NCBI GenBank assembly: GCA_027306505.1
Contig: DAHUZP010000001.1
Location: forward strand, 120,932 to 184,931
Direction of reading: 5' to 3'
Length of the DNA stretch: 64,000 nucleotides
Source of the DNA: Thermoplasmata archaeon
Lineage (GTDB): Archaea; Thermoplasmatota; Thermoplasmata; Lutacidiplasmatales; UBA184
The notes under the pieces were generated by a model that worked only from the letters and a program-made list of their open reading frames with translations, ran no database searches and was not told where the DNA came from. Shown piece by piece: positions 1 to 64,000 of this stretch. Positions within the stretch are counted from its first letter, which is position 1. The number at the start of each line of letters is the position of its first letter. A program made the position numbers and the translations under genes.

Positions 1-2967
1 TCGACGGTCGCGGAGACGGCGAGCTTCGATGTGCTCTCGGTCCCTGTCGTCTCGGCCCCGACGCCGAGCGTGCCCTCGGTCGACCTAGGACAGTCCGTCC
101 TCTTCTCCACCACCGCTTCGGGGGGTACCGGCACCTATCCGACCTACACTTGGTCCGCGTCTTCGGTCTTCATGGGGTGCACGTTCGCCAACGGTCCCTC
201 GATCAGCTGCGCGCCCTTCCGGGTCTCGGCGGGCTACACCGTCTCGGTGTCCGTGACGGACTCCGGAGGCAGGACCTCGGCGACGGCGATCTCATCGGCC
301 TTCACCGTGTACGCGGATCCCGCGCTCTCCACGCCCTCGGTCCAGGTGAACGGGACCGTGGCTTCCCAAGCTGACCAGGGAGAGACGCTCCTCTTCACGG
401 CCTCGCTCACCTCCTCAGGGAGCGGAGGGATCTCGAGCTACGGTTGGACCGCTCTTCCCCCTGGGTGCGCCGGAACGGGGAACACCGTGACCTGCACCGC
501 CTCCGCCGCGGCGATCGGGACCTACTCGGTCTCCGTGAGCGTGAGGGACTCCAACGGCGTCAGCGCGACCAGCGCCTCCGCGAGCCTCTCGATCTTCGCG
601 GACCCCACCCTGACCGGCTACGCCCTCCATCCATCGGCCGACGTGGGTCAGGGCGGGTACTTCGTCGCCCTACCCGCCGGAGGCTCGGGGACCTACACCA
701 ACTACACTTGGTCCGGGCTCCCCGGTCCGGAGTGCTTCCGCACCCTCTACTCCTCCACCGCGCACTGCGTCTTCTCCGTGTCCGACCTCGGGACGCTCAC
801 CGTGTCGTTGCGGGTCACGGACTCCACCGGCTGGGTGGTCTACGCCGGGCCTAGCAACTTCGCCTTCACGGTGTACGCGGACCCTTCGGTCTCCACCCCC
901 GCGATCACCGTGAACGGGACCGCGGGCAATACCGCCGACGCGGGCCAGACGGTCGGCTTCGCGACCACCCTAGTCAATCCGGGCAGTGGAGGGTTCTCGC
1001 AGTACACCTGGACGGGACTTCCCACCGGGTGTGCGGGGACGACCGCCTCGCTCACCTGCAAGCCCACCTCGACCGGCACGTACCTCGTCCGGGTGAACGT
1101 GACCGACTCCAACGGGGTCACGGCGACGAGCACCCAGGTCTCCCTCACGATCTTCCCATCGCTTGTCGTCCCCGGCCCTGGCCTTTCGGTGAACCCCGTC
1201 CGGGTCGGCCAGAGCGTCGACCTTTCCGTTACGCCGTTCGGAGGGGCGACCCCGTACGCGACCTACCTATGGAGCGGTCTTCCCTCCTCCTGCACGGGGG
1301 TCACCACCGCGACCCCGGTCTGCACGGCGGCTCCCTCAGACGTGGGGTCGCACGCGGTCTCCGTCCAGGTCACGGACGCCCTCGGCTGGAAGGGCGGCTC
1401 GCTCGGTTCGACCCTGCTCATCGTGGTCACGGGCAGCTCCTCCCCCACCGTATCCACGCCCATCGCGAACCGTTCCTCAGCGGACATCGGGCAGTCCGTC
1501 TCGTTCAGCGCCCAAGCTTCGGGAGGCAGCGGCGGTTACGTCTATGCCTGGAGCGGTCTGCCCGCGTCCGGCTGCACCGGGACCACCTCCGCGACGGTCA
1601 GCTGCGCCCTCACCGCCGCGGGGAAGCTAAGCCTCTCCGTCGTGGTCGCCGATTCCAGCGGAGCGAGCTCCCCGGCGAGCGGAACGCTCTCGTTCACCGT
1701 CTATGCGCTTCCCTCGCTCGCGGTCCCGACCGCCTCCCTCGCCTCCGGGGGGCTCGATGCCGGCCAGGGCGTCGACTTCACGACCACGATCACCTCCACA
1801 GGCTCGGGTGGCGCGGTCGTGGTCTGGACCTCGTCCTCCAACCTGCTCTCCTGCTCGTCGAACCCTTCGACACCGACCTTGCTCACCTGCCTCGCCACCT
1901 CCAGCGGGAACTACACCGTCACGGTCGAGGTCACCGACTCGAACGGGGGCAGGGCGAGCGCGCTCTCAGCGTCCGAAGAGGTGCTCTCCGACCCGACCGC
2001 CCCTGCGCCTGGCGCGAACCCCTCGACGGTCGACGTGGGAGCCTCCTCGACGCTCGCGACGGCGCCGTACGGCGGTGCGGGTGGCTTCTCGGTCCAGTGG
2101 GTCGGGCTCCCTGCCGGTTGCTCGGGCACGACGGCCTCCATCTCCTGTGCCCCTTCGACCGCGGGGACCTACCCGATCTGGGTCCAGGTGACGGACGCGA
2201 ACGGCCTCCAGGTCACCTCCCTGCCGGGGGCGCTCACGGTGCATGCGACCCTCGGGGTCAGCGCGAGCGCCTCCCCAACGCAGTCCACGGCGGGCGAGCC
2301 GGTCGCCTTCGCTGCGACCCTCTCGGGAGGGACCGCCCCGTGGTCGATCGCTTGGAACTTCGGGGACGGTGGCCGGGGGACGGGCGCGGGGGCGAGCCAC
2401 ACCTACGCAAGCCCCGGGACCTACACCGCTCGGGTGTGGCTCAACGACTCCACCGGAGCTTCCGTGTCGGCGACGGTCACCGTGACAGCGGTCGCAGCGA
2501 GCACCACCTCCACCCCGACCACCGGGGGAAGCGGCCTGTCCTCCAACATCCCCCTCTGGTGGTTGGTCCTCGTCCTCGTCGTGATGCTGGTGGCCCTCGC
2601 CGTCGCACTCCTGGCAAGCAGGCGCCGAGGGAGCGGGGCGGCCGGGGCCGCAGCGGCAGGCGAGGTCGGCGCGGAGGCAGAGCCCTCCGCCGAGGGAGGG
2701 GAGAAGGCCGTCGACGAGAGCTCCGAGACCGAAGCTCCCGCCGAGACCTCCAGCGAGACCGAGGCGGAGCCTTCCACCGTTGCCACGGAGGAGGGCGCGG
2801 CAGAGTACTCCGAGCAGAACGAGCCCACCGAGACCACCCCGGCCTCCGACCTCAGGGAGGGTCGAGCGGTCGAGGTGGACGAGTCGAACGATGGCCAGGC
2901 TTCCGAGGGGCAAGGCGCGGGCTCGGACGAGGTCACGGTGGACGAACCGCCCGAGGAAGGACCTTGA
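1..2967 (+). CDS. Cell-surface protein, 5'-partial, with about 10 tandem ~95-aa PKD/Ig-like repeats, a C-terminal TM anchor and an acidic cytoplasmic tail
   Basis: The reading frame is open from base 1. The repeat signature Y-x-W-x-GLP-x-GC ... GTY-x-V-x-V-x-V-x-D-S-x-G recurs, and the last repeat carries the PKD-like WNFGDG..HTY..PGTY motif. A hydrophobic helix LWWLVLVLVVMLVALAVALLA is followed by a Glu/Ser/Thr-rich tail. Confidence 0.6.
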   Translation, partial: STVAETASFDVLSVPVVSAPTPSVPSVDLGQSVLFSTTASGGTGTYPTYTWSASSVFMGCTFANGPSISCAPFRVSAGYTVSVSVTDSGGRTSATAISSAFTVYADPALSTPSVQVNGTVASQADQGETLLFTASLTSSGSGGISSYGWTALPPGCAGTGNTVTCTASAAAIGTYSVSVSVRDSNGVSATSASASLSIFADPTLTGYALHPSADVGQGGYFVALPAGGSGTYTNYTWSGLPGPECFRTLYSSTAHCVFSVSDLGTLTVSLRVTDSTGWVVYAGPSNFAFTVYADPSVSTPAITVNGTAGNTADAGQTVGFATTLVNPGSGGFSQYTWTGLPTGCAGTTASLTCKPTSTGTYLVRVNVTDSNGVTATSTQVSLTIFPSLVVPGPGLSVNPVRVGQSVDLSVTPFGGATPYATYLWSGLPSSCTGVTTATPVCTAAPSDVGSHAVSVQVTDALGWKGGSLGSTLLIVVTGSSSPTVSTPIANRSSADIGQSVSFSAQASGGSGGYVYAWSGLPASGCTGTTSATVSCALTAAGKLSLSVVVADSSGASSPASGTLSFTVYALPSLAVPTASLASGGLDAGQGVDFTTTITSTGSGGAVVVWTSSSNLLSCSSNPSTPTLLTCLATSSGNYTVTVEVTDSNGGRASALSASEEVLSDPTAPAPGANPSTVDVGASSTLATAPYGGAGGFSVQWVGLPAGCSGTTASISCAPSTAGTYPIWVQVTDANGLQVTSLPGALTVHATLGVSASASPTQSTAGEPVAFAATLSGGTAPWSIAWNFGDGGRGTGAGASHTYASPGTYTARVWLNDSTGASVSATVTVTAVAASTTSTPTTGGSGLSSNIPLWWLVLVLVVMLVALAVALLASRRRGSGAAGAAAAGEVGAEAEPSAEGGEKAVDESSETEAPAETSSETEAEPSTVATEEGAAEYSEQNEPTETTPASDLREGRAVEVDESNDGQASEGQGAGSDEVTVDEPPEEGP

Positions 2968-3081
2968 TCTGGGAGCCGAAGGGGGGTGCCTTCCCCCCGG
3001 CCGTCGCCGCCCCTTCTCCCCTTGGGGCCGGGTCACCCTGAGCGAGGGAGGGCCGATGACGCCCATCCTCAGGCATAGCAA

Positions 3082-3096
3082 GTTCCAATTTGGAAC
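3082..3096. promoter_or_regulatory. Perfect palindrome GTTCCAA-TT-TGGAAC in the intergenic region upstream of the hypothetical-gene/purQ pair; candidate operator
   Basis: The inverted repeat is seen directly in sequence and lies inside an AT-richer spacer (3060-3168). Confidence 0.3.
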
Positions 3097-3189
3097 GTGC
3101 ATGTCTCATTTTCGCGACATCCGTAACGCCGGGCTCACTACGGTAGGTCTCTCTTCAGCCTCTATCCCTTGGACAACGGGGAGAGAACC

Positions 3190-3687
3190 ATGACAGCCGC
3201 TGGAGCTTTTTCGATGGACGGACCGAGCCCGAACACGGCCACCGCTTCCCTATACCTATCGGAGACCCACCCGACACCGAGCCCTACCTTCCGGGCGGCG
3301 GTGACCTCGATCCTGGTGGACCGGGGCCGATGTGTGCTCTTCGTGGGCACCCCCGAGGCGCTCCTCGCGCTAGAAGAGGACCCTGAGGCGCGAGAGGCGG
3401 TCCCCCCCCGGCAACGGTGGGCGGGTCGCCCCCTCAAGGCGATCGCCCGGAGCGCGCGCAAGGGGTTCGACGAGCTCTTCCGGTCCGGCTGCAAGGACCG
3501 CTCCGTGCTGGGCGTCATGGCTCTGCCAGAAGAGGTCGTACAGGCGATGCTCTCTCCAGGGGGGCACGGCCGCTATGCCCTCGTGGTCGAAGGAGTGGAC
3601 CCCACCGATCCCGAGGTAGAGTTCGCGCTGAGCGGGATCCGTGCGCTCACCGAGCGGTCCGGGACCCTCCTCGCGACCTTTCCCTGA
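3190..3687 (+). CDS. Hypothetical protein encoded immediately upstream of purQ
   Basis: The ORF begins at an ATG at 3190 preceded by GGAGA and ends 55 nt before purQ. No recognisable PurS motif (LANPVIE-Y) is present. Confidence 0.4.
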   Translation: MTAAGAFSMDGPSPNTATASLYLSETHPTPSPTFRAAVTSILVDRGRCVLFVGTPEALLALEEDPEAREAVPPRQRWAGRPLKAIARSARKGFDELFRSGCKDRSVLGVMALPEEVVQAMLSPGGHGRYALVVEGVDPTDPEVEFALSGIRALTERSGTLLATFP

Positions 3688-3741
3688 GCACGTGGGGAGG
3701 AGGGCGAGAAACCCTCTTCCCCCGCTCCGGTTCCACCGGGC

Positions 3742-4575
3742 GTGGCCGAGAAGGGCAGTCGGATCGCGATCCTTTCCATCGAGGGGACGAACTGTGACGA
3801 GGAGCTCGCCCGGGCCTTCCGTCTCCTGGGGGCCCGCCCGGAGATCGTGCACCTCAAGCAGTTCGAGGGCCGGGATGTTCCCACCGAGAAGCTCCGCCGC
3901 CTGCACGACTATCGGGCGCTCATGGTCCCTGGAGGGTTCTCCGCCGGCGACTACGTGCGCGCCGGCGCAGTGCTCGGAGCGCGCGTGAAGAGCGTGCTCG
4001 GCAAGGACCTCGCGGACTTCGTCCGGGCCGGGAACTTGGTCGGAGGGATCTGCAACGGGTTCCAGGTCCTGGTCGAGATGGGCCTCTTGCCGGGCCGGAT
4101 CGGTGGGGCCGTGGGGGCTCCCCAGGCCGTGCTCAACACCAACGATTCCGCTCACTTCGAGTGCCGACCCACCCTGTGCCGCTGGGAAGGAGGGAACTTC
4201 CGCCCGATGAGCGGCCGCTTCCCGAAAGGCACCGTGTTCTACATCCCCTCCGCCCATGGCGAGGGCAAGCTGATGCTCGCCGGAGGAAAGGGGGCGAACC
4301 TTCCCGAGCTGGAGGAGAACGGCCAGATCCTCTTCCGCTGGGTCGATCCGGACGGGCGGACCGGGGGCTATCCCTGGAACCCCAACGGTTCGGAGGGGAA
4401 CGTCGCCGGGCTCTCCAACCGGGAGGGGAACGTCTTCGGTCTCATGCCCCACCCTGAGCGGTCCATCTCGGTCCTCCAGTACGCGGACCGCACCCGTCGA
4501 GGGGCCACGGACGGCCCTGGCGACGGTTGGAAGTTCCTCGAGTCCTTAGTACGCTATACCGAGCGTAACACCTAG
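3742..4575 (+). CDS. purQ: Phosphoribosylformylglycinamidine synthase I, glutamine amidotransferase subunit PurQ
   Basis: The product has a class-I GATase fold with a GICNGFQ catalytic Cys motif and a C-terminal HPER motif, and is PurQ length. The start codon is GTG. Confidence 0.85.
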   Translation: MAEKGSRIAILSIEGTNCDEELARAFRLLGARPEIVHLKQFEGRDVPTEKLRRLHDYRALMVPGGFSAGDYVRAGAVLGARVKSVLGKDLADFVRAGNLVGGICNGFQVLVEMGLLPGRIGGAVGAPQAVLNTNDSAHFECRPTLCRWEGGNFRPMSGRFPKGTVFYIPSAHGEGKLMLAGGKGANLPELEENGQILFRWVDPDGRTGGYPWNPNGSEGNVAGLSNREGNVFGLMPHPERSISVLQYADRTRRGATDGPGDGWKFLESLVRYTERNT

Positions 4576-4582
4576 GAGATCC

Positions 4583-5257
4583 ATGACAGAGGGACGGCCG
4601 GGCCCCAGGCTCCCGGGATCGTCGCTCGACGTGCGGAGGAACTGGTCCGCCACGTACCGTTCCACCGCCTTCGAGGACCTCCCGTGGTTCCGCCGTGAGG
4701 CGACCCCATGGATCACAAGGGCCCTCCGTGAACGGTGGATCGACCGGAAGGGGACCCACCTGGACGTAGGGTGTGGGGCCGGCAGCAACGTGCTCTATCT
4801 CGCTTCGCAGGGGTTGCGAGCGGTGGGCACGGACCTCGCGCCTGAAGCGATCCGCGCCGCGTCGGACCGCCACGCGAAGCTCCCGCGAGCGAAGCGGGCG
4901 CGCTTCGTGGTCGGGGACGCCCTGGAGCTTCCCTTCGAAGAGGCCGCCTTCAGCTCATCGAGCGACATCGGATGCTTCCATACGCTTCCCCCCGAGCGGA
5001 GAAAGGACTACGCCCGGGAGCTCTCGCGCGTGGTCAAGCCCGGGGGTCGGCATCTCCTGAGCTGGGCGGCCCGGGAGGAGACCGCAGAGCCTGGACCGCG
5101 CCACCGGCTCTCCGTCCAGGAGGTGGTCGAGGCGATGGAGGAACACTTCCAGTGCCTGCGCGTGGAGTACCAGATGCACCCCCGACAGTGGAAGGGTCTC
5201 CACACCTACTGCGCGGTCCTCGAGCGCCGCTCCGTGCCCCAGCCTGCCCCGCGATGA
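4583..5257 (+). CDS. Class I SAM-dependent methyltransferase
   Basis: It carries the motif I sequence LDVGCGAGSN and an acidic residue after beta-2 (VGTDLAPE), and is about 220 aa. Confidence 0.7.
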   Translation: MTEGRPGPRLPGSSLDVRRNWSATYRSTAFEDLPWFRREATPWITRALRERWIDRKGTHLDVGCGAGSNVLYLASQGLRAVGTDLAPEAIRAASDRHAKLPRAKRARFVVGDALELPFEEAAFSSSSDIGCFHTLPPERRKDYARELSRVVKPGGRHLLSWAAREETAEPGPRHRLSVQEVVEAMEEHFQCLRVEYQMHPRQWKGLHTYCAVLERRSVPQPAPR

Positions 5258-5270
5258 GCGGACGCCGGGG

Positions 5271-5963
5271 TCACCTGGCCTGCCCTGTCTGCCTGGATGA
5301 GGGAGCGGCTGAGCGGGCCATGAGCTCGAGCACCCAGAGGGTCTCCGCGGGAAGAACGCGGTCACCGACCAGGTCGACCACCTGCACCCTTGGGGCGGGA
5401 ACGGGCAGTCCTCGGGTCCGGATAGGGGCGCCGGGTAGAGAGGCCACCAGCAGGTACGCACGCCCTCCAGGGAGAAGGTGGTCCGGGAGGTCGGAGAGGA
5501 AACCTCGGACGAAGGCGAGCCCGTCCGCTCCCCCGTCGAGAGCGAGGTCGTGCCAGGGATCCGGGTCGTGGTCCTCTTCCCCCGTCGGAAGATAGGGAGG
5601 ATTGCAGGCGACCACGTCGAAGCGACCCAACCCGGCAAACAGGTCGGCCCGTACCGCTTCCACCTGCAGGCCCCGAAGCTTCGCTGACGATCGGACCGAG
5701 GCGAGCGCGTGGGGGTTCACATCGGAGCCAACGGCCCTTGCCCCGGCCCGGGCGGCGGTCAACGCGGAGAGGCCGAGCCCACAGCCCACCTCCAAGAATC
5801 GCTCCCCTGGACGGACCGAGAGGGAGGAAGCTAGGAGGACCGAATCCTCCCTCAGCGGGTAGACGTGAGGGGTCGGAAGCAGGTCCAGGTCACGGAGCGG
5901 CACCAGGGGGGAAGGACGACCCGGGGCCGCTTTAGCCCCTCCCCCCCTCCCCTCGGTCCCCAC
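5271..5963 (-). CDS. HemK/Mtq2-type N5-glutamine (release factor) methyltransferase
   Basis: It has the SAM motif LEVGCGLG and the NPPY catalytic tetrapeptide (VVACNPPYLP). Confidence 0.7.
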   Translation of the reverse strand: MGTEGRGGGAKAAPGRPSPLVPLRDLDLLPTPHVYPLREDSVLLASSLSVRPGERFLEVGCGLGLSALTAARAGARAVGSDVNPHALASVRSSAKLRGLQVEAVRADLFAGLGRFDVVACNPPYLPTGEEDHDPDPWHDLALDGGADGLAFVRGFLSDLPDHLLPGGRAYLLVASLPGAPIRTRGLPVPAPRVQVVDLVGDRVLPAETLWVLELMARSAAPSSRQTGQAR

Positions 5964-5989
5964 GCAGCGACCGAGAGAAGGGAAAGGGG

Positions 5990-7117
5990 ATGGAGGAAGC
6001 CACGTTGGAGGGCGGGGTCACGACCCAGCGTAGGGTGCAGGAGGGAGGGACCACCTTCCTTCTGCCGGGCTCGGGGCGACGCGCAGCGGAGAGGGGCCCC
6101 GCGCATCGGGCCCCCGTCTTCTACAATCCCGCGATGGCGATCTCTCGAGACCTCCACCTGTGCGTCGTGCAGGCGCTCCATCAAGCCGCCGGACGGCGAC
6201 TGACCATCTGGGACGCCCTCGCCGCTTCAGGGATCCGGGGCGCGCGGACCTTGGGGGAGACGTCCGCCGTCGAACGTCTGTTGTCGACCGACCTTCAGCC
6301 GGAGGCGGTGGGATGGTTGCAGAGGAACCTCTCACACATCGACCCCGAACGGTCGGTGGCACGGAAGGCGGACGCGCTCGAGGTCCCTCCGGAGGCCCCC
6401 TTCGACCTCATCGATCTCGACCCGTACGGGACCCCGATGCCCTTCGTGGACACCGCCCTCGCTGCGGTGCGACCGGGGGGAGTGCTCGCGGTCACGGCGA
6501 CGGACATGGCGGTGCTCGCGGGTCCCGAGAGGGAGGCCTGCCAGCGGCGGTACGGCGGGAGGCCGCTAAGGAACTACCTCTGCCGGGAGGCCGGGCTCCG
6601 GATCCTGATCGCCGCCATCGCCCGAAGGGCCTCGCTCCGGGGAAGAAGGGCGGTGCCGCTGCTGAGCTATGCGCGGGACCACCATGTGCGCAGCTACCTC
6701 AGGATCGACGTGGCGCGCGGGGAGGACGAGCCTCCGGTCCGCGCCGTGCCCTTCGAAGGGTACGACGGGCCTCCGCTGCTCCACGGGGTCAAGGGAGGAC
6801 CCCTGTGGACGGGCCCGCTCCATGACCGGACCATCGTGGAGCGCATGACCGCCATCGGATCCGCCGCGAGACCCAAGGAGCTTGACGCATGGCTGGCTCT
6901 GCTCCATGAAGAGTCAGGGTTGGACCTGCTCTTCTACTACGAGGCGGGAGCCGTGGGCAAATGGTTGGGACTGGACCGGCAACCGCCCTTGGCCGACCTG
7001 CTGGCCGCACTACGGAAGAGGGGATGGCTCGCCTGCCGAACGTCGATGGAACCCTCCGGCTGGAGGACGAACGCACCGTCGATCGAAGTGGCGAGGCTGC
7101 TTAGGGAGCTGGTTTGA
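5990..7117 (+). CDS. trm1: tRNA (guanine26-N2)-dimethyltransferase Trm1
   Basis: The hallmark motifs FYNP..M..SRD and DLDPYGTP are present, and the length is about 375 aa. Confidence 0.85.
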   Translation: MEEATLEGGVTTQRRVQEGGTTFLLPGSGRRAAERGPAHRAPVFYNPAMAISRDLHLCVVQALHQAAGRRLTIWDALAASGIRGARTLGETSAVERLLSTDLQPEAVGWLQRNLSHIDPERSVARKADALEVPPEAPFDLIDLDPYGTPMPFVDTALAAVRPGGVLAVTATDMAVLAGPEREACQRRYGGRPLRNYLCREAGLRILIAAIARRASLRGRRAVPLLSYARDHHVRSYLRIDVARGEDEPPVRAVPFEGYDGPPLLHGVKGGPLWTGPLHDRTIVERMTAIGSAARPKELDAWLALLHEESGLDLLFYYEAGAVGKWLGLDRQPPLADLLAALRKRGWLACRTSMEPSGWRTNAPSIEVARLLRELV

Positions 7118-7240
7118 GGACTTCCGCCGTCGGACGCCTTTCCTGACCATGTCGGCCGCAGGGTCCGAGGGGCGGGCATCATGTCGCGGGGCTCAAATAG
7201 TGCTTCCCGATGGAACTCGCCGTCCTTCATCGGGTCGGTC

Positions 7241-7315
7241 GGGACTGTGGGCTAGCTTGGTCTAGACTTGGGCGTTCGGGACGCTCAGACTCCGGTTCAA
7301 ATCCGGACAGTCCCA
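7241..7315 (+). tRNA. tRNA-Pro (anticodon CGG)
   Basis: The acceptor stem GGGACUG/CAGUCCC is perfect, and the T arm is UCCGG-UUCAAAU-CCGGA. The anticodon stem GGGCG/CGCUC carries a UUCGGGA loop with anticodon CGG at 7277-7279, the discriminator is A, and CCA is not encoded. The D stem is weak, with wobble pairs and one mismatch. Confidence 0.65.
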
Positions 7316-7679
7316 TACTGACATACGTTAGAGTCCCCCCCTCCTCACCCCGAGGGGAGGGGGGGCGCGTCTCGCCCTATGGCGAGTGCCGCCCATCGAG
7401 GACCGGCTCTTGGTGGCTTAGGTTGATCTTGAAGGCGCTGCTGTAGAGGCGAAGAGGAAGTCACGGTTTCAGGGGGCGGGTGAGCGCCCCCTGATACCGT
7501 GGCGCCCGGCCCGGCGGATCCGCGTAACGTTCTTGTCCTCGCCCGCCTACCGAAACAAGGCGAAACCAAGGTTCGGGACCATCGCGCCGTCTTGGCCCTT
7601 GAAAGGGCACCCATCGTTCCTGTCGGTGGGAACAGGACCCTGAGAAGGTACCGAGCTCCTGAGAGCCCATGGCCGTAGG

Positions 7680-9035
7680 ATGATCCGTCTCTGCATCAGC
7701 ACCCAGACCCCACCGATCCGTCCCCTGCCCGGAGCCCCGACCAGCCCGCATGCTACATGGACGCTCAACCGCGACTACGTCCCGCAGGTCGGGGGTGTGG
7801 TCCCGATGATGCGCGCGCTCCTCGGCGAAGGAAGCGGCTCGTGGATCGCTCCCAACCCACGATGGGTAGCCCTGGGCTCTCCGGGCATTCCCGAACATGC
7901 CCGAACCTCGGAGGGCTACGTGGTCGAGACGGTGCGCGTCCCGCCCAAGGAGCTTCAGCTCTACGGGAGGTTCAAGGAGCGGGTGTGGAGGTCGTTCCAC
8001 GGACCTGGGTTCCCCCAGTTCGTCCCCGAGGAATACCGTGCCTTCGTCTCATACAGCCACGCCACCGCTGACGCGCTGCTCGGCCACCTGGGTGAGGTCG
8101 ACCTCTACTACATCAACGACTTTCAGCAGATCCTGTGCGGGGCGATGATCGGCTCCGCCGCTCCTTCCCTTCTCCGCTGGCACATTCCCTTGGAGTTCAG
8201 GGGATACCCCGAGCCGGTACGACGGTTCTTCCTGCGCTTGATGGAGGACTACGACGCGATCGTCGTGAGCACCCGCTCCGCGCTCGAAGAGCTCATCCGG
8301 GCGGGCTTCCATGGCCGGGCCTTCCAGGTCTACCCGTACATCAATCCCGCCGAGCACAAGGTCGCCACCGCCGCCGAAGTGCAGGCGTTCAAGGATCGTC
8401 AGAAGTTGGGGGACGGCCCGATCCTGCTCTCCGTTTCACGTCTGGACCCGGTCAAGCGACAGGACACGCTGATCGAAGCCTTCGCCCGCGTCCGACGACG
8501 CTTCCCCGACGCGAAGCTTCTCCTGGTCGGGGGAGGTAGCTTCTCCACGCGCCGGCTCTCCCAACACGGTCTCCCCTCCAAGGCCGTCTTCTGGGAGGCT
8601 CGTCTCCGCGCTCTCGTCCACCGCCTTCGCCTGGACGATGCCGTGGTCCTGACCGGTGAGCTGAGCTCGGAGGACCTCCGTGCCGCCTATTCCTCGGCGA
8701 CCGTGTTCGTGCATCCAGCCCCATGGGAGGGTTTCGGCCTCGTCGTCGTGGAGGCCTGGCTCCGAAAGATCCCGGTGGTCGTGAGCCGAGGTGCCGGTGT
8801 AGGGGAGCTCGTGAACGACGATGTCAACGGCTACCTCTTCCCCCCGGGGTCCGTCGCGAGGCTCGCCTCGCGCCTGACCCGGATCCTCGCCCACCCCGCC
8901 CATGGGGAGCGAATGGGCGACATCGGGGCCCTGACCGCGCAACGTTGCTCTGTCCGTCGAGAGGCACCTAAGCTTCGCAGGATCTTCGAGCATTCGATCC
9001 GCAAGTACCGGCGCAGCGGTCTCCTTTCCTCGTAG
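7680..9035 (+). CDS. GT4-family (GT-B) glycosyltransferase
   Basis: The C-terminal GT1/GT4 signature is present (PVKRQDTLIEAF...LLLVGGG...E-x-FGLVVVEA). The true start may be the MMRALL codon near 7806. Confidence 0.75.
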   Translation: MIRLCISTQTPPIRPLPGAPTSPHATWTLNRDYVPQVGGVVPMMRALLGEGSGSWIAPNPRWVALGSPGIPEHARTSEGYVVETVRVPPKELQLYGRFKERVWRSFHGPGFPQFVPEEYRAFVSYSHATADALLGHLGEVDLYYINDFQQILCGAMIGSAAPSLLRWHIPLEFRGYPEPVRRFFLRLMEDYDAIVVSTRSALEELIRAGFHGRAFQVYPYINPAEHKVATAAEVQAFKDRQKLGDGPILLSVSRLDPVKRQDTLIEAFARVRRRFPDAKLLLVGGGSFSTRRLSQHGLPSKAVFWEARLRALVHRLRLDDAVVLTGELSSEDLRAAYSSATVFVHPAPWEGFGLVVVEAWLRKIPVVVSRGAGVGELVNDDVNGYLFPPGSVARLASRLTRILAHPAHGERMGDIGALTAQRCSVRREAPKLRRIFEHSIRKYRRSGLLSS

Positions 9036-9052
9036 CGGCGGTAGAAGCATCG

Positions 9053-9811
9053 ATGGCGGAGGAGGGCGCTCCAGTCCGGACGACCGCGACGCTTCGCGGG
9101 GTCACGGTCGACTTTTGGCACACGCTGGGTTACCTCAGGCCGCAGGCACGGCTCAAGCTCGAAACGGCTCGCCAGACCATCTGGACCGAACACCTTCGAG
9201 CTTCGGGGCTGGGCGATCGTGAGGCGGAGCGGTGGACCCGGTGGATCGTGCGGACCGATCACCGGTTGGAAAGAGAGGGGCGTGCGCCTTCCATATCCGG
9301 CCAGGCCCGGTTGCTCGAAGGAGCCGCGGGGGTCCGGGTGGACCGGAGCGCCCTGTCGGAGGCCCTGGACGGGGCGCTCCTCGGTTCTCCCGTACGACCT
9401 CTCCCCGGCGCCGTGGAGGCCCTTCGGGGCATGCGGTCCCGCGGGCTCGAGCTCGCGCTCATCTCGAACGTGGTCTTTGAGAGCCCACGCGCGAGCGTCC
9501 GGGTCTTGGAACGTCTGGGGATGGCACGCTACCTCCCCGTGCTGGCCTTCTCTGCGGAGCACCCGTGGTCCAAACCAGATCCCCGCATCTTCCGGTGGGC
9601 GCTCCGGGAGCTCGGGGTCCGTCCCGGCGAGGCCCTCCACATCGGAGACCTTCCGTTGGACGTGGCGGGAGCCCTGGACGCCGGGATGGACGCGCTCCGG
9701 CTGACCTGGGAGGAACGTGCCCGGGGGGTCCGAAAGGACCTGGGGCCCCGCGACGTCAGGAACTGGCGGGAGGCCTTCCGACGGGTTCTGGCTCGCAGGT
9801 CCGAAAGCTGA
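9053..9811 (+). CDS. HAD-superfamily hydrolase with atypical motif I
   Basis: HAD motifs II (ISN), III (K at KPDP) and IV (GD..LD) are present. Motif I reads VDFWHTL instead of DxDGT, so the second Asp is missing, as in 2-haloacid dehalogenases. Confidence 0.6.
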   Translation: MAEEGAPVRTTATLRGVTVDFWHTLGYLRPQARLKLETARQTIWTEHLRASGLGDREAERWTRWIVRTDHRLEREGRAPSISGQARLLEGAAGVRVDRSALSEALDGALLGSPVRPLPGAVEALRGMRSRGLELALISNVVFESPRASVRVLERLGMARYLPVLAFSAEHPWSKPDPRIFRWALRELGVRPGEALHIGDLPLDVAGALDAGMDALRLTWEERARGVRKDLGPRDVRNWREAFRRVLARRSES

Positions 9812-9855
9812 CCCCGTAGACCGGGCGGAGAGACGCTGGGAACCTGGCGAGGGCC

Positions 9856-12738
9856 TCAATCCCAGAACGCGCGGGTCTGGGCGAAGTTCCGCTCTGCCCG
9901 CACCAGATCGGTGAGGAGCGCGTCCTCTCCGCGGTGGTGGCCCGCGAGGATCCGCCGGGCGGTCTCGGGCCCCACCCCCCGCGCCGCGAGGGCGAGGAGC
10001 GCGGCCTCCCCGTGCACCGCCAGCAGTTCCGCCGTCATGTAAGCGGCCCGCATGACCTTCTTCTCGAGGGGGGTGACCCGGCTCGTCGGACGGTCTCCCC
10101 TACGTTTCCGGGCCCTAAGGTACTTCCGCAGGACCTTCAGTTCCTCTTCTCTGCGTGGGGACATCACGGCGGAGAGCGCGCCCTTGCATAGGCGGCACGC
10201 CGACCCTCCGCTCGCCTTCCAGCCTTCGGCCGTGACCGTCCGTTCGAAACCGCATCGAACGCACACCAACAGGAGCGGCTCCTTGCGGAGACGCTCCTTG
10301 ACGGCCTTGAGCAAGGTAGGGGGAGGGACGTCACCGATCTGCTGCCAGCGCAGCCGCTCGAGGACCCGGCTCCCCAGGGAGCTAGGAAGCGGAAGGACAC
10401 GAACGAAGCGGAGCTTTCCATCCCGGCGGAGTCGGAAGACCTCGCGCGCCCGGGCCAGGTCGTAGCGGTCGTGCAGCGTCTTCTCGAGCGCCTCTTCCCC
10501 TAGGGGTGTCCCCTGGCTCGTCTCCAAGAGCGGCTCGAGGGTCCGAAGCTGACGCGCGTCCGCCCCCAGCGGGAGCAGGCCGAACTTGCGGGCAACGGTG
10601 GTGAAGGTCCAACGGTATTCCATGCCGGTGGGGACGAGACGGCGCAGGAGGCCCTCCACTGTGTCGGGGTCCACGTCCCAGAGCGATTCCGCCTCCGCCG
10701 GGGAAGGGAGGGAGGGAAGCCCAATGACGAACCATGTCGGTTCGATGAGCAGGACGTCCGACCGTACCCCGAAGCGGGACGTGGCGAGACCAGAGAGCAG
10801 CGTGGCCAGCGTCGCGTTCGCCCGGGTGCCGAAGCACGCCCCCACCACCATGAGACGCCCGTGCACCTCGAGGGTCACGGTCCGGTCCGAAGGGAACTCT
10901 GGCAGGGCTCTCAGGTCGCGGTTGCGACGCGAGAGCCTAAGGGCGGCCTCGTCCGCGAGAGGGTAGCTCCCCGGCTCCCCTTCGCGACGTAGTCGTCCGA
11001 TCTCCTGGGCGACCTCGAAGGGCACGGGGATGTCCTCACCGGCCCATCGAGGCTCCTCGCCGATCTCCTGGACCGCCTCCACCAGCAGTTCCTCTTCACG
11101 GAACTCGACCACCCTCCAGGTCGTCCCGTGCAGCAGGAAGGCGAAGGACGGGTTCGCGAGCACCTGGGTCACCACGAACCGCTCGTCCAGGGTGCCGATC
11201 ACCCGTCGAGAGCCGAGGTCGCGTAGCGGGTAGGTCTTCTCCTCCGGGATGAGCGAGAGCGTGGCGTAGAATCGCTGGAGCGTCCCTCGACCGGCGCGGA
11301 GGCGTGGCCCCTCCTGGCGCAGGGAGCCCAATCCCTCCAGAAAGGACGCGAGATCGCGAACCTCCTCCAGCTTGAGGTCACGAGTCGGCACGGAGGCGAG
11401 CAACGTCGAGAGGGTCGCGTCGGTAGGGACCTCCCGCTCGGCCCGAAGCGTCGCGATGAGCTGCTGGGCGAGGGCGAGCCGGTTGCGAGGCCGGATCGAG
11501 ATGTTCTCGACCTCTCGGGAGAGCACCCGCCTTCCGAGGACCGCCGCCTCCTCCAGGTCCTCGTCGTCCAGCGCGATCACGGTCCCAGAGGAGACCGCGC
11601 CCCTCCGATGGCCGGACCTTCCGATGCGTTGGAGCAGCCGTGCCGCCTGGTGCGGTGAGCCGAACTGGACGACGTGGTCCGCGACCCCGATGTCGATGCC
11701 GAGCTCGAGCGAGCTGGTCGCGACGAGCGCCCTCAGCTCACCCCGCCGGAACCGCTCCTCCGTCTCTTCTCGGACCTCTCGGGAGAGCGAGCCGTGGTGG
11801 ACCGCGACCGGGAGGTCGGGGACCAAGCGGCGCAGCCGTGCGGCGAGCGATTCTGCGGTGGGCCGGGTGTTGACGAAGAGCAGCGTCGACCGGTGCTGAC
11901 GCACCTCCTCGACCACCGCGAGCAGGGCCGCGAGGAGCCCCTCGTCGGCCTTGAGGTCCGCACGCAACGTTGCGGGGATCGCGGCGACGGCCTCAGGACC
12001 CGCGGGGGTCCTGATCGACACGGCGAACTCCTTCTTCGCCGCGACGTTCAGCACCTCCACATCGCTCCGGGGGGACAGGAACGTGGCGACCTCCCTGGGG
12101 TTCCCCACGGTCGCGGAGAGCCCTATACGCCGGACGTGATGCCCAACTAGCGCGTCTAGCCGGTCCAGCGAAACGGCGAGCTGGGCCCCACGATCGTTCG
12201 AGGCGAGCTCATGGATCTCGTCCACCACCACCGCCCGCAGCTGAAGCAGGCCTCGGCGGAGCTGGCGGCCGACGAGGAGCAGTTGCAGGGTCTCGGGGGT
12301 GGTCACCAGGAGCTCGGGCGGCTTCGCCGACTGCTTCGTCCGTTCGTGCGCGGGGGTGTCGCCATGACGGACCGCCGCCCTCCAGCCGAGCGCTTCCATC
12401 CACCCGACCAAACGTCCATCGAGGTCGCGGTTTAGCGCACGCAGCGGGGTGATGTAGAGGAACGCGATCGCTGGACCTGGCCGGGTGGAGAACTCGCTCA
12501 GCAGGGGGAGCAGGGCGGCCTCGGTCTTGCCGGTCCCCGTCGGCGCGACGAGGAGGGCCTCCGCCCCCTGCGTCAGGCGAGGCCAAGCGAGCTCCTGGAT
12601 CTCGGTCGGCTCGAGCAGCCCCTTGTTCAGGGCGACCTCTACCACCCGGGGATGCAGTCCGAGCTCGATGCCACGGTGGGGGGATCCATCCTTCACGGTC
12701 TGACGGTAGGCCATCCTTCCACCAACACGGGACCGCAA
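9856..12738 (-). CDS. lhr: Lhr-type large ATP-dependent helicase (superfamily 2, DEIH)
   Basis: It has motif I APTGTGKTEA, motif II VVVDEIHEL, a helicase C domain and a long Lhr-like C-terminal extension with a CxxC...CxxC zinc ribbon, totalling 960 aa. Confidence 0.8.
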   Translation of the reverse strand: MRSRVGGRMAYRQTVKDGSPHRGIELGLHPRVVEVALNKGLLEPTEIQELAWPRLTQGAEALLVAPTGTGKTEAALLPLLSEFSTRPGPAIAFLYITPLRALNRDLDGRLVGWMEALGWRAAVRHGDTPAHERTKQSAKPPELLVTTPETLQLLLVGRQLRRGLLQLRAVVVDEIHELASNDRGAQLAVSLDRLDALVGHHVRRIGLSATVGNPREVATFLSPRSDVEVLNVAAKKEFAVSIRTPAGPEAVAAIPATLRADLKADEGLLAALLAVVEEVRQHRSTLLFVNTRPTAESLAARLRRLVPDLPVAVHHGSLSREVREETEERFRRGELRALVATSSLELGIDIGVADHVVQFGSPHQAARLLQRIGRSGHRRGAVSSGTVIALDDEDLEEAAVLGRRVLSREVENISIRPRNRLALAQQLIATLRAEREVPTDATLSTLLASVPTRDLKLEEVRDLASFLEGLGSLRQEGPRLRAGRGTLQRFYATLSLIPEEKTYPLRDLGSRRVIGTLDERFVVTQVLANPSFAFLLHGTTWRVVEFREEELLVEAVQEIGEEPRWAGEDIPVPFEVAQEIGRLRREGEPGSYPLADEAALRLSRRNRDLRALPEFPSDRTVTLEVHGRLMVVGACFGTRANATLATLLSGLATSRFGVRSDVLLIEPTWFVIGLPSLPSPAEAESLWDVDPDTVEGLLRRLVPTGMEYRWTFTTVARKFGLLPLGADARQLRTLEPLLETSQGTPLGEEALEKTLHDRYDLARAREVFRLRRDGKLRFVRVLPLPSSLGSRVLERLRWQQIGDVPPPTLLKAVKERLRKEPLLLVCVRCGFERTVTAEGWKASGGSACRLCKGALSAVMSPRREEELKVLRKYLRARKRRGDRPTSRVTPLEKKVMRAAYMTAELLAVHGEAALLALAARGVGPETARRILAGHHRGEDALLTDLVRAERNFAQTRAFWD

Positions 12739-12936
12739 GAGGATGCCCTCTGTACCCGCTGATCACGAGGGGGGGCGCCCGCCCCCGACGGGCCTGTCAG
12801 GGAGGACGATTCCACCCCCTCTCCTCCCTTCATCCCCCCCGGGCGCCCCTACGGCCTGATGCCGTGCTCACCCGCCGCCCGGCGTGCAGCGGGGGCGCAC
12901 GACAACCTCTTGGACTGCAGCCCCCTGGCAGCTTCG

Positions 12937-13839
12937 ATGCCGGACGTGTCGTCTCCCGATGACCTAAGGGTCCGGCTCGAGAGCACCCTCCGACCCCTCG
13001 GGTCGGTCGTCGTGGCCTTCTCCGGGGGGGTGGACTCCGCCGTGGTCGCGGCGGGCGCCTTTCGGGCCCTGGGCGAGCGCGCCGTCGCGGTCACGATCCG
13101 GGGGCCCGCGGTCGCCCGGGAAGAGGGGGAACGGGCGCGCCGGGCGGCCCGGCAGATAGGCATACGTCACCTGGAGGTCGAGCTCGATCCCGTATCGGAC
13201 CGACGGTACGCCTCGAACCCCTCCGACCGCTGTTACTTCTGCCGCTCCATGGAGGGGGATGCGCTCCTCTCCATCGCTCGAAGGCAGGGCCTCGAGAACG
13301 TGGTCGACGGCATCCATCGGGACGATCTCGGCGATGACCGACCCGGGCTCCGGGCCATGAACGAGCGGAAGGTCCACCACCCTCTCCTCGATGCCGGGCT
13401 GGGGAAGGCGGAGGTTCGAAGCCTCGCGCGTCTCTTCGAGCTCCCGAACGCGGACGCTCCCTCCAACAGCTGCCTCGCTTCCCGTGTCGCCCACGGCGAG
13501 CTCATCACCGTCGAACTGCTCGCGAGAGTGGAGAGGGCGGAGGAGGAGCTGCACCGGCTTGGGTTCCGGCAGGTCCGGGTCCGGACCTCGCGGGGCATCG
13601 CCCGTGTCGAGGTGGGCCCCGAGGAGGTCTCCCGCCTTCTCGAGCCGAGAACGCGGGCGGAGGTCGAAGAGCGACTCCGCAGGGAAGGGTTCTTGGTGGT
13701 GGAGATCGATCCCCGGGGCTACCACCCTTCCGGGGCGCCGCGTCCCGTTTCACGGTCCGAGGTGCAGGAAGAGGGCCCGGTCCCGCCCTCGGGCTCGAAC
13801 ACGTTCCAGAGGTCCGCTGCGACGGACCCGGGAGGGTGA
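12937..13839 (+). CDS. PP-loop ATP pyrophosphatase, LarE-like (TIGR00268 family)
   Basis: The PP-loop SGGVDS lies near the N-terminus with Cys residues downstream. The start is placed at the ATG at 12937 (MPDVSS). Confidence 0.7.
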   Translation: MPDVSSPDDLRVRLESTLRPLGSVVVAFSGGVDSAVVAAGAFRALGERAVAVTIRGPAVAREEGERARRAARQIGIRHLEVELDPVSDRRYASNPSDRCYFCRSMEGDALLSIARRQGLENVVDGIHRDDLGDDRPGLRAMNERKVHHPLLDAGLGKAEVRSLARLFELPNADAPSNSCLASRVAHGELITVELLARVERAEEELHRLGFRQVRVRTSRGIARVEVGPEEVSRLLEPRTRAEVEERLRREGFLVVEIDPRGYHPSGAPRPVSRSEVQEEGPVPPSGSNTFQRSAATDPGG

Positions 13840-15905
13840 GCTTGCCCTCCGCAGCGCGGGGGGGAGCCTCGAGCTCCACGACGGCCCCGCAGGAAGAGCG
13901 CGCCTTGGCCCCTCAACCCCTCCCCGGTCGATTCCTGCTCGAGAGCCCGTTGCAGCCGCGAGGGGACCAACCTGGAGCGATCCGCAAGCTCGTGGAGGGC
14001 CTTCGGAACGGTGACCGGTACCAGACCCTTCTCGGGGTGACCGGATCCGGCAAGACCTTCACCATGGCCCACGTCATCGAGGCGCTCCAGCGCCCGACGT
14101 TGGTCATCTCGCCCAACAAGACCCTGGCCGCTCAGCTGGTGAGCGAGTTCCGGGACGTGTTCCCTCACAACGCGGTGGAGTACTTCGTCAGCTACTACGA
14201 CTACTACCAGCCCGAGGCCTACGTCCCTCAGATCGACCTCTACGTGGAGAAGGACGCCTCGGTGAACGAGGAGATCGACCGCCTTCGGCACCGGGCCACG
14301 CAAGCCCTCCTCACCCGGCGCGATGTAGTGATCGTCGCCTCGGTGAGCTGCATCTATGGGCTCGGCTCTCCGGAGGACTACCGGGCCCAGACGCTCCTGC
14401 TGGCGAAGGGATCGACCTGGACCCGGCGCGATCTCTTCCAGAAGCTCATCGCCATGCGCTACCAGCGGAACGACATGGAGCTCAAGCGCGGCCGGTTCCG
14501 GGTCCGGGGGTCGACCATCGACCTGCTGGGAGCGGCGGAGAGCGGTCACCGATTGATCTTCGATGGAGACACGCTCTCGGACATCCTCTCCTTCGACCCT
14601 GTCACCGGTGAGGACAGGGAACCCGTCGAGCAGCTCCAGGTGTTCCCGGCGACGCACTTCCTGACGCCTCAGGAGACCTTGCAAGATGCCCTGTCCGACG
14701 TGGAAAAGGAGCTCCAAGCGCAATACGCGGAGCTCCAGTCGTCCGGGAAGATGCTGGAGGCCCAGCGACTCAAGAGCCGCACCGAGTACGACCTCGAGAT
14801 GATCCGTGAAGCGGGCTACTGCAACGGGATCGAGAACTACTCCCACCACCTCACGCGCCGTCAGCCGGGAGAGGCCCCTTACACGCTCATCGACTTCTTT
14901 CCGAAGGACGCGCTGTTCTTCGTGGACGAGTCCCACGTCACCCTGCCGCAGGTCCGGGGGATGTACGAGGGCGACCGGAGTCGCAAGGACAACCTGGTGG
15001 ACTTCGGGTGGCGGCTCCCCTCCTGCCGGGACAATCGGCCGCTCAAGTGGACCGAGTTCCTCGCTCGGACGCACCAGATGATCTTCGTGTCGGCGACCCC
15101 CGGCCCTATCGAGCACAAGCTCGCAGGCGACCGCGTCGCGGAACAGATCATCCGACCGACCGGGCTTGTCGACCCCCCGATCGAGGTGCGGCCCATCCGC
15201 GGTCACATGGCCGACCTGGTCCAGGAGCTCCAGGCCCGGGTCGACAAGGGCCAGCGCAGCCTGGTGACGACGCTCACCAAGTCCACGGCGGAGGAGCTCG
15301 CGAACTACCTCTCAGGACTGCACCTCAAGGTCCGCTACCTGCACAGCGACGTCGAGACGCTCAAGCGGGTCGAGGTCCTTCGTGACCTCCGGCTCGGGCG
15401 CTTCGATGTCCTCGTCGGGATTAACCTGCTCCGGGAAGGGCTCGACCTCCCTGAGGTGAGCCTCGTCGCGATCCTCGACGCCGACAAGGAAGGCTACCTC
15501 CGCTCCGAGACCGCGCTTATCCAGACCTCGGGACGCGCCTCCCGCAATCTCGAGGGGAAGGTCATCCTCTACGCGGACCGGATGACGGGGTCCATGGAGC
15601 GGGCGATCCGGGAGACGGACCGCCGGCGCGCGAAGCAGGTCGCCTACAACGAGGCGAACGGGATCGTCCCGGCGACGATCGTGAAGGAGGTCCACAGCCT
15701 GCTCGAAGGCGACGACGCGGCGGAGAGCGGAGAGCTCTCTACGAGCGGCCTCGGCAAGAAGTGGAAGGAGCGCCTTCCGCTGCTGCTCGCGAACCTGGAG
15801 GAGGAGATGCGGCTCGCGGCCGATCGGCTCGAGTTCGAGAAGGCCGGAAGGATCCGGGACCGCATCCGGGCGCTCCAGAAGCGGGCCGGCCTCTCGCCCC
15901 GGTAG
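13836..15905 (+). CDS. uvrB: Excinuclease ABC subunit B
   Basis: The sequence reads GDQPGAI..L, GVTGSGKTFT (Walker A), YYDYYQPEAY, a beta-hairpin region, helicase motifs, and a C-terminal UVR domain (EFEKAGRIRDRIRAL). Confidence 0.9.
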   Translation: MSLPSAARGGASSSTTAPQEERALAPQPLPGRFLLESPLQPRGDQPGAIRKLVEGLRNGDRYQTLLGVTGSGKTFTMAHVIEALQRPTLVISPNKTLAAQLVSEFRDVFPHNAVEYFVSYYDYYQPEAYVPQIDLYVEKDASVNEEIDRLRHRATQALLTRRDVVIVASVSCIYGLGSPEDYRAQTLLLAKGSTWTRRDLFQKLIAMRYQRNDMELKRGRFRVRGSTIDLLGAAESGHRLIFDGDTLSDILSFDPVTGEDREPVEQLQVFPATHFLTPQETLQDALSDVEKELQAQYAELQSSGKMLEAQRLKSRTEYDLEMIREAGYCNGIENYSHHLTRRQPGEAPYTLIDFFPKDALFFVDESHVTLPQVRGMYEGDRSRKDNLVDFGWRLPSCRDNRPLKWTEFLARTHQMIFVSATPGPIEHKLAGDRVAEQIIRPTGLVDPPIEVRPIRGHMADLVQELQARVDKGQRSLVTTLTKSTAEELANYLSGLHLKVRYLHSDVETLKRVEVLRDLRLGRFDVLVGINLLREGLDLPEVSLVAILDADKEGYLRSETALIQTSGRASRNLEGKVILYADRMTGSMERAIRETDRRRAKQVAYNEANGIVPATIVKEVHSLLEGDDAAESGELSTSGLGKKWKERLPLLLANLEEEMRLAADRLEFEKAGRIRDRIRALQKRAGLSPR

Positions 15906-16109
15906 AGGTCCAGGGGAAGGGCGGCTACCCGACCGGGAGGGCCCGAGGCAAGCCTCTTAGCGCCCCGTGCGTGGGGAAGGGCGCTGGGGGAGCCATCTTG
16001 CGGCTGAGAGGACAGATGTCATCTGTCGACCCCTCGAACCTGATCCGGGCAATGCCGGCGAAGGGAAGACGATGGCCAGCATAGGGAAGGCTCCCGCACG
16101 CGGCGGGAC

Positions 16110-17327
16110 ATGAGCACGGAGAGCACCCTGGAAACGGCGCCAGCCACAACGGACGATGGACCTTCCCCTGAGGGCCCTCCGGGCGGGAAGGGACCTCCTC
16201 CTGCGCGAAGGCGCGTTCGGCCGAGATGGTCGGTCTGGCTCGCAGTGGCGATCATCCTCGGCGCGGCCATCGGAAGCTATGCCGCCTACCACCTCCTGAC
16301 CACCCCGCACCCTGCCCCAACGACCCTGACGATCTGGACCTACGACGGGCTCTTCGGAGGAGGGAGCGACCCGAACCAGACCCGGGCGGAGGTCTTCGGG
16401 GGCTTCACGAACATGACGGGCATCTCGATCCATCTGGTCTACATCGCGGGCGACCTTGCGCAGGCGCTGAGCGACGCGAAGCCGGGCGCACGACCCGACC
16501 TCGTCATGGGCCTGGATGAGCTCGAAGCGCCGCTCGCGGACCAGGCGGGACTCCTGGTACCTTACACCTCCCCGGAGCTCTCGCAGGTGAACGCTTCGGT
16601 GGTGAACGCGATCGCCCCGGACCGCTCGGTCACTCCCTACGAGTTCGGTTACCTCGGACTCGACTACGCCCTGACCCTCCCGACCAACGCCACGTCCACC
16701 TTCTCAGGAGGAGACTTCTTCCAAGCCATGGCGGTGAACCCCTCCCTCGCGAAGGACCTCTACTACCCAGACCCGGTACAGGGGGACATCACGGGCGAGG
16801 AGTTCCTCGCCTGGCAGGTCGAGTATTACACCCATGTGCTCCACCAGAACTGGACGACCTTCTGGAAGAGCGTAGCCCCCTACGTCCATCCCCAACCCGA
16901 CTGGACCTCCTGCTGGAACGCGTTCACGGCGAGCGTGGGCGCCTCCCCGACCTGTCTCAGCTATACCTCGGACCCGGCCGCTGAGGCCTACTTCGGGTCG
17001 CCCGGATGGATGAACACCTCCGTGGTGCACCAGGGGGGACACGCCTGGAGCTGGATGACCGTCTACGGCACCGGGATCGTACAAGGGACCCCCCATTTGT
17101 CCGCCGCAGAACGCTTCGTGGACTGGACGCTGGACCCCAAGGTCCAGGCGCTGGTCCCGACGAACGAGTGGATGTACCCCGCGAATGGGGCGATCGGTCT
17201 GCCATCGTGCTACAACTGGACCGACCCGCCCTCCGCGCTGACCCCGGTGAACCAGTTCACGACGCCCGCCCAGAGCTCCTCGGAGATGACCGGTTGGGTG
17301 CTGCAGCTCGCGACCATCCTGGCCTAG
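16110..17327 (+). CDS. ABC transporter periplasmic-type substrate-binding protein (thiamine/Fe3+ family-like)
   Basis: An N-terminal TM/signal anchor is followed by an SBP fold (TIWTYDG...), and the gene lies upstream of a cognate permease and ATPase. Confidence 0.7.
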   Translation: MSTESTLETAPATTDDGPSPEGPPGGKGPPPARRRVRPRWSVWLAVAIILGAAIGSYAAYHLLTTPHPAPTTLTIWTYDGLFGGGSDPNQTRAEVFGGFTNMTGISIHLVYIAGDLAQALSDAKPGARPDLVMGLDELEAPLADQAGLLVPYTSPELSQVNASVVNAIAPDRSVTPYEFGYLGLDYALTLPTNATSTFSGGDFFQAMAVNPSLAKDLYYPDPVQGDITGEEFLAWQVEYYTHVLHQNWTTFWKSVAPYVHPQPDWTSCWNAFTASVGASPTCLSYTSDPAAEAYFGSPGWMNTSVVHQGGHAWSWMTVYGTGIVQGTPHLSAAERFVDWTLDPKVQALVPTNEWMYPANGAIGLPSCYNWTDPPSALTPVNQFTTPAQSSSEMTGWVLQLATILA

Positions 17328-19196
17328 ATGCCGGAGCAGCCGGGGAGCTCCCCGCCGGGAGGGCTCGTGGAAGGCATGACGGGCGGCCCTCTTGGCGAAG
17401 CGGGGCCGGGAAGGAGCGGAGCTCGAGCGGGGCCCCCCACCGTCCCGCGGACTCCCCTCCCTAGGACCTCCCTTCGAGCGCTCGGCGATCTCGGAGGCCT
17501 GGGGCCGGCCCTCGTCTTTATCGTGCTGTTCTCTTTCCTTCCGCTGTCCGCGCTGGTCGTCGAGGCCTGGTCCTCGCAGGGCGGAGCGACGGGTCTCGTC
17601 TCCGTGCTCTTCGACCCGGGCATCGTCGGACAATTGGTCCGACAGGGGCTTGTGAACTCCCTCGTGCAGGGGCTTCTGAGCGCGGCCTTGGCCTTCGGCT
17701 GGGGGCTGCCGGTCGGAGTCCTGCTCGGCCGCCTTCGCTTCCGCGGTCGCGGGTTCCTCCTCGCTTTCCTACTGGTCCCCTTCCTCCTGCCCGCTCTCGT
17801 CGTCGTGCTGGGCGTTCAGGAGCTCTTCAATCCCGGGGGCCCTGGCACTTCCGCGGGGTTCCTCTCGGCAGTGTGGGCACCCGCCGGGAGCCTGGGCACG
17901 GGACTGCCCGCCATCCTGACGGTGAACGTCTTCTACAACACCTCGATGGTCGCGCTCTTCACCGTCGCGGGAACGACGCAGTCCTCCCCAAGCCTGGAGG
18001 ATGCCGTCGCGACGCTGGGAGGGTCCCCTTGGCGGGGCTTTCGCGATGTCTGGGGGCGTCCTGCCCTGCTGGGAGCTTCGGCGGGGGCCCTGCTCACCTT
18101 CCTCTTTTCGTTCCTCAGCTTCGCGCCCCCGCTCGTCCTCGGGGGGGAGAGGACCTACACCGTGGAAGACTGGATCTACGCGTTCTTCCATTTGCGGCCG
18201 GGGGTCCCGCTAGGCCTCTCGCTGGGACTCTCTCTGTGGACCATGCTCCTGCTGCTGCTGCCGAGCCTGCTCTACCTCCTGCTCGCCCGACGTGTGCAGC
18301 TCTTCTCTCCGTCCTCGGGAGCCTCCTCCTCAGGACGCAGGACCATCTTCTGGGGGTCCTTGCGACCCTTCCGCCCATCCTGGGACCTGCCGTTCGTCGC
18401 CTTCACGGCGGCCCTGGTGGGTTTCGTGGGCCTGCTCCTGGGGGCGGTGATCGTCGGCTCCTGCCTCACTTTCCCCATGGGAGGGTCGCCCTGGGGACAC
18501 CTGGGTCTCGAGGATTGGCAGTTCCTCTTCTCCGACCGGGCGACCCAGGCGTTGGGAGGGACCTCGACGGTCGAGGCGATCGGGAACACGCTCTTCTTCG
18601 CCAGCGCCTCCACCCTCCTACTGCTCCTGGTCGGGCTCACCGCCGGCTTCTCGCGTCTCAGGCACCCCCGGGCCGGGATGTGGACGGACCTGCTGTCGTT
18701 CGTTCCGTTGCTGTCCTCGCCGGTCATCCTGGCCCTCGCGCTCTGGAGCTTCTATGGCGACACGCTCTACACGCCGACCCTGCTGTGGGTCCTCATCCTC
18801 GGGGCGCAGGCCGGGCTCGCCCTCCCCTTCGTGCTCCAGACCGTGAGCACGGCGTTCCGGGCGAACTCGCCCGCCGGCCGAGAGGCCGCTCAGCTCCTCG
18901 GAGCGAGCCGGTGGAGGGCCTTCCTAGACGTGGACGTCCCGGCGACCCGGGGAGCGCTGCTCGCCTCCTCGCTCTTCTCCTTCGCGTTGTCCCTGGGCGA
19001 GTTCACCGCGACGAACTTCCTCTATACTCCCCCGTACACGACCCTCGTGGTCGAGATGTACTTCCTGACGGGGGGGCGCCTCCTCGGAGCGGTGGGGGCC
19101 GCGGCCGCCCAGGCGCTGGGAGGGCTGCTGGTCCTCGTGAGCCTAGCCTCGTTCCTCGTGATCCTGGAGGTGGGTCGACGTGCCGGAAACCGCTGA
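17328..19196 (+). CDS. ABC transporter permease with two fused transmembrane domains (ThiP/FbpB-like)
   Basis: There are about 12 predicted TM helices with two EAA-like loops. The gene is translationally coupled to the ATPase gene. Confidence 0.75.
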   Translation: MPEQPGSSPPGGLVEGMTGGPLGEAGPGRSGARAGPPTVPRTPLPRTSLRALGDLGGLGPALVFIVLFSFLPLSALVVEAWSSQGGATGLVSVLFDPGIVGQLVRQGLVNSLVQGLLSAALAFGWGLPVGVLLGRLRFRGRGFLLAFLLVPFLLPALVVVLGVQELFNPGGPGTSAGFLSAVWAPAGSLGTGLPAILTVNVFYNTSMVALFTVAGTTQSSPSLEDAVATLGGSPWRGFRDVWGRPALLGASAGALLTFLFSFLSFAPPLVLGGERTYTVEDWIYAFFHLRPGVPLGLSLGLSLWTMLLLLLPSLLYLLLARRVQLFSPSSGASSSGRRTIFWGSLRPFRPSWDLPFVAFTAALVGFVGLLLGAVIVGSCLTFPMGGSPWGHLGLEDWQFLFSDRATQALGGTSTVEAIGNTLFFASASTLLLLLVGLTAGFSRLRHPRAGMWTDLLSFVPLLSSPVILALALWSFYGDTLYTPTLLWVLILGAQAGLALPFVLQTVSTAFRANSPAGREAAQLLGASRWRAFLDVDVPATRGALLASSLFSFALSLGEFTATNFLYTPPYTTLVVEMYFLTGGRLLGAVGAAAAQALGGLLVLVSLASFLVILEVGRRAGNR

Positions 19197-20256
19197 GCTG
19201 GGGCGTCCCTCCCCTGTGCTGACGGTCCGCGGCCTGGAGCGGCGCTACCCGGGCTTCCGCTTGGGCCCGGTCGACCTCACCCTGGGGAAGGGCGAGACCC
19301 TCATGGTCCTGGGTCCCAACGGTTCGGGGAAGTCGACGCTGCTCCGGCTCCTAGCGGGACTGGAGCCCGCGGACCGCGGAGAGGTCCGGCTCGCGGGCAG
19401 GGACCTCTCCCAGGTCCCCCCCCACCGGCGCGGGATCGGGATGGTGTTCCAGGACCTTGCGCTCTTCCCGACGAAGAGCGTCTGGGACAATCTGACCTAC
19501 GGCCCTTTGGTCCAGGGATGGACCCCGCGGACGGTGGAGGCGCGAGGTGAGGAGCTGCTTCGACAGTTCCGCCTGGAGAAGCTCGCGGACCGCCGCCCTC
19601 CCGAGCTCTCCGGTGGCGAGCGGCAACGGGTCGCCCTCGCCCGAGCCCTCGCCCCGAGGCCCTCCTTGCTCCTCCTTGACGAACCGCTCTCTTCGGCGGA
19701 CCCCAGGAACGCGGGGGAGCTCCGTAGCGAGATCCAGACCTTCCTTCGGGAGGCGGACATTCCCGCGATCTACGTCACCCACGACCTCGACGAGGGATTC
19801 TTCCTGGGGCACCGCATCGCGCTCATCCAGGACGGTGCCTGGGTCCAGGAGGGCCCCTCGGACCAGGTCTTCGACCACCCCGCCAACGCCTTCGCGGCGT
19901 GGTTCCTGGGCTACAACGTCCTCCCCGACCCGGGAGCCGAAGGCGGACACGGTGTCATCGCGGTCCTGCCGAACCGGATCTCCCTCGCGCCGCCCACATC
20001 CCCCGGCGTCCTCCCCGGAGTGGTCGAGTCCTCTGGAAGGAGCGGCGCGCTCTTGCGTCTCTACGTTCGGCCCTCCACCCGCGCCGTTGGGGAGGGGGCG
20101 CCCCGCGTCGAAGTGGTCGTTCCGCGGGAGGCCCAGGCCGAGCTCCCTGGTGTGGGGGAGAAGGTTGGCCTGCTCCTGGAGGGAGCGATCCATCTCCCAG
20201 GGGACCTCCCCCCCGGCGGCTTCATGAAGGGCCCCTCCTCGGGGAAGGGCAGGTAG
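19180..20256 (+). CDS. ABC transporter ATP-binding protein with a C-terminal TOBE-like domain
   Basis: It carries Walker A GPNGSGKST, the signature LSGGERQRVALARAL, Walker B LLLLDEP and an H-loop. Confidence 0.85.
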   Translation: MPETAELGRPSPVLTVRGLERRYPGFRLGPVDLTLGKGETLMVLGPNGSGKSTLLRLLAGLEPADRGEVRLAGRDLSQVPPHRRGIGMVFQDLALFPTKSVWDNLTYGPLVQGWTPRTVEARGEELLRQFRLEKLADRRPPELSGGERQRVALARALAPRPSLLLLDEPLSSADPRNAGELRSEIQTFLREADIPAIYVTHDLDEGFFLGHRIALIQDGAWVQEGPSDQVFDHPANAFAAWFLGYNVLPDPGAEGGHGVIAVLPNRISLAPPTSPGVLPGVVESSGRSGALLRLYVRPSTRAVGEGAPRVEVVVPREAQAELPGVGEKVGLLLEGAIHLPGDLPPGGFMKGPSSGKGR

Positions 20257-20261
20257 GACCG

Positions 20262-20648
20262 ATGACCGCCGCAGATACTCCCCCAGTGCTCTTGGTCGGT
20301 GGACCGGAAGCGGAGCGAGAGCTCCTCAAGGGCTTCCTTGTCCGCAACGGTGTAGGGGTCCTCGCTTCCGTCGCGCAACCGCCGGACGCGCTCACGCATC
20401 TCACCTCTCGGCCGGATTGCACCTTGGTGCTCCTGCGGCCCGCGGAGGCGGTGCAGACCGGGGGCTGGGTCAATGAGCGAAGGACCCAAGGATTCCAGGG
20501 CCGGGTCGGGGTGATCGTGCGACCCGAAGAGATCCGCACCTACATCTCGAAGGGCCGGTGGAACGACTTCGCGCTAAAGGTCCCTGTGTCCGAGCCGGAC
20601 CTACTGGGGGCCGCCCGTTCGGCCTCGCGCTTGTCCGAGCGCATCTGA
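20262..20648 (+). CDS. Stand-alone CheY-like receiver fold lacking the acidic phospho-acceptor residues (pseudo-receiver)
   Basis: A beta-1 strand VLLVGG replaces the usual hhhDD. The beta-3 end reads TLVLLRP where the Asp57 equivalent is expected. The conserved K-P is retained (FALKVP), and the protein is 128 aa. Confidence 0.5.
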   Translation: MTAADTPPVLLVGGPEAERELLKGFLVRNGVGVLASVAQPPDALTHLTSRPDCTLVLLRPAEAVQTGGWVNERRTQGFQGRVGVIVRPEEIRTYISKGRWNDFALKVPVSEPDLLGAARSASRLSERI

Positions 20649-20687
20649 GGGCACCCTTATCTCGGTACTGCCTCCTGCGGAGGGGCG

Positions 20688-21371
20688 ATGCCTTCCCCGG
20701 TCGTGGTCGAGGGACGCGACGTCTGGAAGGTCTACGCTTCCGAGGCGGGGGACGTCCCGGCCCTCAAGGGCCTCGAGGTCGCGATCCGCAAGGGCGAGAT
20801 GGTGGCGGTCATGGGGCCTTCCGGCTGCGGGAAGACCACGTTCCTCAACTGCTTCTCCGGTCTCGACGACATCACCAAGGGCACGATCCGAATCGAGGGA
20901 AAGGACCTGCGCAACCTCTCGGACAACCAGCGCAGCGAGTACCGCGCGCTCCGCATGGGGTTCGTGTTCCAGGCCTACAATCTGCTGCCCGTGCTGACCG
21001 CCCAGGAGAACGTCGAGCTGCCGCTGCTCGTCGCGGGGGTTCCGCCCAAGGAGGCGCGACAGCGCGCGGTCCTATGGTTGAAGGAGCTCGGCCTCAAGGG
21101 CCGGGAAGAACACCGGCCGAGCGCGCTCTCCGGTGGGGAACAGCAACGCGTCACGCTGGCCCGCGCCCTCGCGAACCGGCCCGCCATCGTGTGGGCCGAC
21201 GAACCGACGGGGAACCTCGACGAGGAGAACAGCCGGGCGGTGATGGAGCTCCTGCGGGAGCTCAACCGCGAGCACCACCAGACCTTCGTCGTAGTTACCC
21301 ATGACCCGTCCGTCGCGGGGGCCTGCGACCGGACCATGAGGATGCGAGATGGCCGCATCGTCACGGACTGA
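20688..21371 (+). CDS. ABC transporter ATP-binding protein, MacB/LolD type
   Basis: It has Walker [10 protein letters not shown], a Q-loop, the signature [15 protein letters not shown], Walker [13 protein letters not shown], and the length is 227 aa. Confidence 0.85.
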
Positions 21372-24300
21372 ACCCACGAGGTCCGGGAGGGCCCGCTCCG
21401 GGCGCTCCTCCAGCGGAACGCTCCCCGGTAAGGCCTCCGATGCCCAACGCCGGGGCCGGCTCGCGAACCAGGTCCTGCTCATCGGGACCGCCCTCGGGCT
21501 CGTGATCATCGGGACCAGCCTTTGGCTCGGCACGACCGCGGGCAGTGAGCAGGCGGTGACGGCGCTCTCCACCCTGGGGGCGGGGGACCCCGTCGTGGGC
21601 CTCCTCGTGCTCATCGTGGTCATCGTCGCCCTCTTTTCCCTAGTCCTCGGGCTCAAGGACCGCGTCATCGCGAAGATCGGACTGCGGAACGTTTCGAGGG
21701 CGCGCACCCGGACGGTGGTCCTGCTCTTCGGCCTCCTCATCGGAAGCACGATCATCTCCTCGTCCCTGGTGATCGGGGACACCGTCAACACCCTCTCGGT
21801 CCACTTCACCTACATCGCGGACGGCACCGTGGATGAAGCGGTCTGGGCACCGGCGCAGTCACTCGGCGGCCTCGGGACCTCCTCGCTCACCTACGCACCG
21901 TTCCCTTCCAGCGTGTTCACCTCGATGAATTCGAGCTTGCCGGGGAGTCCGGAGGTCTCGGGCCTCGCCCCCATGCTGCTGGGGACCGCCTCCGCCTTCG
22001 ACCTCACGCGCCAGGTCGCCCAGCCGGGTCTCACCCTCATCGGGGCGGACGCCTGGACCAGCGCGACCCTGGGCGGCTTCACCTCGGTCAATGGCTCGGC
22101 GGCCAACGGCCCGTTCTCGGGCCAGGTGCTCCTCAACCCGACCGCGGCCTCGGAGCTCTCGGCGTCGGTGGGTGACCGGATCAGCCTCAGCGGGGCGGCC
22201 GCCTCCCCCACGACCTACACCGTAGCAGGGATCGTCCGTGCGGACACACGTGGAGGTTTCCAGGACGGGGGCTTCGGCGACGTCTTCGTCAACCTCGCCG
22301 GCGCTCAAGCCCTCTCGGGCATCCCGGGCCGTGTGAACTTCATCGCGGTGACCAACGTAGGAGGGATCAGCGGAGGACCCTCCCACACCCACACCGTCTG
22401 GCCCCAGCTCAACGCGTCGCTCGCCTCGGCGGGAGGTCAGCGGTACGGCTTGACCGTCCACTCCATGCTGCAATCGGACCTGCTCTCCGCCGAGGCCAAT
22501 TCCGCCTCCCTCACTCAGCTCTTCCTCGTCCTCGGGCTCTTCTCCATCGGAGCCGGCTGCGTCCTCATCGTCGGGATCTTCGCCATGCTCGCAGAGGAGC
22601 GACGCGGAGAGATGGGGGTCGCCCGGGCGGTGGGGATGCGCCGAGGGCAGCTCATCCGGGCCTACTACTTCGAGGGCCTCGCCTACTCCGCCGGCTCCGC
22701 CCTCCTCGGGACGCTCCTGGGCGTGGTCGTGGGCTGGGGGATGATCCAGGCCTTCGCGAACGTCTTCGGTGGGGGCGGGGGCAGCGAAGCCCAGGCGATC
22801 GTGGAATCGTTCTCCTTCACCACCCGGAGCCTCGTCCTGGCCTACGCGGCGGGGTTCCTGCTCACCCTGGGGACGGTCACGGTCACCTCAGCCTACGTGA
22901 GCCGAATGAACATCGTTCGGGCGATCCGTAGCCAGCCGGAGCTCGTTGAGCGGGCCCGCTCCCAGCGCCTGCTGCTCGCCTCCGGGGTCCTCCTTGCCCT
23001 GCTGGGCGCGGCCCTCTACCACGTGGGTGCGCCCTCCGGCACGGACATGGACATCGGCTACCTCGGGGTGAGCCTCCTGCTGCTCGCGGTCGGCCTGATC
23101 GCGGCCTTCCGGCTGCCGTTGCGCTGGACCTTCTCCCTATCGGCGGTGGGGCTGCTCATCTTCTGGTCGGACCTCTCGCTGCGGAACGACCTCTTCCCGG
23201 GCCCGCACACCGGGACCATCTTCGTGTTCTTCCAGGAGGGGGTCTTCCTCATCCTCGCCGCGGTCATCCTCTATGTCTTCAACTCCGACCTCATCGTTCG
23301 GGCCCTGACCGGCCTCTCCCGGAGCGGGTCGAGGAACCTCCCGGTGGTGCGCCTCGCGTTCTCCTATCCCGCCCACCGCAAGTTCCGCTCCGCGATGACC
23401 ATCAGCATCTTCGCGATGGTCCTGTTCACGATCACCGCCATCGCGGCGATCGGCAACGGGATCTCCTCCGGGGTGTCGACCAGCATCGCTACGCAGTCCG
23501 GAGGTTACGAGTTCTACGGGGTCTCCCCGAACCCGATCACCGACATGTCCGGAACCGTCCAGCAGAACGCGACCCTGAGAGCGGACGTCTCGACGTTGGT
23601 CCCGTTGTACTCGGGAGGGGTGATGGTCAACGCACGTCCAAGCGCCCCGTGCAGCGCCACCAACATGTGCTTCGGCTACGGCGCTGCAGCGGCGCCCACC
23701 GGCCCTTCGGTCCCCACCTGGCAGAACTTCTATGGCACCAACCACTTCAACTTCACCGCGACCGCGCCGGGGTACTCCCCCTCGCAGGTCTGGCAGGCGC
23801 TCGAGTCGGACCCGAACGTCGCGGTGGTCGATGGGAGCTTCCAATCCAACATCATCTCGGAGTTCCAGGGCAACGGACATCCCGGGGTACGCGCCGGGGA
23901 CGGCATGAACCTCACGAGCCTCGCTTCGGGCTCGACCGTCACGGTCCGGGTCCTGGGCATCCTCAGCGAGCAGTCCGTCCCGGTCGTGCTCGTCAACAAC
24001 CAGACGATGGTCGAGACCCTGGGATACTCCACGCAGAACATCTTCCTCTTCACCGCTGCCCCCGGGGTTTCGGCACGGACGGTCATCCAGAACTTCCAGA
24101 CCCACTTCTTCGCCGAGGGGCTCCAGGTCTACGATTTCGCAAGCGAGCTGTCCAACGCTTTGCAGTTCACGGACGCGTTCATCAATCTCCTCGAGGTCTT
24201 CGTGGCCCTCGGCCTGATCGTCGGCATCACCTCGCTCGGGATCCTCGCCCTTAGGGCGGTGGTGGAGCGGCGCACCCAGATCGGGGTCGTCCGGGCGGTG

Positions 24301-24570
24301 GGGTTCCGGCGCTCTCAGGTGCTGGCGGTCTTCCTGACGGAGTACTCCTTCCTCGCGCTCATGGGCATCGGCATCGGAGCGGTGATGGGCCTCGTGCTCG
24401 CCTACAACCTGAACCAGGCGATCGGGGGCTTCTTCTCCTTCGCGATCCCGTGGGCGAACCTGGCCTTCGTCCTCGCCACGAGCTACGCCCTGACCCTCGT
24501 CGCGACCGGGATGCCGTCGTTCCGCGCCTCGCGCATCCCTCCTGCCGAGGCGATCCGCTACAGCGAGTGA
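21349..24570 (+). CDS. ABC transporter permease with tandem FtsX-like domains and large extracytoplasmic domains
   Basis: Two 4-TM FtsX/MacB modules are each preceded by a long soluble domain, and the ORF overlaps the upstream ATPase gene. The true start may be downstream of 21349. Confidence 0.75.
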
Positions 24571-24666
24571 GCTTCCGCGCGGTCACTGGACGCCGGTCAA
24601 GGGAGCGAGCTCCGCTCCCATCTCCGAGCCTAGCGTAGAGGGCGCCGACAAGGCGATCTCGAGCGA

Positions 24667-25615
24667 CTAGAGGTCCCGAGCGCTGGAGAAGGCGACCGCG
24701 ATGCAGACGAGCGTCGCCAACCCGTAGAGAGAGTAGATGGTCCCGATGATGAGCGTGCCAGCGACGAAGGAGGTCCCGACCACCGCGACCGGGGAAGGGG
24801 CGATCCATAGCGCCCCGAGGAGCGTGGAGACGCGTCCGAAGGCGCCTCGAGGGATGCGGGATGGCAGGAAGGTCCGCCAGGGCACGAGGTTGGTCTCCTG
24901 GGAGGCCCCTATCCCGAGGGCGACCAGCAGGGCTAGCCACCAGAGATGGAGGAGGCCGAGCGCGAAGATGCCGATCCCTTGGCCGACGAGCCCCAGCGGA
25001 ATGAGCCGACCCGCCCGGATCCTGCGCGCCCAGTGACCCACCGCAAGGCCGCCGCCGATCGAGCCCAGGGCGAAGCACGAATTGCACAGGCCGTAGGGCG
25101 CGGTTCCGCCGCCGAGGTCGCGCTGGATGTACGGGGCGTAGAGTCCCTGAAGACCCATCGCGAATAAGCTCGCGAGGGAGCCGAGCAAGGCGAGCCGGAG
25201 CAGCAGCCGGTCCTCCCGAAGGCACCGCGCTCCCTCTTGGAGGTCCCGCAGGAGGGACCGGGACCCTCGGGGCGACCCCTCGCTCCCGGCACCCCGTGGG
25301 GGCGTCCCCGCTGCTCTGGGGAGGAGCGCGATGAGGAGGAGCGGAAGGAGGAAGGAGATCGCATCGTACTCGGAGGGGACCTCGGACCCCAGCAACGCCA
25401 CGGGGAGCCCTCCAACGCCCGAGCTCAGGATGGAGTTCGCGGACGCGGAGGAGCGATCATGTCGTCGTCAGCACGAACCAGATGGCCGCGAGGTTGAACA
25501 CGACGTCGCCGGAGAAGGACGACATACGGTCGATCCACAGGACGAGGAACCGTGGGTTCCGACCGACCGTGGCATAGGAACCGACCCGAGCGGGTGTGGA
25601 GGAGGGTGCGGACAT
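24667..25615 (-). pseudogene. MFS transporter disrupted by a frameshift, with central TM helices apparently missing
   Basis: An MFS-like N-terminus (MSAP...RNPRFLVLWIDRMSSFSGDVVFNLAAIWFVLTTT) is encoded at 25615-25457 and ends in TGA. The MFS-like continuation (SSGVGGLPVALLGS...) lies in the +1 frame and runs to 24667. The combined length of about 316 aa is too short for a 12-TM transporter. Confidence 0.4.
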
Positions 25616-25980
25616 GGGATGGCAACGCTCGCCCCAGGCTTTTCGGGATGAGGAATCGACCGGAGGGTTGCTCGACGCATCGCTCGCTCGTGCCCGGTAC
25701 CAAGATCGAGCGTTCCGAGAGCTCCCTGAGGAGGGGCTTCTGCCTCCCTGGCCGTGCTAGCGGAGGACCGGACCACTCGAGGTTGGGTGGGATGGGGAGC
25801 ATGCGAGCCGCACAAATACTCCGGTTTCCATGGATAGGACAACCGGCGGCGGGGACCTCCCGCCGAGGACGACACGGGAGGGGTGCTTCCCCGTTCGGCA
25901 AGGGGGGCGCGCCTCCACCCTATCCGCCTTAAGTAGCACCCTCTTACCGTTCCAAGACGCCGCGTCGCCCATCGGAGTCC

Positions 25981-28911
25981 ATGCCAAAACGGAAGTCCCC
26001 TCCCCGAACGCTCCCCGCTGCACCGGACGGTCAGGTGGAGGGCTCGTGGCCGGGGTCCTCCGACGGTAGGGGGGCCTCCTCCCGCTCCGCAACCTCGGCC
26101 CAGAGCGCCTCTGCCCCCGCGGAGGAGACCTCCTCGAGGCGCCGCGCCCAGATGACCGTCCCCACCGTGGTCGACATGCGGAAGGCGCGGGAGGAGGCGC
26201 TCTTCCAGCTTCGGCTCGGCCGCCAGTCCCTCGCCTTCGGGTTCCTGGTCGGTCTGCTCCTGGTCGTCGATGCCGCCATCGCGCTCTTCGTGGGCACTTC
26301 CTCGCTCTCCTCGGTAGGCACGGTCGGTGCCTTCCTCCAGTCCGTCATCAACAACCAGCTCGCGCTCGCCCTACCCCTCGCGGCGGGGCTCTTCCTCTCC
26401 ATCGCGGTCTTCCTGGAGAAGTACGACACCTACGGGTTCTGGCCGTTCGAGGACCACTTCGCGATCACGATCGCCTCCCTCGCCCTCTCCGTCGCCCTCG
26501 CGGTGATCTACGCCCTCCACCTCGTCAACCGCGGTCCGGACATCCTCAAGACCCTCTCCTGGACCGTCTACGTGCTGGTCTTGATCGCCATCTCCCTCGG
26601 GATGGTCTCCCTGGGCACGACCTGGAGAGGGTGGCCCTGGCGGAAGGTCGCGAGCCTGGTGTTCGCGGTGCTGCCTCCGGTCCTCGCGGTGCCGCTCCAG
26701 TACTCCCTTGCTTCGCTCAACAGCCTCGGGGCCCCCGGCGGTTATGGGGCGTTGAACCTCTCGCTGTCCATCAGCTTCGGCTTCGCAGCCTTCCTCTACA
26801 TCGCGAGCGGTGCTCAGCTGCACCTCATGGCGAGCGCGACGCGCGCGCAGGAGCGCGAGGTGGTCGCCGGTAGCCACGAGAAGCTCTTCGCCCTCGCCCA
26901 GGAGCTCAGCACCCGGAACGAGGCCGCCATCTTCCGGGAGGAGGCGCTCTCCCGCCGCGAGGCCGACGTGGAGGCCCAGGAAGGGACCCTCGTGGAGCGG
27001 GCCCGTTTCCTCGAGGACCGCCGCCAGGAGCTCGAGACCCTGGACCGGCACCTCCGCACGAAGGGGGACGAGGTCGGTGGGCGCGAGCAAGCCCTGCTAC
27101 CCCGTGCCGCCGAGGTCACCGCGGCCGAGGCCTCCCTGAAGGAGCGGAACGCCCAGGTCACGGCCCGGGAGCATGAGATGCAAGCCGGCTTCCAACGGCT
27201 GGGGGACCGGGAGAGGAACCTGCTCGAGCGCGAGCAAGCGACCCGTCAGAAGGAGCTCGAGCTCCAGAACCGGGTGGCCGAGGTCGCCCGCTCGGAGGCC
27301 CAGGCGCGCGCGGTGGAGCAGAGCGCCCAGCAGCGTCTCGCTGAAGCTCAGCAACGCTTTGCCGCGGCGACGGGCCGAGAGGCCGAGATCCGTGCCCGGG
27401 AGTCCAGCATGCAGCTCCCGCCCGATGCGAGGGCTCGTGTCCAGACGAAGGAGGCCGAGATCGCACGGCGCGAGGCCACGATCGAGTCCCAGCGGGCGGA
27501 GATCCAGGACCGGATCGGAGCGGCCTCCGTCAAGGAGCAGGCAGCGGAGCGTCGCCGCGTCGAGCTCCAGCAGGTCGCCTCGACCATCCTGGAGCGGGAG
27601 AAGAACCTCGCCTCCCGAGAGGCCGCCCTCACGGCGAAGGAGAAGCAGTACGAGATCGAGCTCGACCTCCTCAAGGGTGCGACGAAGCGCCACGAGGACG
27701 AGATCCGAAAGTACTTCGACGCGACCAAGAAGAGCACGCTGGTCGAGAGCCAGTCGAGCCTCATGATGAGCCAGCTCAAGGAAAAGGAGACGGGGGTCTC
27801 CGTCCGGGAGCAGAAGGTCCAGGAGCGGGAGCGCGAGATCCAGGGACGGAGGGAGGAGCTCGAGCGCCAGACCCAGGAGGTCACCGCTCAGCGGCGGTCC
27901 GCGGAGGCCCAGTTGGCGGACCTTCGCATGCGCAGCACCCGGCTGGAAGAGGCGGCGGCCCGCCTCGCCCCGAGCCGCAGCGAGGCCGACGCCACCCTCA
28001 CCCGGGCCCTGCAGGACCGGGAGAAGGCGATCGAGCTACGCGAACGCCAGCTGGCCGATCGGGAGCAGAAGGTCCGTTCGATGCAGTACGAGCGGGACCG
28101 CCAGGCGACCGCGGGAGCGGTCGCACAGGAAGAGGCGGGATCGCTCACGGGGGTCGGTCCGACCCCCTCGCTCCGGCGCCCCGGGAAGGTCTCGACCGGG
28201 ACCCCCCGCTTGGACGACCTGCTCCTGGGGGGCTTCCCCGAGAAGGGACATGTCGGGTTCGTGGGACCGGCCTTCGTGGGGAAGGAGGTCGCGATCTACG
28301 CCTTCCTCGCCGAAGGGCTTCGCAAGGGGGAGGGCGCGCTGGTCATCGCCGCGAGCCGGTCTCCCTCCGAGACCGCCCGCGAGATGGGCGTCGTGATCCC
28401 TTCGCTCATGGAGTACGAGGGCGCTGGGCGTCTCATCTGGATCGATGCCTCCAACCCGGCGGGCGTACCGGCAGGCGATGCCCGTAGCAAGGCCGGGACC
28501 ACCGTCAAGGGTCCGGGGGACCTCGTCGGCATCCTCCAGGCGGTGAGCCGCCACTCTGCCGAGCTTGAGAAGACGAGGGCCGGCTTCCGGGTGGCGTTCC
28601 TCTCCCTCTCCTCGTGCATCACCCAGACGGACGAGCGGGGTGGCGCAGCCTTCGTCCAGAACATCCTGGGCATCCTCCGCCCCAAGGGGAGCCTAGGGGC
28701 CTACAGCATCGATCGGGGCATGCACAGCGACCAGCAGGCCCAGGCGATCATCTCGCAGATGGACGGGGCCGTCGAGTTCCGCACGGAGCGGGGAAAGACC
28801 CAGCTCCAGGTCGTGGGGCTGGGAGAGGTCCAGGCACGCCAGTGGGTGGACTACCGGTTCACGCAGCGCGCGCTCTCGCTCGGGAGCTTCACGCTCGAGA
28901 GGATCCGTTAG
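25981..28911 (+). CDS. Membrane protein with about 8 N-terminal TM helices, a ~400-aa coiled coil and a C-terminal KaiC/RecA-like domain with a degenerate P-loop
   Basis: Hydrophobic helices lie at the N-terminus. A long heptad-like Glu/Arg/Ala/Gln segment follows (REEALSRREADVEAQEG...). The C-terminus reads GTPRLDDLLLGGFPEKGHVGFVGPAFVGKEVAIYAF, with GxxxxGKE instead of GKS/T. A better start may be the ATG near 26152. Confidence 0.6.
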   Translation: MPKRKSPPRTLPAAPDGQVEGSWPGSSDGRGASSRSATSAQSASAPAEETSSRRRAQMTVPTVVDMRKAREEALFQLRLGRQSLAFGFLVGLLLVVDAAIALFVGTSSLSSVGTVGAFLQSVINNQLALALPLAAGLFLSIAVFLEKYDTYGFWPFEDHFAITIASLALSVALAVIYALHLVNRGPDILKTLSWTVYVLVLIAISLGMVSLGTTWRGWPWRKVASLVFAVLPPVLAVPLQYSLASLNSLGAPGGYGALNLSLSISFGFAAFLYIASGAQLHLMASATRAQEREVVAGSHEKLFALAQELSTRNEAAIFREEALSRREADVEAQEGTLVERARFLEDRRQELETLDRHLRTKGDEVGGREQALLPRAAEVTAAEASLKERNAQVTAREHEMQAGFQRLGDRERNLLEREQATRQKELELQNRVAEVARSEAQARAVEQSAQQRLAEAQQRFAAATGREAEIRARESSMQLPPDARARVQTKEAEIARREATIESQRAEIQDRIGAASVKEQAAERRRVELQQVASTILEREKNLASREAALTAKEKQYEIELDLLKGATKRHEDEIRKYFDATKKSTLVESQSSLMMSQLKEKETGVSVREQKVQEREREIQGRREELERQTQEVTAQRRSAEAQLADLRMRSTRLEEAAARLAPSRSEADATLTRALQDREKAIELRERQLADREQKVRSMQYERDRQATAGAVAQEEAGSLTGVGPTPSLRRPGKVSTGTPRLDDLLLGGFPEKGHVGFVGPAFVGKEVAIYAFLAEGLRKGEGALVIAASRSPSETAREMGVVIPSLMEYEGAGRLIWIDASNPAGVPAGDARSKAGTTVKGPGDLVGILQAVSRHSAELEKTRAGFRVAFLSLSSCITQTDERGGAAFVQNILGILRPKGSLGAYSIDRGMHSDQQAQAIISQMDGAVEFRTERGKTQLQVVGLGEVQARQWVDYRFTQRALSLGSFTLERIR

Positions 28912-28995
28912 GGTCCCCCTGTACCCGCCTCGGCGACGCAGGGGAACCTCATCTCCTCCTCGGGACCCACCCCTTCTGACGGGAGGGAGCGGTCG

Positions 28996-29712
28996 ATGGG
29001 GGAGGAGCTACAGGACGTGGCCACGACCCCTTCGGGAGCCTCCGTGACCTCCGCGCCCGCCTTGGCGGGGCGGCTCCACGACCTGTGGAGCTTCGTCCGC
29101 CCGTGGGTCCCCTTCCTCGCGGTCTTCCTCCTCCTCTCCCTGGGCTGGGGCGCGATGGCCACGCGGTTCGCGGAAGGCGCGGGTCAGCCGCTCTCGGCCG
29201 CGACCGGACCCACCCAGGGCGAGTACATTGACGCGTTCTGGCACCTGGGCACGGGGTTCCTTCTCGCGCTTCCGACCAGGGACCGACGGCTCCTCCTCAT
29301 CACCCCATGCATGTCGCTGGGGCTGGACGCGGACCACGTCTTCGGACTGTTCCTGCCCAGCGCGGTCCCCCGACCGGACCATTCGCTGCTCTTCGCTCTC
29401 CTCGCGGCCGCGGTCGCCTACGCGTGGAAGGGGCCCCTCGCCCGGGGCGCGACGATCGCCGCGATCTTCACCCACTTCGCGGTCGACGGCGGCACCTTCC
29501 CGTTCCTGGACCCCCTCACCTTCGCCCGATGGCCGCTCAGCATCCCGGCGTCCGCGGCCCTCCTCCTCGGCTGCGGCACGCTCCTCCTCCTTCTCCAAGG
29601 CACGCCCCGCGGCTGGAGGGACACCCGGGCATGGGTCGAGCTGGCGGTCATCGTCGCCGCCCTCACCGGGTTCCTGGTCTGGATAGGCCCGGTCTCGTGG
29701 CTGCGGACGTAG
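28996..29712 (+). CDS. Membrane-bound metal-dependent hydrolase-like protein (DUF457/YdjM-like)
   Basis: It is a polytopic membrane protein with His/Asp-rich loops (LGLDADHVFG, FTHFAVDGG). Confidence 0.45.
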   Translation: MGEELQDVATTPSGASVTSAPALAGRLHDLWSFVRPWVPFLAVFLLLSLGWGAMATRFAEGAGQPLSAATGPTQGEYIDAFWHLGTGFLLALPTRDRRLLLITPCMSLGLDADHVFGLFLPSAVPRPDHSLLFALLAAAVAYAWKGPLARGATIAAIFTHFAVDGGTFPFLDPLTFARWPLSIPASAALLLGCGTLLLLLQGTPRGWRDTRAWVELAVIVAALTGFLVWIGPVSWLRT

Positions 29713-29940
29713 CGTCCCAATACGACAGACCCCCGGCCCATGGCGGCGGGGTCCTCGTGAAGGGACCACTAGGGGAGCGGGACCGGCCGATCTGGCCGGG
29801 AAGCGGCGTTGCATGCCCCAGGCCCCCGGAGAGGCCCGCGGTCAAGGGCCCCGCAGGGCGAGAGCGGCAGGCGGGGATGCCCAATCGCCCTCGCCCCTCG
29901 AGGTAACCCTTAAGAACGAAACGGAAGTGACATGCCGCAC

Positions 29941-30174
29941 ATGGGCAACATCCGCCAGACCTACATCAAGCGCGTCGCCATCGAGCTCGTCAAGCTCCAC
30001 CCCGACGCGTTCTCGGCGGACTACAAGCACAACCACGTGAAGGTGCTGGAGCTCACGGACCTGGTCGAGAAGGGGCCCACCGGCACCGACCGGGTGAAGT
30101 TCAAGAAGCTCGCCAACCGGATCGCCGGTTACGTCACCTGCTACTACAAGCGCCAGAAGCGCGCGGTCGCCTGA
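29941..30174 (+). CDS. rps17e: 30S ribosomal protein S17e
   Basis: It reads MGNIRQTYIKRVAIELV...KKLANRIAGYVT. The start is placed at the second ATG. Confidence 0.85.
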   Translation: MGNIRQTYIKRVAIELVKLHPDAFSADYKHNHVKVLELTDLVEKGPTGTDRVKFKKLANRIAGYVTCYYKRQKRAVA

Positions 30175-30299
30175 GAGGTGACCCCGCCGAGCGCGGGGTA
30201 GTCGGCGCGGACTTCGCGAGCGAAGAGCGGGAGAAGGTCCCTCCCACGAGGGGGACCACCCGAAGCTGAGGTGGGCCTAACGTGGGGAGCGGCTCTCGC

Positions 30300-30965
30300 T
30301 CAATCGAAGATCTGGAGCCCCTCTTGGAGGTGGACCAGTTCCACGGGCGTCGTAGGGTCACCGACGAGGACGCCCCGGGAGTTCGCGACCAGGCAGGCCC
30401 CGACGAGCGGGATGCCGAAGTTGGCGGTCGAGCGGTGCACCTTGACGCCCAGCACCTCTTCGATCGTCTCGACCTCCTTAGGGGTGGCCCGAGGATGCAC
30501 GACGACCCCGCGGTTCGTCGCGACCGCGGCCATGCCCACGGTGCCAAGCCCGGCGACGGTCCCAGGCACCACCGGCACGCCGAGCCCCTCGGAGAGCTGG
30601 TGGCGCTGCTCGGAACTGAACTCCGGATGGCAGAGCGCGCCGCGGTTGTTCGCGAGGACGATGTTCCCGAGAGCGTTGAGCCGGCTGCGCACGACCGTGA
30701 CGCGTAGCTGCTCCTTCAGGTGCTCCATGTCCTGGGGGGGAAGCTCCTCGGAGAGCACCACCCCGTGGTCGTTGAGCGCGAGGAAGGAGCCGACGAGCTC
30801 GCTGTCCCCCACGCGCAGGCGGATGGACCTCACGCCGAGCGTGTGCTCGCTCGCGCGGACGAGGTCACCTGGGCAGGTCGTGGGCACCAGGGCCAGCTGT
30901 TCGCCGGCACGCAGGTACACCCCGAGGTAGGGGCTGCCGGAGAAGGTGGACTTACCGACGGGCAA
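30300..30965 (-). CDS. eif6: Translation initiation factor 6 (aIF6)
   Basis: A five-fold pseudo-repeat carries the motif GNIVLANNRGALCHP, the protein is 221 aa, and the gene lies next to rpl31e as in most archaea. Confidence 0.85.
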   Translation of the reverse strand: MPVGKSTFSGSPYLGVYLRAGEQLALVPTTCPGDLVRASEHTLGVRSIRLRVGDSELVGSFLALNDHGVVLSEELPPQDMEHLKEQLRVTVVRSRLNALGNIVLANNRGALCHPEFSSEQRHQLSEGLGVPVVPGTVAGLGTVGMAAVATNRGVVVHPRATPKEVETIEEVLGVKVHRSTANFGIPLVGACLVANSRGVLVGDPTTPVELVHLQEGLQIFD

Positions 30966-30994
30966 ACCCGGCCCAGCCCCCGGGGAATCCCCCT

Positions 30995-31291
30995 CTAAGC
31001 CCCTTCTTCGACGAGGTCCACTTCGACGAGTCCATCCTCGAACCGTATGGCCTTCACGCGGACCTTGGAAGGTACGTGGGTGATGGACCGCTCCCAGAGG
31101 AACTCGTTGAGCCTCGGGTCGATCCAGATGTCCTTCATCTCGCCCTTCATGTGCTGCACCATGAAGCGCTTGATCGTCAGGATGGAGTGGCTCGCGCGCT
31201 CTCGGAGGGGAGGCGCGTGCTGGCTCGCGCGGAGCGGAACGATGAACTCCCGCTCGAGCTCCTCGACCCGTGTCTTCTCTTCCTTCGCCAT
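30995..31291 (-). CDS. rpl31e: 50S ribosomal protein L31e
   Basis: It is 98 aa with an L31e-like sequence (ILTIKRFMVQHMK...). Confidence 0.85.
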   Translation of the reverse strand: MAKEEKTRVEELEREFIVPLRASQHAPPLRERASHSILTIKRFMVQHMKGEMKDIWIDPRLNEFLWERSITHVPSKVRVKAIRFEDGLVEVDLVEEGA

Positions 31292-31318
31292 GTTGCTACC
31301 TAGAACTCAGGCCCGTCC

Positions 31319-31477
31319 TCAGAGCTGAAGGTGCCCGCGGCGCCAGGAGCGGCGCTTGGGGTGCTTCGTGAAACGTCGCGAGGTCCGCTGCATGACCCAG
31401 GCCGGCACGCGACGGTTCGACTTCACCGCGCGCAGGAGCCGGAGCTTCCGGGCAAAGGGTTTGTGACGGCTTGCCAT
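31319..31477 (-). CDS. rpl39e: 50S ribosomal protein L39e
   Basis: Hand translation of the minus strand gives [52 protein letters not shown] (52 aa). This ORF is not in the supplied track. Confidence 0.8.
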
Positions 31478-31524
31478 GGTCCTTACCGCTGCCCTCCGTC
31501 CACGTCCGGGTATATCTCGTTAGC

Positions 31525-31884
31525 TCACCGTCGGGTGATCTTGATCTCGCGCTTGTCCGGCGTCAACCGCTCCAAGATCTGCCTGAGGGTCTCGTCGTCG
31601 ATCTGACGGCGGAGCCGACCGGAGGCCGCGAGCTGGATGACCTGCTGCTCCACCGCCTGGGCCACGTCGGGCTTCGCGAGACGGATCCTCCCGAGCCGCT
31701 CTCGGGCCTCCGGAGTGAGCAGACGACGAAGCACCTCGCGCTGCTCCGCAGAGCGCCGCTCCATCTCCGCCTGTTGCGCAGCGACGACGCTGGGGTCCAT
31801 CTGGGAAGCTCCGAGCTGGGACTGGAGCGCGGTCATCCGGCGACGACGGAGCTCATCGAGCTCGGCATCCTGTTCCGAGGGCAT
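31525..31884 (-). CDS. PDCD5/TFAR19-like dsDNA-binding protein conserved in the archaeal rpl39e-rps19e cluster
   Basis: It is 119 aa, helical and Arg/Glu-rich, in the conserved gene neighbourhood. Confidence 0.7.
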   Translation of the reverse strand: MPSEQDAELDELRRRRMTALQSQLGASQMDPSVVAAQQAEMERRSAEQREVLRRLLTPEARERLGRIRLAKPDVAQAVEQQVIQLAASGRLRRQIDDETLRQILERLTPDKREIKITRR

Positions 31885-31938
31885 GGCCTACGATCCTCCT
31901 GCTGGTCCGCGAACGGGGTCCCTGTGGGTGGGGAGCGC

Positions 31939-32394
31939 TCAGAGGTATTTCTTGAGCGACGGGTCCTTCTCTGCGAGCGTCTTGAAGGTCTCCGTAGCGA
32001 CCTTGCTGAGGAGCTTCTGGCCCTGGGGCGAGAGGGCACGGCCCCGCAGGCGCACCTGCTGGACCAGTCCCGCCTTCTCGAGCTGCTGGAGGATCTCGCG
32101 AGACACCGAGCGGCTTCCCTTCCGGGCATGGTAAGGGGCGCTGCCCCTGTCACGTCGGCCGCCGAACTCGGCGGAGAGGTTGCTAACGCCGCAGGGACCG
32201 CGGGTGTGGAGCTTTCGGAGCACGGCCGCGCTTCGGAGGTACCACCAGTCCGCCTGGACCGGGGCTTTCTCGGTGTGGACGCCGGTGCGTGCGAAAGCGG
32301 CCCAGGCCGGGGGCTTGATGGACGCGTGGTTGCGAAGCTCGGCCGCGAGGCGGGGCAGCAGGTAGCTGGGAGGCACTTCCTTCGGGTGGGTCAT
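31939..32394 (-). CDS. rps19e: 30S ribosomal protein S19e
   Basis: It reads IKPPAWAAFARTGVHTEKAPVQADWWYLRSAAVLRKL. The start is placed at the internal ATG (MTHPKE). Confidence 0.85.
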   Translation of the reverse strand: MTHPKEVPPSYLLPRLAAELRNHASIKPPAWAAFARTGVHTEKAPVQADWWYLRSAAVLRKLHTRGPCGVSNLSAEFGGRRDRGSAPYHARKGSRSVSREILQQLEKAGLVQQVRLRGRALSPQGQKLLSKVATETFKTLAEKDPSLKKYL

Positions 32395-32437
32395 GGGGTC
32401 GCTCTGAACGGGGAGGCGATTCAACGAGGTCGGCTAT

Positions 32438-32719
32438 TTAAGTTCGGCCTGGGCCTTCGCGGTCCCCGTCGTCCCCCGCGCTGGAGGGGGTAGGGGGCTC
32501 CTGGACGGGCCGCAGCGCGGGGTCCGTGCCCTTGGGCGAAAGCGCGCTGACGGAGGGAGGGGCTGCGGCCTTGGGAGGCCGCTTGGGAAGCCCCGCGAAC
32601 CCGCTCGAGGGGGCCCTCGAGACGCGCCGGGCGTAGCGGAAGAGCAGGAAGACCAACGCCAGCAGGGCCGCGACGATATCGAGGCCCAGGAACAAGGCGA
32701 GGATGAGCGAGGCATCCAT
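32438..32719 (-). CDS. Possible small single-pass membrane protein with a Pro-rich tail
   Basis: An N-terminal hydrophobic helix ILALFLGLDIVAALLALVFLLF is present. There is no homology evidence, so the call is weak. Confidence 0.25.
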   Translation of the reverse strand: MDASLILALFLGLDIVAALLALVFLLFRYARRVSRAPSSGFAGLPKRPPKAAAPPSVSALSPKGTDPALRPVQEPPTPSSAGDDGDREGPGRT

Positions 32720-32779
32720 GGTCCGTCCTGCACCTCTCCGTCTTCAGGGCTCGCTCGGGCCCCGGGAGAAGGCGCGCAT

Positions 32780-33748
32780 CTATCGGGAGAGCTTCGAGAG
32801 CATCCGGCCGGCACGGAAGAGGTGGTGCAGGGCGTAGCGCCGCTTGAACACCGTCTCGTCCCGGTCGACCTCGAGGGAGATGAGCGTGAGGTCGTCCATC
32901 TTGAGGACCCCGCCTCCCTGGAGGGGGACCAGCATCTCGAAGAGACCGTCCGCGACCTCGCTGAAGCGCTCGCGGTCGAGGAGCACCCCGGGCCACTGGA
33001 TCAAGAACTTCGCAAGCGCGTCTGTCGCTCCCCACAGGTGCGTCCCGGTCTCGAGCCTCCCCTCCTGCAGGAGCGGGGTGGGGGTGGAGCCCTCCTGGGT
33101 GCTGACCAGAGGAGGGGTGGTGTCGAAGTCCGACGCCTTCTCTACGGGCCAGGAGAGGAGCTTCGCCTTCGAGTCCCCGGAGTTCCGCAACAGGCAGGAG
33201 TCGCCCACCGTGATCGCGCGCCAGGTACCCTCGATGGGGTTCGCCTCGATGCCGAGGAACGTCGCCCAGGCGCCCTGGTCCCTCTTGCGGACCGCGCGCG
33301 CGTTCGCGAGGTCGAGCAGCGGTTCGGTCTCCTTCCTCCACAGCTGGGAGAGCTCGGGGAGAGCGGCGAGGAAGCTGTCGGCGGAATCGGCGGGGAGCGA
33401 GCCCGCGACGAAGGCGTCCGTCAGGATCTGGGCCCACATGCCGGACCACGAGGACTCGGTCGCCCCGTCCGAGATCGCGACGCGGATGATCTCCTCCTTG
33501 CGGCGGAACGTCCCCGCTTCGAGCACCCGATGCTCGTCCGCCGAGGCGACCCGGACGTACTTGTCGAGCGGCGAGTGCGCGACCCGGTCGTCACACTCGG
33601 CGAGAGGCCCCTTCGAGATGACCATGCTCTCGAAGAAGGTGAAGAGAGGGGCGGATTTGCTCGGCATGCCGCAGATTTCCTCTGGGGAACGGGACCTCTG
33701 TAGCACCCGGTGGACCGAGCGCTGTTGGTCCACGGAGGACGATGCCAC
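32780..33748 (-). CDS. PP2C-family (PPM) Ser/Thr phosphatase-like protein
   Basis: PPM motifs are present: VAISDGATES (DG), ITVGDSCLL (GDS) and KMDDLTLISLEV (the DD metal-binding motif near the C-terminus). The motif after the first DG is degenerate. Confidence 0.6.
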   Translation of the reverse strand: MASSSVDQQRSVHRVLQRSRSPEEICGMPSKSAPLFTFFESMVISKGPLAECDDRVAHSPLDKYVRVASADEHRVLEAGTFRRKEEIIRVAISDGATESSWSGMWAQILTDAFVAGSLPADSADSFLAALPELSQLWRKETEPLLDLANARAVRKRDQGAWATFLGIEANPIEGTWRAITVGDSCLLRNSGDSKAKLLSWPVEKASDFDTTPPLVSTQEGSTPTPLLQEGRLETGTHLWGATDALAKFLIQWPGVLLDRERFSEVADGLFEMLVPLQGGGVLKMDDLTLISLEVDRDETVFKRRYALHHLFRAGRMLSKLSR

Positions 33749-33880
33749 CTACAAGAAGCCGTAGGTAGGCGCGAATCCTCCCGCGACCGGTTCCCCTCAA
33801 GGAGCGCCCCTCCGGTCGGCCTACGCGCCCTAGCGGGTGCCCCACTGTCCCATGCCGTTCCCATTCGGCCGAGGGCACCA

Positions 33881-33886
33881 TTTATA
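33881..33886 (+). promoter_or_regulatory. TATA-box-like element (TTTATA) about 34 nt upstream of the vWA gene start
   Basis: It is the only AT hexamer in the 170-nt divergent spacer between the PP2C and vWA genes. Confidence 0.3.
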
Positions 33887-33919
33887 GGGGGAAGATGTTC
33901 GGAAGCTCGAGGGATACCC

Positions 33920-34774
33920 TTGGTCGAACCCTACACCGAAGAAGTCAGCGTCACCCACAACCAGCCTGGTTGCATCATCTTCCTGATTGATCAGAGCGGT
34001 TCGATGAAGGCGGAGATCCGGGGCATGCCCGGGGTCCGCAAGTGCGACTTCCTCGCTGACCAGATCAACGGCATCCTCGACGACCTGCTCCTGCGCTGCA
34101 CGAAGAACAACAAGGTGGTCCCCTACTTCCACAGCCAGATCATCTCCTACGGGTTCCAGGGCGACCTCGTCGCCCCGATCGTGGGCAGCCAGCAGGACCC
34201 GCTCATCCTTCCGCTCGACCGGATGGCGGAGTGGACCGACCAGAACAACGGCTGGGCGGACGGGCGCCTCCAGGTGATCCGACCGGTCGCCGAGGGCCGT
34301 ACCCCCATGACCCAGGCCTTCGCCCTCCTCGAGGAGCCGGTGAAGGAGTGGGTGGCGACCAACCCCAACAGCTACCCGCCGATCATCCTCAACATCACGG
34401 ACGGCATCCCCGAACCCCGTACCCAGGAGAACTGGCAGGCGCTCGTGGACATCTGCACGCGCCTCAAGCGGGTGACCAACGCGAACGGCTCGATGGTCCT
34501 CATCTTCAGCCTGCACATCGGGGACTCCGACACCTTCCCTCCGGCGATCTTCTGCAACGAGCAGGAGGCGCCCCAGACCCCGGAGGCCCAGTTGCTCTTC
34601 CGCTGCGCGAGCCACCTGCCGCCATCGATGGCGGCCGAGGCCCAGCGCGTGGGGCTCCCGGTCTCCCCGGGCCTCCCTAAGTGCTACGGGTACAACATCG
34701 GTGGCAAGGAGCTCATCAAGATCCTCCAGGTCGGGACGCGGACGGGGCCCATGGTGGCCCCCCCCGTCGCCTGA
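33920..34774 (+). CDS. von Willebrand factor A (vWA) domain protein with a MIDAS motif, TerY-like
   Basis: It reads IIFLIDQSGSM (DxSxS), with downstream Thr and Asp residues (ILNITDGIPE) and a Rossmann-like alternation. The start is placed at the in-frame TTG at 33920, because the supplied ORF overlaps the PP2C gene. Confidence 0.65.
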   Translation: MVEPYTEEVSVTHNQPGCIIFLIDQSGSMKAEIRGMPGVRKCDFLADQINGILDDLLLRCTKNNKVVPYFHSQIISYGFQGDLVAPIVGSQQDPLILPLDRMAEWTDQNNGWADGRLQVIRPVAEGRTPMTQAFALLEEPVKEWVATNPNSYPPIILNITDGIPEPRTQENWQALVDICTRLKRVTNANGSMVLIFSLHIGDSDTFPPAIFCNEQEAPQTPEAQLLFRCASHLPPSMAAEAQRVGLPVSPGLPKCYGYNIGGKELIKILQVGTRTGPMVAPPVA

Positions 34775-34913
34775 GGCGGGCCGAGACCCCTCTTCTCCAC
34801 CCCTCTCCCCTGCCCACCGCCCTTCGACCGTCCCTATCGAGGAGCGAAGGAGCTCCCGAGGCCGAGGGGCTCGCGCTATCCGTGGGCGAACAGGCCCGGC
34901 GCCCTGGGCGCGC

Positions 34914-37900
34914 CTAGGGTCGGTTGGGCAGGGGAGGGGAAGCTCCTTCGTCCGCCCCTGAGACGACCCTTGGGGGAACGGGAGCCCGCTCCTTGGGCGA
35001 TGAGGACCGGGCCAACCGGGGGGCGGAGAGCTTTTCGCCGAACTTCGCGCCGAGCGGCGTCAGGGAGATCCGCTCCCCTCCGCTCAGCCGGTCCCGGTCC
35101 CTCATGACCAGTCCCGCGTCGGTGAGAGAGGCGAGCACGATGTAGAGACGACCGTCGGGGATCCTCGTGTCGCGCTGAAGCTCCCCGGCGGGAAGAGGGC
35201 CCACCCCGAGCGCGCCTAGGACCAGGTGGTAGTCGGTAATCTCCTTCGACCCCAGCTTGCGGAGCAGCGCGGAGAAGACCTCGTCCCCCTCCGTAGCAGC
35301 TGGGACGGTGGGGGCGGCGGCCTCCGCCGCAGCGTCCATCGGTGACCAGGCACTGGTCGCCGACATGGGTGTCGCGGTGGCCCCCTCGGCAAAGGCCTCC
35401 GAAGCCTCGGGAGCGGCCTCGGGGGGCATCGGCGTGCTCGCGGGCAGCACCTGGGCCTCGGGGAACAGCGGGGATGGCGGCGGGGCGCCTACGAAGGCGG
35501 CCGACCCTGCAGGGTCCGGTCCCTCCATCGGAGGCCCTGGGACGACCTCCTGCCCTGGGAAGAGCTCCTCCGACGGCGCCTGCTGCCGTGCACGTCGAGA
35601 GCGCGCCGCGAAGAGGACGAGGGCCGCGACCACCAGCGCAACGAGGACGAGCAGGAGGGCCAGCCCGACGAAGAAGGGCAGGCCCAGCAGCGTCGAGCCG
35701 GGGGAAGGTGCCCCTCCGCTTCCGCCGCCCCCCCCACCACCACCGCCTGTCCCTCCGCCGGGGCCACCACCGACAAGGGCCGGAGCGACCACGATCGCCA
35801 GGGAACTCGTGCCGGCGGTCCGTCCGGCGGCATCGGTGAACCAGGCGCGGTAGGTGTAGGTCCCGGGGTGCAGGAAGGTCGGAGTGGTCCAGCGAAGGGC
35901 GGTCTGGGTGGTGTTGGTACCGTTCTCGGACCAGACCACGCCGTAGGGCGAGGTGCCTCCCCAGGCGGAGGCGTTGAGCACCACCGAAAGGCCGACACGG
36001 GACGAGGTCGTGTTCGCCGTGGCGAAGGCACGGAGCTGGACGATCCACGGGAACCCAACCACCCAAAGCTCGTGGTGGGCCGATACGTGCTCCCCCAGCG
36101 TGTCCGTCTCTTCGAGCGTGAAGGTGTAGTTCGCCTCTCCCGAGGGCGTGAAGGACAGCGAGGAGAGGGAGGGGTTCGTCGTGAGGTTCGTGCTCGAGTT
36201 GAGGAGCCAGAAGTAGCTCACCGGCCCGTATCCGCCCTTCACCGACGCGGAGATCGAGACCGGGACCGAGGGCAGGGTCCCGTTCGCCGAGAAGGTGAAG
36301 TCCGGGCTCAACGGGGCGACCACCTGCAGGGTCACCTGGGCGACCGCCGAGCTCCCCCGACTGTCGTTGGCCCAGGCCGTCGCGTTGTACCAGCCCGGTG
36401 AGGTGTACCTGTGGACGGGAGTGGTGCCCGCCCCCGCCTGCCCGTCGCCGAACCTCCAGGAGATCAGGACGGGGGCCGTGCCGCCGGTGGTGACGGAGGA
36501 GAACTGGAAGATGAGCAAATCGGTGCCCCGCGTGGGGCTCGCCGAGACCTTCAGGGTCGGGAGCGAGTTCACGACCAGCGAGACCGGCCCGGCGAAGGCC
36601 CGGGAGCCGAAGGTGTCGTTCAGCTGGAGCCGGATGGAGTAGGTCCCGGGGGCGGACGGACGGCAGGGCAGGCTGCTCTGGTTCGCGCTCGCGCAGCCGG
36701 GGGGGAGCCCCTGCCACCAGAAGGTGTAGATGCCCGAGCCCCCGGAGGCGTTCGCCTGCAAGAGCGTCGACGATCCCACGTCCACCGTGGAAGGGCTCGC
36801 TCCGAGCCCCGAGAGCACGGGGGGAAGCCCCACCAGCACGGTCTCGTTGACGAGGGCGGAGGCGCCGAGCGTGTCGTTCGCATAGAGGCGGACGATGTAG
36901 CTTCCGATGGTCGTGAAGGTGTGGGAGACGTTGCCTCCTGAGACGCTAGGACTGCCGTCCCCGAACCGCCAGGTCGAACTGACCGTGCCCGTCCCGGGGT
37001 GCGCGAAGCTCGAGAAGTACACCGTGAGCGGTGCCGGTCCGCCCAGCGGGTGGGCGGTGACGTTCGCGGTCGGCCAAGGGTCGACCAGGATGAAGAGGGT
37101 CGCGCTCGCCGTCACCGCCCCGTCGGTGACCGTGACGGTAGGCGTGTAGGAGCCGGCCGCGTTGGGAGCGCAGGTGAAGATGGGCGCTCCCGTGTTCGGG
37201 CACCCCGGGGGCAGACCCGACCAGGTGAACGAGGTGAAGATCCCCGAGCCGCCCGAAGCGACCGCGCTGAACGACGCAATCTGGCTCGCATCGATGATGA
37301 GCGGAGAGACGCTCGCCGTCACGGTGAGGGAGGCCGGGAGGCCGTAGCTCCACATGTCCCCCAGGGGCACCGTGTTCCAGCCCCCGAAGATGAGGACGTA
37401 GCCGTCCGCCTCATCATAGGCGACGTTCGGCCCGTCGCGAGGCGGTGGTGCGACCGAGCCGGTGACGTTGGTCCACGTTCCGGCCTTGTAGGCCCAGGTG
37501 TCGTTGCCCCACTGCGAGCATGCCGACCCCGTGACGAAGGCCAGGCATCCGCCGAAGAGGTAGACGAACCCGTCGCCGCGGTCGTACACCATGCCGGGGA
37601 AGGAGGCCGCGGGGGGGTCCCCCGAGGGCTGCGTGCGGTTGGTCCAGGTCCCCGCGTGGTAGGACCAGATGTTGTCCGAGAGCCAGCACTGGAGCGGGTT
37701 GCTCGTGGTCTGGACGCAACCGTCCACCATGAGCACGTAACCGTCGGAGGCATCGTAGGCCAGGCCCTCCTGGGACCTCGCGGGGGGGCTCGAGGGGGAG
37801 GAGGTCTGCGGCGTCCACTGCCCGCCGACGAACGACCAGGTGTCGCCCAGGTTCCCGTTGGAGTTGCCTCCGCCGAAGAGCAGGGCGTAGCCGTCGGAGG

Positions 37901-39716
37901 CGTCCCAGGCCATCTCCATACAGCAACGCGCGGAGGGAGAAACCGTCGGAGCGAGGGCGGTCCAGACGCCGGCCCGGTAGCTCCAGGTCGCGCCGAGGGG
38001 TCCGTTGGACTGCGTCCCTCCACCGAACATGACCACGTACCCATCGTAGAAGTCGTAGGTCATCGCGGCGCAGCACAGGCCGCCCGGCGGCGAGGAGGAG
38101 CTCACCAGGTGCCAGCTCAAGTTCTGGTAGGTCCAAGTGGCGGCGAGGTGGGTGTTCCCCGTCGTTCCGCCACCGTAGAGGAGCACGTAGCCGTCCGCAT
38201 AGTCGTAGGTGATCGCGGCGTTGACCTCCTCGGTGGGGGTCCAGGAGGTGGGCAGCAGTCGCTGGTACACCCCTGGCACCACCTGGGTGCCGAAGAACTG
38301 CCACGTGTCGCCGTACAGGGTCGAGCCGAGGGTGCCCCCGAAGAGGACCACCAGCCCGTCGGTCGGGTCGAAGGTCATCGCGGCCTGCGACCGGAGGAGG
38401 GGAGGGGTTCCCACGAAGGCGGTGATGTTGGTCCAGTACCCCCGCTTGAACGCCCACGTGTCCGAGAGCCCGGACGCGGTCGCGGGCTGGCCTCCGAAGA
38501 GCAGGACCTCACCCTCCACCGCGTCGTAGGTCATCGAGAGCCCTTGCCTGGGCGATGGGGCGTGGGGGGAGTGCCAGGTCAGATCGGTCCAGGTGTCGTT
38601 GCTGAAGGTCCACGTCTGGTTGTCCGAGATACAGGGGCCCTGGCGCGGGCCCATGCAACCTCCAAAGAGCAGGGCGTACCCGTCGGCCGAGTCGAAGGAC
38701 ATGTCGAGGCCCATGTGCGGCGGAGGGGAGACGCCGCCCCGAAGGCTTCCCGTGATGTTCGTCCAGACCCCGCCCTGGTACGTCCAGGTGTCGTTGTAGT
38801 AGCTGGTCGAGCCACCGCCGAAGAGCAGCACTTTCCCGATACCGGCATCGAAGGTCATCGCCGCATCGAAGCGAGGGCCCGGGTTGCTGGTGGGGCTGAG
38901 CTGGGTCCAGATCCCTCCGGCGTAGCGCCAGGTCTCGGAGCTGAAGGTGCCTGAGTTCGCGCCACCGAAGAGCAGAACGTACCCATCCGCCGCGTCGTAG
39001 GCCATCGAACTGCAGCAGAAGATTGGGGGATGGGTCCCCGTGACCTGGGTCCAGGTGTTCGAACGATAGTACCAGGTCTGCTGGACGAGGCCCGCGCCCG
39101 TGCTCCCGCCCCAGAGCAGCACGTAGCCGTCATGGTTGTCATAGACCATGTCGGCGCCTGAGGTCGCGGGGACCGCCCCCGAGGGCGAAGTGGACTGCCA
39201 GATCGGAGCGGTGCCCGAAGGCCGATAGTCGGCGAGCTCGGTCGACCGGGAGGAGCAGTGGAGGCTCCCCGTTCCCGACCCGCAGGTCCACGGCACCCCT
39301 CCCGCGGGCCCGCCACCGGATTCGAGCGAAGCCGTCGCCGAGCGCAGGGCCTGCTCCGGACCGAGAGGGGGGGGTCCGTTCTCGGGGGGCTCGGGAGCCG
39401 CCTGGGGTAACGACACCGATGGGGAGAGCTTCGGCCCAGAGGCCATGTGCGGGGCCCCTACGAGCAACAGGAGGCAGAGGACGCCCACGACGACCGCGAG
39501 AGCGGAGAGCGGGCTTGAACGGGGGCCATGAGGGAGCGGTTTCGGCGCGGCTCCACCTCCTTCCTGACTCCCCGTGCCCGGGGGGGACCGGCTGACCGCT
39601 CGAGGGCCGGACCACGGGCGGGGGGACTCACCCGCCTCACTTCGGAGGAGCGCTGCTCCGTTCTCGCGGGGCTTGTTCCTCAGGTAGTGACGCGTGGACG
39701 GACCGACGATCTCCAT
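34914..39716 (-). CDS. Giant type-I membrane protein: a signal anchor, about 14 Kelch-type beta-propeller blades, four PKD domains, one TM helix, a Pro/Ala-rich cytoplasmic linker and a C-terminal TrmB-like winged helix
   Basis: The blade motif DGYVLLFGG...W.Y/F...W is repeated. PKD motifs of the form WxFGDGxxxxGxxxxHxYxxxGxY are present. The TM helix is LLGLPFFVGLALLLVLVALVVAALVLF. The C-terminus reads ITDYHLVLGALGVGPLPAGELQRDTRIPDGRLYIVLASLTDAGLV. Confidence 0.7.
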   Translation of the reverse strand: MEIVGPSTRHYLRNKPRENGAALLRSEAGESPRPWSGPRAVSRSPPGTGSQEGGGAAPKPLPHGPRSSPLSALAVVVGVLCLLLLVGAPHMASGPKLSPSVSLPQAAPEPPENGPPPLGPEQALRSATASLESGGGPAGGVPWTCGSGTGSLHCSSRSTELADYRPSGTAPIWQSTSPSGAVPATSGADMVYDNHDGYVLLWGGSTGAGLVQQTWYYRSNTWTQVTGTHPPIFCCSSMAYDAADGYVLLFGGANSGTFSSETWRYAGGIWTQLSPTSNPGPRFDAAMTFDAGIGKVLLFGGGSTSYYNDTWTYQGGVWTNITGSLRGGVSPPPHMGLDMSFDSADGYALLFGGCMGPRQGPCISDNQTWTFSNDTWTDLTWHSPHAPSPRQGLSMTYDAVEGEVLLFGGQPATASGLSDTWAFKRGYWTNITAFVGTPPLLRSQAAMTFDPTDGLVVLFGGTLGSTLYGDTWQFFGTQVVPGVYQRLLPTSWTPTEEVNAAITYDYADGYVLLYGGGTTGNTHLAATWTYQNLSWHLVSSSSPPGGLCCAAMTYDFYDGYVVMFGGGTQSNGPLGATWSYRAGVWTALAPTVSPSARCCMEMAWDASDGYALLFGGGNSNGNLGDTWSFVGGQWTPQTSSPSSPPARSQEGLAYDASDGYVLMVDGCVQTTSNPLQCWLSDNIWSYHAGTWTNRTQPSGDPPAASFPGMVYDRGDGFVYLFGGCLAFVTGSACSQWGNDTWAYKAGTWTNVTGSVAPPPRDGPNVAYDEADGYVLIFGGWNTVPLGDMWSYGLPASLTVTASVSPLIIDASQIASFSAVASGGSGIFTSFTWSGLPPGCPNTGAPIFTCAPNAAGSYTPTVTVTDGAVTASATLFILVDPWPTANVTAHPLGGPAPLTVYFSSFAHPGTGTVSSTWRFGDGSPSVSGGNVSHTFTTIGSYIVRLYANDTLGASALVNETVLVGLPPVLSGLGASPSTVDVGSSTLLQANASGGSGIYTFWWQGLPPGCASANQSSLPCRPSAPGTYSIRLQLNDTFGSRAFAGPVSLVVNSLPTLKVSASPTRGTDLLIFQFSSVTTGGTAPVLISWRFGDGQAGAGTTPVHRYTSPGWYNATAWANDSRGSSAVAQVTLQVVAPLSPDFTFSANGTLPSVPVSISASVKGGYGPVSYFWLLNSSTNLTTNPSLSSLSFTPSGEANYTFTLEETDTLGEHVSAHHELWVVGFPWIVQLRAFATANTTSSRVGLSVVLNASAWGGTSPYGVVWSENGTNTTQTALRWTTPTFLHPGTYTYRAWFTDAAGRTAGTSSLAIVVAPALVGGGPGGGTGGGGGGGGGSGGAPSPGSTLLGLPFFVGLALLLVLVALVVAALVLFAARSRRARQQAPSEELFPGQEVVPGPPMEGPDPAGSAAFVGAPPPSPLFPEAQVLPASTPMPPEAAPEASEAFAEGATATPMSATSAWSPMDAAAEAAAPTVPAATEGDEVFSALLRKLGSKEITDYHLVLGALGVGPLPAGELQRDTRIPDGRLYIVLASLTDAGLVMRDRDRLSGGERISLTPLGAKFGEKLSAPRLARSSSPKERAPVPPRVVSGADEGASPPLPNRP

Positions 39717-39824
39717 GCCGCTGGTTCCCCTCGAGCGGCGGAACCTCGTGACAGGGGGATGAAAGGTCGTGCAAGGGGGACCACACCTCGATGCACCGAT
39801 TGCTAGGACGTGTCACCCACGTCG

Positions 39825-41195
39825 CTAGCCGGAAGGCTGGTGGGGTCCGGGCGCGGGGCCCCCAGGAGGAGCGGGGTAGCCCCCGTACGCGGCGAACTGT
39901 CCCCGGTGCGGGAAGTCGACCCGGGGCGGGGGCTCGCGGTCGATGGCCGCCCTCGCATCCGGGAGCAGGAGCTGGCTCAAGGGCAGGCAGGTGGCCAGAT
40001 GGTCGTTGCACCCCTTCACGAGGATACCGGCGAGCCGCCGCACGCCGGCATGCGGGTGGCCGAGCAGCCGGACGAGCTCGCTCTTCCTGTTGTAGAGGGA
40101 AGCCCGCTCGAAGTCACGGGACGAGAAGGCGGGCTTGGTCCGGCCCACCATGCGCCAGAACTGCGGGTCGACCCGGTTCAAGGTGAGGAGCAGCGTCAGG
40201 ACGAGGAAGGCGAAGGAGTCCCCTATCGCTCCGCGGTCGGGCTTCTTGGGCCATTTCGCGCGTCCACTGATCACGTCGGGGTGCTGGAACTCGGGCTGCC
40301 CGACGATGGGGGAAGGGGGCAGGTCGACCCCACGGATCCACAGGCTGTCGTAGTCGACGAGGTGGATGTCGTCCTGGCTGTCGATGAACAGGTTGTCGAA
40401 GCTGATGTCGCCGTGGGAGATCCCCAGTTCCTGGAGATGGTCCGCGAGGGAGAGCACGTTCTGGGTGAGGCGGCGGTACCTCCAGTCGCGCTCGGCCGGC
40501 TCCAGGGTGTCGAGCATCCGCATGTGCTCGTCGAGCGAGGTCCCGGAGGCCCGCTCCATCACGAGGGCGGGGAACCACTCGGCCCGCTTCTGGCCGTTCG
40601 CCCCGGTGAACATGATGTGGGCCCCTTGGTGATAGTACCAGGTCCCGACGAAGACCCCCTTGAGCGAGGAGGAGGTCTGCCAGACCCAGCGCGTGATCGC
40701 AGAGTAACGGGCGTCCGCTGCCGGTAGCCACTGGGTGTGGTAGAGCCGAAGGATCATCGGCGTGGGGTTGTTGTGGCCGAAGAGCAACTGGAAGACGATG
40801 GCGTATCGCCCGCAGGAGCGCCAGGGTGGGCGCGAGGGGTGCGGGAAGGTCATGGGCCGGAAACGGACGTCCAACGGGATTGCCCCCCGCAGGGGGGGAG
40901 CGGCCGTGTGGGGGAAATGGGTCAGCGCCTGGACCACCTCGGAGGGGGAGGGCATCTCCCGACCTGGCACCTGGACCGGTCCCTTCCGACGGAAGAGCCC
41001 CCCTCCGAGCCCCCGGCGCTTCTTCGGCGGAGCGGCAGGTCGGGGGCCCGCGGGCCTCACGGCCGCCGGCGGGGGCACCGGTGGCGGACCGGCGGCCGGT
41101 GGCCCGGCCGGAGGGTGCCCGTAGGGTCGTGCGGGCGGACGTTGCGGGGGTCCCCCCGCAGCGGGCTGCCCGGTCGCCTGTTGCCCCGCGGACAT
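39825..41195 (-). CDS. Atypical protein-kinase-like protein with a Pro-rich N-terminus
   Basis: A catalytic-loop-like ISHGDISFDNLFI (HGD...N) is present, and LVDYDSL sits at the DFG position. The first ~70 aa are a Pro/Ala/Gly-rich low-complexity region. Confidence 0.55.
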   Translation of the reverse strand: MSAGQQATGQPAAGGPPQRPPARPYGHPPAGPPAAGPPPVPPPAAVRPAGPRPAAPPKKRRGLGGGLFRRKGPVQVPGREMPSPSEVVQALTHFPHTAAPPLRGAIPLDVRFRPMTFPHPSRPPWRSCGRYAIVFQLLFGHNNPTPMILRLYHTQWLPAADARYSAITRWVWQTSSSLKGVFVGTWYYHQGAHIMFTGANGQKRAEWFPALVMERASGTSLDEHMRMLDTLEPAERDWRYRRLTQNVLSLADHLQELGISHGDISFDNLFIDSQDDIHLVDYDSLWIRGVDLPPSPIVGQPEFQHPDVISGRAKWPKKPDRGAIGDSFAFLVLTLLLTLNRVDPQFWRMVGRTKPAFSSRDFERASLYNRKSELVRLLGHPHAGVRRLAGILVKGCNDHLATCLPLSQLLLPDARAAIDREPPPRVDFPHRGQFAAYGGYPAPPGGPAPGPHQPSG

Positions 41196-41321
41196 GCTTC
41201 TGGTCCCCTGACCCCCCTGAGGCCCTCTCGATAGGAAATCGAACAGGTCTTTGAAGCCTGGGGACGGACGTGCGGCCGTTCCCCCTCAGGGTTCATCCAC
41301 CCCACCCGCCTCCTGGCCCTC

Positions 41322-41963
41322 GTGCCGGCAGGGGTGGTGGTCGCCGCGGGGGCCTCCACGCGCACGGGGGCCCGACCGAAGGCGCTCCTTCCCCACCCGG
41401 AGGGAGGAACCGCGCTGGGCCGGGTCGTGCGGACCCTGGAGGCCGCCCGGTTCTCCCCGATCGTCGTGGTCCTGGGGGCGCACGCCGATCTCCTCCGTCC
41501 TGAGGTCGAGGTGACCTCGGCCCGGATGGTCCTGCATACGGGCTGGGCGCGAGGACGCACCGGCTCCGTGAAGCAAGGCCTCCGGCAGGTTCTCGACCCC
41601 GGGGCCACGGTCCTCCTCTGGCCGGTGGACCACCCCTTCGCCTCGATAGCTACGCTCAGGGCCCTTGCGGCAGCGGCCCCCGGGGGAGAAGGCCCCCCCC
41701 TCCGCTGCTGGGTCGTGCCCGTCCATGAGGGGCGGAGGGGCCACCCGGTCCTCCTGGGAAGGGGAGCGGCGCAGGAGGTCCTCCATCTGGGCGACGACGA
41801 ACCCCTTTTCCGCTACCCCCGCTCCCATCCGCAAGACGTGGTCGAGGTACCGGTGGACGACCCGGGGGTGTTGGAGAACGTGGACACGCTCGAGGCGTTC
41901 GAACGGGCCGCGTACCGACGTCGTAGAGAACTCCCTCGAGACCCGCCTGCGGGAGGTGGCTGA
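41322..41963 (+). CDS. mocA: Molybdenum cofactor cytidylyl/guanylyltransferase (MocA/MobA family)
   Basis: It reads VVAAGASTRTGARPKALL and sits upstream of xdhC and the Mo-enzyme subunit genes. Confidence 0.7.
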   Translation: MPAGVVVAAGASTRTGARPKALLPHPEGGTALGRVVRTLEAARFSPIVVVLGAHADLLRPEVEVTSARMVLHTGWARGRTGSVKQGLRQVLDPGATVLLWPVDHPFASIATLRALAAAAPGGEGPPLRCWVVPVHEGRRGHPVLLGRGAAQEVLHLGDDEPLFRYPRSHPQDVVEVPVDDPGVLENVDTLEAFERAAYRRRRELPRDPPAGGG

Positions 41964-42822
41964 AGTGGACCGACGTGTGCTCCGAGAGGCGCTCCTCCTC
42001 AGCGAGCGGCATGTGCCCTTCGTGCTGGCCACGGTGGTCGACGCCCACGGCTCGGTGCCGGGAAAGAAGGGCACGACGATGCTGGTGAAGGAAGATGGGA
42101 GCCTCGTGGGGACCGTGGGGGGGGCCGGCCTCGAGGAGAAGGTCAGGTTCTTAGCCCGGCAAGCGCTGCGCCAGCGCGAGGGAGGACTGCAACGGTTCGA
42201 TCTCATGGCCTGGAAGCCAGGGGGACTTCCAAGCCTGTGCGGAGGCAGCGTGGACATCTCGCTCCAGTATGTGGCAGCCCGCCCCCACCTCTTGCTCTGG
42301 GGCGGCGGTCACGTCGCCCTCGCGCTCTCCCGGCAGCTCGCGCTCCTGGACTACGACTACTCCGTCGCCGACGATAGGGCCGATTACACCACGACCGAGC
42401 GGTTCCCCTCGGCGAAGCACCGGTGGAGCGTCGCCCCTTCGGAGCTCCTGGGCGCGATCGAGGCGTCGGGGGACCGCTTCAGCCACGCTTATCTTCTCGG
42501 CTACGACGCGAAGAAGGACGAGGAGGTGGCCTTCCGGTTGTTGCCGAGCTTCCCCGGGCACGTGGGGCTCATCGCGAGCCGTACGAAGCGCGAGCTCACG
42601 CTCAAAGCGCTCCGGGCACGCGGGCTCCCCACCGAGGTCGTCTCCCGGTTGCGATGCCCGGTGGGCGTCCCGCTGCGTGCGGAGACCCCCGAGGAGATCG
42701 CGGTGAGTATCGTCGGAGAGGTCATCCAGGACGTCCACCCCGCCCCCGAGCGCGGAACGGCCTCATCCAAGGCGGAGGAGGCCGCCCCGGCCCATGTCGA
42801 AGAAGGTCCCGGTCACGCTTAG
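41956..42822 (+). CDS. xdhC: XdhC/CoxF-family Mo-cofactor insertion chaperone
   Basis: The N-terminal XdhC_CoxI domain reads FVLATVVDAHGSVPGKKGTTMLV, with a Rossmann domain at the C-terminus. The GTG start at 41956 overlaps the mocA stop by 8 nt, and an alternative start cannot be excluded. Confidence 0.7.
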   Translation: MAEVDRRVLREALLLSERHVPFVLATVVDAHGSVPGKKGTTMLVKEDGSLVGTVGGAGLEEKVRFLARQALRQREGGLQRFDLMAWKPGGLPSLCGGSVDISLQYVAARPHLLLWGGGHVALALSRQLALLDYDYSVADDRADYTTTERFPSAKHRWSVAPSELLGAIEASGDRFSHAYLLGYDAKKDEEVAFRLLPSFPGHVGLIASRTKRELTLKALRARGLPTEVVSRLRCPVGVPLRAETPEEIAVSIVGEVIQDVHPAPERGTASSKAEEAAPAHVEEGPGHA

Positions 42823-43282
42823 GGTGAACGGCGAGGAGCACGAGCTCCATCTTCCGCCCCAGCGGGTGCTCCTGGATGTGATCCGGGAGGACCTCAACCT
42901 CACAGGAACCAAGCGAGGATGCGACCTCGGTACGTGCGGCTGCTGCGCGGTGCTGGTCGACGGCCAGCCCGTCCTCTCCTGCCTCGCCCTCGCGAAGCTG
43001 AGCGAGGGCCACGAGGTCACGACCATCGAGGGGATCTCCGCCCCCGGCGCTCTCCATCCGGTCCAGAAGGCCTTCATCGACCTCGGGGCGACCCAGTGCG
43101 GGTTCTGCACCCCGGGGTTCATCGTGACCGCGGTCGCCTTCCTCCGCGACCACCCGAGCGCGACGAGGGAGGAGATCGCTCGGGCCCTCTCGGGGAACCT
43201 GTGCCGATGCACCGGCTACGTGAAGATCCTGGACGCGGTCGCCTCGGCCGCCCGATCGATGGCCCCTTCCGGGGAGGCTTGA
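42794..43282 (+). CDS. Mo-hydroxylase-family small subunit, (2Fe-2S)-binding
   Basis: It has the plant-type C-x4-C-x2-C motif (CDLGTCGCCAV) and a second CxxC...C...C cluster (QCGFCTPG, CRCTGY). Confidence 0.85.
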   Translation: MSKKVPVTLRVNGEEHELHLPPQRVLLDVIREDLNLTGTKRGCDLGTCGCCAVLVDGQPVLSCLALAKLSEGHEVTTIEGISAPGALHPVQKAFIDLGATQCGFCTPGFIVTAVAFLRDHPSATREEIARALSGNLCRCTGYVKILDAVASAARSMAPSGEA

Positions 43283-43285
43283 ACC

Positions 43286-45739
43286 ATGGCGGGTGGCCGG
43301 AGCGAGGGTCGCGCCCGGCGCCTCTCCAGCGATAGCGAGGGAGGACGCGACCTCGTGAAGGAGGTCGAGGAGAGCCGGGCGGCCGCGGGGTACCACTGGA
43401 TCGGGCAGCGGGTGCCCCTCATCGACGCGGCGCTCAAGGTGACCGGCAGGGCGGAGTACACGGACGACCTCAAGCGGCCGGGCATGCTCGTGGGCCGCCT
43501 GCTCAAGTCGACGCAGCCGCACGCGAAGCTCCTCGCGGTGGACGTGGCGGAGGCCCGGCGCCTGCCCGGGGTCGCGGCGGTGCTCACCGGTGAGCGCTAC
43601 CCCACGCCGTTCGGGGTGCTCCCGATGACGCACGACGAGACCGCCCTCGCGCTGGGGAGGGTTCGCTTCCTGGGGGAGCACGTGGCCGCCGTCGCCGCCG
43701 TCGATGAGGAGACGTGCGAGAGGGCCTTCGGGCGGATCCGGGTCGAGTACGAGCCCCTGCCGGTCTACGATGACCCCAAGGTCTCCCGGGAGAGCGTCAA
43801 GGTCCAGATCCACGCCCGGGCCCTTCGCGACACGAACCTCCAGAAGGAGGTCTTCCAGCACTTCGGCGACGTTCCCGGGGAGATCGCCAGGGCCCCGTTC
43901 AAGGTCAAGGTGAGCGGGAAGTACCTCGGAGTGACCCACGGCTTCACCGAGCCCCACTGCACCATCGCCGAGTCCACCCCGGACGGCCGTCTCACCGTCT
44001 GGTCGGCGACCCAGGTCCCGCACTACCTTCACCGCTCGCTCTCCGAAGTGCTGGGGATCCCGATGCACCGCATCCGGGTCGTCAAGCCCGAAGTTGGCGG
44101 AGGGTTCGGGGGCAAGAGCGACCCCTTCCCCCACGAGATCGCCTGCGCCGCGCTCGCGATCGAGACCGGGCGGCCGGTGAAGGTGCTCTTCGACCGTGAG
44201 GATGTCTTCTATCTCAACCATGGGCGGCACCCGACGCTGAACCAGGTGACCATCACGGCGGGCGAGGACGGGGGCTTCCGCGCGATGGACCTCGAGGCCC
44301 TTATCGACGGCGGGGCCTGGAGCTCCTTCGGGACGGTCTCGACCTACTACAACGGCGTCCTCGCGATGGGCCCCTACCGGTTCGACCACTTCCGCTACCA
44401 CGGTTGGCGGGCCTACACCAACCATCCCCCCTCCGGCGCGATGAGGGCCCACGGCGGGACGAACCTTCGCTACACGGTGGAGAGCGCGGTCGACGAGCTT
44501 GCGGTGGAGCTCGGCTGGGACCCCATCGAGCTCCGCCTCCGCAACTTCCTGACCCCGAACTGCAAGACGATCAACGAGTTCCGCATCACCTCCAACTCGG
44601 TGCGCCAGTGCATCCTCGCGGCCCGGGAGCGCTCCGGCTGGGACCGGAAGTTCCGCCAGCTGCCCTACGGGAGGGGGATCGGCGTCGCCTGTGGCTTCTA
44701 CATCTCCGGGTCCAACTCCCCCATCCACTTCACCCCGGTCTTCCCCCAGTGCACCGTGCACCTCAAGGCGGACATGGACGCCGGGATCACCATCCACTGC
44801 GGGGCCGCCGACATCGGCCAGGGCTCGAAGACGGTGCTCGCCCAGGTGGTCGCGGAGGTGCTCGGGATCCGCATGGACCGCTGCCGGGTCGCCCCCGTGG
44901 ACTCCGACACCGCCCCGGTCGACCTCGGGTCCTACTCGAGCCGGGTCACGTTCATGATGGGCAACGCGGCGCGCTCGGCCGCCGAGAACCTGAAGCTCCC
45001 GTTGCTCCAGGCCGCCTCCGAGCTGCTCGGCCACCCCGTCGAGGCGTTGGAGGCCTCCCAGGAGAGGATCCACCTGCGAGGCAGGCCCGAGGTGGGCGTC
45101 CCGTTCGTGCAGGCGCTCCACAAGGCGATCGAGCGCCGGGGAGCGCTCGTGGCCTCAGGGGCCTACTCCACCTCCCCGCTCGGGGGCACCTTCAAGGGAG
45201 CGAAGGCCGGGACCGCACCCGCCTACTCGTTCTCCGCGTACGTCGCTGAGGTCGACGTCGACGTGGAGACGGGCTTCGTCAAGGTGGAGAAGGTGTGGGC
45301 CGCCTTCGACTGCGGTCGTCCCCTCAACCCGCTCTCCGTCGAGGGACAGATCGAGGGCTCCATCCACATGGGGCTGGGACAGCTCCTCTCCGAGGGGCTG
45401 AGCTACCGAGGGGCGCGTCTCATGAACCCCTCGTTCCTGGACTACAAGATCCTCACGCCCCAGCAGATGCCCGAGGTCGAGTGCCTGCTGGTCGGGGAGG
45501 ACGACCCCGAGGGACCCTTCGGGGCGAAGGAGGCCGGGGAGGGCCCCCTCGTCGCGGCCCTTCCCGCGGTCGGGAACGCGATCTACGATGCGATCGGCCT
45601 GCGGTTCCTGGACCTCCCGATCACGCCGGACAAGGTGGTCCGGGCGCTGGAAGGGCAGCAGAAGAAGGGGGGCGGAGTCAAACCCGCGCCTCCCACGCGG
45701 CCCTCATCCGTGGGTCGGGGGACCTCCGGTTCCGCCTAG
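43286..45739 (+). CDS. Mo-hydroxylase-family large subunit (molybdopterin-binding; xanthine dehydrogenase/aldehyde oxidoreductase type)
   Basis: It is 817 aa with a GGGFGGK motif and the active-site region AMRAHGG. The form-I CODH signature AYRCSFR was not seen. Confidence 0.85.
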   Translation: MAGGRSEGRARRLSSDSEGGRDLVKEVEESRAAAGYHWIGQRVPLIDAALKVTGRAEYTDDLKRPGMLVGRLLKSTQPHAKLLAVDVAEARRLPGVAAVLTGERYPTPFGVLPMTHDETALALGRVRFLGEHVAAVAAVDEETCERAFGRIRVEYEPLPVYDDPKVSRESVKVQIHARALRDTNLQKEVFQHFGDVPGEIARAPFKVKVSGKYLGVTHGFTEPHCTIAESTPDGRLTVWSATQVPHYLHRSLSEVLGIPMHRIRVVKPEVGGGFGGKSDPFPHEIACAALAIETGRPVKVLFDREDVFYLNHGRHPTLNQVTITAGEDGGFRAMDLEALIDGGAWSSFGTVSTYYNGVLAMGPYRFDHFRYHGWRAYTNHPPSGAMRAHGGTNLRYTVESAVDELAVELGWDPIELRLRNFLTPNCKTINEFRITSNSVRQCILAARERSGWDRKFRQLPYGRGIGVACGFYISGSNSPIHFTPVFPQCTVHLKADMDAGITIHCGAADIGQGSKTVLAQVVAEVLGIRMDRCRVAPVDSDTAPVDLGSYSSRVTFMMGNAARSAAENLKLPLLQAASELLGHPVEALEASQERIHLRGRPEVGVPFVQALHKAIERRGALVASGAYSTSPLGGTFKGAKAGTAPAYSFSAYVAEVDVDVETGFVKVEKVWAAFDCGRPLNPLSVEGQIEGSIHMGLGQLLSEGLSYRGARLMNPSFLDYKILTPQQMPEVECLLVGEDDPEGPFGAKEAGEGPLVAALPAVGNAIYDAIGLRFLDLPITPDKVVRALEGQQKKGGGVKPAPPTRPSSVGRGTSGSA

Positions 45740-45805
45740 GACGTTCGGGAACAGGGAGCGAAGGTCGGACGCCGAGATAGCGCGGTCGATAGGAGGAAGG
45801 TCAGG

Positions 45806-46789
45806 ATGCATCTCGATGCCTTCGAGCTCCATCAGCCCGCGACGGTGGAGGAGGCCCTGGCGATCGCGAGCGCCCACCCAGGCCGCTTCGATTTCCTCGC
45901 CGGGGGCACGGACCTGCTCCCGAACTACAAGATGCACCTCAACCTGCGGCCCCAGCTCATCTCCCTGGACCGCGTCCAGGAGCTGCGCGCCTTCCGGCCC
46001 GAGCAGGGTTGGATCGGTTCGATGGTCCGGCTCCGAGAGCTGGAGAGCTCGCCGACCCTTCGGGAGCGCCACACGGCGTTGGCACAGGCGGCTTCCGAGG
46101 TCGCGACCCCCCTCGTACGGGCGAGCGGCACGGTGGGCGGGAACCTGCTCGTCGAGACCCGTTGCTTCTTCTTCAACCAGTCCCAGCCCTGGAGGGAAGC
46201 GCTGGGGTTCTGCCTCAAGGCGGACGGCGACCGGTGCCACGTGGTACCGCAGAAGGAGCGTTGCTACGCGACCTTCTCCGGTGACCTCGCTCCCGCGCTG
46301 ATGGTCCTCGGGGCTCGAGTGGAGGTGGCCGGGAGCTCCGGCCGCCGGCGCCTCCCCGTCGCGGAGCTCTACGACCCCAAGGGCGATGGGATCCGCCGCA
46401 CGCTCCTCGCCCCGGGCGAGGTCCTGGTCGGCGTGGAGGTCCCCAAGGGCGATGGACGGGAGCGCTCGAACTACGCGAAGCTGAGGGTACGTCCCTCCTT
46501 CGATTTTCCGGAGCTCGGGGTCGCGGCCGCGCTCACGATGAAGGACGGGAGGGTCGAGCGGCTGGAGATCGCCCTGGGAGGCCTCGAGGCCCGCCCCCGG
46601 CTCATGAGGAAGGAGACCGAGCCCCTGGTGGGAGAGCGTCTCACGGAGGAGAGGGTCCGAACCCTCTCCGAGGAGGTCCGACGGTCCGTGCGGCCGGTCC
46701 ACAACACCTACCTCGCACCGGACTACCGAAGGAAGATGACGGGGGTGTTCGTGCGCAGGGCGCTCCTTGCCCTGCGCCCTTCCACTTGA
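45806..46789 (+). CDS. Mo-hydroxylase-family medium FAD-binding subunit with a 4-Cys insertion (HcrB-like, putative extra [4Fe-4S])
   Basis: The FAD-binding fold (AGGTDLLP) is followed by the insertion C-x15-C-x7-C-x8-C (CFFFNQ..FCLKADGDRCHVVPQKERC), which is absent from CoxM/XdhB-type subunits. Confidence 0.8.
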   Translation: MHLDAFELHQPATVEEALAIASAHPGRFDFLAGGTDLLPNYKMHLNLRPQLISLDRVQELRAFRPEQGWIGSMVRLRELESSPTLRERHTALAQAASEVATPLVRASGTVGGNLLVETRCFFFNQSQPWREALGFCLKADGDRCHVVPQKERCYATFSGDLAPALMVLGARVEVAGSSGRRRLPVAELYDPKGDGIRRTLLAPGEVLVGVEVPKGDGRERSNYAKLRVRPSFDFPELGVAAALTMKDGRVERLEIALGGLEARPRLMRKETEPLVGERLTEERVRTLSEEVRRSVRPVHNTYLAPDYRRKMTGVFVRRALLALRPST

Positions 46790-47274
46790 CGCGAGGGAGC
46801 GGGAAGCGTTCCAGCTCCTCGAGGGCCTCCTCACCCTCCCGACCCGCTGCGCCGAGGGCACCCGACGGCACGGAAGAGGTCGCCTTCGAGCTCATCGAGA
46901 TCGAGAAGCTCCGGCCCCACGAGCAGGTCGAGCTCGAGGTGGTGGACCGGGTGCACGCGGACCTACAGAAGGAGGGACGCATCCGCGAGCCGATCCTGGT
47001 CTCCAAGGAGGAGTTCGTGGTCCTCAACGGGCACCACCGGGTGGCCGCCCTGACCCGACTGAGGGCCCGTCGGGTGCCCGCCTGGGTCGTCCGGTACATG
47101 AGCGAGATGGTCGAGCTCGACCGCTACCCCGGTTCGACCTACCCGGGGTCCGTGACGAAGAAAGAGGTCATCGCGCACGCCCTTTCCGCACGGCTCTTCC
47201 CACCGAAGACGACCCGACACCGCCTGCGCAAGGGCCTGCCGGACCGGCACACCGACCTCAACGACCTGATGTAG
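46786..47274 (+). CDS. ParB/sulfiredoxin-like N-terminal domain protein
   Basis: The motif reads IEKLRPHEQV....VLNGHHRVAALTRL. The ORF overlaps the stop of the FAD-subunit gene. Confidence 0.5.
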   Translation: MTRGSGKRSSSSRASSPSRPAAPRAPDGTEEVAFELIEIEKLRPHEQVELEVVDRVHADLQKEGRIREPILVSKEEFVVLNGHHRVAALTRLRARRVPAWVVRYMSEMVELDRYPGSTYPGSVTKKEVIAHALSARLFPPKTTRHRLRKGLPDRHTDLNDLM

Positions 47275-47395
47275 CCCCCCTCGGCACCATGGAGGGGCCG
47301 ATGTGGGGCTTGCGGGTGAGGCGACCTCCCATGCACCCCCGAGGGCCTCCATCCCCCCAAGGCGGGCCGAGGGAGGACTCACATAGCTCCCGCAT

Positions 47396-48226
47396 GTGAG
47401 GAAGGACCGAGCCGTGACCCCCTCCACCCCGTCCTCACCCGCGGCGGCTCCCGCGCCCGCCGCTGGGGACCCCCAGCGGGCCGCCTCCGGACCGGAGCCC
47501 AGGTTCGCCGTGGTGGTCACGGTCAAGAACGGAAGGAAGTGGATCGAGGAAGCGATCGGCTCGATCGCCCCCGCGCTCAGCCCCGGGGGCGAGCTCGTCG
47601 TCGTGGACGCGGTCTCGACGGACGGGACGACCGAGTACCTTCGGGGCCTCACCGTACAGCTTCCGCTCCGTCTGGTCGTCGAACCCTGCAGCATGGGCAA
47701 GGGACGGGACCGGGGCGTTCGAGCGACCCATGCTCCCGTCGTCGTGACCCAGGCGGATGCGGACGTGCGCTACCGTTCCGAGGCGTTCCGGGAGGGTCTT
47801 CGCACGCTCGACGAGCACCCTCGCGCGGGGCTGGTGCTCGTCATCGGCCGGCACGATCCCGACCCCGATGGGACGAAGCTCTTCGTGTGGCGACGGGAGT
47901 TCTACCTCTCCACGCCCGGGTACCCCGACGCCAACATGGCGGACGACGTGGTCGCCCTGCGCCAGGCGCTGCAGCGGGGGAAGGTCGCCCGCTGCCTCGT
48001 CGATCGCGTGGGGGATGACCTTCGTGTCGCGAGCCGCGCCTATGTCGCGGTCCAGGACCCGTGGAAGAAGGGTCCGGGCTTCCTCCGCCTCTCCCGTCGC
48101 CGTTACACCCAGGGGTGGAACTGGCGGACCTACGTGCGTTTCCTCTGGGCCACCCGACGCACCCTCCCGCGCTTCCTCGCCGGCTTCGCCCTGGCGAGCG
48201 TGGCCCGGCTCGCGCCCGCTCCCTGA
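47396..48226 (+). CDS. GT2-family glycosyltransferase
   Basis: It reads FAVVVTVKNGRKWIEEAIGSI...VVVDAVSTDGT (GT-A, DxD region). Confidence 0.7.
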   Translation: MRKDRAVTPSTPSSPAAAPAPAAGDPQRAASGPEPRFAVVVTVKNGRKWIEEAIGSIAPALSPGGELVVVDAVSTDGTTEYLRGLTVQLPLRLVVEPCSMGKGRDRGVRATHAPVVVTQADADVRYRSEAFREGLRTLDEHPRAGLVLVIGRHDPDPDGTKLFVWRREFYLSTPGYPDANMADDVVALRQALQRGKVARCLVDRVGDDLRVASRAYVAVQDPWKKGPGFLRLSRRRYTQGWNWRTYVRFLWATRRTLPRFLAGFALASVARLAPAP

Positions 48227-49159
48227 TCAGGGAGCGTTCGCGCCGGGGCTCTTCAGGGGTCCGGGCCCCACCGGTGCGTGGGCCCGGCCCCTCTGGAGGA
48301 GCAGGAGCCCTACGAGGATCGCGGCAAAGCCTCCCAACTGGACCCACGCGTACTGTTCCCCCAAGAGGCTCACCCCGAACACGACCGCCGCAGCAGGGCT
48401 GACGAAGCTCACCAGGTTCGCCCGCCCCGGACCGACCCGTCGGTGGAGCTCGAAGTAGATCGCGAACCCCAGCGCCCCCGCGACCCCGGCGAGGTAGACC
48501 AACGCGAGGATGGGCCAGGGCCCTGGGGGAAAGTACGGGTGAGGCTCGAAGACGAGGACGAAGGGGAGGGCGAAAGCTCCACCCGCTAGGAACTCCACCC
48601 CGGCGCCCCAGTACCCTTCCCCGCCCTTCCTCCACTTCCGAAGGAGGACCGACCCCAGAGCGAAGACGAAGGCGGCCCCGAGCACCGACAAGAGCCCGAG
48701 CACGGAGGAGCCCTGCTCATGGAGGAGCTCCGGCTCGAACAGCAAGGCGACTCCGAGGAAGCCTACCCCGAGACCCAGCGCACCTGTCCGCCCGAACGCC
48801 TCGTGCCGCAGAAGGGCGAGGGACAGGACGGCGGTGAGGAGCGGGGAGGCCGCGACCAGCACTCCTGCGAGCCCTCCCGTGATGTACTGCTCCCCCCAGA
48901 AGAGCATCACCTGGTACCCTCCCATCACGAACGCCCCGCCGAGGAGTGCGGAGATGAGCAGTTCGCGCGGTGGAGGGAGGCGCTCCCGCCGGGCCAAGGC
49001 GAACCCTCCCATCAACGCCGAGGCGAGGAGCATCCGGGCCATCACGAAGAAGAAGGGCGTGGCCCCGTCGCTCAGGACGAACCGGATCGCGATGAAGGCC
49101 GAGCCCCAGACGATCCCCAGGAGGACCAGGAGCCCCATATAGGAACGCTCGGAAGTCAC
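48227..49159 (-). CDS. EamA/DMT-superfamily transporter
   Basis: It has about 10 TM helices in two EamA repeats. Confidence 0.7.
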   Translation of the reverse strand: MTSERSYMGLLVLLGIVWGSAFIAIRFVLSDGATPFFFVMARMLLASALMGGFALARRERLPPPRELLISALLGGAFVMGGYQVMLFWGEQYITGGLAGVLVAASPLLTAVLSLALLRHEAFGRTGALGLGVGFLGVALLFEPELLHEQGSSVLGLLSVLGAAFVFALGSVLLRKWRKGGEGYWGAGVEFLAGGAFALPFVLVFEPHPYFPPGPWPILALVYLAGVAGALGFAIYFELHRRVGPGRANLVSFVSPAAAVVFGVSLLGEQYAWVQLGGFAAILVGLLLLQRGRAHAPVGPGPLKSPGANAP

Positions 49160-49293
49160 GGGACCGGACCTAGGACCGGTGAAGGAGAACCGTGGACCTC
49201 ATGAGGTCCATCCCAGGACGACCCGGAGGAACGCGCGGGGGGGGTACGGTGCGGGCCTTGAGGGGGGGAGGGGGCTCCGGACCTCGGGCGCCC

Positions 49294-49791
49294 CTAGGGC
49301 CAACCGAGCAAGAGCGGCACCGCGAGGAAAAGCGTGCCCCGGGTGAGACCGGCGAAGAAGTTCGCGCTGAGGAACGGCAGCCACGCGATACGACGCTCGC
49401 CCTTGGGAGGATTGAGGAGGGCGAAGGCATAGATCGGCAAGGTGTCCGTCATGAACGGGATCGACAGGATGGCGTAGAGAGCATAGGCCCCATAGCGTCC
49501 GACCAGCCCTTGGAGCCTATCGAACCAGGGTGCGAGCCACGGTAGCCTCTCCACCCACCTCGTGGTCACCCGGCCCAGCCGGTCCCCCAGTGGATAGATC
49601 AGGGCCGCGCCGATGGTCTTTCCCACGGCGAGGATCAGGACGAGCAGGTACCACGGCAGGAACGGGTCGAGCAGCCCCACCTCCTCGGGGATCGGGAGGA
49701 AGACCGTCGCGGCGATGGTGTAGAGGAGCAGGACGGGGCCGTAGGTCCAGGGGTCCCCCAGGAACGAGTCCAGGAAGGAGGTGAGGTCCAT
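49294..49791 (-). CDS. DedA/VTT-domain membrane protein
   Basis: It reads YGPVLLLYTIAATVFLPIPEEVGLL. The start is placed at the ATG at 49791. Confidence 0.6.
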   Translation of the reverse strand: MDLTSFLDSFLGDPWTYGPVLLLYTIAATVFLPIPEEVGLLDPFLPWYLLVLILAVGKTIGAALIYPLGDRLGRVTTRWVERLPWLAPWFDRLQGLVGRYGAYALYAILSIPFMTDTLPIYAFALLNPPKGERRIAWLPFLSANFFAGLTRGTLFLAVPLLLGWP

Positions 49792-49895
49792 CGCCACCGC
49801 TCCTCCCGACCATCTACCCGCGCCCCGTCGTGGATGTCCGAAGTGACGCGGAGCCCCTCCGAGTTCGATGGTCGCGCCGAACGATGGGCACGGTC

Positions 49896-50606
49896 TCACC
49901 CTCGAGGGCCACCGGCCGGAGGGGCTGCCCGCACCGGGACTGGGTAGGGCAAGGGGAGCTCACGTCGGCAGAAGCGGCCGAGCACCTCGACGAGCAGCTC
50001 ATGCTCCAAGGGCCGCTGACGGTCGGCGAGTTCCGAGGGGGTCTCCCCCGCACGGACCTCGATCTCCGTCTTGGCGAGGATGGGCCCCCGGTCCACCTCC
50101 TCGGTCACGACGTGCACCGTCGCCCCTGTCCGAGGGTCTCCAGAAGCCAGGACCGCGGCGTGCACCCTCGTCCCGTACATCCCGGGGCCAGAGTGGCGGG
50201 GAAGCAACGAGGGGTGGAGATTGATGATCCGACCGGGGAAGCGTTCGAAGAAGGGGGGACCCAGCACGCGGAGGAACCCCGCCAGCACGACGAGGTCCGT
50301 CCGCAGCTCCTCCAGTCGAGCGACGAGCCGCCGCTCCCATTCCCCCTCGGGCCCTTCCCGTGGCAGGAAGGTCTCACAAGGGATCCCAAGGCGCCGTGCG
50401 CGTTCGACCGCGGGCGCCTTGGAGCGGTCCGAAGCGGCGAGGACGATCGTCGCGCGGAGCTCGCCCCTCGAGACCGCTCGAGCGACGGCGTCCATGGTGG
50501 TCCCTTCTCCCGAGACCAGGATCGCGATCCGCAGGGGTGGAGGGGTGTCGGCGGTCAACGTCGGGGCTTCCTCCTCAGCTCCGTGATGGGGCCTTGAACG
50601 GCGCAC
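49896..50606 (-). CDS. purN: Phosphoribosylglycinamide formyltransferase
   Basis: It reads IAILVSGEGT, IINLHPSLLP, and has the Asp in the TVHVV.EEVDRGPI region. Confidence 0.8.
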   Translation of the reverse strand: MRRSRPHHGAEEEAPTLTADTPPPLRIAILVSGEGTTMDAVARAVSRGELRATIVLAASDRSKAPAVERARRLGIPCETFLPREGPEGEWERRLVARLEELRTDLVVLAGFLRVLGPPFFERFPGRIINLHPSLLPRHSGPGMYGTRVHAAVLASGDPRTGATVHVVTEEVDRGPILAKTEIEVRAGETPSELADRQRPLEHELLVEVLGRFCRRELPLPYPVPVRAAPPAGGPRG

Positions 50607-50677
50607 GCCCGAGCCGGGGTTCCCCGCAGGAGCGGAGCGGTCCCGGGGCGGGTAGAGGGGCGGTCATGGCAAGGCCT

Positions 50678-52189
50678 TCAGAAGCTCGTCCCGCTGGTGA
50701 AGGTGAACGATCGGGAGACGAGGGGCGAGAGGACGGGGGAGGTGAAGGCCCGTTCGTCGGCGAAGCAGCGCCGGTCCTCGCCCACCGCCTCCACGCCCGC
50801 AAGCGTCTCCAAGATGCTCTCGGTGAAACGTAGGTTCCGGATGGGGTGCTGGACCTCTCCGTTCTCCACCCAGTAGGTGCCGTCCCGCGTCATCCCGGTG
50901 ATGATCGTCCTGCCGGGGTGCACGGCCCGGACGTACCAGAACCGGGTCACGACGATCCCCTGCTTGAGCTCCTTGAGGAGCTCGGTCCGGTCGTGGTCCC
51001 CCGGGGCCATCGTGAGGTGGAGCGGGAGGGGCCCCATCTCCCCGAAGTGCGCCTCAGGAGGAAGGGCATTGCTCGTCGAGGGCACCTTCGCCCGGGAGGC
51101 GGTCAGGTGGTCGTGCGCCGCCCCTTGGGCCACTCCCTCGTGGAAGATGGGACGGGCTCGGTGCGGCATGCCCTCGAAATCGATCGAGGAGGGGACCCCC
51201 ACGGAACAGAAGGGGTCGTCGGTGAGCTCGAAGCTCGGCGCGACCAGGGACCTTCCACGGCCTTCCACGAGGAAGCTCCAACCTTCCTCCACCGCGTGGG
51301 CCCCGAGGCCGAGCCAGGCGAGGTGACCCATGAGCTCGGAGACCGCGGGTCCCATGAGCAGCACCCGGTACTTGCCCGGCTCCACCGCTCGCGGGGCGAC
51401 CCTGGGGGTCGCCGCGACGGCCTCCCGGGCCAAGGCGACGAGGTCGACCTTCGCGGGGTCCCAGTGGGCCCCCTCGGACCATCCCGAGACGGGAGGGTCA
51501 CGATCGGGCAGCTCCGTGAGGAGCGAGGCCTGGGCGGCGCTCCGGAGGAACCCGCGGCGGAGGCCGCGAGAGTTCGCGACCGCGAGCAGGCTCGCCCCCT
51601 GGTTGAACACCCCGGAGATCCGGGCCGGGCCGAGCGACTCCTCCACGACCGAGAAGGCGCCCGCAAGACGGTCGCCGAGCCGCTCCAGGTCCTCGTCCAG
51701 CACGCGACGGGAGAACGGCACCGAGGGAGTGGGGCCCTTCACGTCCTCCGCGAACCCGGGGAAGCCTTCGACAGGCGGCGCGACCGACGCCAGGGCCTTC
51801 GCCCCCTCGGCGAGTCGGCGCAGTCCCTCGGGCGTTAGGTCCGTGGTCGTCGCGACGCCCAGCCGACCGCCGCTCAGCGCGACACGGAGAGAGACCGCCT
51901 TGGTCAGCTCCGCATGGGGCTGGTAGAGACGGGAGTCCGCGCACCGCAGCGTGATCCACCGGTCGTCGTAGTACCGGGCGTCCGCGTCCCCCCCGACGAG
52001 GTCCAAGACCCGGTCCAGCACCTCGAGGCCAGCCTTCAGGTCGGGTTGGGAGGGGTCCTCGCGAGGGGAGGGGCGTGCTCCGCGCGGGGCGGGCCTGGAA
52101 CGGGCGGGAGCGGGGCGACGCGAAGAGCGCCGGGCCCGGTCGAGCGCCGGCTTCTTGGGGGCCGCGCGCCGACGGGCGACAGGGCTCAT
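50678..52189 (-). CDS. pmbA: TldD/PmbA-family metalloprotease (PmbA/TldE paralogue)
   Basis: The PmbA_TldD fold is present. The start is placed at the ATG that overlaps the tldD stop by 4 nt (ATGA). Confidence 0.75.
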   Translation of the reverse strand: MSPVARRRAAPKKPALDRARRSSRRPAPARSRPAPRGARPSPREDPSQPDLKAGLEVLDRVLDLVGGDADARYYDDRWITLRCADSRLYQPHAELTKAVSLRVALSGGRLGVATTTDLTPEGLRRLAEGAKALASVAPPVEGFPGFAEDVKGPTPSVPFSRRVLDEDLERLGDRLAGAFSVVEESLGPARISGVFNQGASLLAVANSRGLRRGFLRSAAQASLLTELPDRDPPVSGWSEGAHWDPAKVDLVALAREAVAATPRVAPRAVEPGKYRVLLMGPAVSELMGHLAWLGLGAHAVEEGWSFLVEGRGRSLVAPSFELTDDPFCSVGVPSSIDFEGMPHRARPIFHEGVAQGAAHDHLTASRAKVPSTSNALPPEAHFGEMGPLPLHLTMAPGDHDRTELLKELKQGIVVTRFWYVRAVHPGRTIITGMTRDGTYWVENGEVQHPIRNLRFTESILETLAGVEAVGEDRRCFADERAFTSPVLSPLVSRSFTFTSGTSF

Positions 52190-53643
52190 GCGGCACCTCC
52201 GATACGGGTCTTCCGGAACAGCCCCAGCGGCGCCCCGTGTCCCACGTGGCCGATCTGGCTGGGCTGACCCTTCCCGCAGTTGGGCAGGCCCCACAGGTGC
52301 CAGGTGGAGCGGTCGGAGGTCGCCTCCAGGGTGTTCCAGAAGATCGGGGTCATCCCGGAGTAGAGGGGGTTGCGGACGAGCTCCCCCAGCTCACCGCGAA
52401 CGATGCGCCGGCCGAGCTCGCATCCGAACTGGAAGTTGAGCCGCTTGTCGTCGATCGACCAGGAACGGTTCGTCTCCATGTACACCCCGTCCTGGACCCC
52501 GCGCAGGAGCTCCTCCCTGGAGCGGTCACCGGCGGTGAGATTGATGTTGGTCATGCGGATGAGCGGCGTCCTCGCCCATCCATCCGCGCGGGCCGTGCCA
52601 CCGGACCGGGGGAGGCCCTGTCGGGCCGCCGTCTCCCGAGAGGAAAGGAAGCCCGCAAGGACCCCCTTCGAGACCAGCGGGTAGCTGCGACCAGGCACGC
52701 CCTCGTCGTCCCAAGGGAAGGTCCCGAGCCCTCCAGGGGAGGTCGCGTCCGCCTCGATGGTCATCGCGGACGACCCGTAGCGGAGCTGCCCCACCTCGGA
52801 CGCCCGGACGAAGCTCGTCCCGGCGTACCCCGCCTCGAAGGCCATCACGCGGTCGAGCTCCGTCGCGTGGCCCACCGATTCATGGACCTGGAGAGCCAGC
52901 TGGTCGCTCGCGAGCACGAGGTCCATCTCCCCTCGGGGACAGGAGGGGGCCGTGAGCAGGGCGTTCGCGGTCCGACCGCATTCCACCGCGTGACCGGGAA
53001 GGTCCATCTCCCGCAGGAACTCGAAGCCCGCCTGGGCGAAGTCCCCTCCGAAGCTCGTGGGGTACGACCGCCTCTGGACCTCGCCTTCCCCCACGGCGGT
53101 CGCCTCGATCCCCCCGCCCACGTGCGTGAGGCGGGTACGGTAGCTCGCCCCCTCGATGGACCGGTACCACTTCTCCTCCTGCCAGAGGGTGAACGAGGCC
53201 TTCCCCGACCGCACCGACGGATGGGTGTGGAGCGCGGCCTCGGACTCCTTGAGCAGACGGACCTTCTCCTCCGTGCTCACGGCGAAAGGGTCCTCGCGCA
53301 TCGGCGTCTCGAAGTGACGGCCCTTGGGGAGCTCCGTCTCCTCCGCGAACGGGACGCTCTTGCGCGTGGTGCGCTCGGCGGCCCTGGCGAGGCGCTCCGC
53401 CCGCTTCGCCGTGAGCCGGACGGACGCGAGGGAGGCCTCACTGGTCGCGGCGAAGCCCCAGCCTCGCTCCCGGAGCACGCGGACGCCGATCCCGGCCTCG
53501 AAGGAGTCCGTGAGCGCTTCCGCGGAGCCGTTCTTGACCGCGAAGCGCTGGTAGCGACGGGGGCCCACGTACCGGACGTCGGCAAAGCGGACCCCGGGTC
53601 GTTCAGCAGCCTCCAGCGCGGCCTCGAGAAGATCCTCGACCAT
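52186..53643 (-). CDS. tldD: TldD-family metalloprotease
   Basis: It contains an HExxxH-type motif (VHESVGHATELD) and is 485 aa. It pairs with pmbA. Confidence 0.85.
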   Translation of the reverse strand: MVEDLLEAALEAAERPGVRFADVRYVGPRRYQRFAVKNGSAEALTDSFEAGIGVRVLRERGWGFAATSEASLASVRLTAKRAERLARAAERTTRKSVPFAEETELPKGRHFETPMREDPFAVSTEEKVRLLKESEAALHTHPSVRSGKASFTLWQEEKWYRSIEGASYRTRLTHVGGGIEATAVGEGEVQRRSYPTSFGGDFAQAGFEFLREMDLPGHAVECGRTANALLTAPSCPRGEMDLVLASDQLALQVHESVGHATELDRVMAFEAGYAGTSFVRASEVGQLRYGSSAMTIEADATSPGGLGTFPWDDEGVPGRSYPLVSKGVLAGFLSSRETAARQGLPRSGGTARADGWARTPLIRMTNINLTAGDRSREELLRGVQDGVYMETNRSWSIDDKRLNFQFGCELGRRIVRGELGELVRNPLYSGMTPIFWNTLEATSDRSTWHLWGLPNCGKGQPSQIGHVGHGAPLGLFRKTRIGGAA

Positions 53644-53682
53644 GTCCTCGTCCGAACCTCGCCCGAACGATCGGGAGGAGGG

Positions 53683-54651
53683 TCAGAGAGCGACCTTGAG
53701 GTTGAGCTTTTCGGTGAGCTCCTTGTAGCGGTTGCGGATTGTGACCTCGGTCACGCCCGCCACCTCTGCGACCTCGCGCTGCGTGCGGCGCTCCCCGCAC
53801 TGCAGCGACGCGATGTAGATCGCGGCCGCCGCGACGCCGGTGGGCCCGCGCCCGCTCGTGAGCTCGCGCTCCGTCGCGTCCTTGAGGATCTCGTTAGAGC
53901 GGGTCTGGACCTCGCCCTTGAGCTTGAGCTCGGAGCAGAAGCGCTGCACATAGTCCTGGGGGCGCGTGGGGAGCAATCGGAGCCGGAGCTCCCGGGTCAT
54001 GAACCGGTAGGTGCGACCGATCTCCTTGCGGCCGATGTGGCTCTTCGCCGCGATCTCGTCCAGCGTCCGGGGAACGTTGCACTGGCGGCAGCTCCCGTAG
54101 AGCGAGGCTGCGACGACCCCTTCGATGGAGCGCCCGCGGATCAAGTTGCGGTTCACGGCCTTGCGGTAGATCATCGCGGCCGTCTCCCGAACGTTGCGGG
54201 GGAGGGCCATGGCGCTCGCGATCCGGTCGAGCTCCGCCAAGGCGAAGGCGAGGTTCCGCTCGGTCGCGTTCGAGACCCGGATGCGCCGCTGCCACTTCCG
54301 CAGCCGGTAGAGCTGGGCCCGGTTGCGCGTGGGGATGCTCTTGCCGTAAGGGTCCTTGTTCTTCCAGCCGATCTCGGTGGAAAGACCCTTGTCGTGGATG
54401 GTGAGCGTGCTGGGAGCTCCGGCCCGGGCGCGCTTCTCGCCCTGCTCCGCGTCGAAGGCCCGCCAATCCGGACCCTGGTCGATCATGCTCTCTTCGAGCA
54501 CCAGGCCGCACTCGTCACAGACGAGCTCGCCCCGGTCGTAGTCCTTGGTGAGGTGGTTCGACCCGCAGCTCGAGCAGCGGACCGGCGCGCTGGTCTCTCC
54601 CTCGGGAGCGGCACCCGCCGCCCCGGGGGAGGGACGTCCATCAGTGCTCAC
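53683..54651 (-). CDS. tfb: Transcription initiation factor IIB (TFB)
   Basis: It has an N-terminal zinc ribbon CSSCGS...CDECG, a B-finger, two cyclin-fold repeats and a C-terminal HTH ([20 protein letters not shown]). Confidence 0.9.
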
Positions 54652-54937
54652 GGCGCCGCACCTCCATCAAGAGCTCCGTGCCCACAAGGGCCAAGGCCTC
54701 CTCCGCTGGGAGGGAGCGCCGGGGGGCGATCGAGAGGTAAGGGTGGGCGACCGGTCCGAAGACCCGGACGACCCGGCCCCGGAAGCGTCCGGAGGGGTCC
54801 GTCACGATGGTGCCCTCATCGACGACACGCTCCGCCCGGACCGTGAACGTCCCCCGTGCGGAAATGGAGCAGACCCGGCCGACCTCACGCCGCTCCGAGG
54901 CGGTGAGCGGTCCCGCGGGTCGATGAGGGCTGGACAA
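54641..54937 (-). CDS. gar1: H/ACA ribonucleoprotein subunit Gar1
   Basis: It reads [17 protein letters not shown] and is 98 aa. It starts with TTG, and the gar1-tfb adjacency is conserved in archaea. Confidence 0.75.
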
Positions 54938-54962
54938 GGGGTATTAGCGACTTACGATACAG

Positions 54963-54970
54963 GTATAAAG
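54963..54970 (-). promoter_or_regulatory. TATA-box-like element for gar1-tfb (reads CTTTATAC on the coding strand)
   Basis: The AT octamer lies 26-33 nt upstream of the gar1 TTG start in an otherwise GC-rich spacer, which implies a leaderless transcript. Confidence 0.35.
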
Positions 54971-55068
54971 CTTGTTGGCGCCGGCGCGCCCTCTGGCCCT
55001 CTGGCCCTCAGACATCCCATGACCGTCATCGAGCCGGAGGCCCCGGTCCCACGTTTCTCGCTGGAGGA

Positions 55069-56228
55069 TTGACCGAAACCTACTTACTACCATACCCACC
55101 ACTATGGGTGAGTATGTCCTTCATCAGGACCGTCATCAAGGGGGGGCGCAAGTACCGCCAGCGGGTCGAGTCGTACTGGGACCGGAAGGCCAAACGGTGC
55201 CGGACCCGTGTCCTCGAGCATCTGGGACCGGTGGACCCGGTCTATCCTCGGGCCCGGACCACCCTGCTCCAGACCCTCCCTCTGGAGACGCCCCACTTCG
55301 GTCTCCTCGCCACCCGCATCATGAGCGGAACCCTCACCCTCGCCCACATCGTCCAGGCGGTCCACGACATGGGGGAAGAGATGCCCCTGGGCGATCTCGA
55401 GGCCGTGGGCATCCGCTTCGAGCTCGACGCCAAGAAAAGGCCTCGCCTCGCGCTCCTCCTCTGGCCCGCGCCTCCCTCGCCCTCCCCCCGCCCTGCCCGG
55501 TCTGCCAGACACCCCGGGAGGTCCAGCGCCAGCGCGAGCCCACCTCCCTCCTCCCCCTGGACGGGCCCGCCGCCGTAGCGCTCCCCGTCTGGGGGTGCCC
55601 GAACGACCACCCCCATGACAGTTGGGTCCTCTGGACCTCCTCCCTCCGCGAGACCCTCGCCCGCACCTACCCCGTCCTCGGCATGGACGGGATGATCGCG
55701 GTGGGGCTCGCGCGCTTCGGCCTCGACCTCGACCTCCCGGAGAGGAGGGTCCAGGCTCTCTTCGAGGACGGGTGTACCCTTCCCCTCGCCCAGAGCACGG
55801 TCTCCCGCCTCTCCGTCGAGTTCCTGGTGCGCTGGCGGATGCTCTGCGAGGCACGGCTGCCGAAGGTGGTCCGAGCGCTCGGGGGGCTGGTGGCCCAGTT
55901 CGACGGAACGGGGGAGCCTTCGGGAGGGAAGCGCGTCACCTACCGTGCCCGGGAGGGCCGCCACGGGTTCACCCTGTGGTCCGACCCCCTGGTGTCCGAG
56001 AGCGAGGACGAGGTCGCCCGTCAGGACCCTGAGGAGGTGGCTCGGCGGATCGAGGCGCTGCCCAAGGAGGGGAGGCGGCCGAGCGTGGAGCTGAAGAAAG
56101 GGCGGGAGGAGGAACAGCTCGAGGGATTCCTACGGGCGTTGAGGGGTCCTGGACCGTTCGACTCCGAGGTCATGGCCTGGGCGATCTCGGTCGGGTGCGA
56201 GCCCCAGGGCGAGGTCACCCCTCAATGA
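55069..56228 (+). pseudogene. IS1634-family transposase-like remnant split across two frames
   Basis: The N-terminus MSFIRTVIKGGRKYRQRVESYWDRKAKRCRTRVLEHLGPVD resembles the conserved IS1634 transposase N-terminus (V.L..NVWDPEKGR....V.YNFGR). The continuation shifts frame near 55440-55470 (…CPVCQTP…). The total is about 385 aa, against about 550 aa for intact enzymes, and there is no clear DDE motif. Confidence 0.3.
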
Positions 56229-56314
56229 CGGTTATTGGATACGAGAGCTCTGGCCCCCCTCTGGAACCTCCCCTCGCTCGCGACGTAAAACGCATCCCCC
56301 GATCAGGCCGGAAC

Positions 56315-58009
56315 TCACCCCTCCGGCAGCTCCTCGCGGATCTCCGCGAGCTTCGCCTCCGCCTCTGCAGCCTTCCCTGCCTTGACCAGGACCGTGAGCT
56401 CCTTGAGCAACGAGCCGGCCTTGCCGATCCGCTGCTTCTTCTTCTGGCGGTCGCGGACCTGAACCCCCAGTTCCCGGGCCTCCGCGATGATCTGGGCGAG
56501 GGAGCGGGGCGGAGCGGGCGCGTGCTCCTCGCCCGTCTCGGGGGCCGAGGGCTCGATGTGAGCCTCGGAAGTGACCCCGGAAGCAGGGGTGGAGGTGGGT
56601 TCGGCCGAAGATGCGCTCCCAGAACGGGACGGGGAGGGTTCCGAAGCCGAGGGGGCCTCCTGCGCACGGTCGGAGGTCGTCGAGCCGGCCGTCGGTACCG
56701 CCTCGTCCCCCTCCGAACGGCCCATGCCGGGGCCTGTGGGAAGCTCACCGGAAGACGGGGGGGACGCAGCGTCGCCCGCGTTCGCAAAAGCGGAAGCAGG
56801 GGCCTCCGCCGAGGTGGCGGAGGACACGCCCTCGGAACTTGCGGGCACGGAGGGGGCCGGCTCGGTCGTGCCCGCCTCGCCTGCTTCGGATGGGGCTGCG
56901 CCGGGGTCCGAGGAGGGACGCGCGGGGGAGAGGAAGCTCCCACGGAAGTCGATCATCTCCTCGCTCGCCTCCTTGAGCCGTCCCGCCCGGGCGTGCCCAA
57001 GGATCGCCTTGAGGTGCGTCTCCGCCTTCTCCCGCTCGCCGGGGGGAGGGGGATGGGCCCTCAGGCTACGGATCGCCTGCTGGCCCAGGAGAGCGATCTG
57101 GTTGCGGACCTGCTCGTGAAGGAGCACCAAGGCCGCCGAGGCCTGCGTCCCGGCCTCCTGCAGGGTCGCGGCGGAAAGGCTCGGCTCCGCGAGCGTCTCG
57201 CGGACCTGTCCCAGACGCTCGTCGGCCTTGGACATGTCCATACCGAGCTTCATCCCGGTCTCACGCAGGCCGTCCACCTTGTGGAGGGTGTCCTTCACCT
57301 GCTTCCACGCGCCCTCGAGCTCTGCGAGGGCACGTTGGGCCCGGGTCAGCACCTCTACGGCCTCGATACGGGCCCCCTCGGCGAAAGCGGTGCGCGAGCG
57401 CGAGACGTCCCGCGCCACGTCGGCCGCGATCCCGTCCTCCCGCAGGCGACCTTCCTGCTCCTCGAGCTGGGTCGCGAGGGATTCGAAACGCGAGCCGAGC
57501 TGCGGTTCGAGCTGGTCGTAAGCGTCCCTGAGGACCTTGAGGCTCTCGTCCATCGCCCCCCTGGCGGCGGCCATCGCCGCCGCGGTGAGGGCGGAGGCGA
57601 CATCGCCCGTGTCCAACCCCATCAGCTGGGCCACCTTGAGCGAGGCTTGGAGCGCCACCGCGGTCTGCTCCATGTTGAGCCCGGAAGCCGAGGAGGGCGG
57701 GACCTCCGGCCCCGGTTCGAGGATCGGGAGCACCACCGGCGTCGGCTCGATCCCCCCAGGTGTCGACGTATCCGAACGGGGGAGAGCTCCTCCACCCTCC
57801 GAGACGGGGGTGGGCTGCGCTACCTCCTCCTGGACGGCCTTTCTGGCCTCAGGTAGGAGGGCGGTCGGGAACCCGCATGACGGGCAGCGGGAGGTCTCCG
57901 AACCCAGCGCGCCGTCACAAATGGGGCAGGTCTCCCCTCCGACCTTCCCCTCGGTGCTCGTGCTCACCACCACGCTCGGTCCCCCTACCCCGCCTCCACT
58001 AGAACGCAA
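56315..58009 (-). CDS. Hypothetical protein: N-terminal zinc ribbon, a central helical region, a Ser/Pro/Ala/Glu-rich disordered region and a basic C-terminal helix
   Basis: It reads CPICDG...CPSCG near the N-terminus and has a long low-complexity tract. The C-terminus reads QVRDRQKKKQRIGKAGSLLKELTVLVKAGKAAEAEAKLAEI. Confidence 0.5.
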   Translation of the reverse strand: MRSSGGGVGGPSVVVSTSTEGKVGGETCPICDGALGSETSRCPSCGFPTALLPEARKAVQEEVAQPTPVSEGGGALPRSDTSTPGGIEPTPVVLPILEPGPEVPPSSASGLNMEQTAVALQASLKVAQLMGLDTGDVASALTAAAMAAARGAMDESLKVLRDAYDQLEPQLGSRFESLATQLEEQEGRLREDGIAADVARDVSRSRTAFAEGARIEAVEVLTRAQRALAELEGAWKQVKDTLHKVDGLRETGMKLGMDMSKADERLGQVRETLAEPSLSAATLQEAGTQASAALVLLHEQVRNQIALLGQQAIRSLRAHPPPPGEREKAETHLKAILGHARAGRLKEASEEMIDFRGSFLSPARPSSDPGAAPSEAGEAGTTEPAPSVPASSEGVSSATSAEAPASAFANAGDAASPPSSGELPTGPGMGRSEGDEAVPTAGSTTSDRAQEAPSASEPSPSRSGSASSAEPTSTPASGVTSEAHIEPSAPETGEEHAPAPPRSLAQIIAEARELGVQVRDRQKKKQRIGKAGSLLKELTVLVKAGKAAEAEAKLAEIREELPEG

Positions 58010-58094
58010 GGACTACTTGGGTGGTGCGCCACCCGTCTTCGACCCGAGAAAGGGCTCCCCTCCTGAGGATTCCGTTGTCTCGCTCCCATCGACC

Positions 58095-58322
58095 TCAACC
58101 TCCCGAGAAGCTCCGGACGATCTCGAGGTCCCCGGGTCCAGGCACCGGCAGGTCGCTCGGAACGGGCTCACCGTTCCAGAAGAGGACGGTCCCTTCGGGG
58201 GGAAGGCCTAGGGTCTGAAGCAGGGCCTTCAGGGGGCTCCCAGGGGAGACGGAGACCGACGTGGGCTCCCGGCCTTCGAACCCCGAAGCGAAGATCAATC
58301 GGACCTCCACGGTGGGGGCCAC
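58095..58322 (-). CDS. Small ubiquitin-like beta-grasp protein of the MoaD/ThiS/SAMP family ending in Gly-Gly
   Basis: The C-terminal 72 aa read TVEVRLIFASGFEG...LFWNGEPV...GDLEIVRSFSGG-stop. The longer supplied ORF (to 58553) overlaps tRNA-Ser, so the start is placed at the internal GTG, which is uncertain. Confidence 0.5.
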   Translation of the reverse strand: MAPTVEVRLIFASGFEGREPTSVSVSPGSPLKALLQTLGLPPEGTVLFWNGEPVPSDLPVPGPGDLEIVRSFSGG

Positions 58323-58513
58323 CGTGGCGGGGGCCGGTGTGGGGCCCCCCTTGTAGGAGCCCTGCGATGCTGAGCGAGCGGGCGGAGCTCGAGGTCCCGG
58401 TGGAGGGGAGGTCTCCTTGCCGCGCGTTCGGGGCGTCACTTCCTTCCTCGGTGCTCCGGTTCGAACGTAGGTGCGGGATGGGGTGGGGGTCCTCGGTCTT
58501 GGAGAGGCGGGAG

Positions 58514-58597
58514 CGCTGAGGGGGAGATTTGAACTCCCGAGGGGTTGACCCACCGGTTTTCGAGACCGGCGCCTTGACCGGGCTAGGCTACCTCAGC
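58514..58597 (-). tRNA. tRNA-Ser (anticodon CGA), class II with a long variable arm
   Basis: The acceptor GCUGAGG/CCUCAGC is perfect, the D stem is GCCU/AGGC, and the anticodon stem CCGGU/ACCGG carries the loop CUCGAAA. The variable arm is UGGGUCAACCCCUC, the T arm is GGGAG-UUCAAAU-CUCCC, and the discriminator is G. CCA is not encoded. Confidence 0.8.
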
Positions 58598-58624
58598 ACC
58601 TCGAGGGCGCGAGACGGGAGGGTT

Positions 58625-59668
58625 CTATACTCTTGCGGCGCGGGCCGCAGGCGGAGCCGAGAGCGTCCGCTTCATCCGGTCGATCCCCATGATCGGGACC
58701 GGGTCGACCCCTCGCAAGCGGGCGGACCAGAGCGTGACGTAGTCCGCGGCCCAGAGGAGGTCAAGAAGCTCCGCGAGCGCTCCACGGGAGGGGGAGGCAT
58801 AGGTCTCGACCCCGACGCCCTTCTCCCGTAAGGCGCGCTCGAGGTACTGGGCCCGGCCATCCGCTTCCGGTCCCTCCCCGCCGCCGCGCAGGAGGACGAC
58901 GAAACGGTCGCGGGCCCGCTCGGGGGCCAGGACCTCCCAGGGCACGATCGCGTTGTGGAGGAGCTCAGGGAAGGTGTCGAAGTGGGAGAGCACCTTCGCG
59001 TTCTCCTCGGCCTGGGTCTTCCAGCGACGCGCGACCGCGGCGAGAGCGTCCGGGGCGTAGACCCAGAGGTCACGAGCACCCCCCCAAGCTTCCGCGATGG
59101 CCCGGGGCCTACCGGACCCTCCGGAGAACTCCTCCGCCCGCGCATCCAGCGACTCGGAGGCCCGGGGAAGGTCCCGAACCGTGCCAGGTAGTGCTTCTCG
59201 TAGGACACCAGCGAGGGCGCCCATGAGGTAGCCCAGGCTGGCTCGCGGAGGCTGTCCTCCCGGCACTTGGACCTGGAGCAGACCCTCCTTCTTCGCGAGC
59301 TCGCCCAGGCGCCCGCCTGAAGCGACCACCGCCCGCTCCACCCCCCGCCGTCCGGCCTCTTCGAAGGAGGCGAGCGTCTCCGCCGTGTCTCCGGAGTAGC
59401 TCACCGCGACCAGAGGGACCGGGGGCCGCACCCAGGTCGGGAGGTGCGAGCCGCGGACCGGGAGCAACGGGGTTTCGCTCTCCCGCGAAGCGAGCGACGC
59501 GAGGAGCTCTCCGGCGATCCCGCTCCCACCCATCCCCGCGACGGCGACCGGGACACCGGGGCGGAGCGCGAAGTCGTGGCGAGGGACGCTCCTGAGACCG
59601 TCACGAAGCTGTCGGGGGAAGGCGGCGGCCAAGGCCCACATCCGGCCCTCGCCCTCGGGAGCGGTCAC
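58625..59668 (-). CDS. Bifunctional phosphoglucose/phosphomannose isomerase (SIS-domain, archaeal PGI/PMI family)
   Basis: It reads VAGMGGSGIAGELL...VAVSYSGDTAETL and is about 347 aa. Confidence 0.75.
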   Translation of the reverse strand: MTAPEGEGRMWALAAAFPRQLRDGLRSVPRHDFALRPGVPVAVAGMGGSGIAGELLASLASRESETPLLPVRGSHLPTWVRPPVPLVAVSYSGDTAETLASFEEAGRRGVERAVVASGGRLGELAKKEGLLQVQVPGGQPPRASLGYLMGALAGVLREALPGTVRDLPRASESLDARAEEFSGGSGRPRAIAEAWGGARDLWVYAPDALAAVARRWKTQAEENAKVLSHFDTFPELLHNAIVPWEVLAPERARDRFVVLLRGGGEGPEADGRAQYLERALREKGVGVETYASPSRGALAELLDLLWAADYVTLWSARLRGVDPVPIMGIDRMKRTLSAPPAARAARV

Positions 59669-59980
59669 GCCCCGTCCAAGGGGTGGCCCTAGATAGCTCT
59701 TCGACCCGAGGTGGCACGCCCCGTCGGACCGACCCCACGGCGCGCGAGGGCGAGACCGCGCCCGGGGGACCCACCGAGGGGGGCGGCCCGCTGGGGCAGC
59801 TCTGCCAAGGGGGGATCCGGCGAAGTACCCTGCCCCTATCGGGCGGTAGCCTTAACAGCCCTCTCTACCCTCCCTTCCCCGAGCGATCTTGCGGCCTGCC
59901 CTTTCCCCATTCTCCCGTCGTTCCCGGTCCACATCTCCCTCGGGAACTTGGCTCGCGGAATAGAGAGGGCGGCATAGCGG

Positions 59981-62900
59981 ATGCAGCGGGCGTTCCTGGG
60001 ACCCCACATCAAGATCCCGACGGGGATCGATGGGTTGGACCGGATGCTCCAAGGCGGCGTCCTGCCCGGACGCCCATACCTCGTGGTGGGCCCTCCCGGG
60101 AGCGGGAAGACCACCCTCGCGCTGGAGTTCCTTCTACGGGGAGTTCGACAGGGCGAGGACGTGCTCTACGTCACGCTCGAGGAGCCCCCGAACGAGCTTC
60201 GGGAGAACTTCGCCGGTCTCGGCGAGGGGCTCGACAAGATCTGGGTCTTCGACGCGATCCCCGACATCATGCGCTACGAGAAGACCCCGTTCAAGGACAT
60301 CGCGGCGGTCCGCAGCGCGACGCGCCTGGGGGATATCCCTACCGAGATCCGGAAGACCGGGGAGTTCACCAGCGTCGAGATCACTTTCAGCGCGCTGATG
60401 CAGACGCTCAAGATGGAGACCGTCCGGCGGCTCTACAGCCGGATCGTGATCGACTCGCTCACGGCGCTCCAATACTTCTGCATGAAGGGCTTCGACGAGG
60501 CCCAAGGAGCCCAGGCCTTCCTCCGTTTCCTCTCGGACCTCAGGATCACCTCGCTGCTCACCGTCGAGGCTCCCGAGAACGGACGACCGACCGCGGAGCG
60601 CCTCCTCGCCCGAGGGGAGATCCACCTCTTCCGTTGGGACATCGCCGGAAGCATGGTGCGGGCAATCGGGATCGAGAAGATCCGCGGGAGCCCCCACGAC
60701 CACCGGTTGCACCCCTTCCGGGTCTCCTCGCACGGGCTCGACGTGGACACCAGCGTCGCGATCTCCCGCAACACCCGGACCGTGGTGTCGGTGCCTTCGG
60801 AAGAACCGGAGGCGACGACCGAGCCCTCGGAGACCGAGCTCATGATCGAGGCGCGTCGGGCCATCCTCACGATCCAGGAGGATGTCCAGGACCTCCTCGA
60901 CGTGGGGGTCGACGTGGACATGGTCCGGGAGCTGGTCCAGCAGGCCCACGGAGCGCTCTCGCGGATGCAGACCCGAGAGTCGCTGCGCCTCCTTCTCGAG
61001 GCCCGTCAGCTGGTGAACCACCTGGTGCTGGGCTACCAGGTGTCCCAGGAGTTCGCCGCGAAGGGGGCCCAGGCGAGCTGGCCTTCCCTTGCGATGCGTA
61101 GGCAGGTGGAGGCTACGCTGGGTCGCGTGGCCACCACCGCACCCGACTCAGGCACCGCGCCGAAGGCCGCCCCCGTCGCCGCTTCTCCCTCGGTCGCCCC
61201 GGTCGGACCAAGCGTTCACGGCCCGAGCGGACCTGGGGTCGGGGAGACCACGGCGCCGCCACGTCCGGCGACGTCGCCGCTCCCCGCGCTGTCGCAAGCG
61301 ACTCGCGAGTCCGCGGCGAACCTGCTCCCGCTCCTCACCCGTCTCATGGGCGCGCTGGGGAGCAAGTCGAACAGCAGCATCGCCGAGAACCTGCCGGCGG
61401 CGCTCATCCAGCGGGCGGCCGCGGTCGCCGGTGCTCAGAACATTCCGGGCCTCCTCCCGCCGCCGGAAGCGACGACCGCTCCCCCCCCAGCACCCACCCC
61501 CGCGACACAGGACGCGCCTGCGACCCACGCGGCCGAGCCTTCGGTTACGTCTGGAACCGGAGGGGCTGGCGCTCCCCCCACGAACGCCTCGGCCCCCGCG
61601 ATCACCGCCCGCTCTGAGCGTTCGGTTCCCGCGCCCTCTCCTGTGGCCCCCCCACCCCCCGTGACGCCCGCGGTCGTGGCCCCCGCGGCCGCTCCTGCTC
61701 CTCGCTCCCCAGCGCCGGCCGCTCCGAGCGCTCCACCTCCGGTCGGCCAACCCTCGCGGGCGGTCGTCGGCGCGGCGCAGCATCCGTCGGCCACCGGCCC
61801 GGCCTCCCCTGCGACTCCAGCGTCGGAGACCCCTGCACGTCCGGTGGCGGGGCCTGCTTCACCCATGGGAACGAGTCCCACCCCGCCGACCTCACCTCCC
61901 CCGGTTCGGCCTCCCGTCGGCCCGCCCGCCAGCCAGACTTCCCCTACGACGGCTCGACCCTCGGCGCCCTCTTCTTCGACTGCTTCCGTTCCTGGGGTTC
62001 CGCGACCCGCCGCCTCCGCGCCTGAACGACCCGGTGCCCCGTCCGGGGGAGGGGTTCCGCCCGGGCCGTCGTCGGCCCCTGGAGCGACGCCGGTCCCTCG
62101 AGCGACCCCCGTCGCTTCCCAGGCTCCGCAACCTCGCCCGGCTCCCTCCGCGGCAGCCCCACCTGCAGCTCGGGGGCCCGCGAGCGCGGTTCCCCCTTCG
62201 AACCCTCAGCCTCGCCCTACCCCCTCCTCGAGCACGGGTCCAGTTCCCTCAGCGGCGCGACCGCAGCCGGGGAACGTTCCACCGCAGGCCCCCCGCGCCC
62301 CGGGGACGTCACCCCTACCCCCAGCGCCGAAGATGCCCGGTTGGGCCCCCCTGCCACCCGTGCCGAAGATCCCCAGCCTTGCCCCCAATATCGCGAAACC
62401 TCCTGCAACATCTCCGAACCTATCCGGCGACCCCGCCGCAGCCCGTGCTCCGGGCGCCTCCAGCGGGTCGACCGAAGGGAAGCCTGCGTCACCTTCCGCA
62501 GCGCCTGCAGCGACCCTGCCGCCAGCAGCCTCAAGCCCGGGCCGCGAACCTGTCGCTGCGCAGACCCCTTCGGCCCCGACGGCGAGACCCGCTTCCCAGG
62601 CAGTTTTCCCCACCAGTCCTAGGGCGCCCTCCCCTACGCCCGCGGGCCCGGGCCCATCGGGGGTTCCGGCCCCCGCCCCGACCCCTCGCTCCACCGCGTC
62701 AGAGTACTCGGCAACGACCCCCACCGGCGAGCGCACGCTGCCTGGTGCCTGGTCCAACGCCCCGCCGCGAGCCCCTTCCACCGGCCCCACCCCAGCACCT
62801 GGTCCCGGGGGCGCACCGCCGTATTCCTCCACGGCACGAACCACGCTTCCCCCGAACAGGACCACCGGTGGTCCGCAACCGAGCGAGGGGCCGTCCGGCC

Positions 62901-63928
62901 GGGTGGGAGCTCCTGTGACCCGCCCGAACCAGGTCCCGCCCCAGCGTGCAGGACCGCTGAGCGGTTCCGGAAGGATCGGGCCCTCCACGTCGCCACCCAC
63001 CTATCGTCCGCCCGCGGGCAGTGGGATCCGGGAGGTGACCCGTCCGGCGGGCCCGACCACCGGCGCGGGGACTCCTGTGGACGCGAGGCCGCACTCCCCT
63101 CCCGGCAGCACGGGACCTGCCGCCGTCGCGACAGCCGCCCCCGTGTCTCCACCCGCCGCGCCTCCTCCGGAACCGAGCGTGGCCGCACCCGTTCCTCCAC
63201 CGCCCGAGGCTTCCCCCCCATCCGCTCCACCCGCTCCCGCTGCGGAGCCCGAGCCCGCGCCGCCTTCACCACCGCCGCCTCCGCCACCCCCTCCTGAGGG
63301 AACCCCGGCACCAGAGGTGCCCATCACCCCTCCGGGGCTGCCACCTCCGCCGGCCCAGGAGCCGCCGTCGGTGGCCCCGGACGTCGCCGAGGCCGACTCG
63401 GGCCCGGCAGCGCTCGCTCGAGCCCCGATCGACCGCGAGCTCGTTCAGGACGCCGCTCCGAGCCCATCCGAGGAGCCCGAGCAGCCCCCCAACTCCGTCG
63501 AGCCCCCCGCTCAAGCTGAGCCGACTCGAGAGGGCAGCCTCCCCGCCGACCACCCAACGGAAGCCCAGGTCGACTCCGCGGAACCGTCCTTCGCTCAGGC
63601 GCCCGCCCGGACGGAAGGTGCCCCTGCTGAGACCCCTCAGGCCCCCGAGACCAGGCCCGCGGACGAGGCGGCCGCACCGACCTCACCGGAAGGGCCCGGG
63701 ACCGAAGAGGCATCGCGTCCGAAGGCGCGCAAACGGAGGTCCACGGGCACCCGCTCGAAGCGACGCAAGAAAGGCGCCTCCATCGAGGAGAGCGTGTCGA
63801 GCGCCGCAGTGAAGACGGCGGACGGAGAGGCCGCCCCCGAAGCGGAGGAGGTCGCCGCTCCAGGGCCTGGTTCGGACGAAGGAGACCCTTCCTCGGAGCC
63901 TTCGACCCGCGAGGACACGGGGAGCTAG
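59981..63928 (+). CDS. KaiC/RecA-superfamily ATPase fused to a ~900-aa Pro/Ala/Ser/Thr-rich disordered tail, an acidic segment and a basic C-terminal patch
   Basis: The N-terminus reads GIDGLDRMLQGGVLPGRPYLVVGPPGSGKTTLALEFL (Walker A) with a Walker B-like IVIDSLT. From about aa 380 to 1200 the sequence is low complexity. The C-terminus reads RPKARKRRSTGTRSKRRKKG. Confidence 0.7.
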   Translation: MQRAFLGPHIKIPTGIDGLDRMLQGGVLPGRPYLVVGPPGSGKTTLALEFLLRGVRQGEDVLYVTLEEPPNELRENFAGLGEGLDKIWVFDAIPDIMRYEKTPFKDIAAVRSATRLGDIPTEIRKTGEFTSVEITFSALMQTLKMETVRRLYSRIVIDSLTALQYFCMKGFDEAQGAQAFLRFLSDLRITSLLTVEAPENGRPTAERLLARGEIHLFRWDIAGSMVRAIGIEKIRGSPHDHRLHPFRVSSHGLDVDTSVAISRNTRTVVSVPSEEPEATTEPSETELMIEARRAILTIQEDVQDLLDVGVDVDMVRELVQQAHGALSRMQTRESLRLLLEARQLVNHLVLGYQVSQEFAAKGAQASWPSLAMRRQVEATLGRVATTAPDSGTAPKAAPVAASPSVAPVGPSVHGPSGPGVGETTAPPRPATSPLPALSQATRESAANLLPLLTRLMGALGSKSNSSIAENLPAALIQRAAAVAGAQNIPGLLPPPEATTAPPPAPTPATQDAPATHAAEPSVTSGTGGAGAPPTNASAPAITARSERSVPAPSPVAPPPPVTPAVVAPAAAPAPRSPAPAAPSAPPPVGQPSRAVVGAAQHPSATGPASPATPASETPARPVAGPASPMGTSPTPPTSPPPVRPPVGPPASQTSPTTARPSAPSSSTASVPGVPRPAASAPERPGAPSGGGVPPGPSSAPGATPVPRATPVASQAPQPRPAPSAAAPPAARGPASAVPPSNPQPRPTPSSSTGPVPSAARPQPGNVPPQAPRAPGTSPLPPAPKMPGWAPLPPVPKIPSLAPNIAKPPATSPNLSGDPAAARAPGASSGSTEGKPASPSAAPAATLPPAASSPGREPVAAQTPSAPTARPASQAVFPTSPRAPSPTPAGPGPSGVPAPAPTPRSTASEYSATTPTGERTLPGAWSNAPPRAPSTGPTPAPGPGGAPPYSSTARTTLPPNRTTGGPQPSEGPSGRVGAPVTRPNQVPPQRAGPLSGSGRIGPSTSPPTYRPPAGSGIREVTRPAGPTTGAGTPVDARPHSPPGSTGPAAVATAAPVSPPAAPPPEPSVAAPVPPPPEASPPSAPPAPAAEPEPAPPSPPPPPPPPPEGTPAPEVPITPPGLPPPPAQEPPSVAPDVAEADSGPAALARAPIDRELVQDAAPSPSEEPEQPPNSVEPPAQAEPTREGSLPADHPTEAQVDSAEPSFAQAPARTEGAPAETPQAPETRPADEAAAPTSPEGPGTEEASRPKARKRRSTGTRSKRRKKGASIEESVSSAAVKTADGEAAPEAEEVAAPGPGSDEGDPSSEPSTREDTGS

Positions 63929-64000
63929 AGCTCCCGGGAGGTTGTGGGACGAATGGTGGTAGGGCGAGGCCGACAGGACGGACGCGCGGGCTCCGGCATC

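Follow-up and report, generated by a model that had tools for sequence, protein, structure and literature searches.

Within the window, a 64,000-nucleotide stretch of DNA from a Thermoplasmata archaeon, the locus studied here holds a single ATG-to-stop open reading frame (ORF). From the N terminus to the C terminus, its product consists of a disordered basic tail, six transmembrane (TM) helices, about 420 helical residues, a flexible linker, and a KaiC/RecA-fold domain (Table 1). The gene is real and is conserved across soil Thermoplasmata archaea. Codon-position GC content (GC1 0.71, GC2 0.48, GC3 0.90) is coding-like all along the ORF and usual for coding sequence of the host genome, and the M-[AP]-K start also opens the orthologs. 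The 976-residue protein is 96% identical to P0112 and 72% identical, over its full length, to P0055. The three-part architecture that an earlier note had read from this DNA (membrane region, long coiled coil, KaiC-like domain) is kept across species: 66 complete orthologs, each from a different Thermoplasmata MAG species, have uninterrupted ORFs of 840–1000 residues, and dozens of uninterrupted proteins span 840–980 residues. The same note raised the concern that two genes had been fused artificially. Several relatives in the database are indeed short (212–446 residues), as an assembly or annotation artifact or a pseudogene would lead one to expect, but their ends are due to contig ends, scaffold N-runs, or frameshifts; likewise, where relatives are split, the splits are scaffold N-gaps or frameshifts and not separate genes. 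Given the uninterrupted full-length relatives and the coding-like GC content, we regard a fusion or pseudogene as refuted and give an artifact next to no chance.

Table 1. Features of the ORF and its predicted product (nucleotide positions are those of the window)
Feature	Residues	Nucleotides	Strand	Remarks
Complete ORF	1–976	25981..28911	+	976 residues plus stop codon
Disordered N-terminal tail	1–62	25981..26166	+	A/P/S/K/R-rich, variable among orthologs, TVP motif at its end
Amphipathic helix ahead of TM1	63–84	26167..26232	+	Conserved ALLQLRIGR motif
Orphan six-TM domain	85–280	26233..26820	+	N-in/C-in; from hydropathy and AF2
Helical arm 1	288–474	26842..27402	+	Kink at 370–375; length invariant in orthologs
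Hinge, putative hairpin apex	475–484	27403..27432	+	SSMQLPPDAR; variable hinge spans 473–484
Helical arm 2	485–658	27433..27954	+	Length invariant in orthologs
Variable distal helix and disordered linker	671–710 and 711–739	27955..28197	+	Linker P/G/S-rich
KaiC/RecA-fold domain, predicted pseudo-ATPase	740–976	28198..28908	+	
Deviant P-loop GPAFVGKE	762–769	28264..28287	+	
Ser-Arg at the KaiC catalytic Glu-Glu position	792–793	28354..28359	+	
Walker B strand RVAFLSLS		28588..28611	+	Leu874 in place of the Walker B Asp
C-terminal motif GSFTLERIR		28882..28908	+	Family consensus G[SA]FxLERI[RK]

In the full-length AF2 model, the N-terminal tail has pLDDT values below 50. The net charge of the tail has a median of +5 and a maximum of +18 among the 65 orthologs that have one, and a RxVTVPxPEDLExAK motif is found in many of them. 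In the amphipathic helix that follows, the Q, L, G, and R of the ALLQLRIGR motif are invariant. The hydropathy profile and the full-length AF2 model agree on six TM helices, at about residues 85–106, 125–146, 160–181, 193–213, 222–246, and 256–280, in place of the approximately eight counted previously. All conserved motifs of this domain (KWExYxxWPWExHF, TWxGWxxRK, and SGSxLHL) map to its predicted cytoplasmic side; the loops on the outer side are short and differ among orthologs. A phmmer search with the TM domain against 1.84 billion representative proteins returned only 54 matches, always N-terminal and always in proteins of the same architecture, with none outside such proteins. A word-index search gave no match, and when 16 TM domains were scanned with Pfam and PDB profiles, the only matches were scattered single ones, with no consistent family among them.

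The region after the TM domain, residues 288–710, is predicted to be helical in four segments (288–369, 376–474, 485–658, and 671–710) and is rich in Glu, Ala, Arg, Leu, and Gln. The long coiled coil of the earlier note stands as to length and composition, but a crude heptad score rises above the 95th percentile of shuffled sequences of matched composition across only 52% of the region. Since no more than about half of it carries this signal, we refer to a long helical, coiled-coil–like rod. No tandem repeats of note were found in the DNA that encodes it. The two arms of the rod are about 186 and 176 residues long, and every indel of three or more residues falls at the hinge between them or in the distal linker. 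Arm 1 has no such indel, and its maximum gap fraction in the ortholog alignment is 0.01. The hinge is the sole indel hot spot inside the rod, with length changes of −7 to +21 residues that include 16, 17, 19, and 21, which are not multiples of seven. Between the end of TM6 and the rod terminus, set at the first proline beyond 350 residues, the mid-rod prolines lie at a fractional distance of 0.508 ± 0.02. Beyond arm 2, deletions of up to 54 residues occur in the distal helix and linker of some orthologs, and the linker has a pLDDT below 50. An antidiagonal scan for covariation peaked at an apex of residues 483–484 (z about 3.0–3.3) in both alphabets. The enrichment of covariation among top pairs is weak (p 0.04–0.3), and a mirror-symmetry test of Pro and Gly positions ranked an apex at 483.5 only seventh.

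The C-terminal domain belongs to the KaiC/RecA-like superfamily by fold and by profile similarity, as previously proposed. Its AF2 model has a pLDDT of 87.4, and the best Foldseek matches are PH0284, KaiC, and FlaH, with query-normalized TM scores of 0.63–0.75. The domain scores 31.4–33.9 bits against Pfam KaiC (PF06745), above the gathering cutoff of 26.6, and all 47 members scanned match this Pfam family. The family profile gives E values of 2e−26 against KaiC and 1.9e−22 against PH0284. The same 47 members also match DUF7504 (42/47), PAXNEB (Elp4; 37/47), and MEDS (32/47); Pfam RecA is matched by a single member, weakly. The best structural neighbors of the domain are KaiC-type and not RadA. 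Relatives carry the NCBI name "RAD55 family ATPase," which is a generic annotation. The protein ends in a nearly invariant motif, in which R and P occur at positions 1 and 2 in single members.

Residues that serve catalysis in this fold are replaced throughout the family, as mapped by comparison with KaiC, PH0284, and a canonical KaiC-like protein that the window also encodes. The Walker A motif reads Gxx[F/Y]xGKE, with an aromatic residue in place of the fourth-position Gly. The Glu that replaces its Ser/Thr, noted earlier for this one protein, is a family-wide trait: it is present in 67 of 67 orthologs and also in a second ortholog set that was retrieved via the TM domain and is, thus, independent of the P-loop. 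The 67-sequence alignment shows no variation at G762, G767, or K768; the position of K768 is Thr in P0109. The catalytic Glu pair (equivalent to E77/E78 of KaiC) has become [S/T/A]-[R/K], with Arg or Lys in 66 of 67 orthologs, and the Walker B Asp position holds Leu, Met, or Phe in all 67. The signatures of an active member (Walker A GxxxxGK[S/T], Walker B hhhhD, and the catalytic Glu pair) are, as a result, all missing. The KIRG sequence of the canonical protein, its trans-acting Lys/Arg finger (KxRG), aligns with a gap to GEVQ[T/A], and a conserved Arg953 lies two residues downstream; profile alignments with PDB chains stop short of this region. Judged by these residues, the C-terminal domain is a predicted pseudo-ATPase whose replacements are conserved in their own right. 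The earlier suggestion of a non-catalytic protein was drawn from the P-loop Glu and is strengthened by the replacement of the Walker B Asp and of both catalytic Glu residues. The near-perfect conservation of the P-loop Gly and Lys could nevertheless mean that the site truly binds nucleotide, or even that it catalyzes by a deviant mechanism.

The single-domain archaeal KaiC-like proteins PH0284, PH0186, and SSO2452 (PF06745, COG0467) have the same fold as the C-terminal domain and share with it the TGxxxLDxLLGGGxP motif, which is N-terminal in the KaiC-like domain, the Gly and Lys of the P-loop, and the WIDA and DG motifs. Those proteins are soluble, span about 230–250 residues, and retain the canonical GxxGxGK[ST], LEE, and hhhhD elements, whereas the family protein has replacements for all three elements and carries the domain at the end of a 740-residue membrane and rod module. 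ArlH/FlaH (PDB 4yds) is also a structural match (Foldseek E value 2.3e−12) and offers a precedent for a KaiC-like domain whose task at a membrane machine is that of an adaptor, not of a motor (PMC5019145). ArlH, however, is a stand-alone protein of about 230 residues that is encoded in the arl operon with arlI/arlJ and binds ATP, whereas the family protein is membrane-anchored, has 976 residues, and has lost the Walker A Thr. No arl or type IV pilus (T4P) genes were seen near the family gene in the neighborhoods examined, and with its size, its anchor, and no archaellum operon around it, we reject an identity with ArlH/FlaH. Cyanobacterial KaiC has a RecA-like domain homologous to the C-terminal domain but is a soluble hexamer of tandem CI/CII domains with autokinase and ATPase activity and with KaiA and KaiB as partners. 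A KaiC clock protein is likewise rejected, with a single domain here and no KaiB-like neighbor found. The C-terminal domains of the family also cross-match MEDS, DUF7504, DUF7090, and PAXNEB, mostly weakly and below threshold, and none of these is described with a TM-plus-rod architecture. Elp4 is itself a RecA-fold domain that is not known to have ATPase activity.

At least 172 species-level genomes of terrestrial Thermoplasmata carry the family. In the window, genes for an ABC ATPase and an FtsX permease directly precede the family gene on the same strand, as they do in relatives at 72% and 64% identity, and this synteny is confined to close relatives. Across loci, the neighbors are the ABC/FtsX transporter, ribosomal protein genes, or a methyltransferase together with DUF998. 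Clustering of the neighbors at about 80 loci returned methyltransferase, DUF998, HAD, and 2-hydroxyacid dehydrogenase genes, which reflect lineage synteny and are all absent from the window; conserved functional neighbors were not found. Nor did we find the suggested linkage to a second KaiC-like gene at position 59981, which is 31 kb away; none of 88 related loci has a canonical KaiC gene within 10 kb of the family member. PADLOC defense-system models matched none of the families, and a defense system is rejected on that ground. Both the PADLOC result and the housekeeping, lineage-variable character of the neighborhoods fit a core cellular component better than a mobile or defense gene.

With a KaiC/RecA-fold domain that lacks catalytic residues, the protein is probably a scaffold rather than an enzyme. 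We see an even chance that it has no enzymatic role, is anchored in the membrane as a structural or adaptor protein, and is confined to one clade of terrestrial Thermoplasmata. Equal arm lengths, together with the weak covariation peak near residue 483, lead us to favor a fold-back hairpin of about 27 nm in which the two arms would pair in antiparallel fashion, like the arm of SMC or Rad50. Such a rod would project into the cytoplasm, and the KaiC-like domain would be tethered near the membrane, beside the conserved cytoplasmic face of the anchor, rather than sit at the tip of a stalk. The C-terminal domain would be unable to hydrolyze ATP, with Glu769 and Arg793 probably occupying the former Mg/γ-phosphate site, and may act as a docking or oligomerization module, possibly gated by a ligand; partners would be bound through the invariant LERIR tail at the C terminus. 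Arms of fixed length suggest that the protein serves as a spacer or "ruler" at the membrane. Taken to its furthest extent, this proposal describes an archaeal membrane SMC-like ruler, a fixed antiparallel rod of about 27 nm on a base formed by the six TM helices and a pseudo-KaiC domain locked by a salt bridge, in which KaiC-type ring or dimer contacts would build a lineage-specific sub-membrane lattice or spacer, a new cytoskeleton-like element of Thermoplasmata. We consider this extended version speculative and rather unlikely.

The earlier note placed the KaiC-like head away from the membrane. A parallel coiled-coil stalk of about 55–60 nm could hold a non-catalytic, nucleotide-sensing head in this way, and the long helical region, the flexible linker, and the conserved P-loop Gly and Lys would all suit it; the hinge may be a mere flexible joint. 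Harder to reconcile with a stalk are arms that are equal and invariant, a variable hinge whose indels occur at the midpoint alone and in lengths other than multiples of seven, an antiparallel covariation peak that coincides with this hinge, and a conserved cytoplasmic face of the TM domain that would be left with no obvious partner. We find the stalk doubtful, a possible but unlikely arrangement. Invariant P-loop residues and the conserved Arg953 near the KxRG finger region would also be expected of a deviant yet active ATPase or kinase in which Glu769 binds Mg2+ directly and catalytic residues are supplied in trans within an oligomer. Such an enzyme is improbable given the joint loss of the Walker A Thr, the Walker B Asp, and both catalytic Glu residues, the bulky aromatic at the fourth P-loop position, and one member with GDAFVGTE, in which even the Lys is gone.

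The membrane domain and the neighboring genes invite two further readings. KaiC-like proteins have reportedly been proposed as signaling hubs in archaea, and the protein could be a receptor whose TM domain detects a signal from the membrane or envelope and passes it along the helices to a KaiC-like output; the matches of the C-terminal domains to MEDS are in keeping with this idea. We judge a receptor quite unlikely, however. Short, unconserved outer loops offer no evident sensor surface, the rod (about 400 residues) far exceeds known signaling helices in length, and the family lacks the residues that KaiC-type autophosphorylation requires; among the neighbors, no gene for a kinase, a KaiB-like protein, or a response regulator was found. 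The protein could instead assist or regulate the neighboring MacB/FtsX-type ABC transporter, much as coiled-coil partners do for FtsEX, as the gene order in the window and in the relatives at 72% and 64% identity would suggest. The other loci lack the FtsX permease, and 40 of them have a methyltransferase gene upstream, so that the local data already suggest that the family occurs without this transporter in most genomes; the coiled-coil partners of FtsEX are extracytoplasmic, whereas the rod here is cytoplasmic; a transporter accessory is, thus, very improbable.

Few archaeal families are as expanded, or as poorly understood, as the KaiC-like proteins. In the family described here, the KaiC fold appears to have been reused as a conserved pseudo-ATPase and fused with a rod of calibrated length and a membrane anchor. 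Should the hairpin and ruler prove true, the protein would be a candidate membrane-associated structural element of these archaea, a group in which we know of almost no cytoskeletal or envelope-organizing proteins, and it would present a clean natural case of a repurposed P-loop site, with the change of Thr to Glu paired with a change of Glu to Arg. If that reading is wrong, the family would be one further uncharacterized lineage-specific membrane protein. Our literature search found no papers on the family or its architecture.

Other proteins with long helical regions offer partial parallels. If the hairpin holds, the rod would share with the arms of SMC, Rad50, and MukB an antiparallel intramolecular coiled coil of conserved length with a variable apex, and the N- and C-terminal modules would likewise meet at the base of the arm. 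The head would differ, as a TM domain and a pseudo-KaiC domain would replace the ABC ATPase, and the arm would measure about 27 nm compared with about 50 nm; no sequence homology to SMC, Rad50, or MukB was detected, and SMC_N and ABC matches are absent from the protein. Bacterial EzrA, the N-terminal region of RNase Y, and crenarchaeal ArlX/FlaX also place a long cytoplasmic helical region after an N-terminal membrane anchor, but they have one TM helix and no RecA-fold domain, and the likeness is one of composition only. The RNase_Y_N match is weak and at the level of composition, and we attribute it, like the matches to Pfam CRWN_N and NCBIfam FlbB, to coiled-coil composition rather than homology.

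Hydropathy and a full-length AlphaFold2 model (input of 53 sequences; mean pLDDT 75, about 90 in the TM block) agree on the layout of the 976-residue protein encoded by the studied gene (table). The gene is a single frame with coding-type codon-position GC (0.71, 0.48, and 0.90) in a window of about 69% GC, and its first ATG is supported by the M-[A/P]-K start that orthologues share. It adjoins the archaeal ribosomal/translation genes S17e, eIF6, and L31e. The architecture proposed in the earlier note, about eight TM helices followed by a rod and a KaiC-like domain, stands except for the TM count, which is six. No literature on this tail–TM–rod–KaiC-like architecture was found, and databases name the relatives "RAD55 family ATPase," "KaiC/GvpD/RAD55 family RecA-like ATPase," or hypothetical.

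Features of the studied protein (aa), of the window (nt), and of related loci
Feature	Position	Basis or remark
Disordered tail	aa 1–62	Hydropathy, AlphaFold2
Amphipathic helix	aa 63–84	Hydropathy, AlphaFold2
Six TM helices	aa 85–280	Hydropathy, AlphaFold2
Four long helices	aa 288–369, 376–474, 485–658, 671–710	pLDDT 70–80
Disordered linker	aa 711–739	Hydropathy, AlphaFold2
Alpha/beta domain	aa 740–970	Hydropathy, AlphaFold2
TPP riboswitch	15977–16083 (+)	Rfam RF00059, 63 bits
Solute-binding protein, permease, ABC ATPase genes	16110–20256	Directly 3' of riboswitch
Two ABC ATPase genes, FtsX-domain permease	19180–24570 (+)	358, 227, and 1073 aa; immediately upstream of studied gene
MFS transporter, C-terminal half only	24667–25401 (−)	PF07690 160–339; between permease and studied genes
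Studied gene	25981–28911 (+)	976 aa
Membrane ORF	28996–29712 (+)	238 aa; directly downstream; no Pfam match
Kelch/PKD-repeat protein	34914–39716 (−)	1600 aa
ORF after Kelch/PKD gene	39825–41195 (−)	456 aa; weak sub-threshold protein-kinase match
Cys-x2-Cys...Cys-x2-Cys ORF	56315–58009 (−)	564 aa; zero Pfam matches
Second KaiC-like gene	59981–63928 (+)	1315 aa; PF06745 E 4e-36
Upstream methyltransferase	L004 7136–8092; L002 5283–6257	About 320 aa; Methyltransf_11/25-like; about 40 loci besides L004
Soluble relative P0044	L087 1869–3209	446 aa

The relatives returned by the initial protein search were all fragments of at most 446 aa. In three relatives on long contigs, the break is due to N-runs (two cases) or to frameshifts (one case), and the upstream piece always encodes the TM block, preceded by the basic tail and followed by the start of the rod. 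Sixty-six complete loci carry an uninterrupted ORF of 840–1000 aa with the same layout. A fusion of two genes is thus ruled out, and the parts belong to one genuine gene. When one genome was scanned for each species, a relative was present in 172 genomes, all Thermoplasmata-type MAGs from soil, peat, or sediment; database relatives include P0112 (96% identity) and P0055 (72%, full length). An exhaustive phmmer search of 1.84 billion representatives with the TM domain gave 54 matches only, every one N-terminal in a protein of the studied type (838–970 aa when complete). Some more distant relatives are soluble and combine a short coiled coil with the same kind of domain (GPPFVGKE). One is P0044, which also has a basic tail and whose genome is of Methanomassiliicoccales type, as it carries MtmB; the pseudo-KaiC domain therefore also occurs without a membrane anchor.

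The C-terminal domain has the KaiC/RecA fold. It scores above the Pfam KaiC gathering threshold, PF06745 is matched by all 47 relatives scanned (best E 8e-21), and a family profile search returned KaiC (E 2e-26) and PH0284 (1.9e-22). A separate AF2 model of residues 720–976 (pLDDT 87.4, pTM 0.84) has PH0284, KaiC CI/CII, and FlaH/ArlH as top Foldseek PDB matches (query-normalised TM 0.63–0.75), which excludes a non-RecA fold. Alignment of the family with KaiC, PH0284, and the canonical second KaiC-like protein of the window (GPPGSGKT, YVTLEE, RIVIDSLT) shows that Walker A is Gxx[F/Y]xGKE, that [S/T/A]-[R/K] stands at the Glu-Glu pair, and that Leu, Met, or Phe replaces the Walker B Asp. In 67 full-length orthologues, a set biased because the P-loop pattern was itself used in retrieval, G762, F765, V766, G767, K768, and E769 are invariant, position 793 is Arg or Lys in 66, and every residue at position 874 is hydrophobic. 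Proteins found by searching with only the TM domain all have Gxx[F/Y]xGKE as well; the exceptions are a single GDAFVGTE and a single frameshifted entry whose P-loop is unreadable. The alignments gave no reliable position for the KxRG finger. The C terminus, G[SA]FxLERI[RK], is nearly invariant. The non-catalytic reading of the earlier note, based on the Walker A Glu, thus extends family-wide and to the Glu-Glu pair and Walker B Asp. As these replacements are conserved rather than decayed, the former catalytic site appears, from sequence, to be under selection for a new function. By analogy with KaiC, the paired Thr-to-Glu and Glu-to-Arg/Lys changes at two Mg2+-flanking positions suggest a salt bridge that would fill the site.

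Residues 288–710 are what we choose to call a coiled-coil-like helical rod; in only about half of it does a crude heptad score exceed that of shuffles matched in composition. The earlier note pictured this rod as a stalk holding the KaiC-like domain off the membrane. TM6-to-C-domain spacing is 399–482 residues in all orthologues, and indels of at least 3 residues fall only at the midpoint (473–482; −7 to +21) or in the distal segment 663–719. The two arms, 288–472 and 485–660, are constant in length (maximum gap fractions 0.01 and 0.12). In 35 orthologues, with the rod end set at the first proline past 350 residues, mid-rod prolines lie at a fraction of 0.508 ± 0.02 along the stretch between the TM6 end and the rod end. 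Covariation was scanned as APC-corrected mutual information along antidiagonals of 102 non-redundant sequences, with 21-letter and 8-class alphabets. After band smoothing, apex 483–484, coincident with the hinge, ranks top in both alphabets (z 3.0–3.3, about 290 candidates); unsmoothed, it is first only with the 21-letter alphabet. Reflected about this apex, the arm-1 kink (370–375, P/G column 374) falls on P/G column 593 of arm 2, and the counterpart of G298 is the break at about 669. Top-pair enrichment is weak (p 0.04–0.3), and the P/G mirror test alone places the apex seventh. Constant arms, an indel-tolerant midpoint, and a covariation apex at the hinge make the stalk doubtful, and we lean slightly toward a fold-back hairpin. 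Such a hairpin would make the rod about 27 nm long and bring the KaiC-like domain near the membrane, unlike a stalk.

The TM domain has no consistent relative in Pfam or PDB. Its conserved motifs (ALLQLRIGR, KWExYxxWPWExHF, TWxGWxxRK, and SGSxLHLISSGTRxHERE) all lie on the predicted cytoplasmic side (positive-inside distribution), and the outer loops are short and variable, which argues against an extracellular sensor. Overall, our best explanation, to which we give an even chance, is that the protein is a scaffold rather than an enzyme, anchored in the membrane and calibrated in length, with a pseudo-KaiC domain that serves for docking.

PADLOC gave zero matches. The earlier note proposed a check for co-occurrence with the second KaiC-like gene: at 88 loci, the 10 kb around the family gene never include a canonical KaiC gene, and no local linkage of the second gene to the family was found. 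An ABC ATPase and a MacB/FtsX permease precede the gene in the window and in 72%- and 64%-identity relatives; for the 72% relative, precomputed Pfam matches include an additional weak MacB_PCD match. At 40 loci, the window not among them, a SAM-dependent methyltransferase lies about 50 nt upstream on the same strand, with a divergent DUF998 membrane protein beyond it. Neither neighbor is universal. Homologues of the downstream membrane ORF directly follow the family gene at L084/L085 (56% identity), L055, and L060 (40–44%) and are absent at the other loci.

The MFS ORF, with no N-terminal half upstream in any frame, looks like a truncated remnant. In the second KaiC-like protein, an approximately 1000-residue Pro/Ala/Ser-rich low-complexity stretch follows the N-terminal KaiC-like domain, and the 564-aa ORF, a further uncharacterised coiled-coil-like protein, has an N-terminal Cys motif and a helical middle rich in A/E. 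The genes behind the TPP riboswitch probably encode a thiamine-regulated importer, and the Kelch/PKD protein is probably a surface protein.

What the first reader, a model, noticed from the sequence alone, without database searches (positions are those of the whole stretch)
32780..41195. TerY-P-triad-like signalling locus (PP2C + vWA + kinase-like) in an archaeon, interrupted by a giant sensor-like gene
Three genes sit within 8.4 kb: a PPM/PP2C-like phosphatase (32780-33748, minus), a MIDAS-containing vWA protein (33920-34774, plus) and a kinase-like protein (39825-41195, minus). This composition matches the TerY-P triad (vWA-TerY + PP2C + Ser/Thr kinase) described from comparative genomics of bacterial tellurite-resistance-associated loci. 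Here the kinase-like gene lies directly upstream of, and on the same strand as, a 1600-aa Kelch/PKD transmembrane protein, and the vWA gene is convergent with that giant gene. The kinase-like protein is atypical, carrying HGD..N and DYD in place of HRD and DFG. This may be a divergent, uncharacterised archaeal version in which a membrane sensor is wired into the phospho-triad.
Basis: partly seen in the sequence, partly recalled or inferred. Interest (0 to 1): 0.8.

Follow-up and report, generated by a model that had tools for sequence, protein, structure and literature searches.

The report
Archaeal TerY-P kinase/phosphatase/vWA triad
A Thermoplasmata archaeon carries a divergent copy of the bacterial "TerY-P" three-gene phosphorylation switch (metal-binding vWA protein, PP2C phosphatase, Ser/Thr kinase), inserted between housekeeping genes and kept under strong selection, whereas the giant membrane protein inside it is a later add-on found only in the closest relative.

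Summary
The three ORFs match the three consecutive PADLOC models of the TerY-P system: TerY 3e-33, PP2C 1e-16, STK_OB 1e-16 (kinase part only). The phosphatase model folds as a PPM. The vWA protein has a complete MIDAS motif. The kinase keeps the catalytic Asp, Asn and Mg-binding Asp. HGD and DYD are not archaeal oddities. They are hallmarks of the whole TerY-P kinase clade, as is Arg in place of the VAIK Lys (28 of 36 sequences).

The host is a Thermoplasmata archaeon. Six related lineages carry the triad at the same chromosomal site. A sister lineage has an empty site (NTP_transf_3 directly next to S19e), so the cassette was inserted once and then inherited.

It differs from bacterial TerY-P in three ways:
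- The genes are divergent/convergent, not one operon.
- The kinase has no C-terminal OB, zinc-ribbon or membrane module.
- TerY is almost frozen (98-100% identity, dN/dS 0.00-0.03).

The 1600-aa Kelch/PKD gene occurs only in the window and its closest relative. Other lineages have a GNAT, a small membrane protein or nothing in that slot. However, many bacterial TerY-P kinases are fused to TM + beta-propeller modules, so a split-receptor reading is not excluded.

Verdict: a new variant of a known kind, of moderate interest.

The parts
32780..33667 (-). PPM/PP2C-type Ser/Thr phosphatase, 295 aa (TerY-P PP2C component)
   Evidence: PADLOC PP2C PDLC02222, E 1.1e-16, profile positions 23-240 of 242. 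Pfam PP2C_2 is only 0.0034. AF2 model has pLDDT 82 and pTM 0.85. Its top 50 listed Foldseek PDB hits are all PPM-fold proteins (RsbX, PstP, STP, PppA, tPphA, SpoIIE), probability 1.0, E about 2e-9. The Asp residues at the positions of the PPM metal-binding motifs are invariant in 29 family members: D44, D67(GA), G155-D156, D216, D258-D259.
33881..33886 (+). Archaeal TATA box (TTTATA) 34 nt upstream of the TerY start codon
   Evidence: Invariant in five relatives, in an intergenic region that is otherwise poorly conserved.
33920..34774 (+). TerY-like vWA protein with complete MIDAS motif, 284 aa
   Evidence: PADLOC TerY PDLC02224, E 3e-33, profile positions 4-273 of 277. D24-x-S26-x-S28, T128 and D161 are invariant in alignment A1. 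It is 98-100% identical in six relatives, with dN/dS 0.000-0.031.
34914..39716 (-). 1600-aa membrane protein: 66-aa P/G/S-rich N-terminus, hydrophobic anchor, Kelch propellers, PKD repeats, TM helix, about 230-aa cytoplasmic tail with a weak TrmB-like wHTH. Lineage-specific occupant of the slot between the STK and TerY genes, not a core part.
   Evidence: Pfam Kelch 6.5e-42, PKD_4 2e-25, TrmB 0.0073 (5.7e-4 for the tail alone). Hydrophobic segments located. Orthologue only in L089: 81.5% identity, dN/dS 0.34. Absent from L001, L003-L006 and L085.
39825..41195 (-). TerY-P-clade Ser/Thr kinase, 456 aa: Pro-rich/basic N-terminal extension plus kinase domain, with only 21 aa after the domain (no OB, ZnR or TM module)
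   Evidence: PADLOC STK_OB PDLC02223, E 1.4e-16, profile positions 42-236 of 562 only. Pfam Pkinase 4.6e-6, below cutoff. Family profile hits ULK3 (6e-10), PAK1 and WNK in the PDB. Key residues in 456-aa numbering are H261-G-D263, N268, D281-Y-D283 and the beta3 residue R150. C-terminal census. N-terminal extension conserved.
32438..32719 (-). 93-aa ORF (TM helix plus tail) downstream of the PP2C gene. Possible remnant of a PKD membrane-protein gene that occupies this slot in L003/L005.
   Evidence: Also called in L089 and highly similar there. Its TM-proximal tail matches the equivalent part of the L003 697-aa PKD protein: 12/25 identical, E 4e-6 for a single comparison.
31939..32394 (-). Ribosomal protein S19e gene: one border of the insertion site
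   Evidence: Synteny with L001, L003 and L089. In L090/L091 this gene lies directly beside NTP_transf_3 with no triad between them.
41286..41963 (+). NTP_transf_3 (MobA-like) gene heading the XdhC/CoxSML-like cluster: the other border of the insertion site

Best explanation
**What it is.** The locus is a divergent archaeal member of the TerY-P phosphorylation triad. Its three parts are a Ser/Thr kinase, a PPM phosphatase and a MIDAS-containing vWA protein (TerY).

**How it got there.** A three-gene cassette was inserted between the NTP_transf_3/Mo-hydroxylase cluster and the S19e ribosomal-protein cluster. This happened in the ancestor of one Thermoplasmata clade. The nearest homologues are bacterial, at 35% identity or less. 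The cassette has been inherited vertically since and kept functional.

**How it most likely works (inferred).**
1. The kinase phosphorylates TerY and/or a TerY-bound client.
2. The PPM phosphatase resets that state.
3. TerY uses its metal-loaded MIDAS site to hold an acidic or phosphorylated ligand.
4. The triad therefore behaves as a reversible, metal-dependent phospho-switch.

**How it differs from bacterial versions.**
- The kinase has lost every C-terminal targeting module (OB, zinc ribbon, TM/ectodomain) and gained a Pro-rich/basic N-terminus.
- The three genes lie on alternating strands (PP2C <- | -> TerY | <- STK) rather than in one operon. An invariant TATA box was identified only upstream of TerY.
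- TerY is under near-absolute purifying selection. That points to a fixed, conserved cellular partner.

**The giant gene.** The 1600-aa Kelch/PKD gene is a later insertion into a variable slot of the island. It is shared only with the closest relative.

**Shown versus inferred.** Shown: family membership of the three proteins, intact catalytic and MIDAS residues, the insertion site, vertical inheritance, selection strengths and slot variability. Inferred: who phosphorylates whom, the output, and whether the role is antiviral.
For: - **Family matches.** PADLOC TerY 3e-33, PP2C 1.1e-16, STK_OB 1.4e-16.
- **Phosphatase.** PPM fold of the phosphatase model. Invariant Asp residues at the PPM metal-binding motif positions.
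- **vWA.** Complete MIDAS motif.
- **Kinase.** Catalytic residues H/D/N/D-Y-D are 35-36/36 across the clade, and the clade profile hits protein kinases in the PDB.
- **Bacterial context.** The canonical TerY->PP2C->STK operon is present in about 60 bacterial loci found with TerY alone.
- **Archaeal synteny.** Six related archaeal lineages carry the triad at the same site.
- **Empty site.** L090/L091 have S19e 64% identical and the same flanks on both sides, but no triad.
- **Outgroups.** None of 15 more distant S19e loci has the triad.
- **Selection.** dN/dS is 0.000-0.031 for TerY, 0.09-0.19 for STK and 0.07-0.41 for PP2C. The neighbouring S19e gene gives 0.07-0.13.
- **Comparison with bacteria.** Bacterial pairs at similar kinase divergence have TerY only about 85% identical.
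- **Giant gene.** Restricted to the window and L089, with other occupants elsewhere.
- **Published function.** TerY-P is described as a stand-alone anti-phage system and as a hypothesised metal-sensing phospho-switch in PMC11090510 and PMC7699616, both citing Gao 2020 and Anantharaman 2012.
Against: - No biochemical evidence exists for any step.
- The beta3 Lys is Arg, which is classically a kinase-dead substitution. It is, however, the majority state of the clade.
- No invariant alphaC Glu was seen.
- The AF2 model of the kinase was poor (pLDDT 47).
- Pfam hits for all three proteins are below the gathering cut-offs.
- Sequence profiles of the PP2C and TerY families find no solved structure.
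- The non-operonic layout means co-regulation is not guaranteed.
- Relatives were mostly found through the triad proteins themselves, so presence within the clade could be over-estimated.
Confidence: 0.8

Rival explanations
1. Antiviral defence. The triad does in this archaeon what TerY-P does in bacteria. It senses infection and, through phosphorylation, blocks virus replication or triggers dormancy.
For: All three proteins match the PADLOC TerY-P models. TerY-P protects against T7-like phages (PMC7699616 and PMC11090510). The cassette is an insertion next to slots that hold variable genes, which is island-like behaviour.
Against: - No other defence genes were found nearby.
- The position is fixed and the cassette is present in every relative that covers the site.
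- TerY has dN/dS of 0.00-0.03, lower than the ribosomal protein gene next door. Bacterial TerY at comparable divergence is much less conserved.
- The kinase lacks the OB or ZnR module thought to contact nucleic acid.
Confidence: 0.35
2. Domesticated housekeeping switch. After acquisition the triad was recruited to regulate a conserved cellular process. TerY acts as an invariant adaptor to a conserved host partner.
For: TerY is almost frozen at the protein level while dS is 0.1-0.58, so this is not recent transfer. Inheritance is vertical at one site across lineages with dS up to about 1. GC3 has the host's composition. TerY has its own invariant TATA box.
Against: No partner or process has been identified. 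Adjacency to ribosomal-protein and eIF6 genes is explained by the insertion site and is not evidence of function. The clade is narrow, so only about six or seven lineages could be compared.
Confidence: 0.35
3. Split receptor kinase. In the window/L089 lineage the giant Kelch/PKD protein is the detached 'linker-TM-ectodomain' half of a receptor-type TerY-P kinase, and it feeds surface signals to the bare kinase.
For: - 44 of 56 bacterial kinases of the clade have a TM-like segment after the kinase domain, and about 22 have at least 100 aa beyond it.
- Five of six long ones scanned carry WD40, PD40 or PQQ-like beta-propellers, two of them also PA14.
- The giant gene starts 108 nt after the kinase gene's stop codon on the same strand. 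Its product begins with a 66-aa P/G/S-rich stretch, then a TM segment, then propellers.
- In L085 the gene after the kinase gene also encodes a Pro-rich N-terminus, a TM segment and an ectodomain.
- PKD membrane proteins recur in other slots of the island in L003/L005 and L088.
Against: - The giant gene is absent from four or more relatives, which keep the triad under the same selection.
- The slot occupants are unrelated to one another: a GNAT, a 283-aa protein, or nothing.
- The giant protein evolves about four times faster than the kinase (dN/dS 0.34).
- A distant homologue of its tail has no triad nearby.
- The PKD proteins share only generic PKD repeats (about 30% identity).
- Two in-frame stop codons separate the two ORFs.
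Confidence: 0.2
4. Chance neighbours. Three unrelated weak-similarity ORFs happen to lie within 8 kb.
For: The Pfam matches are all below the curated cut-offs.
Against: PADLOC E-values run from 1e-16 to 3e-33. The fold match is clear. The three families co-occur in dozens of bacterial and six archaeal loci.
Confidence: 0.01

Closest known systems
TerY-P anti-phage system (Gao et al. 2020; PADLOC models TerY / PP2C / STK_OB)
   Same: The same three protein families are present. The MIDAS motif and the Asp residues at the PPM metal-binding positions are intact. The kinase has the clade hallmarks: HxD without Arg, D-Y-D, and mostly Arg at the beta3 position.
   Different: - The host is an archaeon.
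- Gene order is PP2C<- ->TerY <-STK, not the co-directional operon TerY->PP2C->STK.
- The kinase matches only positions 42-236 of the 562-position model and has no OB domain.
- It has an extra Pro-rich/basic N-terminus.
- TerY is hyper-conserved.
- Identity to any bacterial member is only 24-35%.
TerY-P triad embedded in Type II/III-A CoCoNuT (McrBC-like) systems, with the kinase fused to a zinc ribbon (PMC11090510)
   Same: It is the same vWA + PP2C + STK module. That paper discusses it as a possibly stand-alone cassette that augments the CoCoNuT systems; here it stands alone.
   Different: No CnuB/C/H/E or McrBC-like genes are among the annotated neighbours. There is no CxxC zinc ribbon on the kinase.
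Bacterial membrane-anchored / receptor-type TerY-P kinases found here (for example L019, L071, L025, L043; L049 carries WD40 but had no TM-like segment in my scan)
   Same: The kinase domain belongs to the same clade and sits next to TerY and PP2C genes. A propeller-containing extracytoplasmic module is associated with it.
   Different: There the TM segment and propeller are fused to the kinase. Here the kinase is bare and the propeller protein is a separate, lineage-specific gene.
ArnA/ArnB (FHA + vWA) with the ArnC/ArnD kinases and a phosphatase regulating the archaellum in Sulfolobus (recalled from memory, not tested here)
   Same: It is an archaeal regulatory module that combines a vWA protein with Ser/Thr kinases and a phosphatase.
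   Different: There is no FHA/ZnF partner here. No sequence relationship was tested. The proteins in this locus are TerY-P-type and bacterial-like.

Membership tests
TerY-P triad | TerY-like vWA protein with a MIDAS metal site | tested here: met
   PADLOC TerY E 3e-33 over positions 4-273 of 277. DxSxS, T and D are invariant. Homologues P0005 and P0006 carry Pfam VWA/VWA_2.
TerY-P triad | PP2C/PPM phosphatase encoded next to TerY | tested here: met
   PADLOC PP2C E 1.1e-16. Foldseek hits are PPM-fold proteins only. Asp residues at the PPM metal-binding positions are conserved. The gene lies 252 bp from the TerY gene, divergently oriented.
TerY-P triad | Ser/Thr kinase of the TerY-P clade in the same neighbourhood | tested here: met
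   PADLOC STK_OB E 1.4e-16 on the kinase part. Clade motifs shared. The kinase gene is adjacent to the TerY gene in L003-L006 and one gene away in the window.
TerY-P triad (Gao 2020 type) | OB-fold fused to the C-terminus of the kinase | tested here: not met
   Only 21 residues follow the kinase domain. The model is matched at positions 42-236 of 562.
TerY-P triad (CoCoNuT type) | Zinc ribbon on the kinase and linkage to CnuH/CnuE/McrBC-like genes | tested here: not met
   No CxxC motif after the kinase domain. The neighbours are ribosomal-protein and Mo-hydroxylase genes.
TerY-P triad | Co-directional operon TerY->PP2C->STK | tested here: not met
   Most bacterial loci have this order. All Thermoplasmata loci have PP2C<- ->TerY <-STK.
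TerY-P triad | Protection against phage, or a tellurite-resistance phenotype | not testable with these tools
   This needs an experiment. The literature basis is PMC7699616 and PMC11090510.
Active eukaryotic-type protein kinase | Catalytic HxD Asp, catalytic-loop Asn and Mg-binding Asp of the DFG motif | tested here: met
   H261-G-D263, N268 and D281 align to the HRD, N and DFG motifs of BRSK2/ULK3. These residues are 36/36 in the clade.
Active eukaryotic-type protein kinase | Beta3 (VAIK) Lys paired with an alphaC Glu | tested here: not met
   The position aligned to the ULK3 VAIK Lys is Arg here and in 28 of 36 clade members, and Lys in 8. No invariant alphaC Glu was seen in A3.
PPM/PP2C phosphatase | PPM fold with conserved Asp residues at the metal-binding motif positions | tested here: met
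   Model pLDDT 82. Top hits are RsbX, PstP, STP and PppA with probability 1.0. D44, D67, D156, D216, D258 and D259 are invariant. A sequence-only profile search of the PDB found nothing.

The most novel reading that the evidence does not exclude
A bacterial TerY-P cassette was captured by a Thermoplasmata lineage and turned into a core cellular phospho-switch. In this switch the almost invariant TerY protein is a hub for a conserved host partner. The receptor half of the ancestral membrane kinase has been split off into exchangeable, separately encoded surface proteins. Examples are the giant Kelch/PKD protein in the window, a 283-aa protein in L085, and PKD proteins in other slots. The result would be a modular 'plug-in sensor' receptor-kinase system in archaea.
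Probability: 0.15. Interest if true: 0.65.

Novelty: new variant of a known kind. Interest (0 to 1): 0.4.

Why it matters
TerY-P is a validated anti-phage system, but I found no published mechanism for it in the papers searched. This archaeal lineage offers a stripped-down version. It has a bare kinase, a phosphatase and a vWA protein whose sequence is essentially frozen. It also has a datable insertion, with an empty site in a sister lineage.

This shows that the three proteins can persist and stay under selection without the OB, zinc-ribbon or membrane module. It points to TerY as the most constrained component. It also documents that many bacterial TerY-P kinases are membrane or propeller receptor kinases, an architecture not mentioned in the papers I could read.

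The locus gives one more case of a bacterial signalling or defence cassette being fixed in an archaeal chromosome. It does not by itself reveal the mechanism.

Tried and rejected
- **PP2C profile against the PDB.** A sequence-profile search with the PP2C family (A2) found no phosphatase. The fold had to be shown by structure prediction instead.
- **TerY profile against the PDB.** The TerY profile (A1) gave only marginal vWA (MIC2) hits.
- **Kinase structure.** AF2 with a 4-sequence alignment gave pLDDT 47 and was not used for a fold search.
- **Giant protein tail.** Its C-terminal tail has no PDB match by sequence. The wHTH call rests only on a sub-threshold Pfam TrmB hit.
- **Source contig.** Looking up the 100%-identical PP2C protein P0014 to name the source contig failed.
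- **Literature.** Anantharaman et al. 2012 (PMC4104200) is not held. Searches found no mechanistic work on TerY-P and no report of it in archaea.
- **Insertion scars.** Aligning the intergenic DNA around the giant gene with relatives that lack it showed no recognisable scars or repeats.
- **Defence island.** I looked for one around the triad. The only hits were generic ABC-ATPase similarities for the MacB-like transporter ATPase.
- **Recent transfer as the cause of TerY conservation.** Rejected, because dS is 0.45-0.58 to the more distant relatives.
- **Read-through fusion of kinase and giant ORFs.** The two ORFs are in the same frame, but TAG and TGA stops lie between them in both the window and L089.
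Full report
**1. What is in the sequence**

Pfam alone is unconvincing. PP2C_2 scores E 0.0034, VWA_2 0.099 and Pkinase 4.6e-6, all below the gathering cut-offs. NCBIfam adds nothing specific.

PADLOC settles the identity. Three consecutive models hit the three ORFs:
- PDLC02222 'PP2C': E 1.1e-16, profile positions 23-240 of 242.
- PDLC02223 'STK_OB': E 1.4e-16, but only positions 42-236 of 562.
- PDLC02224 'TerY': E 3e-33, positions 4-273 of 277.

These are the components of the TerY-P system. Published descriptions call it a TerY-like vWA protein, a PP2C-like phosphatase and a Ser/Thr kinase. It was proposed as a metal-sensing phospho-switch, and with an OB-fused kinase it was shown to work as a stand-alone anti-phage system (PMC11090510 and PMC7699616).

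**2. The three proteins**

*Phosphatase.* An AF2 model built on 11 sequences has pLDDT 82 and pTM 0.85. Its 50 best listed PDB matches are all PPM-fold proteins, including RsbX, PstP, S. agalactiae STP, PppA, tPphA and SpoIIE. Probability is 1.0 and E is about 2e-9. In a 29-sequence family alignment the Asp residues at the positions of the PPM metal-binding motifs are invariant: D44, D67-G-A, G155-D156, D216 and D258-D259. The true start is probably 33667, giving 295 aa, because every database orthologue has that length.

*vWA protein.* The MIDAS residues D24-x-S26-x-S28, T128 and D161 are invariant.

*Kinase.*
- Alignment to BRSK2 and ULK3 puts HGD on HRD, N on the catalytic-loop Asn, and DYD on DFG.
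- A 36-sequence profile of the clade hits ULK3 (6e-10), PAK1, WNK and other protein kinases in the PDB.
- Across those 36 sequences H, D and N are 36/36. The residue between H and D is G, N, C or A and never R. D-Y-D is 35-36/36.
- The residue aligned to the VAIK Lys is Arg in 28 and Lys in 8.
- So the 'atypical' motifs are the signature of the whole TerY-P kinase clade. The one real departure from a canonical active kinase (beta3 Arg, no invariant alphaC Glu) is also shared by the clade.
The Pro-rich N-terminus and a GLGGGLFRRK..VPGRE motif are conserved as protein in four relatives.
- The AF2 model of the kinase was too poor to use.

**3. Organism and relatives**

Near-identical TerY genes lie on contigs titled 'Thermoplasmata archaeon'. 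The neighbours include the archaeal ribosomal-protein genes S19e, L39e, L31e and S17e, together with eIF6.

Six related lineages were recovered: L001, L003/L004/L006, L005, L085, L088 and L089. All are syntenic with the window, and all carry the triad as PP2C<- ->TerY <-STK. The triad sits between the S19e cluster and an NTP_transf_3 / XdhC / CoxSML-like cluster.

A scan of GTDB species genomes with a TerY alignment gave 544 relatives. Among the best 80, only two Thermoplasmata species (99% identity) and one Bathyarchaeota locus are archaeal. The rest are bacteria at 35% identity or less. In those bacteria the order is almost always TerY->PP2C->STK on one strand.

**4. Origin**

To avoid ascertainment bias through the triad itself, I searched JGI metagenomes with S19e. 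None of the 15 more distant loci (S19e 35-64% identical) has any of the three genes.

Two of them, L090 and L091, have S19e 64% identical and 68-69% G+C. They retain the complete flanking synteny on both sides. There NTP_transf_3 lies about 190-640 bp from S19e. That is an empty site. The triad was therefore inserted there in the ancestor of the window's clade. Its G+C and GC3 now match the host.

**5. Selection**

Against relatives with dS of 0.45-1.0, dN/dS values are as follows:

| Gene | dN/dS |
|---|---|
| TerY | 0.013-0.031 |
| STK | 0.09-0.19 |
| PP2C | 0.13-0.41 |
| S19e (neighbour) | 0.09-0.13 |

Against the closest relative L089, TerY is 100% identical with dS 0.11.

In bacterial TerY-P pairs whose kinases are 75-95% identical, TerY averages only 85%. 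In the archaeal set TerY is 98.5-100% at kinase identities of 81-90%. All three genes are thus maintained, and TerY is constrained far beyond what is seen in bacteria. I cannot explain this. It fits a fixed cellular partner better than an arms-race gene.

**6. The giant gene and the variable slots**

The 1600-aa protein has these parts, in order:
- a 66-aa P/G/S-rich N-terminus;
- a hydrophobic anchor;
- Kelch propellers;
- PKD repeats;
- a TM helix;
- a tail of about 230 aa with a weak TrmB-like wHTH.

Its only close homologue among 1.84 billion representative proteins is the L089 orthologue, in the same slot. That orthologue is 81.5% identical with dN/dS 0.34.

In other lineages the slot after the kinase gene holds different things:
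- a GNAT acetyltransferase in L001;
- a 283-aa protein with a Pro-rich N-terminus, a TM segment and an ectodomain in L085;
- nothing in L003-L006.

Other slots also vary:
- A 697-765-aa PKD membrane protein follows the PP2C gene in L003/L005.
- A 1041-aa PKD protein sits between the PP2C and TerY genes in L088.
- In the window, a 93-aa TM ORF after the PP2C gene resembles the TM-proximal tail of the L003 PKD protein.

A distant homologue of the giant protein's tail is not near a triad. The giant gene is therefore not a conserved fourth component.

**7. Why the sensor idea is not dead**

I took a census of the region after the kinase domain in 56 non-Thermoplasmata kinases of the clade:
- 44 have a TM-like segment;
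- 5 have a zinc-ribbon-like CxxC cluster;
- 7 have neither;
- about 22 have at least 100 residues beyond the TM segment.

Five of six long ones scanned carry WD40, PD40 or PQQ-like beta-propellers, two of them also PA14. OB-like sequence is visible in L048 and L037.

The Thermoplasmata kinases have only 14-22 residues after the domain. A separately encoded 'linker-TM-propeller' protein that starts 108 nt after a bare kinase looks like the detached half of such a receptor kinase. I give this 0.2, because the partner is not conserved.

**8. Verdict**

This is a genuine TerY-P triad in an archaeon. The kinase motifs were over-read as archaeal peculiarities. The giant gene was over-read as part of the system.

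It is a new variant of a known kind. It has an archaeal host, a non-operonic layout, a kinase without a C-terminal module, hyper-conserved TerY and a resolved insertion site. Whether it defends against viruses or has been domesticated cannot be decided from sequence. I rate the two about equally.

Noticed in passing
window 33920-34774; L001, L003, L005, L085, L089: The TerY-like vWA protein is 98-100% identical across lineages whose ribosomal protein S19e is only 81-97% identical. Its dN/dS is 0.000-0.031. Bacterial TerY at comparable kinase divergence is about 85% identical. No explanation found.
   Followed up: partly
L090 9365-10001; L091 9488-9677: A sister lineage keeps both flanking gene clusters but has NTP_transf_3 directly beside S19e. 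This is an empty site that dates the insertion of the triad.
   Followed up: yes
L019, L071, L025, L049, L043 (kinase genes downstream of the TerY/PP2C genes): Many bacterial TerY-P kinases are membrane proteins, and the long ones carry C-terminal WD40, PD40 or PQQ-like beta-propellers and PA14. This receptor-kinase architecture is not mentioned in the TerY-P descriptions I could read, which mention only OB or zinc ribbon.
   Followed up: partly
window 39717-39827 (- strand): The giant gene's ATG is in the same reading frame as the kinase gene. The two are separated by TAG, three codons, TGA and then 32 sense codons. The same spacing is seen in L089. An imperfect palindrome (GCTAGCGACGTG..CACGTCCTAGC) overlaps the kinase gene's stop codon.
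   Followed up: partly
window 32438-32719 (-): A 93-aa ORF (TM helix plus tail) lies between the PP2C and S19e genes and is also present in L089. Its juxtamembrane tail resembles that of the 697-aa PKD protein occupying the same slot in L003. It is possibly a gene remnant or a small membrane protein.
   Followed up: partly
window 34914-35330 (-); L105 10564-10977: The cytoplasmic tail of the giant surface protein ends in a weak TrmB/MarR-like winged-helix segment, which is 86% conserved in L089. Another archaeal locus (L105) shows a wHTH-like C-terminus on a neighbouring gene fragment. Membrane-anchored wHTH tails may be a recurring feature.
   Followed up: no
window 15977-16083 (+): A TPP riboswitch (Rfam RF00059, 63 bits) lies at the start of an ABC-transporter operon (solute-binding protein, permease, ATPase at 16044-20256) in an archaeal genome.
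   Followed up: no
L031, L032, L038, L040, L041, L045, L061, L064, L066, L068, L076, L078, L081, L082, L084: In Pseudanabaena and related cyanobacteria the TerY homologue (about 31% identical) has no PP2C or STK gene within the fetched flanks. These are TerY-like vWA genes in a different, unexamined context.
   Followed up: no
window 25981-28911 (+): A 976-aa protein with a C-terminal KaiC-like ATPase domain and a DUF7090 hit. It is conserved in L003 and L089 beyond the ribosomal-protein cluster. Function unknown.
   Followed up: no
window 62001-64000: G+C rises to 0.75, with strongly negative GC skew (-0.17), compared with about 0.69 elsewhere.
   Followed up: no

Follow-up and report, generated by a model that had tools for sequence, protein, structure and literature searches.

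Can a giant surface protein of an archaeon also serve as a transcription factor? This question is raised by a gene in a 64-kb stretch of Thermoplasmata DNA (hereafter called the window), whose product was proposed, in a first reading of the sequence, to join an extracellular Kelch and PKD ectodomain to a cytoplasmic DNA-binding domain of the TrmB/MarR type. Transmembrane signal transduction in archaea is poorly understood, and the known membrane-bound regulators (ArnR type) lack a large ectodomain. If the tail of this protein binds DNA, an adhesin-like ectodomain of 1250 residues would be wired directly to transcription, and censuses of transmembrane regulators that rely on Pfam thresholds would miss such proteins. 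If it does not, the tail would still offer a defined and conserved handle inside the cell, on a class of surface proteins that is abundant in Thermoplasmata, and could be used to find intracellular partners.

The gene and its surface protein

The open reading frame, hereafter called the giant, spans positions 34914-39716 on the minus strand and encodes 1600 amino acids. Translation starts at the ATG at position 39716, with GAGGGG located 8-13 nt before it, and the initial residues MEIVGPST are in frame and kept in an ortholog (L001:4150-8928) that shares 81% identity and has the same tail. The 108 bp upstream of the gene are conserved as well, with 89% identity to L001 at a dS of 0.32. The NCBI gene model for the locus (P0004, 1510 aa) begins at M91 and consequently leaves out an N-terminal segment and the first of two hydrophobic segments. 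P0123 and P0124 also carry the giant with the same tail, differing by 1-2 substitutions. The reading frame is real; it is uninterrupted in four independent assemblies from different data sets.

Small TrmB/MarR genes are frequent in archaea, and the NCBI model of this gene is already flawed by its start at M91. Both facts could be taken to suggest that an assembly chimera or a frameshift has merged a surface-protein gene with a separate small regulator gene. We consider such an artefact extremely unlikely, because the four assemblies present the identical architecture in one unbroken frame. Moreover, GC3 ranges from 0.72 to 0.98 over the entire frame, tail included, and its continuity across the second membrane segment, the linker, and the candidate module argues against a frameshift fusion. 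The interval between that membrane segment and the module likewise contains neither a stop codon nor a start-codon context.

The Kelch and PKD ectodomain had been recognized correctly. Both repeat types score far above the Pfam cut-offs and are located between a signal segment and a C-terminal transmembrane anchor, which is the arrangement of a Kelch/PKD surface protein. The first part of the ectodomain (residues 93-800; 37317..39440, minus strand) comprises a Pro-rich spacer followed by approximately 12 Kelch repeats (Kelch_KLHDC2_KLHL20_DRC7, 6.5e-42; Kelch_4, 4.8e-25; Beta-prop_ATRN-LZTR1, 5e-22) that probably form two beta-propellers. DGYVL and W-x-Y motifs recur in this part, for which dN/dS is 0.26. 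The second part (residues 801-1342; 35691..37316, minus strand) carries five to six PKD/Ig-like domains, rather than the four counted initially, followed by a poly-Gly stalk at residues 1316-1342 (PKD_4, 2e-25; PKD, 1.9e-20 in four stretches; K319L-like_PKD; Big_13).

Two strongly hydrophobic segments flank the ectodomain, and a transmembrane regulator needs at least one. TM1 (residues 70-92, LSALAVVVGVLCLLLLVGA; 39441..39509, minus strand) is a signal-anchor or uncleaved signal segment that reaches a Kyte-Doolittle 19-residue mean of 2.84 and is conserved in L001. It is preceded by a putatively cytoplasmic N-terminal segment (residues 1-69; 39510..39716, minus strand) that is basic, with a pI of 11.2, and rich in Pro, Arg, Ser, and Gly. 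TM2 (residues 1343-1372, LLGLPFFVGLALLLVLVALVVAALVLFAA; 35601..35690, minus strand) reaches a hydropathy of 3.33, shares 80% identity with the ortholog, and is followed by RSRRAR, a flank of the positive-inside type. The sequence-only reading had described a single membrane helix near residue 1290, and both its position and its number require correction. Due to the additional hydrophobic segment at residues 70-92 behind the basic N terminus, the giant is expected to make two membrane passes and to have its N and C termini in the cytoplasm, unless TM1 is cleaved, in which case the tail would still be inside.

The proposed orientation of the protein fared better. Every one of the 26 N-X-S/T sequons lies between the two hydrophobic segments (residues 93-1342), as do 18 of the 19 Cys residues; the remaining Cys is within TM1, and both termini are free of sequons and Cys. 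From this distribution, the RSRRAR flank, and the basic N terminus, we infer that the Kelch and PKD domains are outside and that the tail is cytoplasmic. A PGF-CTERM/archaeosortase signal at TM2 (GLPFF) was considered and rejected: NCBIfam returns no PGF-CTERM match at E <= 1, and what follows the membrane segment is a stretch of 228 residues, not a handful of basic ones. No intramembrane protease of the S2P or rhomboid type is encoded in the window, where the only peptidases recognized are PmbA/TldD (50678-53643). We know of no archaeal consensus site for regulated intramembrane proteolysis.

A candidate winged helix in the cytoplasmic tail

The tail beyond TM2 is 228 residues long, not approximately 300 as first estimated, although its description as Pro/Ala-rich was accurate (38 Ala and 34 Pro among 235 residues). 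It consists of a Pro/Ala/Glu linker, a module of about 90 residues, and a short basic end. The linker (residues 1373-1475; 35292..35600, minus strand) is acidic, with a pI of 4.05, and presumably disordered, as judged from its composition. Its family matches in Pfam and NCBIfam are of the low-complexity type only, and relative to the ortholog it shows 67% identity, eight indel positions, and a dN/dS of 0.36. The C-terminal end (residues 1566-1600; 34914..35021 including the stop codon, minus strand) is rich in Pro, Arg, and Ser and is 54% identical to that of the ortholog, with a dN/dS of approximately 0.98 overall. Its last 8-11 residues are conserved, and the protein terminates in SPPLPNRP. 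These ~35 low-complexity residues are all that follows the wing of the module, and they yield no Pfam or NCBIfam match that would indicate a further domain.

The module itself (residues 1476-1565; 35022..35291, minus strand) likely adopts a MarR/TrmB-like winged-helix fold. Its predicted parts are a leading helix, a helix-turn-helix (GPLPAGELQRDTRIPDGRLYIVLASLTDAGLV), and a wing (MRDRDRLSGGERISLTPLG) with a short helix behind it, and it includes the peptide ITDYHLVLGALGVG (residues 1493-1537) that had first drawn attention. The isolated module matches TrmB (PF01978) with an E-value of 6.4e-5 and 23.2 bits, compared to a gathering cut-off of 25.6, and its remaining Pfam matches are restricted to MarR_2, DprA_WH, and PadR. 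The ortholog matches MarR_2 (PF12802) at 6.2e-5 and also HTH_20, TrmB, PadR, and HTH_IclR. Neither the TrmB match of the entire giant (16.6 bits) nor that of the ortholog (16.5 bits) attains the TrmB cut-off, and MarR_2 scores range from 15.5 to 23.5 bits across the window copy and the ortholog against a cut-off of 27. The regions aligned correspond to positions 21-58 of 68 in the TrmB profile and 8-56 of 61 in that of MarR_2. When the giant is compared to NCBIfam, the best domain-specific matches are TrmB equivalogs.

Known structures point in the same direction. All five PDB matches of the module, albeit weak (E 0.2-2), are MarR/ArsR regulators aligned in one register. They follow the pattern GP..eL...t.i....l..vl..L...GLv.R..d....r.i.LT..G, which includes the Arg of the wing as well as the LTxxG motif. 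Within this E-value range, GLVMRDRDRLSGGERISLTPLG aligns in register to 2nnn, 2hr3, and 2eth.

It might be argued that the resemblance arises by chance or from composition, and that the tail is a disordered cytoplasmic appendix with no folded domain. No score reaches a curated threshold, searches of a word index and of contigs uncovered no homologues, and AF2, run on the module with the deepest alignment that exists, one of two sequences, gave an unusable beta-rich model of low confidence (pLDDT 51, pTM 0.39) that is not a winged helix. However, the Pfam E-values near 6e-5 are already corrected for library size and were obtained independently in two orthologs. Shuffled versions of the module produced a winged-helix match in none of ten trials, and the five PDB matches belong to one fold class. 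Furthermore, the module exceeds every other part of the protein in conservation (90% identity to the ortholog) and in the strength of purifying selection (dN/dS 0.17, the lowest value), whereas its low-complexity flanks change 2-6 times faster at non-synonymous sites. A chance match is accordingly regarded as improbable. The originally proposed TrmB/MarR-type domain gains concordant profile and structure matches and strong purifying selection, but these matches are all sub-threshold.

Relatives of the tail are exceedingly rare. A HMMER search of 1.84 billion protein representatives recovered a single homologue of the tail, the ortholog P0001, so covariation or phylogenetic support for the module is absent. 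The two further matches, P0002 and P0003, were rejected as artefacts: both are long proteins built of repeats, and their alignments break up into 5-7 short stretches. Word-index searches conducted separately with the whole tail and with the 100-aa module returned no match from a collection that includes the giant itself, as retrieved with the full-length query. Degenerate-pattern scans for TM2 plus tail revealed no relatives in genome_contigs and metagenome_contigs. Neither tblastn, run with the tail on the window plus 62 other loci, nor hmmsearch, run with the module profile on 8263 ORFs from these sequences, found anything beyond self and the ortholog, which makes iterative profile building impossible. 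The proposed hunt for homologues that keep the C-terminal module therefore ended with the ortholog. A second PKD giant at the start of the window was rejected as a same-tail paralogue, as the module is missing from the acidic tail behind its membrane segment. L002 and L003, the nearest GTDB genomes, lack the ortholog of the giant, and elsewhere in the locus is another PKD protein, whose tail measures 60 aa.

The ectodomain, by comparison, belongs to a populous family. More than 1095 homologues of the giant are present among the Kelch/PKD surface proteins of Thermoplasmata, with the best non-orthologous matches sharing 28-40% identity. Like the giant, these proteins combine Kelch propellers and PKD domains between a signal segment and a C-terminal membrane anchor, but most have tails of 7-50 residues instead of 228. 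Tails of at most 50 aa are found in 63 of the 85 homologous giants with a C-terminal anchor, which indicates that the ectodomain works without a tail module. A more distant Kelch/PKD homologue in L011 (contig JBAQAF010000049.1) has a basic-flanked membrane segment, and the readable part of its tail is the first 50 residues.

The minority of homologues with long tails carry modules unrelated to that of the giant, either tandem winged helices or zinc ribbons. For nine other Kelch/PKD giants, AF2 models the cytoplasmic tails as two H-H-H-E-E modules (pLDDT 75-82), and Foldseek matches these models to tandem winged-helix structures, the best being AlkX/YcaQ, cullins, SelB, RPC62, ESCRT-II, and ScpB. 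Such tails are carried independently by other members of the family, and no homology to the module is claimed, because hhalign gives a probability of 25% and aligns the helix-turn-helix alone. Related giants also terminate in LPPPL. Given that related giants carry tails of this type independently, the question of tail function can be put to a whole family instead of a single orphan.

Possible functions of the tail

We tentatively favor the interpretation that the giant is a transmembrane one-component regulator, a two-pass glycosylated surface protein with a cytoplasmic MarR/TrmB-like winged helix, and we give it slightly less than an even chance of being correct. Outside the cell, approximately 12 Kelch repeats and five to six PKD domains would be displayed on the glycine stalk. 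Inside, the flexible linker of about 100 residues would hold a single minimal winged helix. Engagement of the ectodomain by a ligand, a surface, or another cell would change the oligomeric state of the giant, and two tails would thereby be brought together. Because the module has no dimerization helices of its own, tail pairing would let the winged helix bind DNA as a dimer, and because the linker could reach tens of nanometers, binding might occur while the protein is still tethered. Alternatively, the tail could be cut off before binding DNA. Of this model, the reading frame, the order of the domains, the two hydrophobic segments, and the constraint on the module are demonstrated, the topology and the fold are inferred from sequence statistics, and family knowledge is what suggests that DNA binding, dimerization-driven activation, and any release step may take place. 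Counting against the model are the sub-threshold family scores, the low-confidence AF2 model, the low hhalign probability obtained with the paralogous tails, the missing dimerization helices and effector domain, the single homologue of the tail, and the short tails of most related giants.

A winged helix need not bind DNA, and the module could instead be a genuine winged helix that serves as a cytoplasmic handle for protein interaction or oligomerization. It would then link an adhesin or S-layer-like surface protein to a partner within the cell, and this link could serve positioning, turnover, export control, or signaling via another protein. Several observations are consistent with this idea, beginning with the charge of the module, which is near zero (pI 5.8), and the presence of only one basic residue in the putative recognition helix (PDGRLYIVLASL). 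These features also count against a regulator, but the consensus TrmB winged helix is itself about neutral in charge. The absence of dimerization and effector domains and the dispensability of a tail module in most family members likewise fit a handle. In addition, the paralogous tandem tails best match winged helices that are not transcription factors, many of which (including cullin, ESCRT-II, ScpB, and RPC62) are protein-binding, and the zinc ribbons and the shared C-terminal PPPL/PPLP-type motif of paralogues suggest peptide-motif docking. In opposition to these points, the module matches exclusively DNA-binding regulator families (TrmB, MarR, PadR, HTH_20, IclR, ArsR), and the wing Arg and LTxxG motif characteristic of MarR proteins are kept. 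On balance, we consider the handle function unlikely, though it deserves serious attention.

The regulator interpretation had originally included gating of its output by the kinase-like protein encoded upstream. This Ser/Thr-kinase-like protein (39825..41195, minus strand) matches Pfam Pkinase at 4.6e-6, below the cut-off, and PADLOC STK_OB at 1.4e-16, with the latter match covering only the kinase part (profile positions 42-236 of 562) and not the OB/zinc-ribbon extension. Located downstream of the giant are a convergent gene for a TerY-like vWA protein (33710..34774, plus strand; PADLOC TerY, 7.1e-33) with the MIDAS motif DQSGS and a likely true start near 33920, and a gene for a PP2C-like phosphatase (32780..33748, minus strand; PADLOC PP2C, 1.1e-16; Pfam PP2C_2, 0.0034). 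A co-located TerY-like vWA protein, PP2C phosphatase, and Ser/Thr kinase constitute a TerY-P triad (PMC10542128), and PADLOC identifies precisely these three components around the giant. In the sister genomes L002 and L003, both of which lack the giant, the three genes are conserved and lie side by side. The L002 kinase is 89% identical and is not followed by a giant, the L002 phosphatase is 86% identical and matches PP2C_2 at 9e-6, and the TerY-like protein is 98.9% identical to its L002 copy and 100% identical to that of L001. Because the kinase belongs to a triad that is kept intact without the giant, gating by this kinase is unsupported, and it was rejected as a dedicated partner.

On a larger scale, one could imagine that Thermoplasmata possess a so far unrecognized class of Notch-like outside-in receptors, in which Kelch/PKD giants with interchangeable nucleic-acid-binding tails (one MarR-like winged helix in the giant, tandem winged helices or zinc ribbons in paralogues) are activated by ectodomain-driven clustering or by proteolytic release and wire surface contact or glycan recognition to gene expression in these wall-less archaea. 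This broader proposal is a long shot.

Comparison with known regulators

The module resembles MarR/TrmB regulators (PF12802, PF01978) in having the pattern of a helix-turn-helix and wing in the same register, at scores below the gathering cut-offs. MarR proteins (PF12802/PF01047) are approximately 140 aa long and use N- and C-terminal helices to form an obligate dimer interface, whereas the ~90-aa module lacks these helices. In TrmB, the winged helix is followed by a coiled coil and a C-terminal sugar-binding effector domain, both of which are missing from the giant. Moreover, MarR/TrmB regulators are soluble, whereas the giant is tethered to the membrane.

By analogy only, factors of the Notch/SREBP type share with the giant a large ectodomain, a single pass into the cytoplasm, and a nucleic-acid-binding-type module on a flexible tail. 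These factors are eukaryotic, are released by regulated proteolysis, and have no homology to the giant.

Among archaeal membrane-bound regulators with a helix-turn-helix, ArnR and ArnR1 of Sulfolobus acidocaldarius have been studied experimentally (PMC6396743). They are phosphorylated by the Ser/Thr kinase ArnC, and their network also includes a vWA protein (PMC6396743). ArnR carries a helix-turn-helix at its N terminus, cytoplasmic HAMP and sensor domains, and two C-terminal membrane helices, with no large ectodomain, and no sequence relationship between ArnR/ArnR1 and the giant was detected. The two cases also differ in that the kinase, vWA, and PP2C genes neighboring the giant are kept in genomes where the giant is missing.

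Transmembrane transcription regulators, defined by at least one predicted membrane region together with a DNA-binding domain that is likewise predicted, are common in archaea, at approximately four per genome (PMC10269533). The census that established this number mentions neither Kelch nor PKD (PMC10269533), and a census based on Pfam would not list the giant because its candidate DNA-binding domain falls below threshold. The description of the architecture as unusual consequently holds for the tail module, with its one detectable homologue in 1.84 billion, but less so for the broader design, since transmembrane regulators are common and other giants have winged-helix or zinc-ribbon tails. Like ToxR, CadC, and TcpP, which are predicted to pass signals from outside straight to DNA, the giant has, within one polypeptide, an extracytoplasmic domain, a membrane anchor, and, on the cytoplasmic side, a domain of the helix-turn-helix type (here a candidate). 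Classic members of this group place the DNA-binding domain at the N terminus and have a small periplasmic sensor, whereas in the giant the candidate domain is located at the extreme C terminus, behind a Kelch/PKD ectodomain of 1250 residues and a second membrane pass.

Gene model and membrane topology

The giant Kelch/PKD surface protein is encoded on the minus strand at 34914-39716 as a frame of 1600 residues, which is continuous, since third-position GC is high in all 50-codon blocks (0.72-0.98), the tail included. Copies with one or two substitutions are present in two further assemblies, and an ortholog with 81% identity lies in a fully syntenic locus on a Logan contig (L001). That the giant is a fusion artefact is, against this background, extremely unlikely. 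The database copy, P0004, is 100% identical, but it is annotated from M91 as a protein of 1510 aa. This gene model omits the conserved basic N-terminus and the first hydrophobic segment (39444-39716, minus strand), and the ectodomain would then be left without an export signal. The L001 frame likewise extends without a stop to MEIVGPST and retains the hydrophobic segment, so the long ORF with its N-terminal anchor is correct and the public model too short. The sequence GAGGGG is located 8-13 nt 5' of the ATG. The 108-bp spacer separating the giant from the upstream kinase gene (39717-39824) shares 89% identity with its L001 counterpart, and is clearly less diverged than the synonymous sites of the gene (dS 0.32). 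Directly after the kinase stop codon, the spacer carries an inverted repeat, GACGTG-N5-CACGTC, which is imperfect in L001.

Pfam assigns residues ~190-800 to Kelch families (E down to 6.5e-42) and ~800-1310 to PKD/Ig families (2e-25, 1.9e-20 and others). A sequence-only reading had proposed a single membrane helix near residue 1290 followed by a tail of roughly 300 residues. Hydropathy instead places this helix at 1343-1372, which leaves a tail of 228 residues, and reveals a second strong hydrophobic segment at 70-92 that had been overlooked. The two segments enclose every one of the 26 N-X-S/T sequons and all but one of the 19 cysteines, the exception being inside the first segment. The N-terminal 69 residues have a pI of 11.2, RSRRAR directly follows the second segment, and the ectodomain flanks contain at most one basic residue. 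These sequence statistics fit a topology with both termini inside and the ectodomain outside, in agreement with the extracellular ectodomain and cytoplasmic tail originally proposed.

A candidate winged helix in the tail

The tail consists of three parts, compared here with the ortholog. A Pro/Ala/Glu linker (residues 1373-1475, pI 4.05) shows 67% identity, eight indel positions and a dN/dS of 0.36. The candidate module (1476-1565) shows 90% identity and a dN/dS of 0.17, the lowest among regions of the giant (Kelch 0.26, PKD 0.41). The Pro/Arg/Ser end (1566-1600) has a dN/dS of ~1, and both proteins terminate in a conserved SPPLPNRP (34917-34940 in the window).

The peptide previously suggested to be a TrmB/MarR-type winged helix corresponds to residues 1493-1537, within the module. 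When the isolated module is compared with Pfam, the window copy matches TrmB (E 6.4e-5, 23.2 bits, cut-off 25.6), MarR_2, DprA_WH and PadR, and the ortholog matches MarR_2 (6.2e-5), then HTH_20, TrmB, PadR and HTH_IclR. Every family matched by either copy is a winged-helix family. A profile of the two orthologs matched five PDB chains, all MarR/ArsR regulators (E 0.2-2), in a single register covering a pre-turn helix, the recognition helix, a wing with Arg and an LTxxG motif. None of 10 composition-preserving shuffles gave a winged-helix match, the best hit (E 0.096) being to unrelated families. AlphaFold, given the two-sequence alignment, modeled the module with a pLDDT of 51, too low to be informative. 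The module probably adopts a genuine winged-helix fold, and a chance resemblance is unlikely. The winged-helix part of the earlier assignment is supported by the sequence matches, whereas membership in TrmB or MarR proper does not, because the cut-offs are missed and the defining dimerization and effector parts are absent.

Related giants and gene neighborhood

Word-index searches, two contig-collection scans and an HMMER scan of 1.84 billion representatives recovered only the ortholog as a homologue of the tail, and the module has so far been seen in two species-level lineages only. By its ectodomain the giant falls within a very large family of Thermoplasmata proteins (>1095 matches at E <= 1e-20). 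Among the best 120 of these, 63 have at most 50 residues after the C-terminal anchor and 20 have at least 90, as judged by a simple TM filter that misplaced the helix in a few of the 20. Nine giants of 1950-2150 aa (P0044, P0045, P0051, P0052, P0053, P0062, P0085, P0095 and P0101) carry tandem-module tails extending 206-224 aa past the membrane. AF2 models of these tails contain two H-H-H-E-E modules (pLDDT 75-82), which Foldseek likens to the tandem winged-helix proteins AlkX/YcaQ, cullins, SelB, RPC62, ESCRT-II, ScpB, MarR and Fur. Three others (P0013, P0016 and P0022) have Pro-rich tails with one or two cytoplasmic CPYCG...CxxC zinc ribbons followed by a terminal LPPPL. Cytoplasmic tail modules are thus a recurrent theme, but the module is not demonstrably homologous to the tandem tails, because the hhalign alignment is weak (probability 25%).

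An LPPPL or QPPPL end is found in P0013, P0016, P0022 and P0063, and together with SPPLPNRP may represent a short motif for docking that these proteins have in common. Near S19e in a Thermoplasmata genome that is more distant lies a gene for a Kelch/PKD homologue (locus L011, 183-3887, minus strand) that shares the motif following the first hydrophobic segment (LESAASSLSGGAGP..W.C) and has a basic-flanked C-terminal TM helix, beyond which its cytoplasmic tail extends past the edge of the retrieved locus. A second giant in the window (1-3000, plus strand, extending beyond the window start) combines no fewer than 10 PKD-like repeats with a Thr/Ser stalk, a TM helix and a ~130-aa acidic, Glu/Ser/Thr-rich cytoplasmic tail in which no module is recognizable.

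Genes flanking the giant resemble the TerY-P defense/signaling triad (PMC10542128): a kinase-like gene upstream (39825-41195; PADLOC STK_OB 1.4e-16, matching the kinase part of that model only) and, just downstream, a TerY-like vWA gene with a DQSGS MIDAS motif (33710-34774, plus strand; TerY 7e-33) and a PP2C gene (32780-33748, minus strand; PP2C 1e-16). The giant splits the triad in the window and in L001. In two sister genomes (L002, at 4145-7665, and L003), the nearest GTDB genomes by S19e (84% identical to that of the window), the triad is contiguous (kinase 89%, TerY 98.9%, PP2C 86% identical), and the interval from PP2C to S19e contains another PKD protein, whose tail is 60 aa long. It follows that either the giant was inserted into the triad in a lineage-specific event, or the triad has lost it. 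Gating by the upstream kinase, as had been suggested, is unsupported though conceivable, since the kinase has its own conserved partners in TerY and PP2C where the giant is absent. The TerY-like protein (33920-34774) is 100% identical to its L001 copy, which, with the L002 values, points to unusually strong constraint or recent exchange of a single gene.

Neighboring genes for eIF-6, S19e, L31e and a PDCD5-like dsDNA-binding protein mark the window as archaeal, and loci retrieved by S19e place it among uncultured Thermoplasmata. Two further large proteins are a 1073-aa FtsX-type permease (21349-24570, plus strand), which adjoins an ABC ATPase, and one of 976 aa (25981-28911, plus strand), which has a KaiC-like ATPase at its C-terminus, matches DUF7090 weakly and is conserved in L001 beside the ribosomal-protein cluster. 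At 62001-64000, GC reaches 0.75 (window average ~0.69) and GC skew falls to -0.17.

Possible function and known systems

We tentatively favor, at somewhat less than an even chance, a transmembrane one-component regulator whose output module would be a minimal winged helix on a long flexible linker. DNA binding would then require either that the ectodomain drives pairing or that the module is freed from the membrane. The main rival, which we consider possible but rather doubtful, is that the module is a protein-binding winged helix serving as a cytoplasmic handle. Several points favor this rival: the module's charge is neutral, its recognition helix is poor in basic residues, many winged helices are not transcription factors, and the majority of the giant's family members need no tail. 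We find the Kelch/PKD architecture striking, and the pattern across the family is suggestive; fold, DNA binding and activation are predictions.

We found no paper on Kelch/PKD giants that have a winged-helix tail in the cytoplasm. Archaea commonly possess transmembrane regulators (PMC10269533), among which ArnR and ArnR1 provide an experimentally studied archaeal precedent (PMC6396743). If functional, the giant would be a transmembrane regulator in the form of a giant glycoprotein whose predicted output domain, which escapes Pfam thresholds, forms its very C-terminal end. It would differ from these known regulators in polarity, and they lack a large ectodomain.
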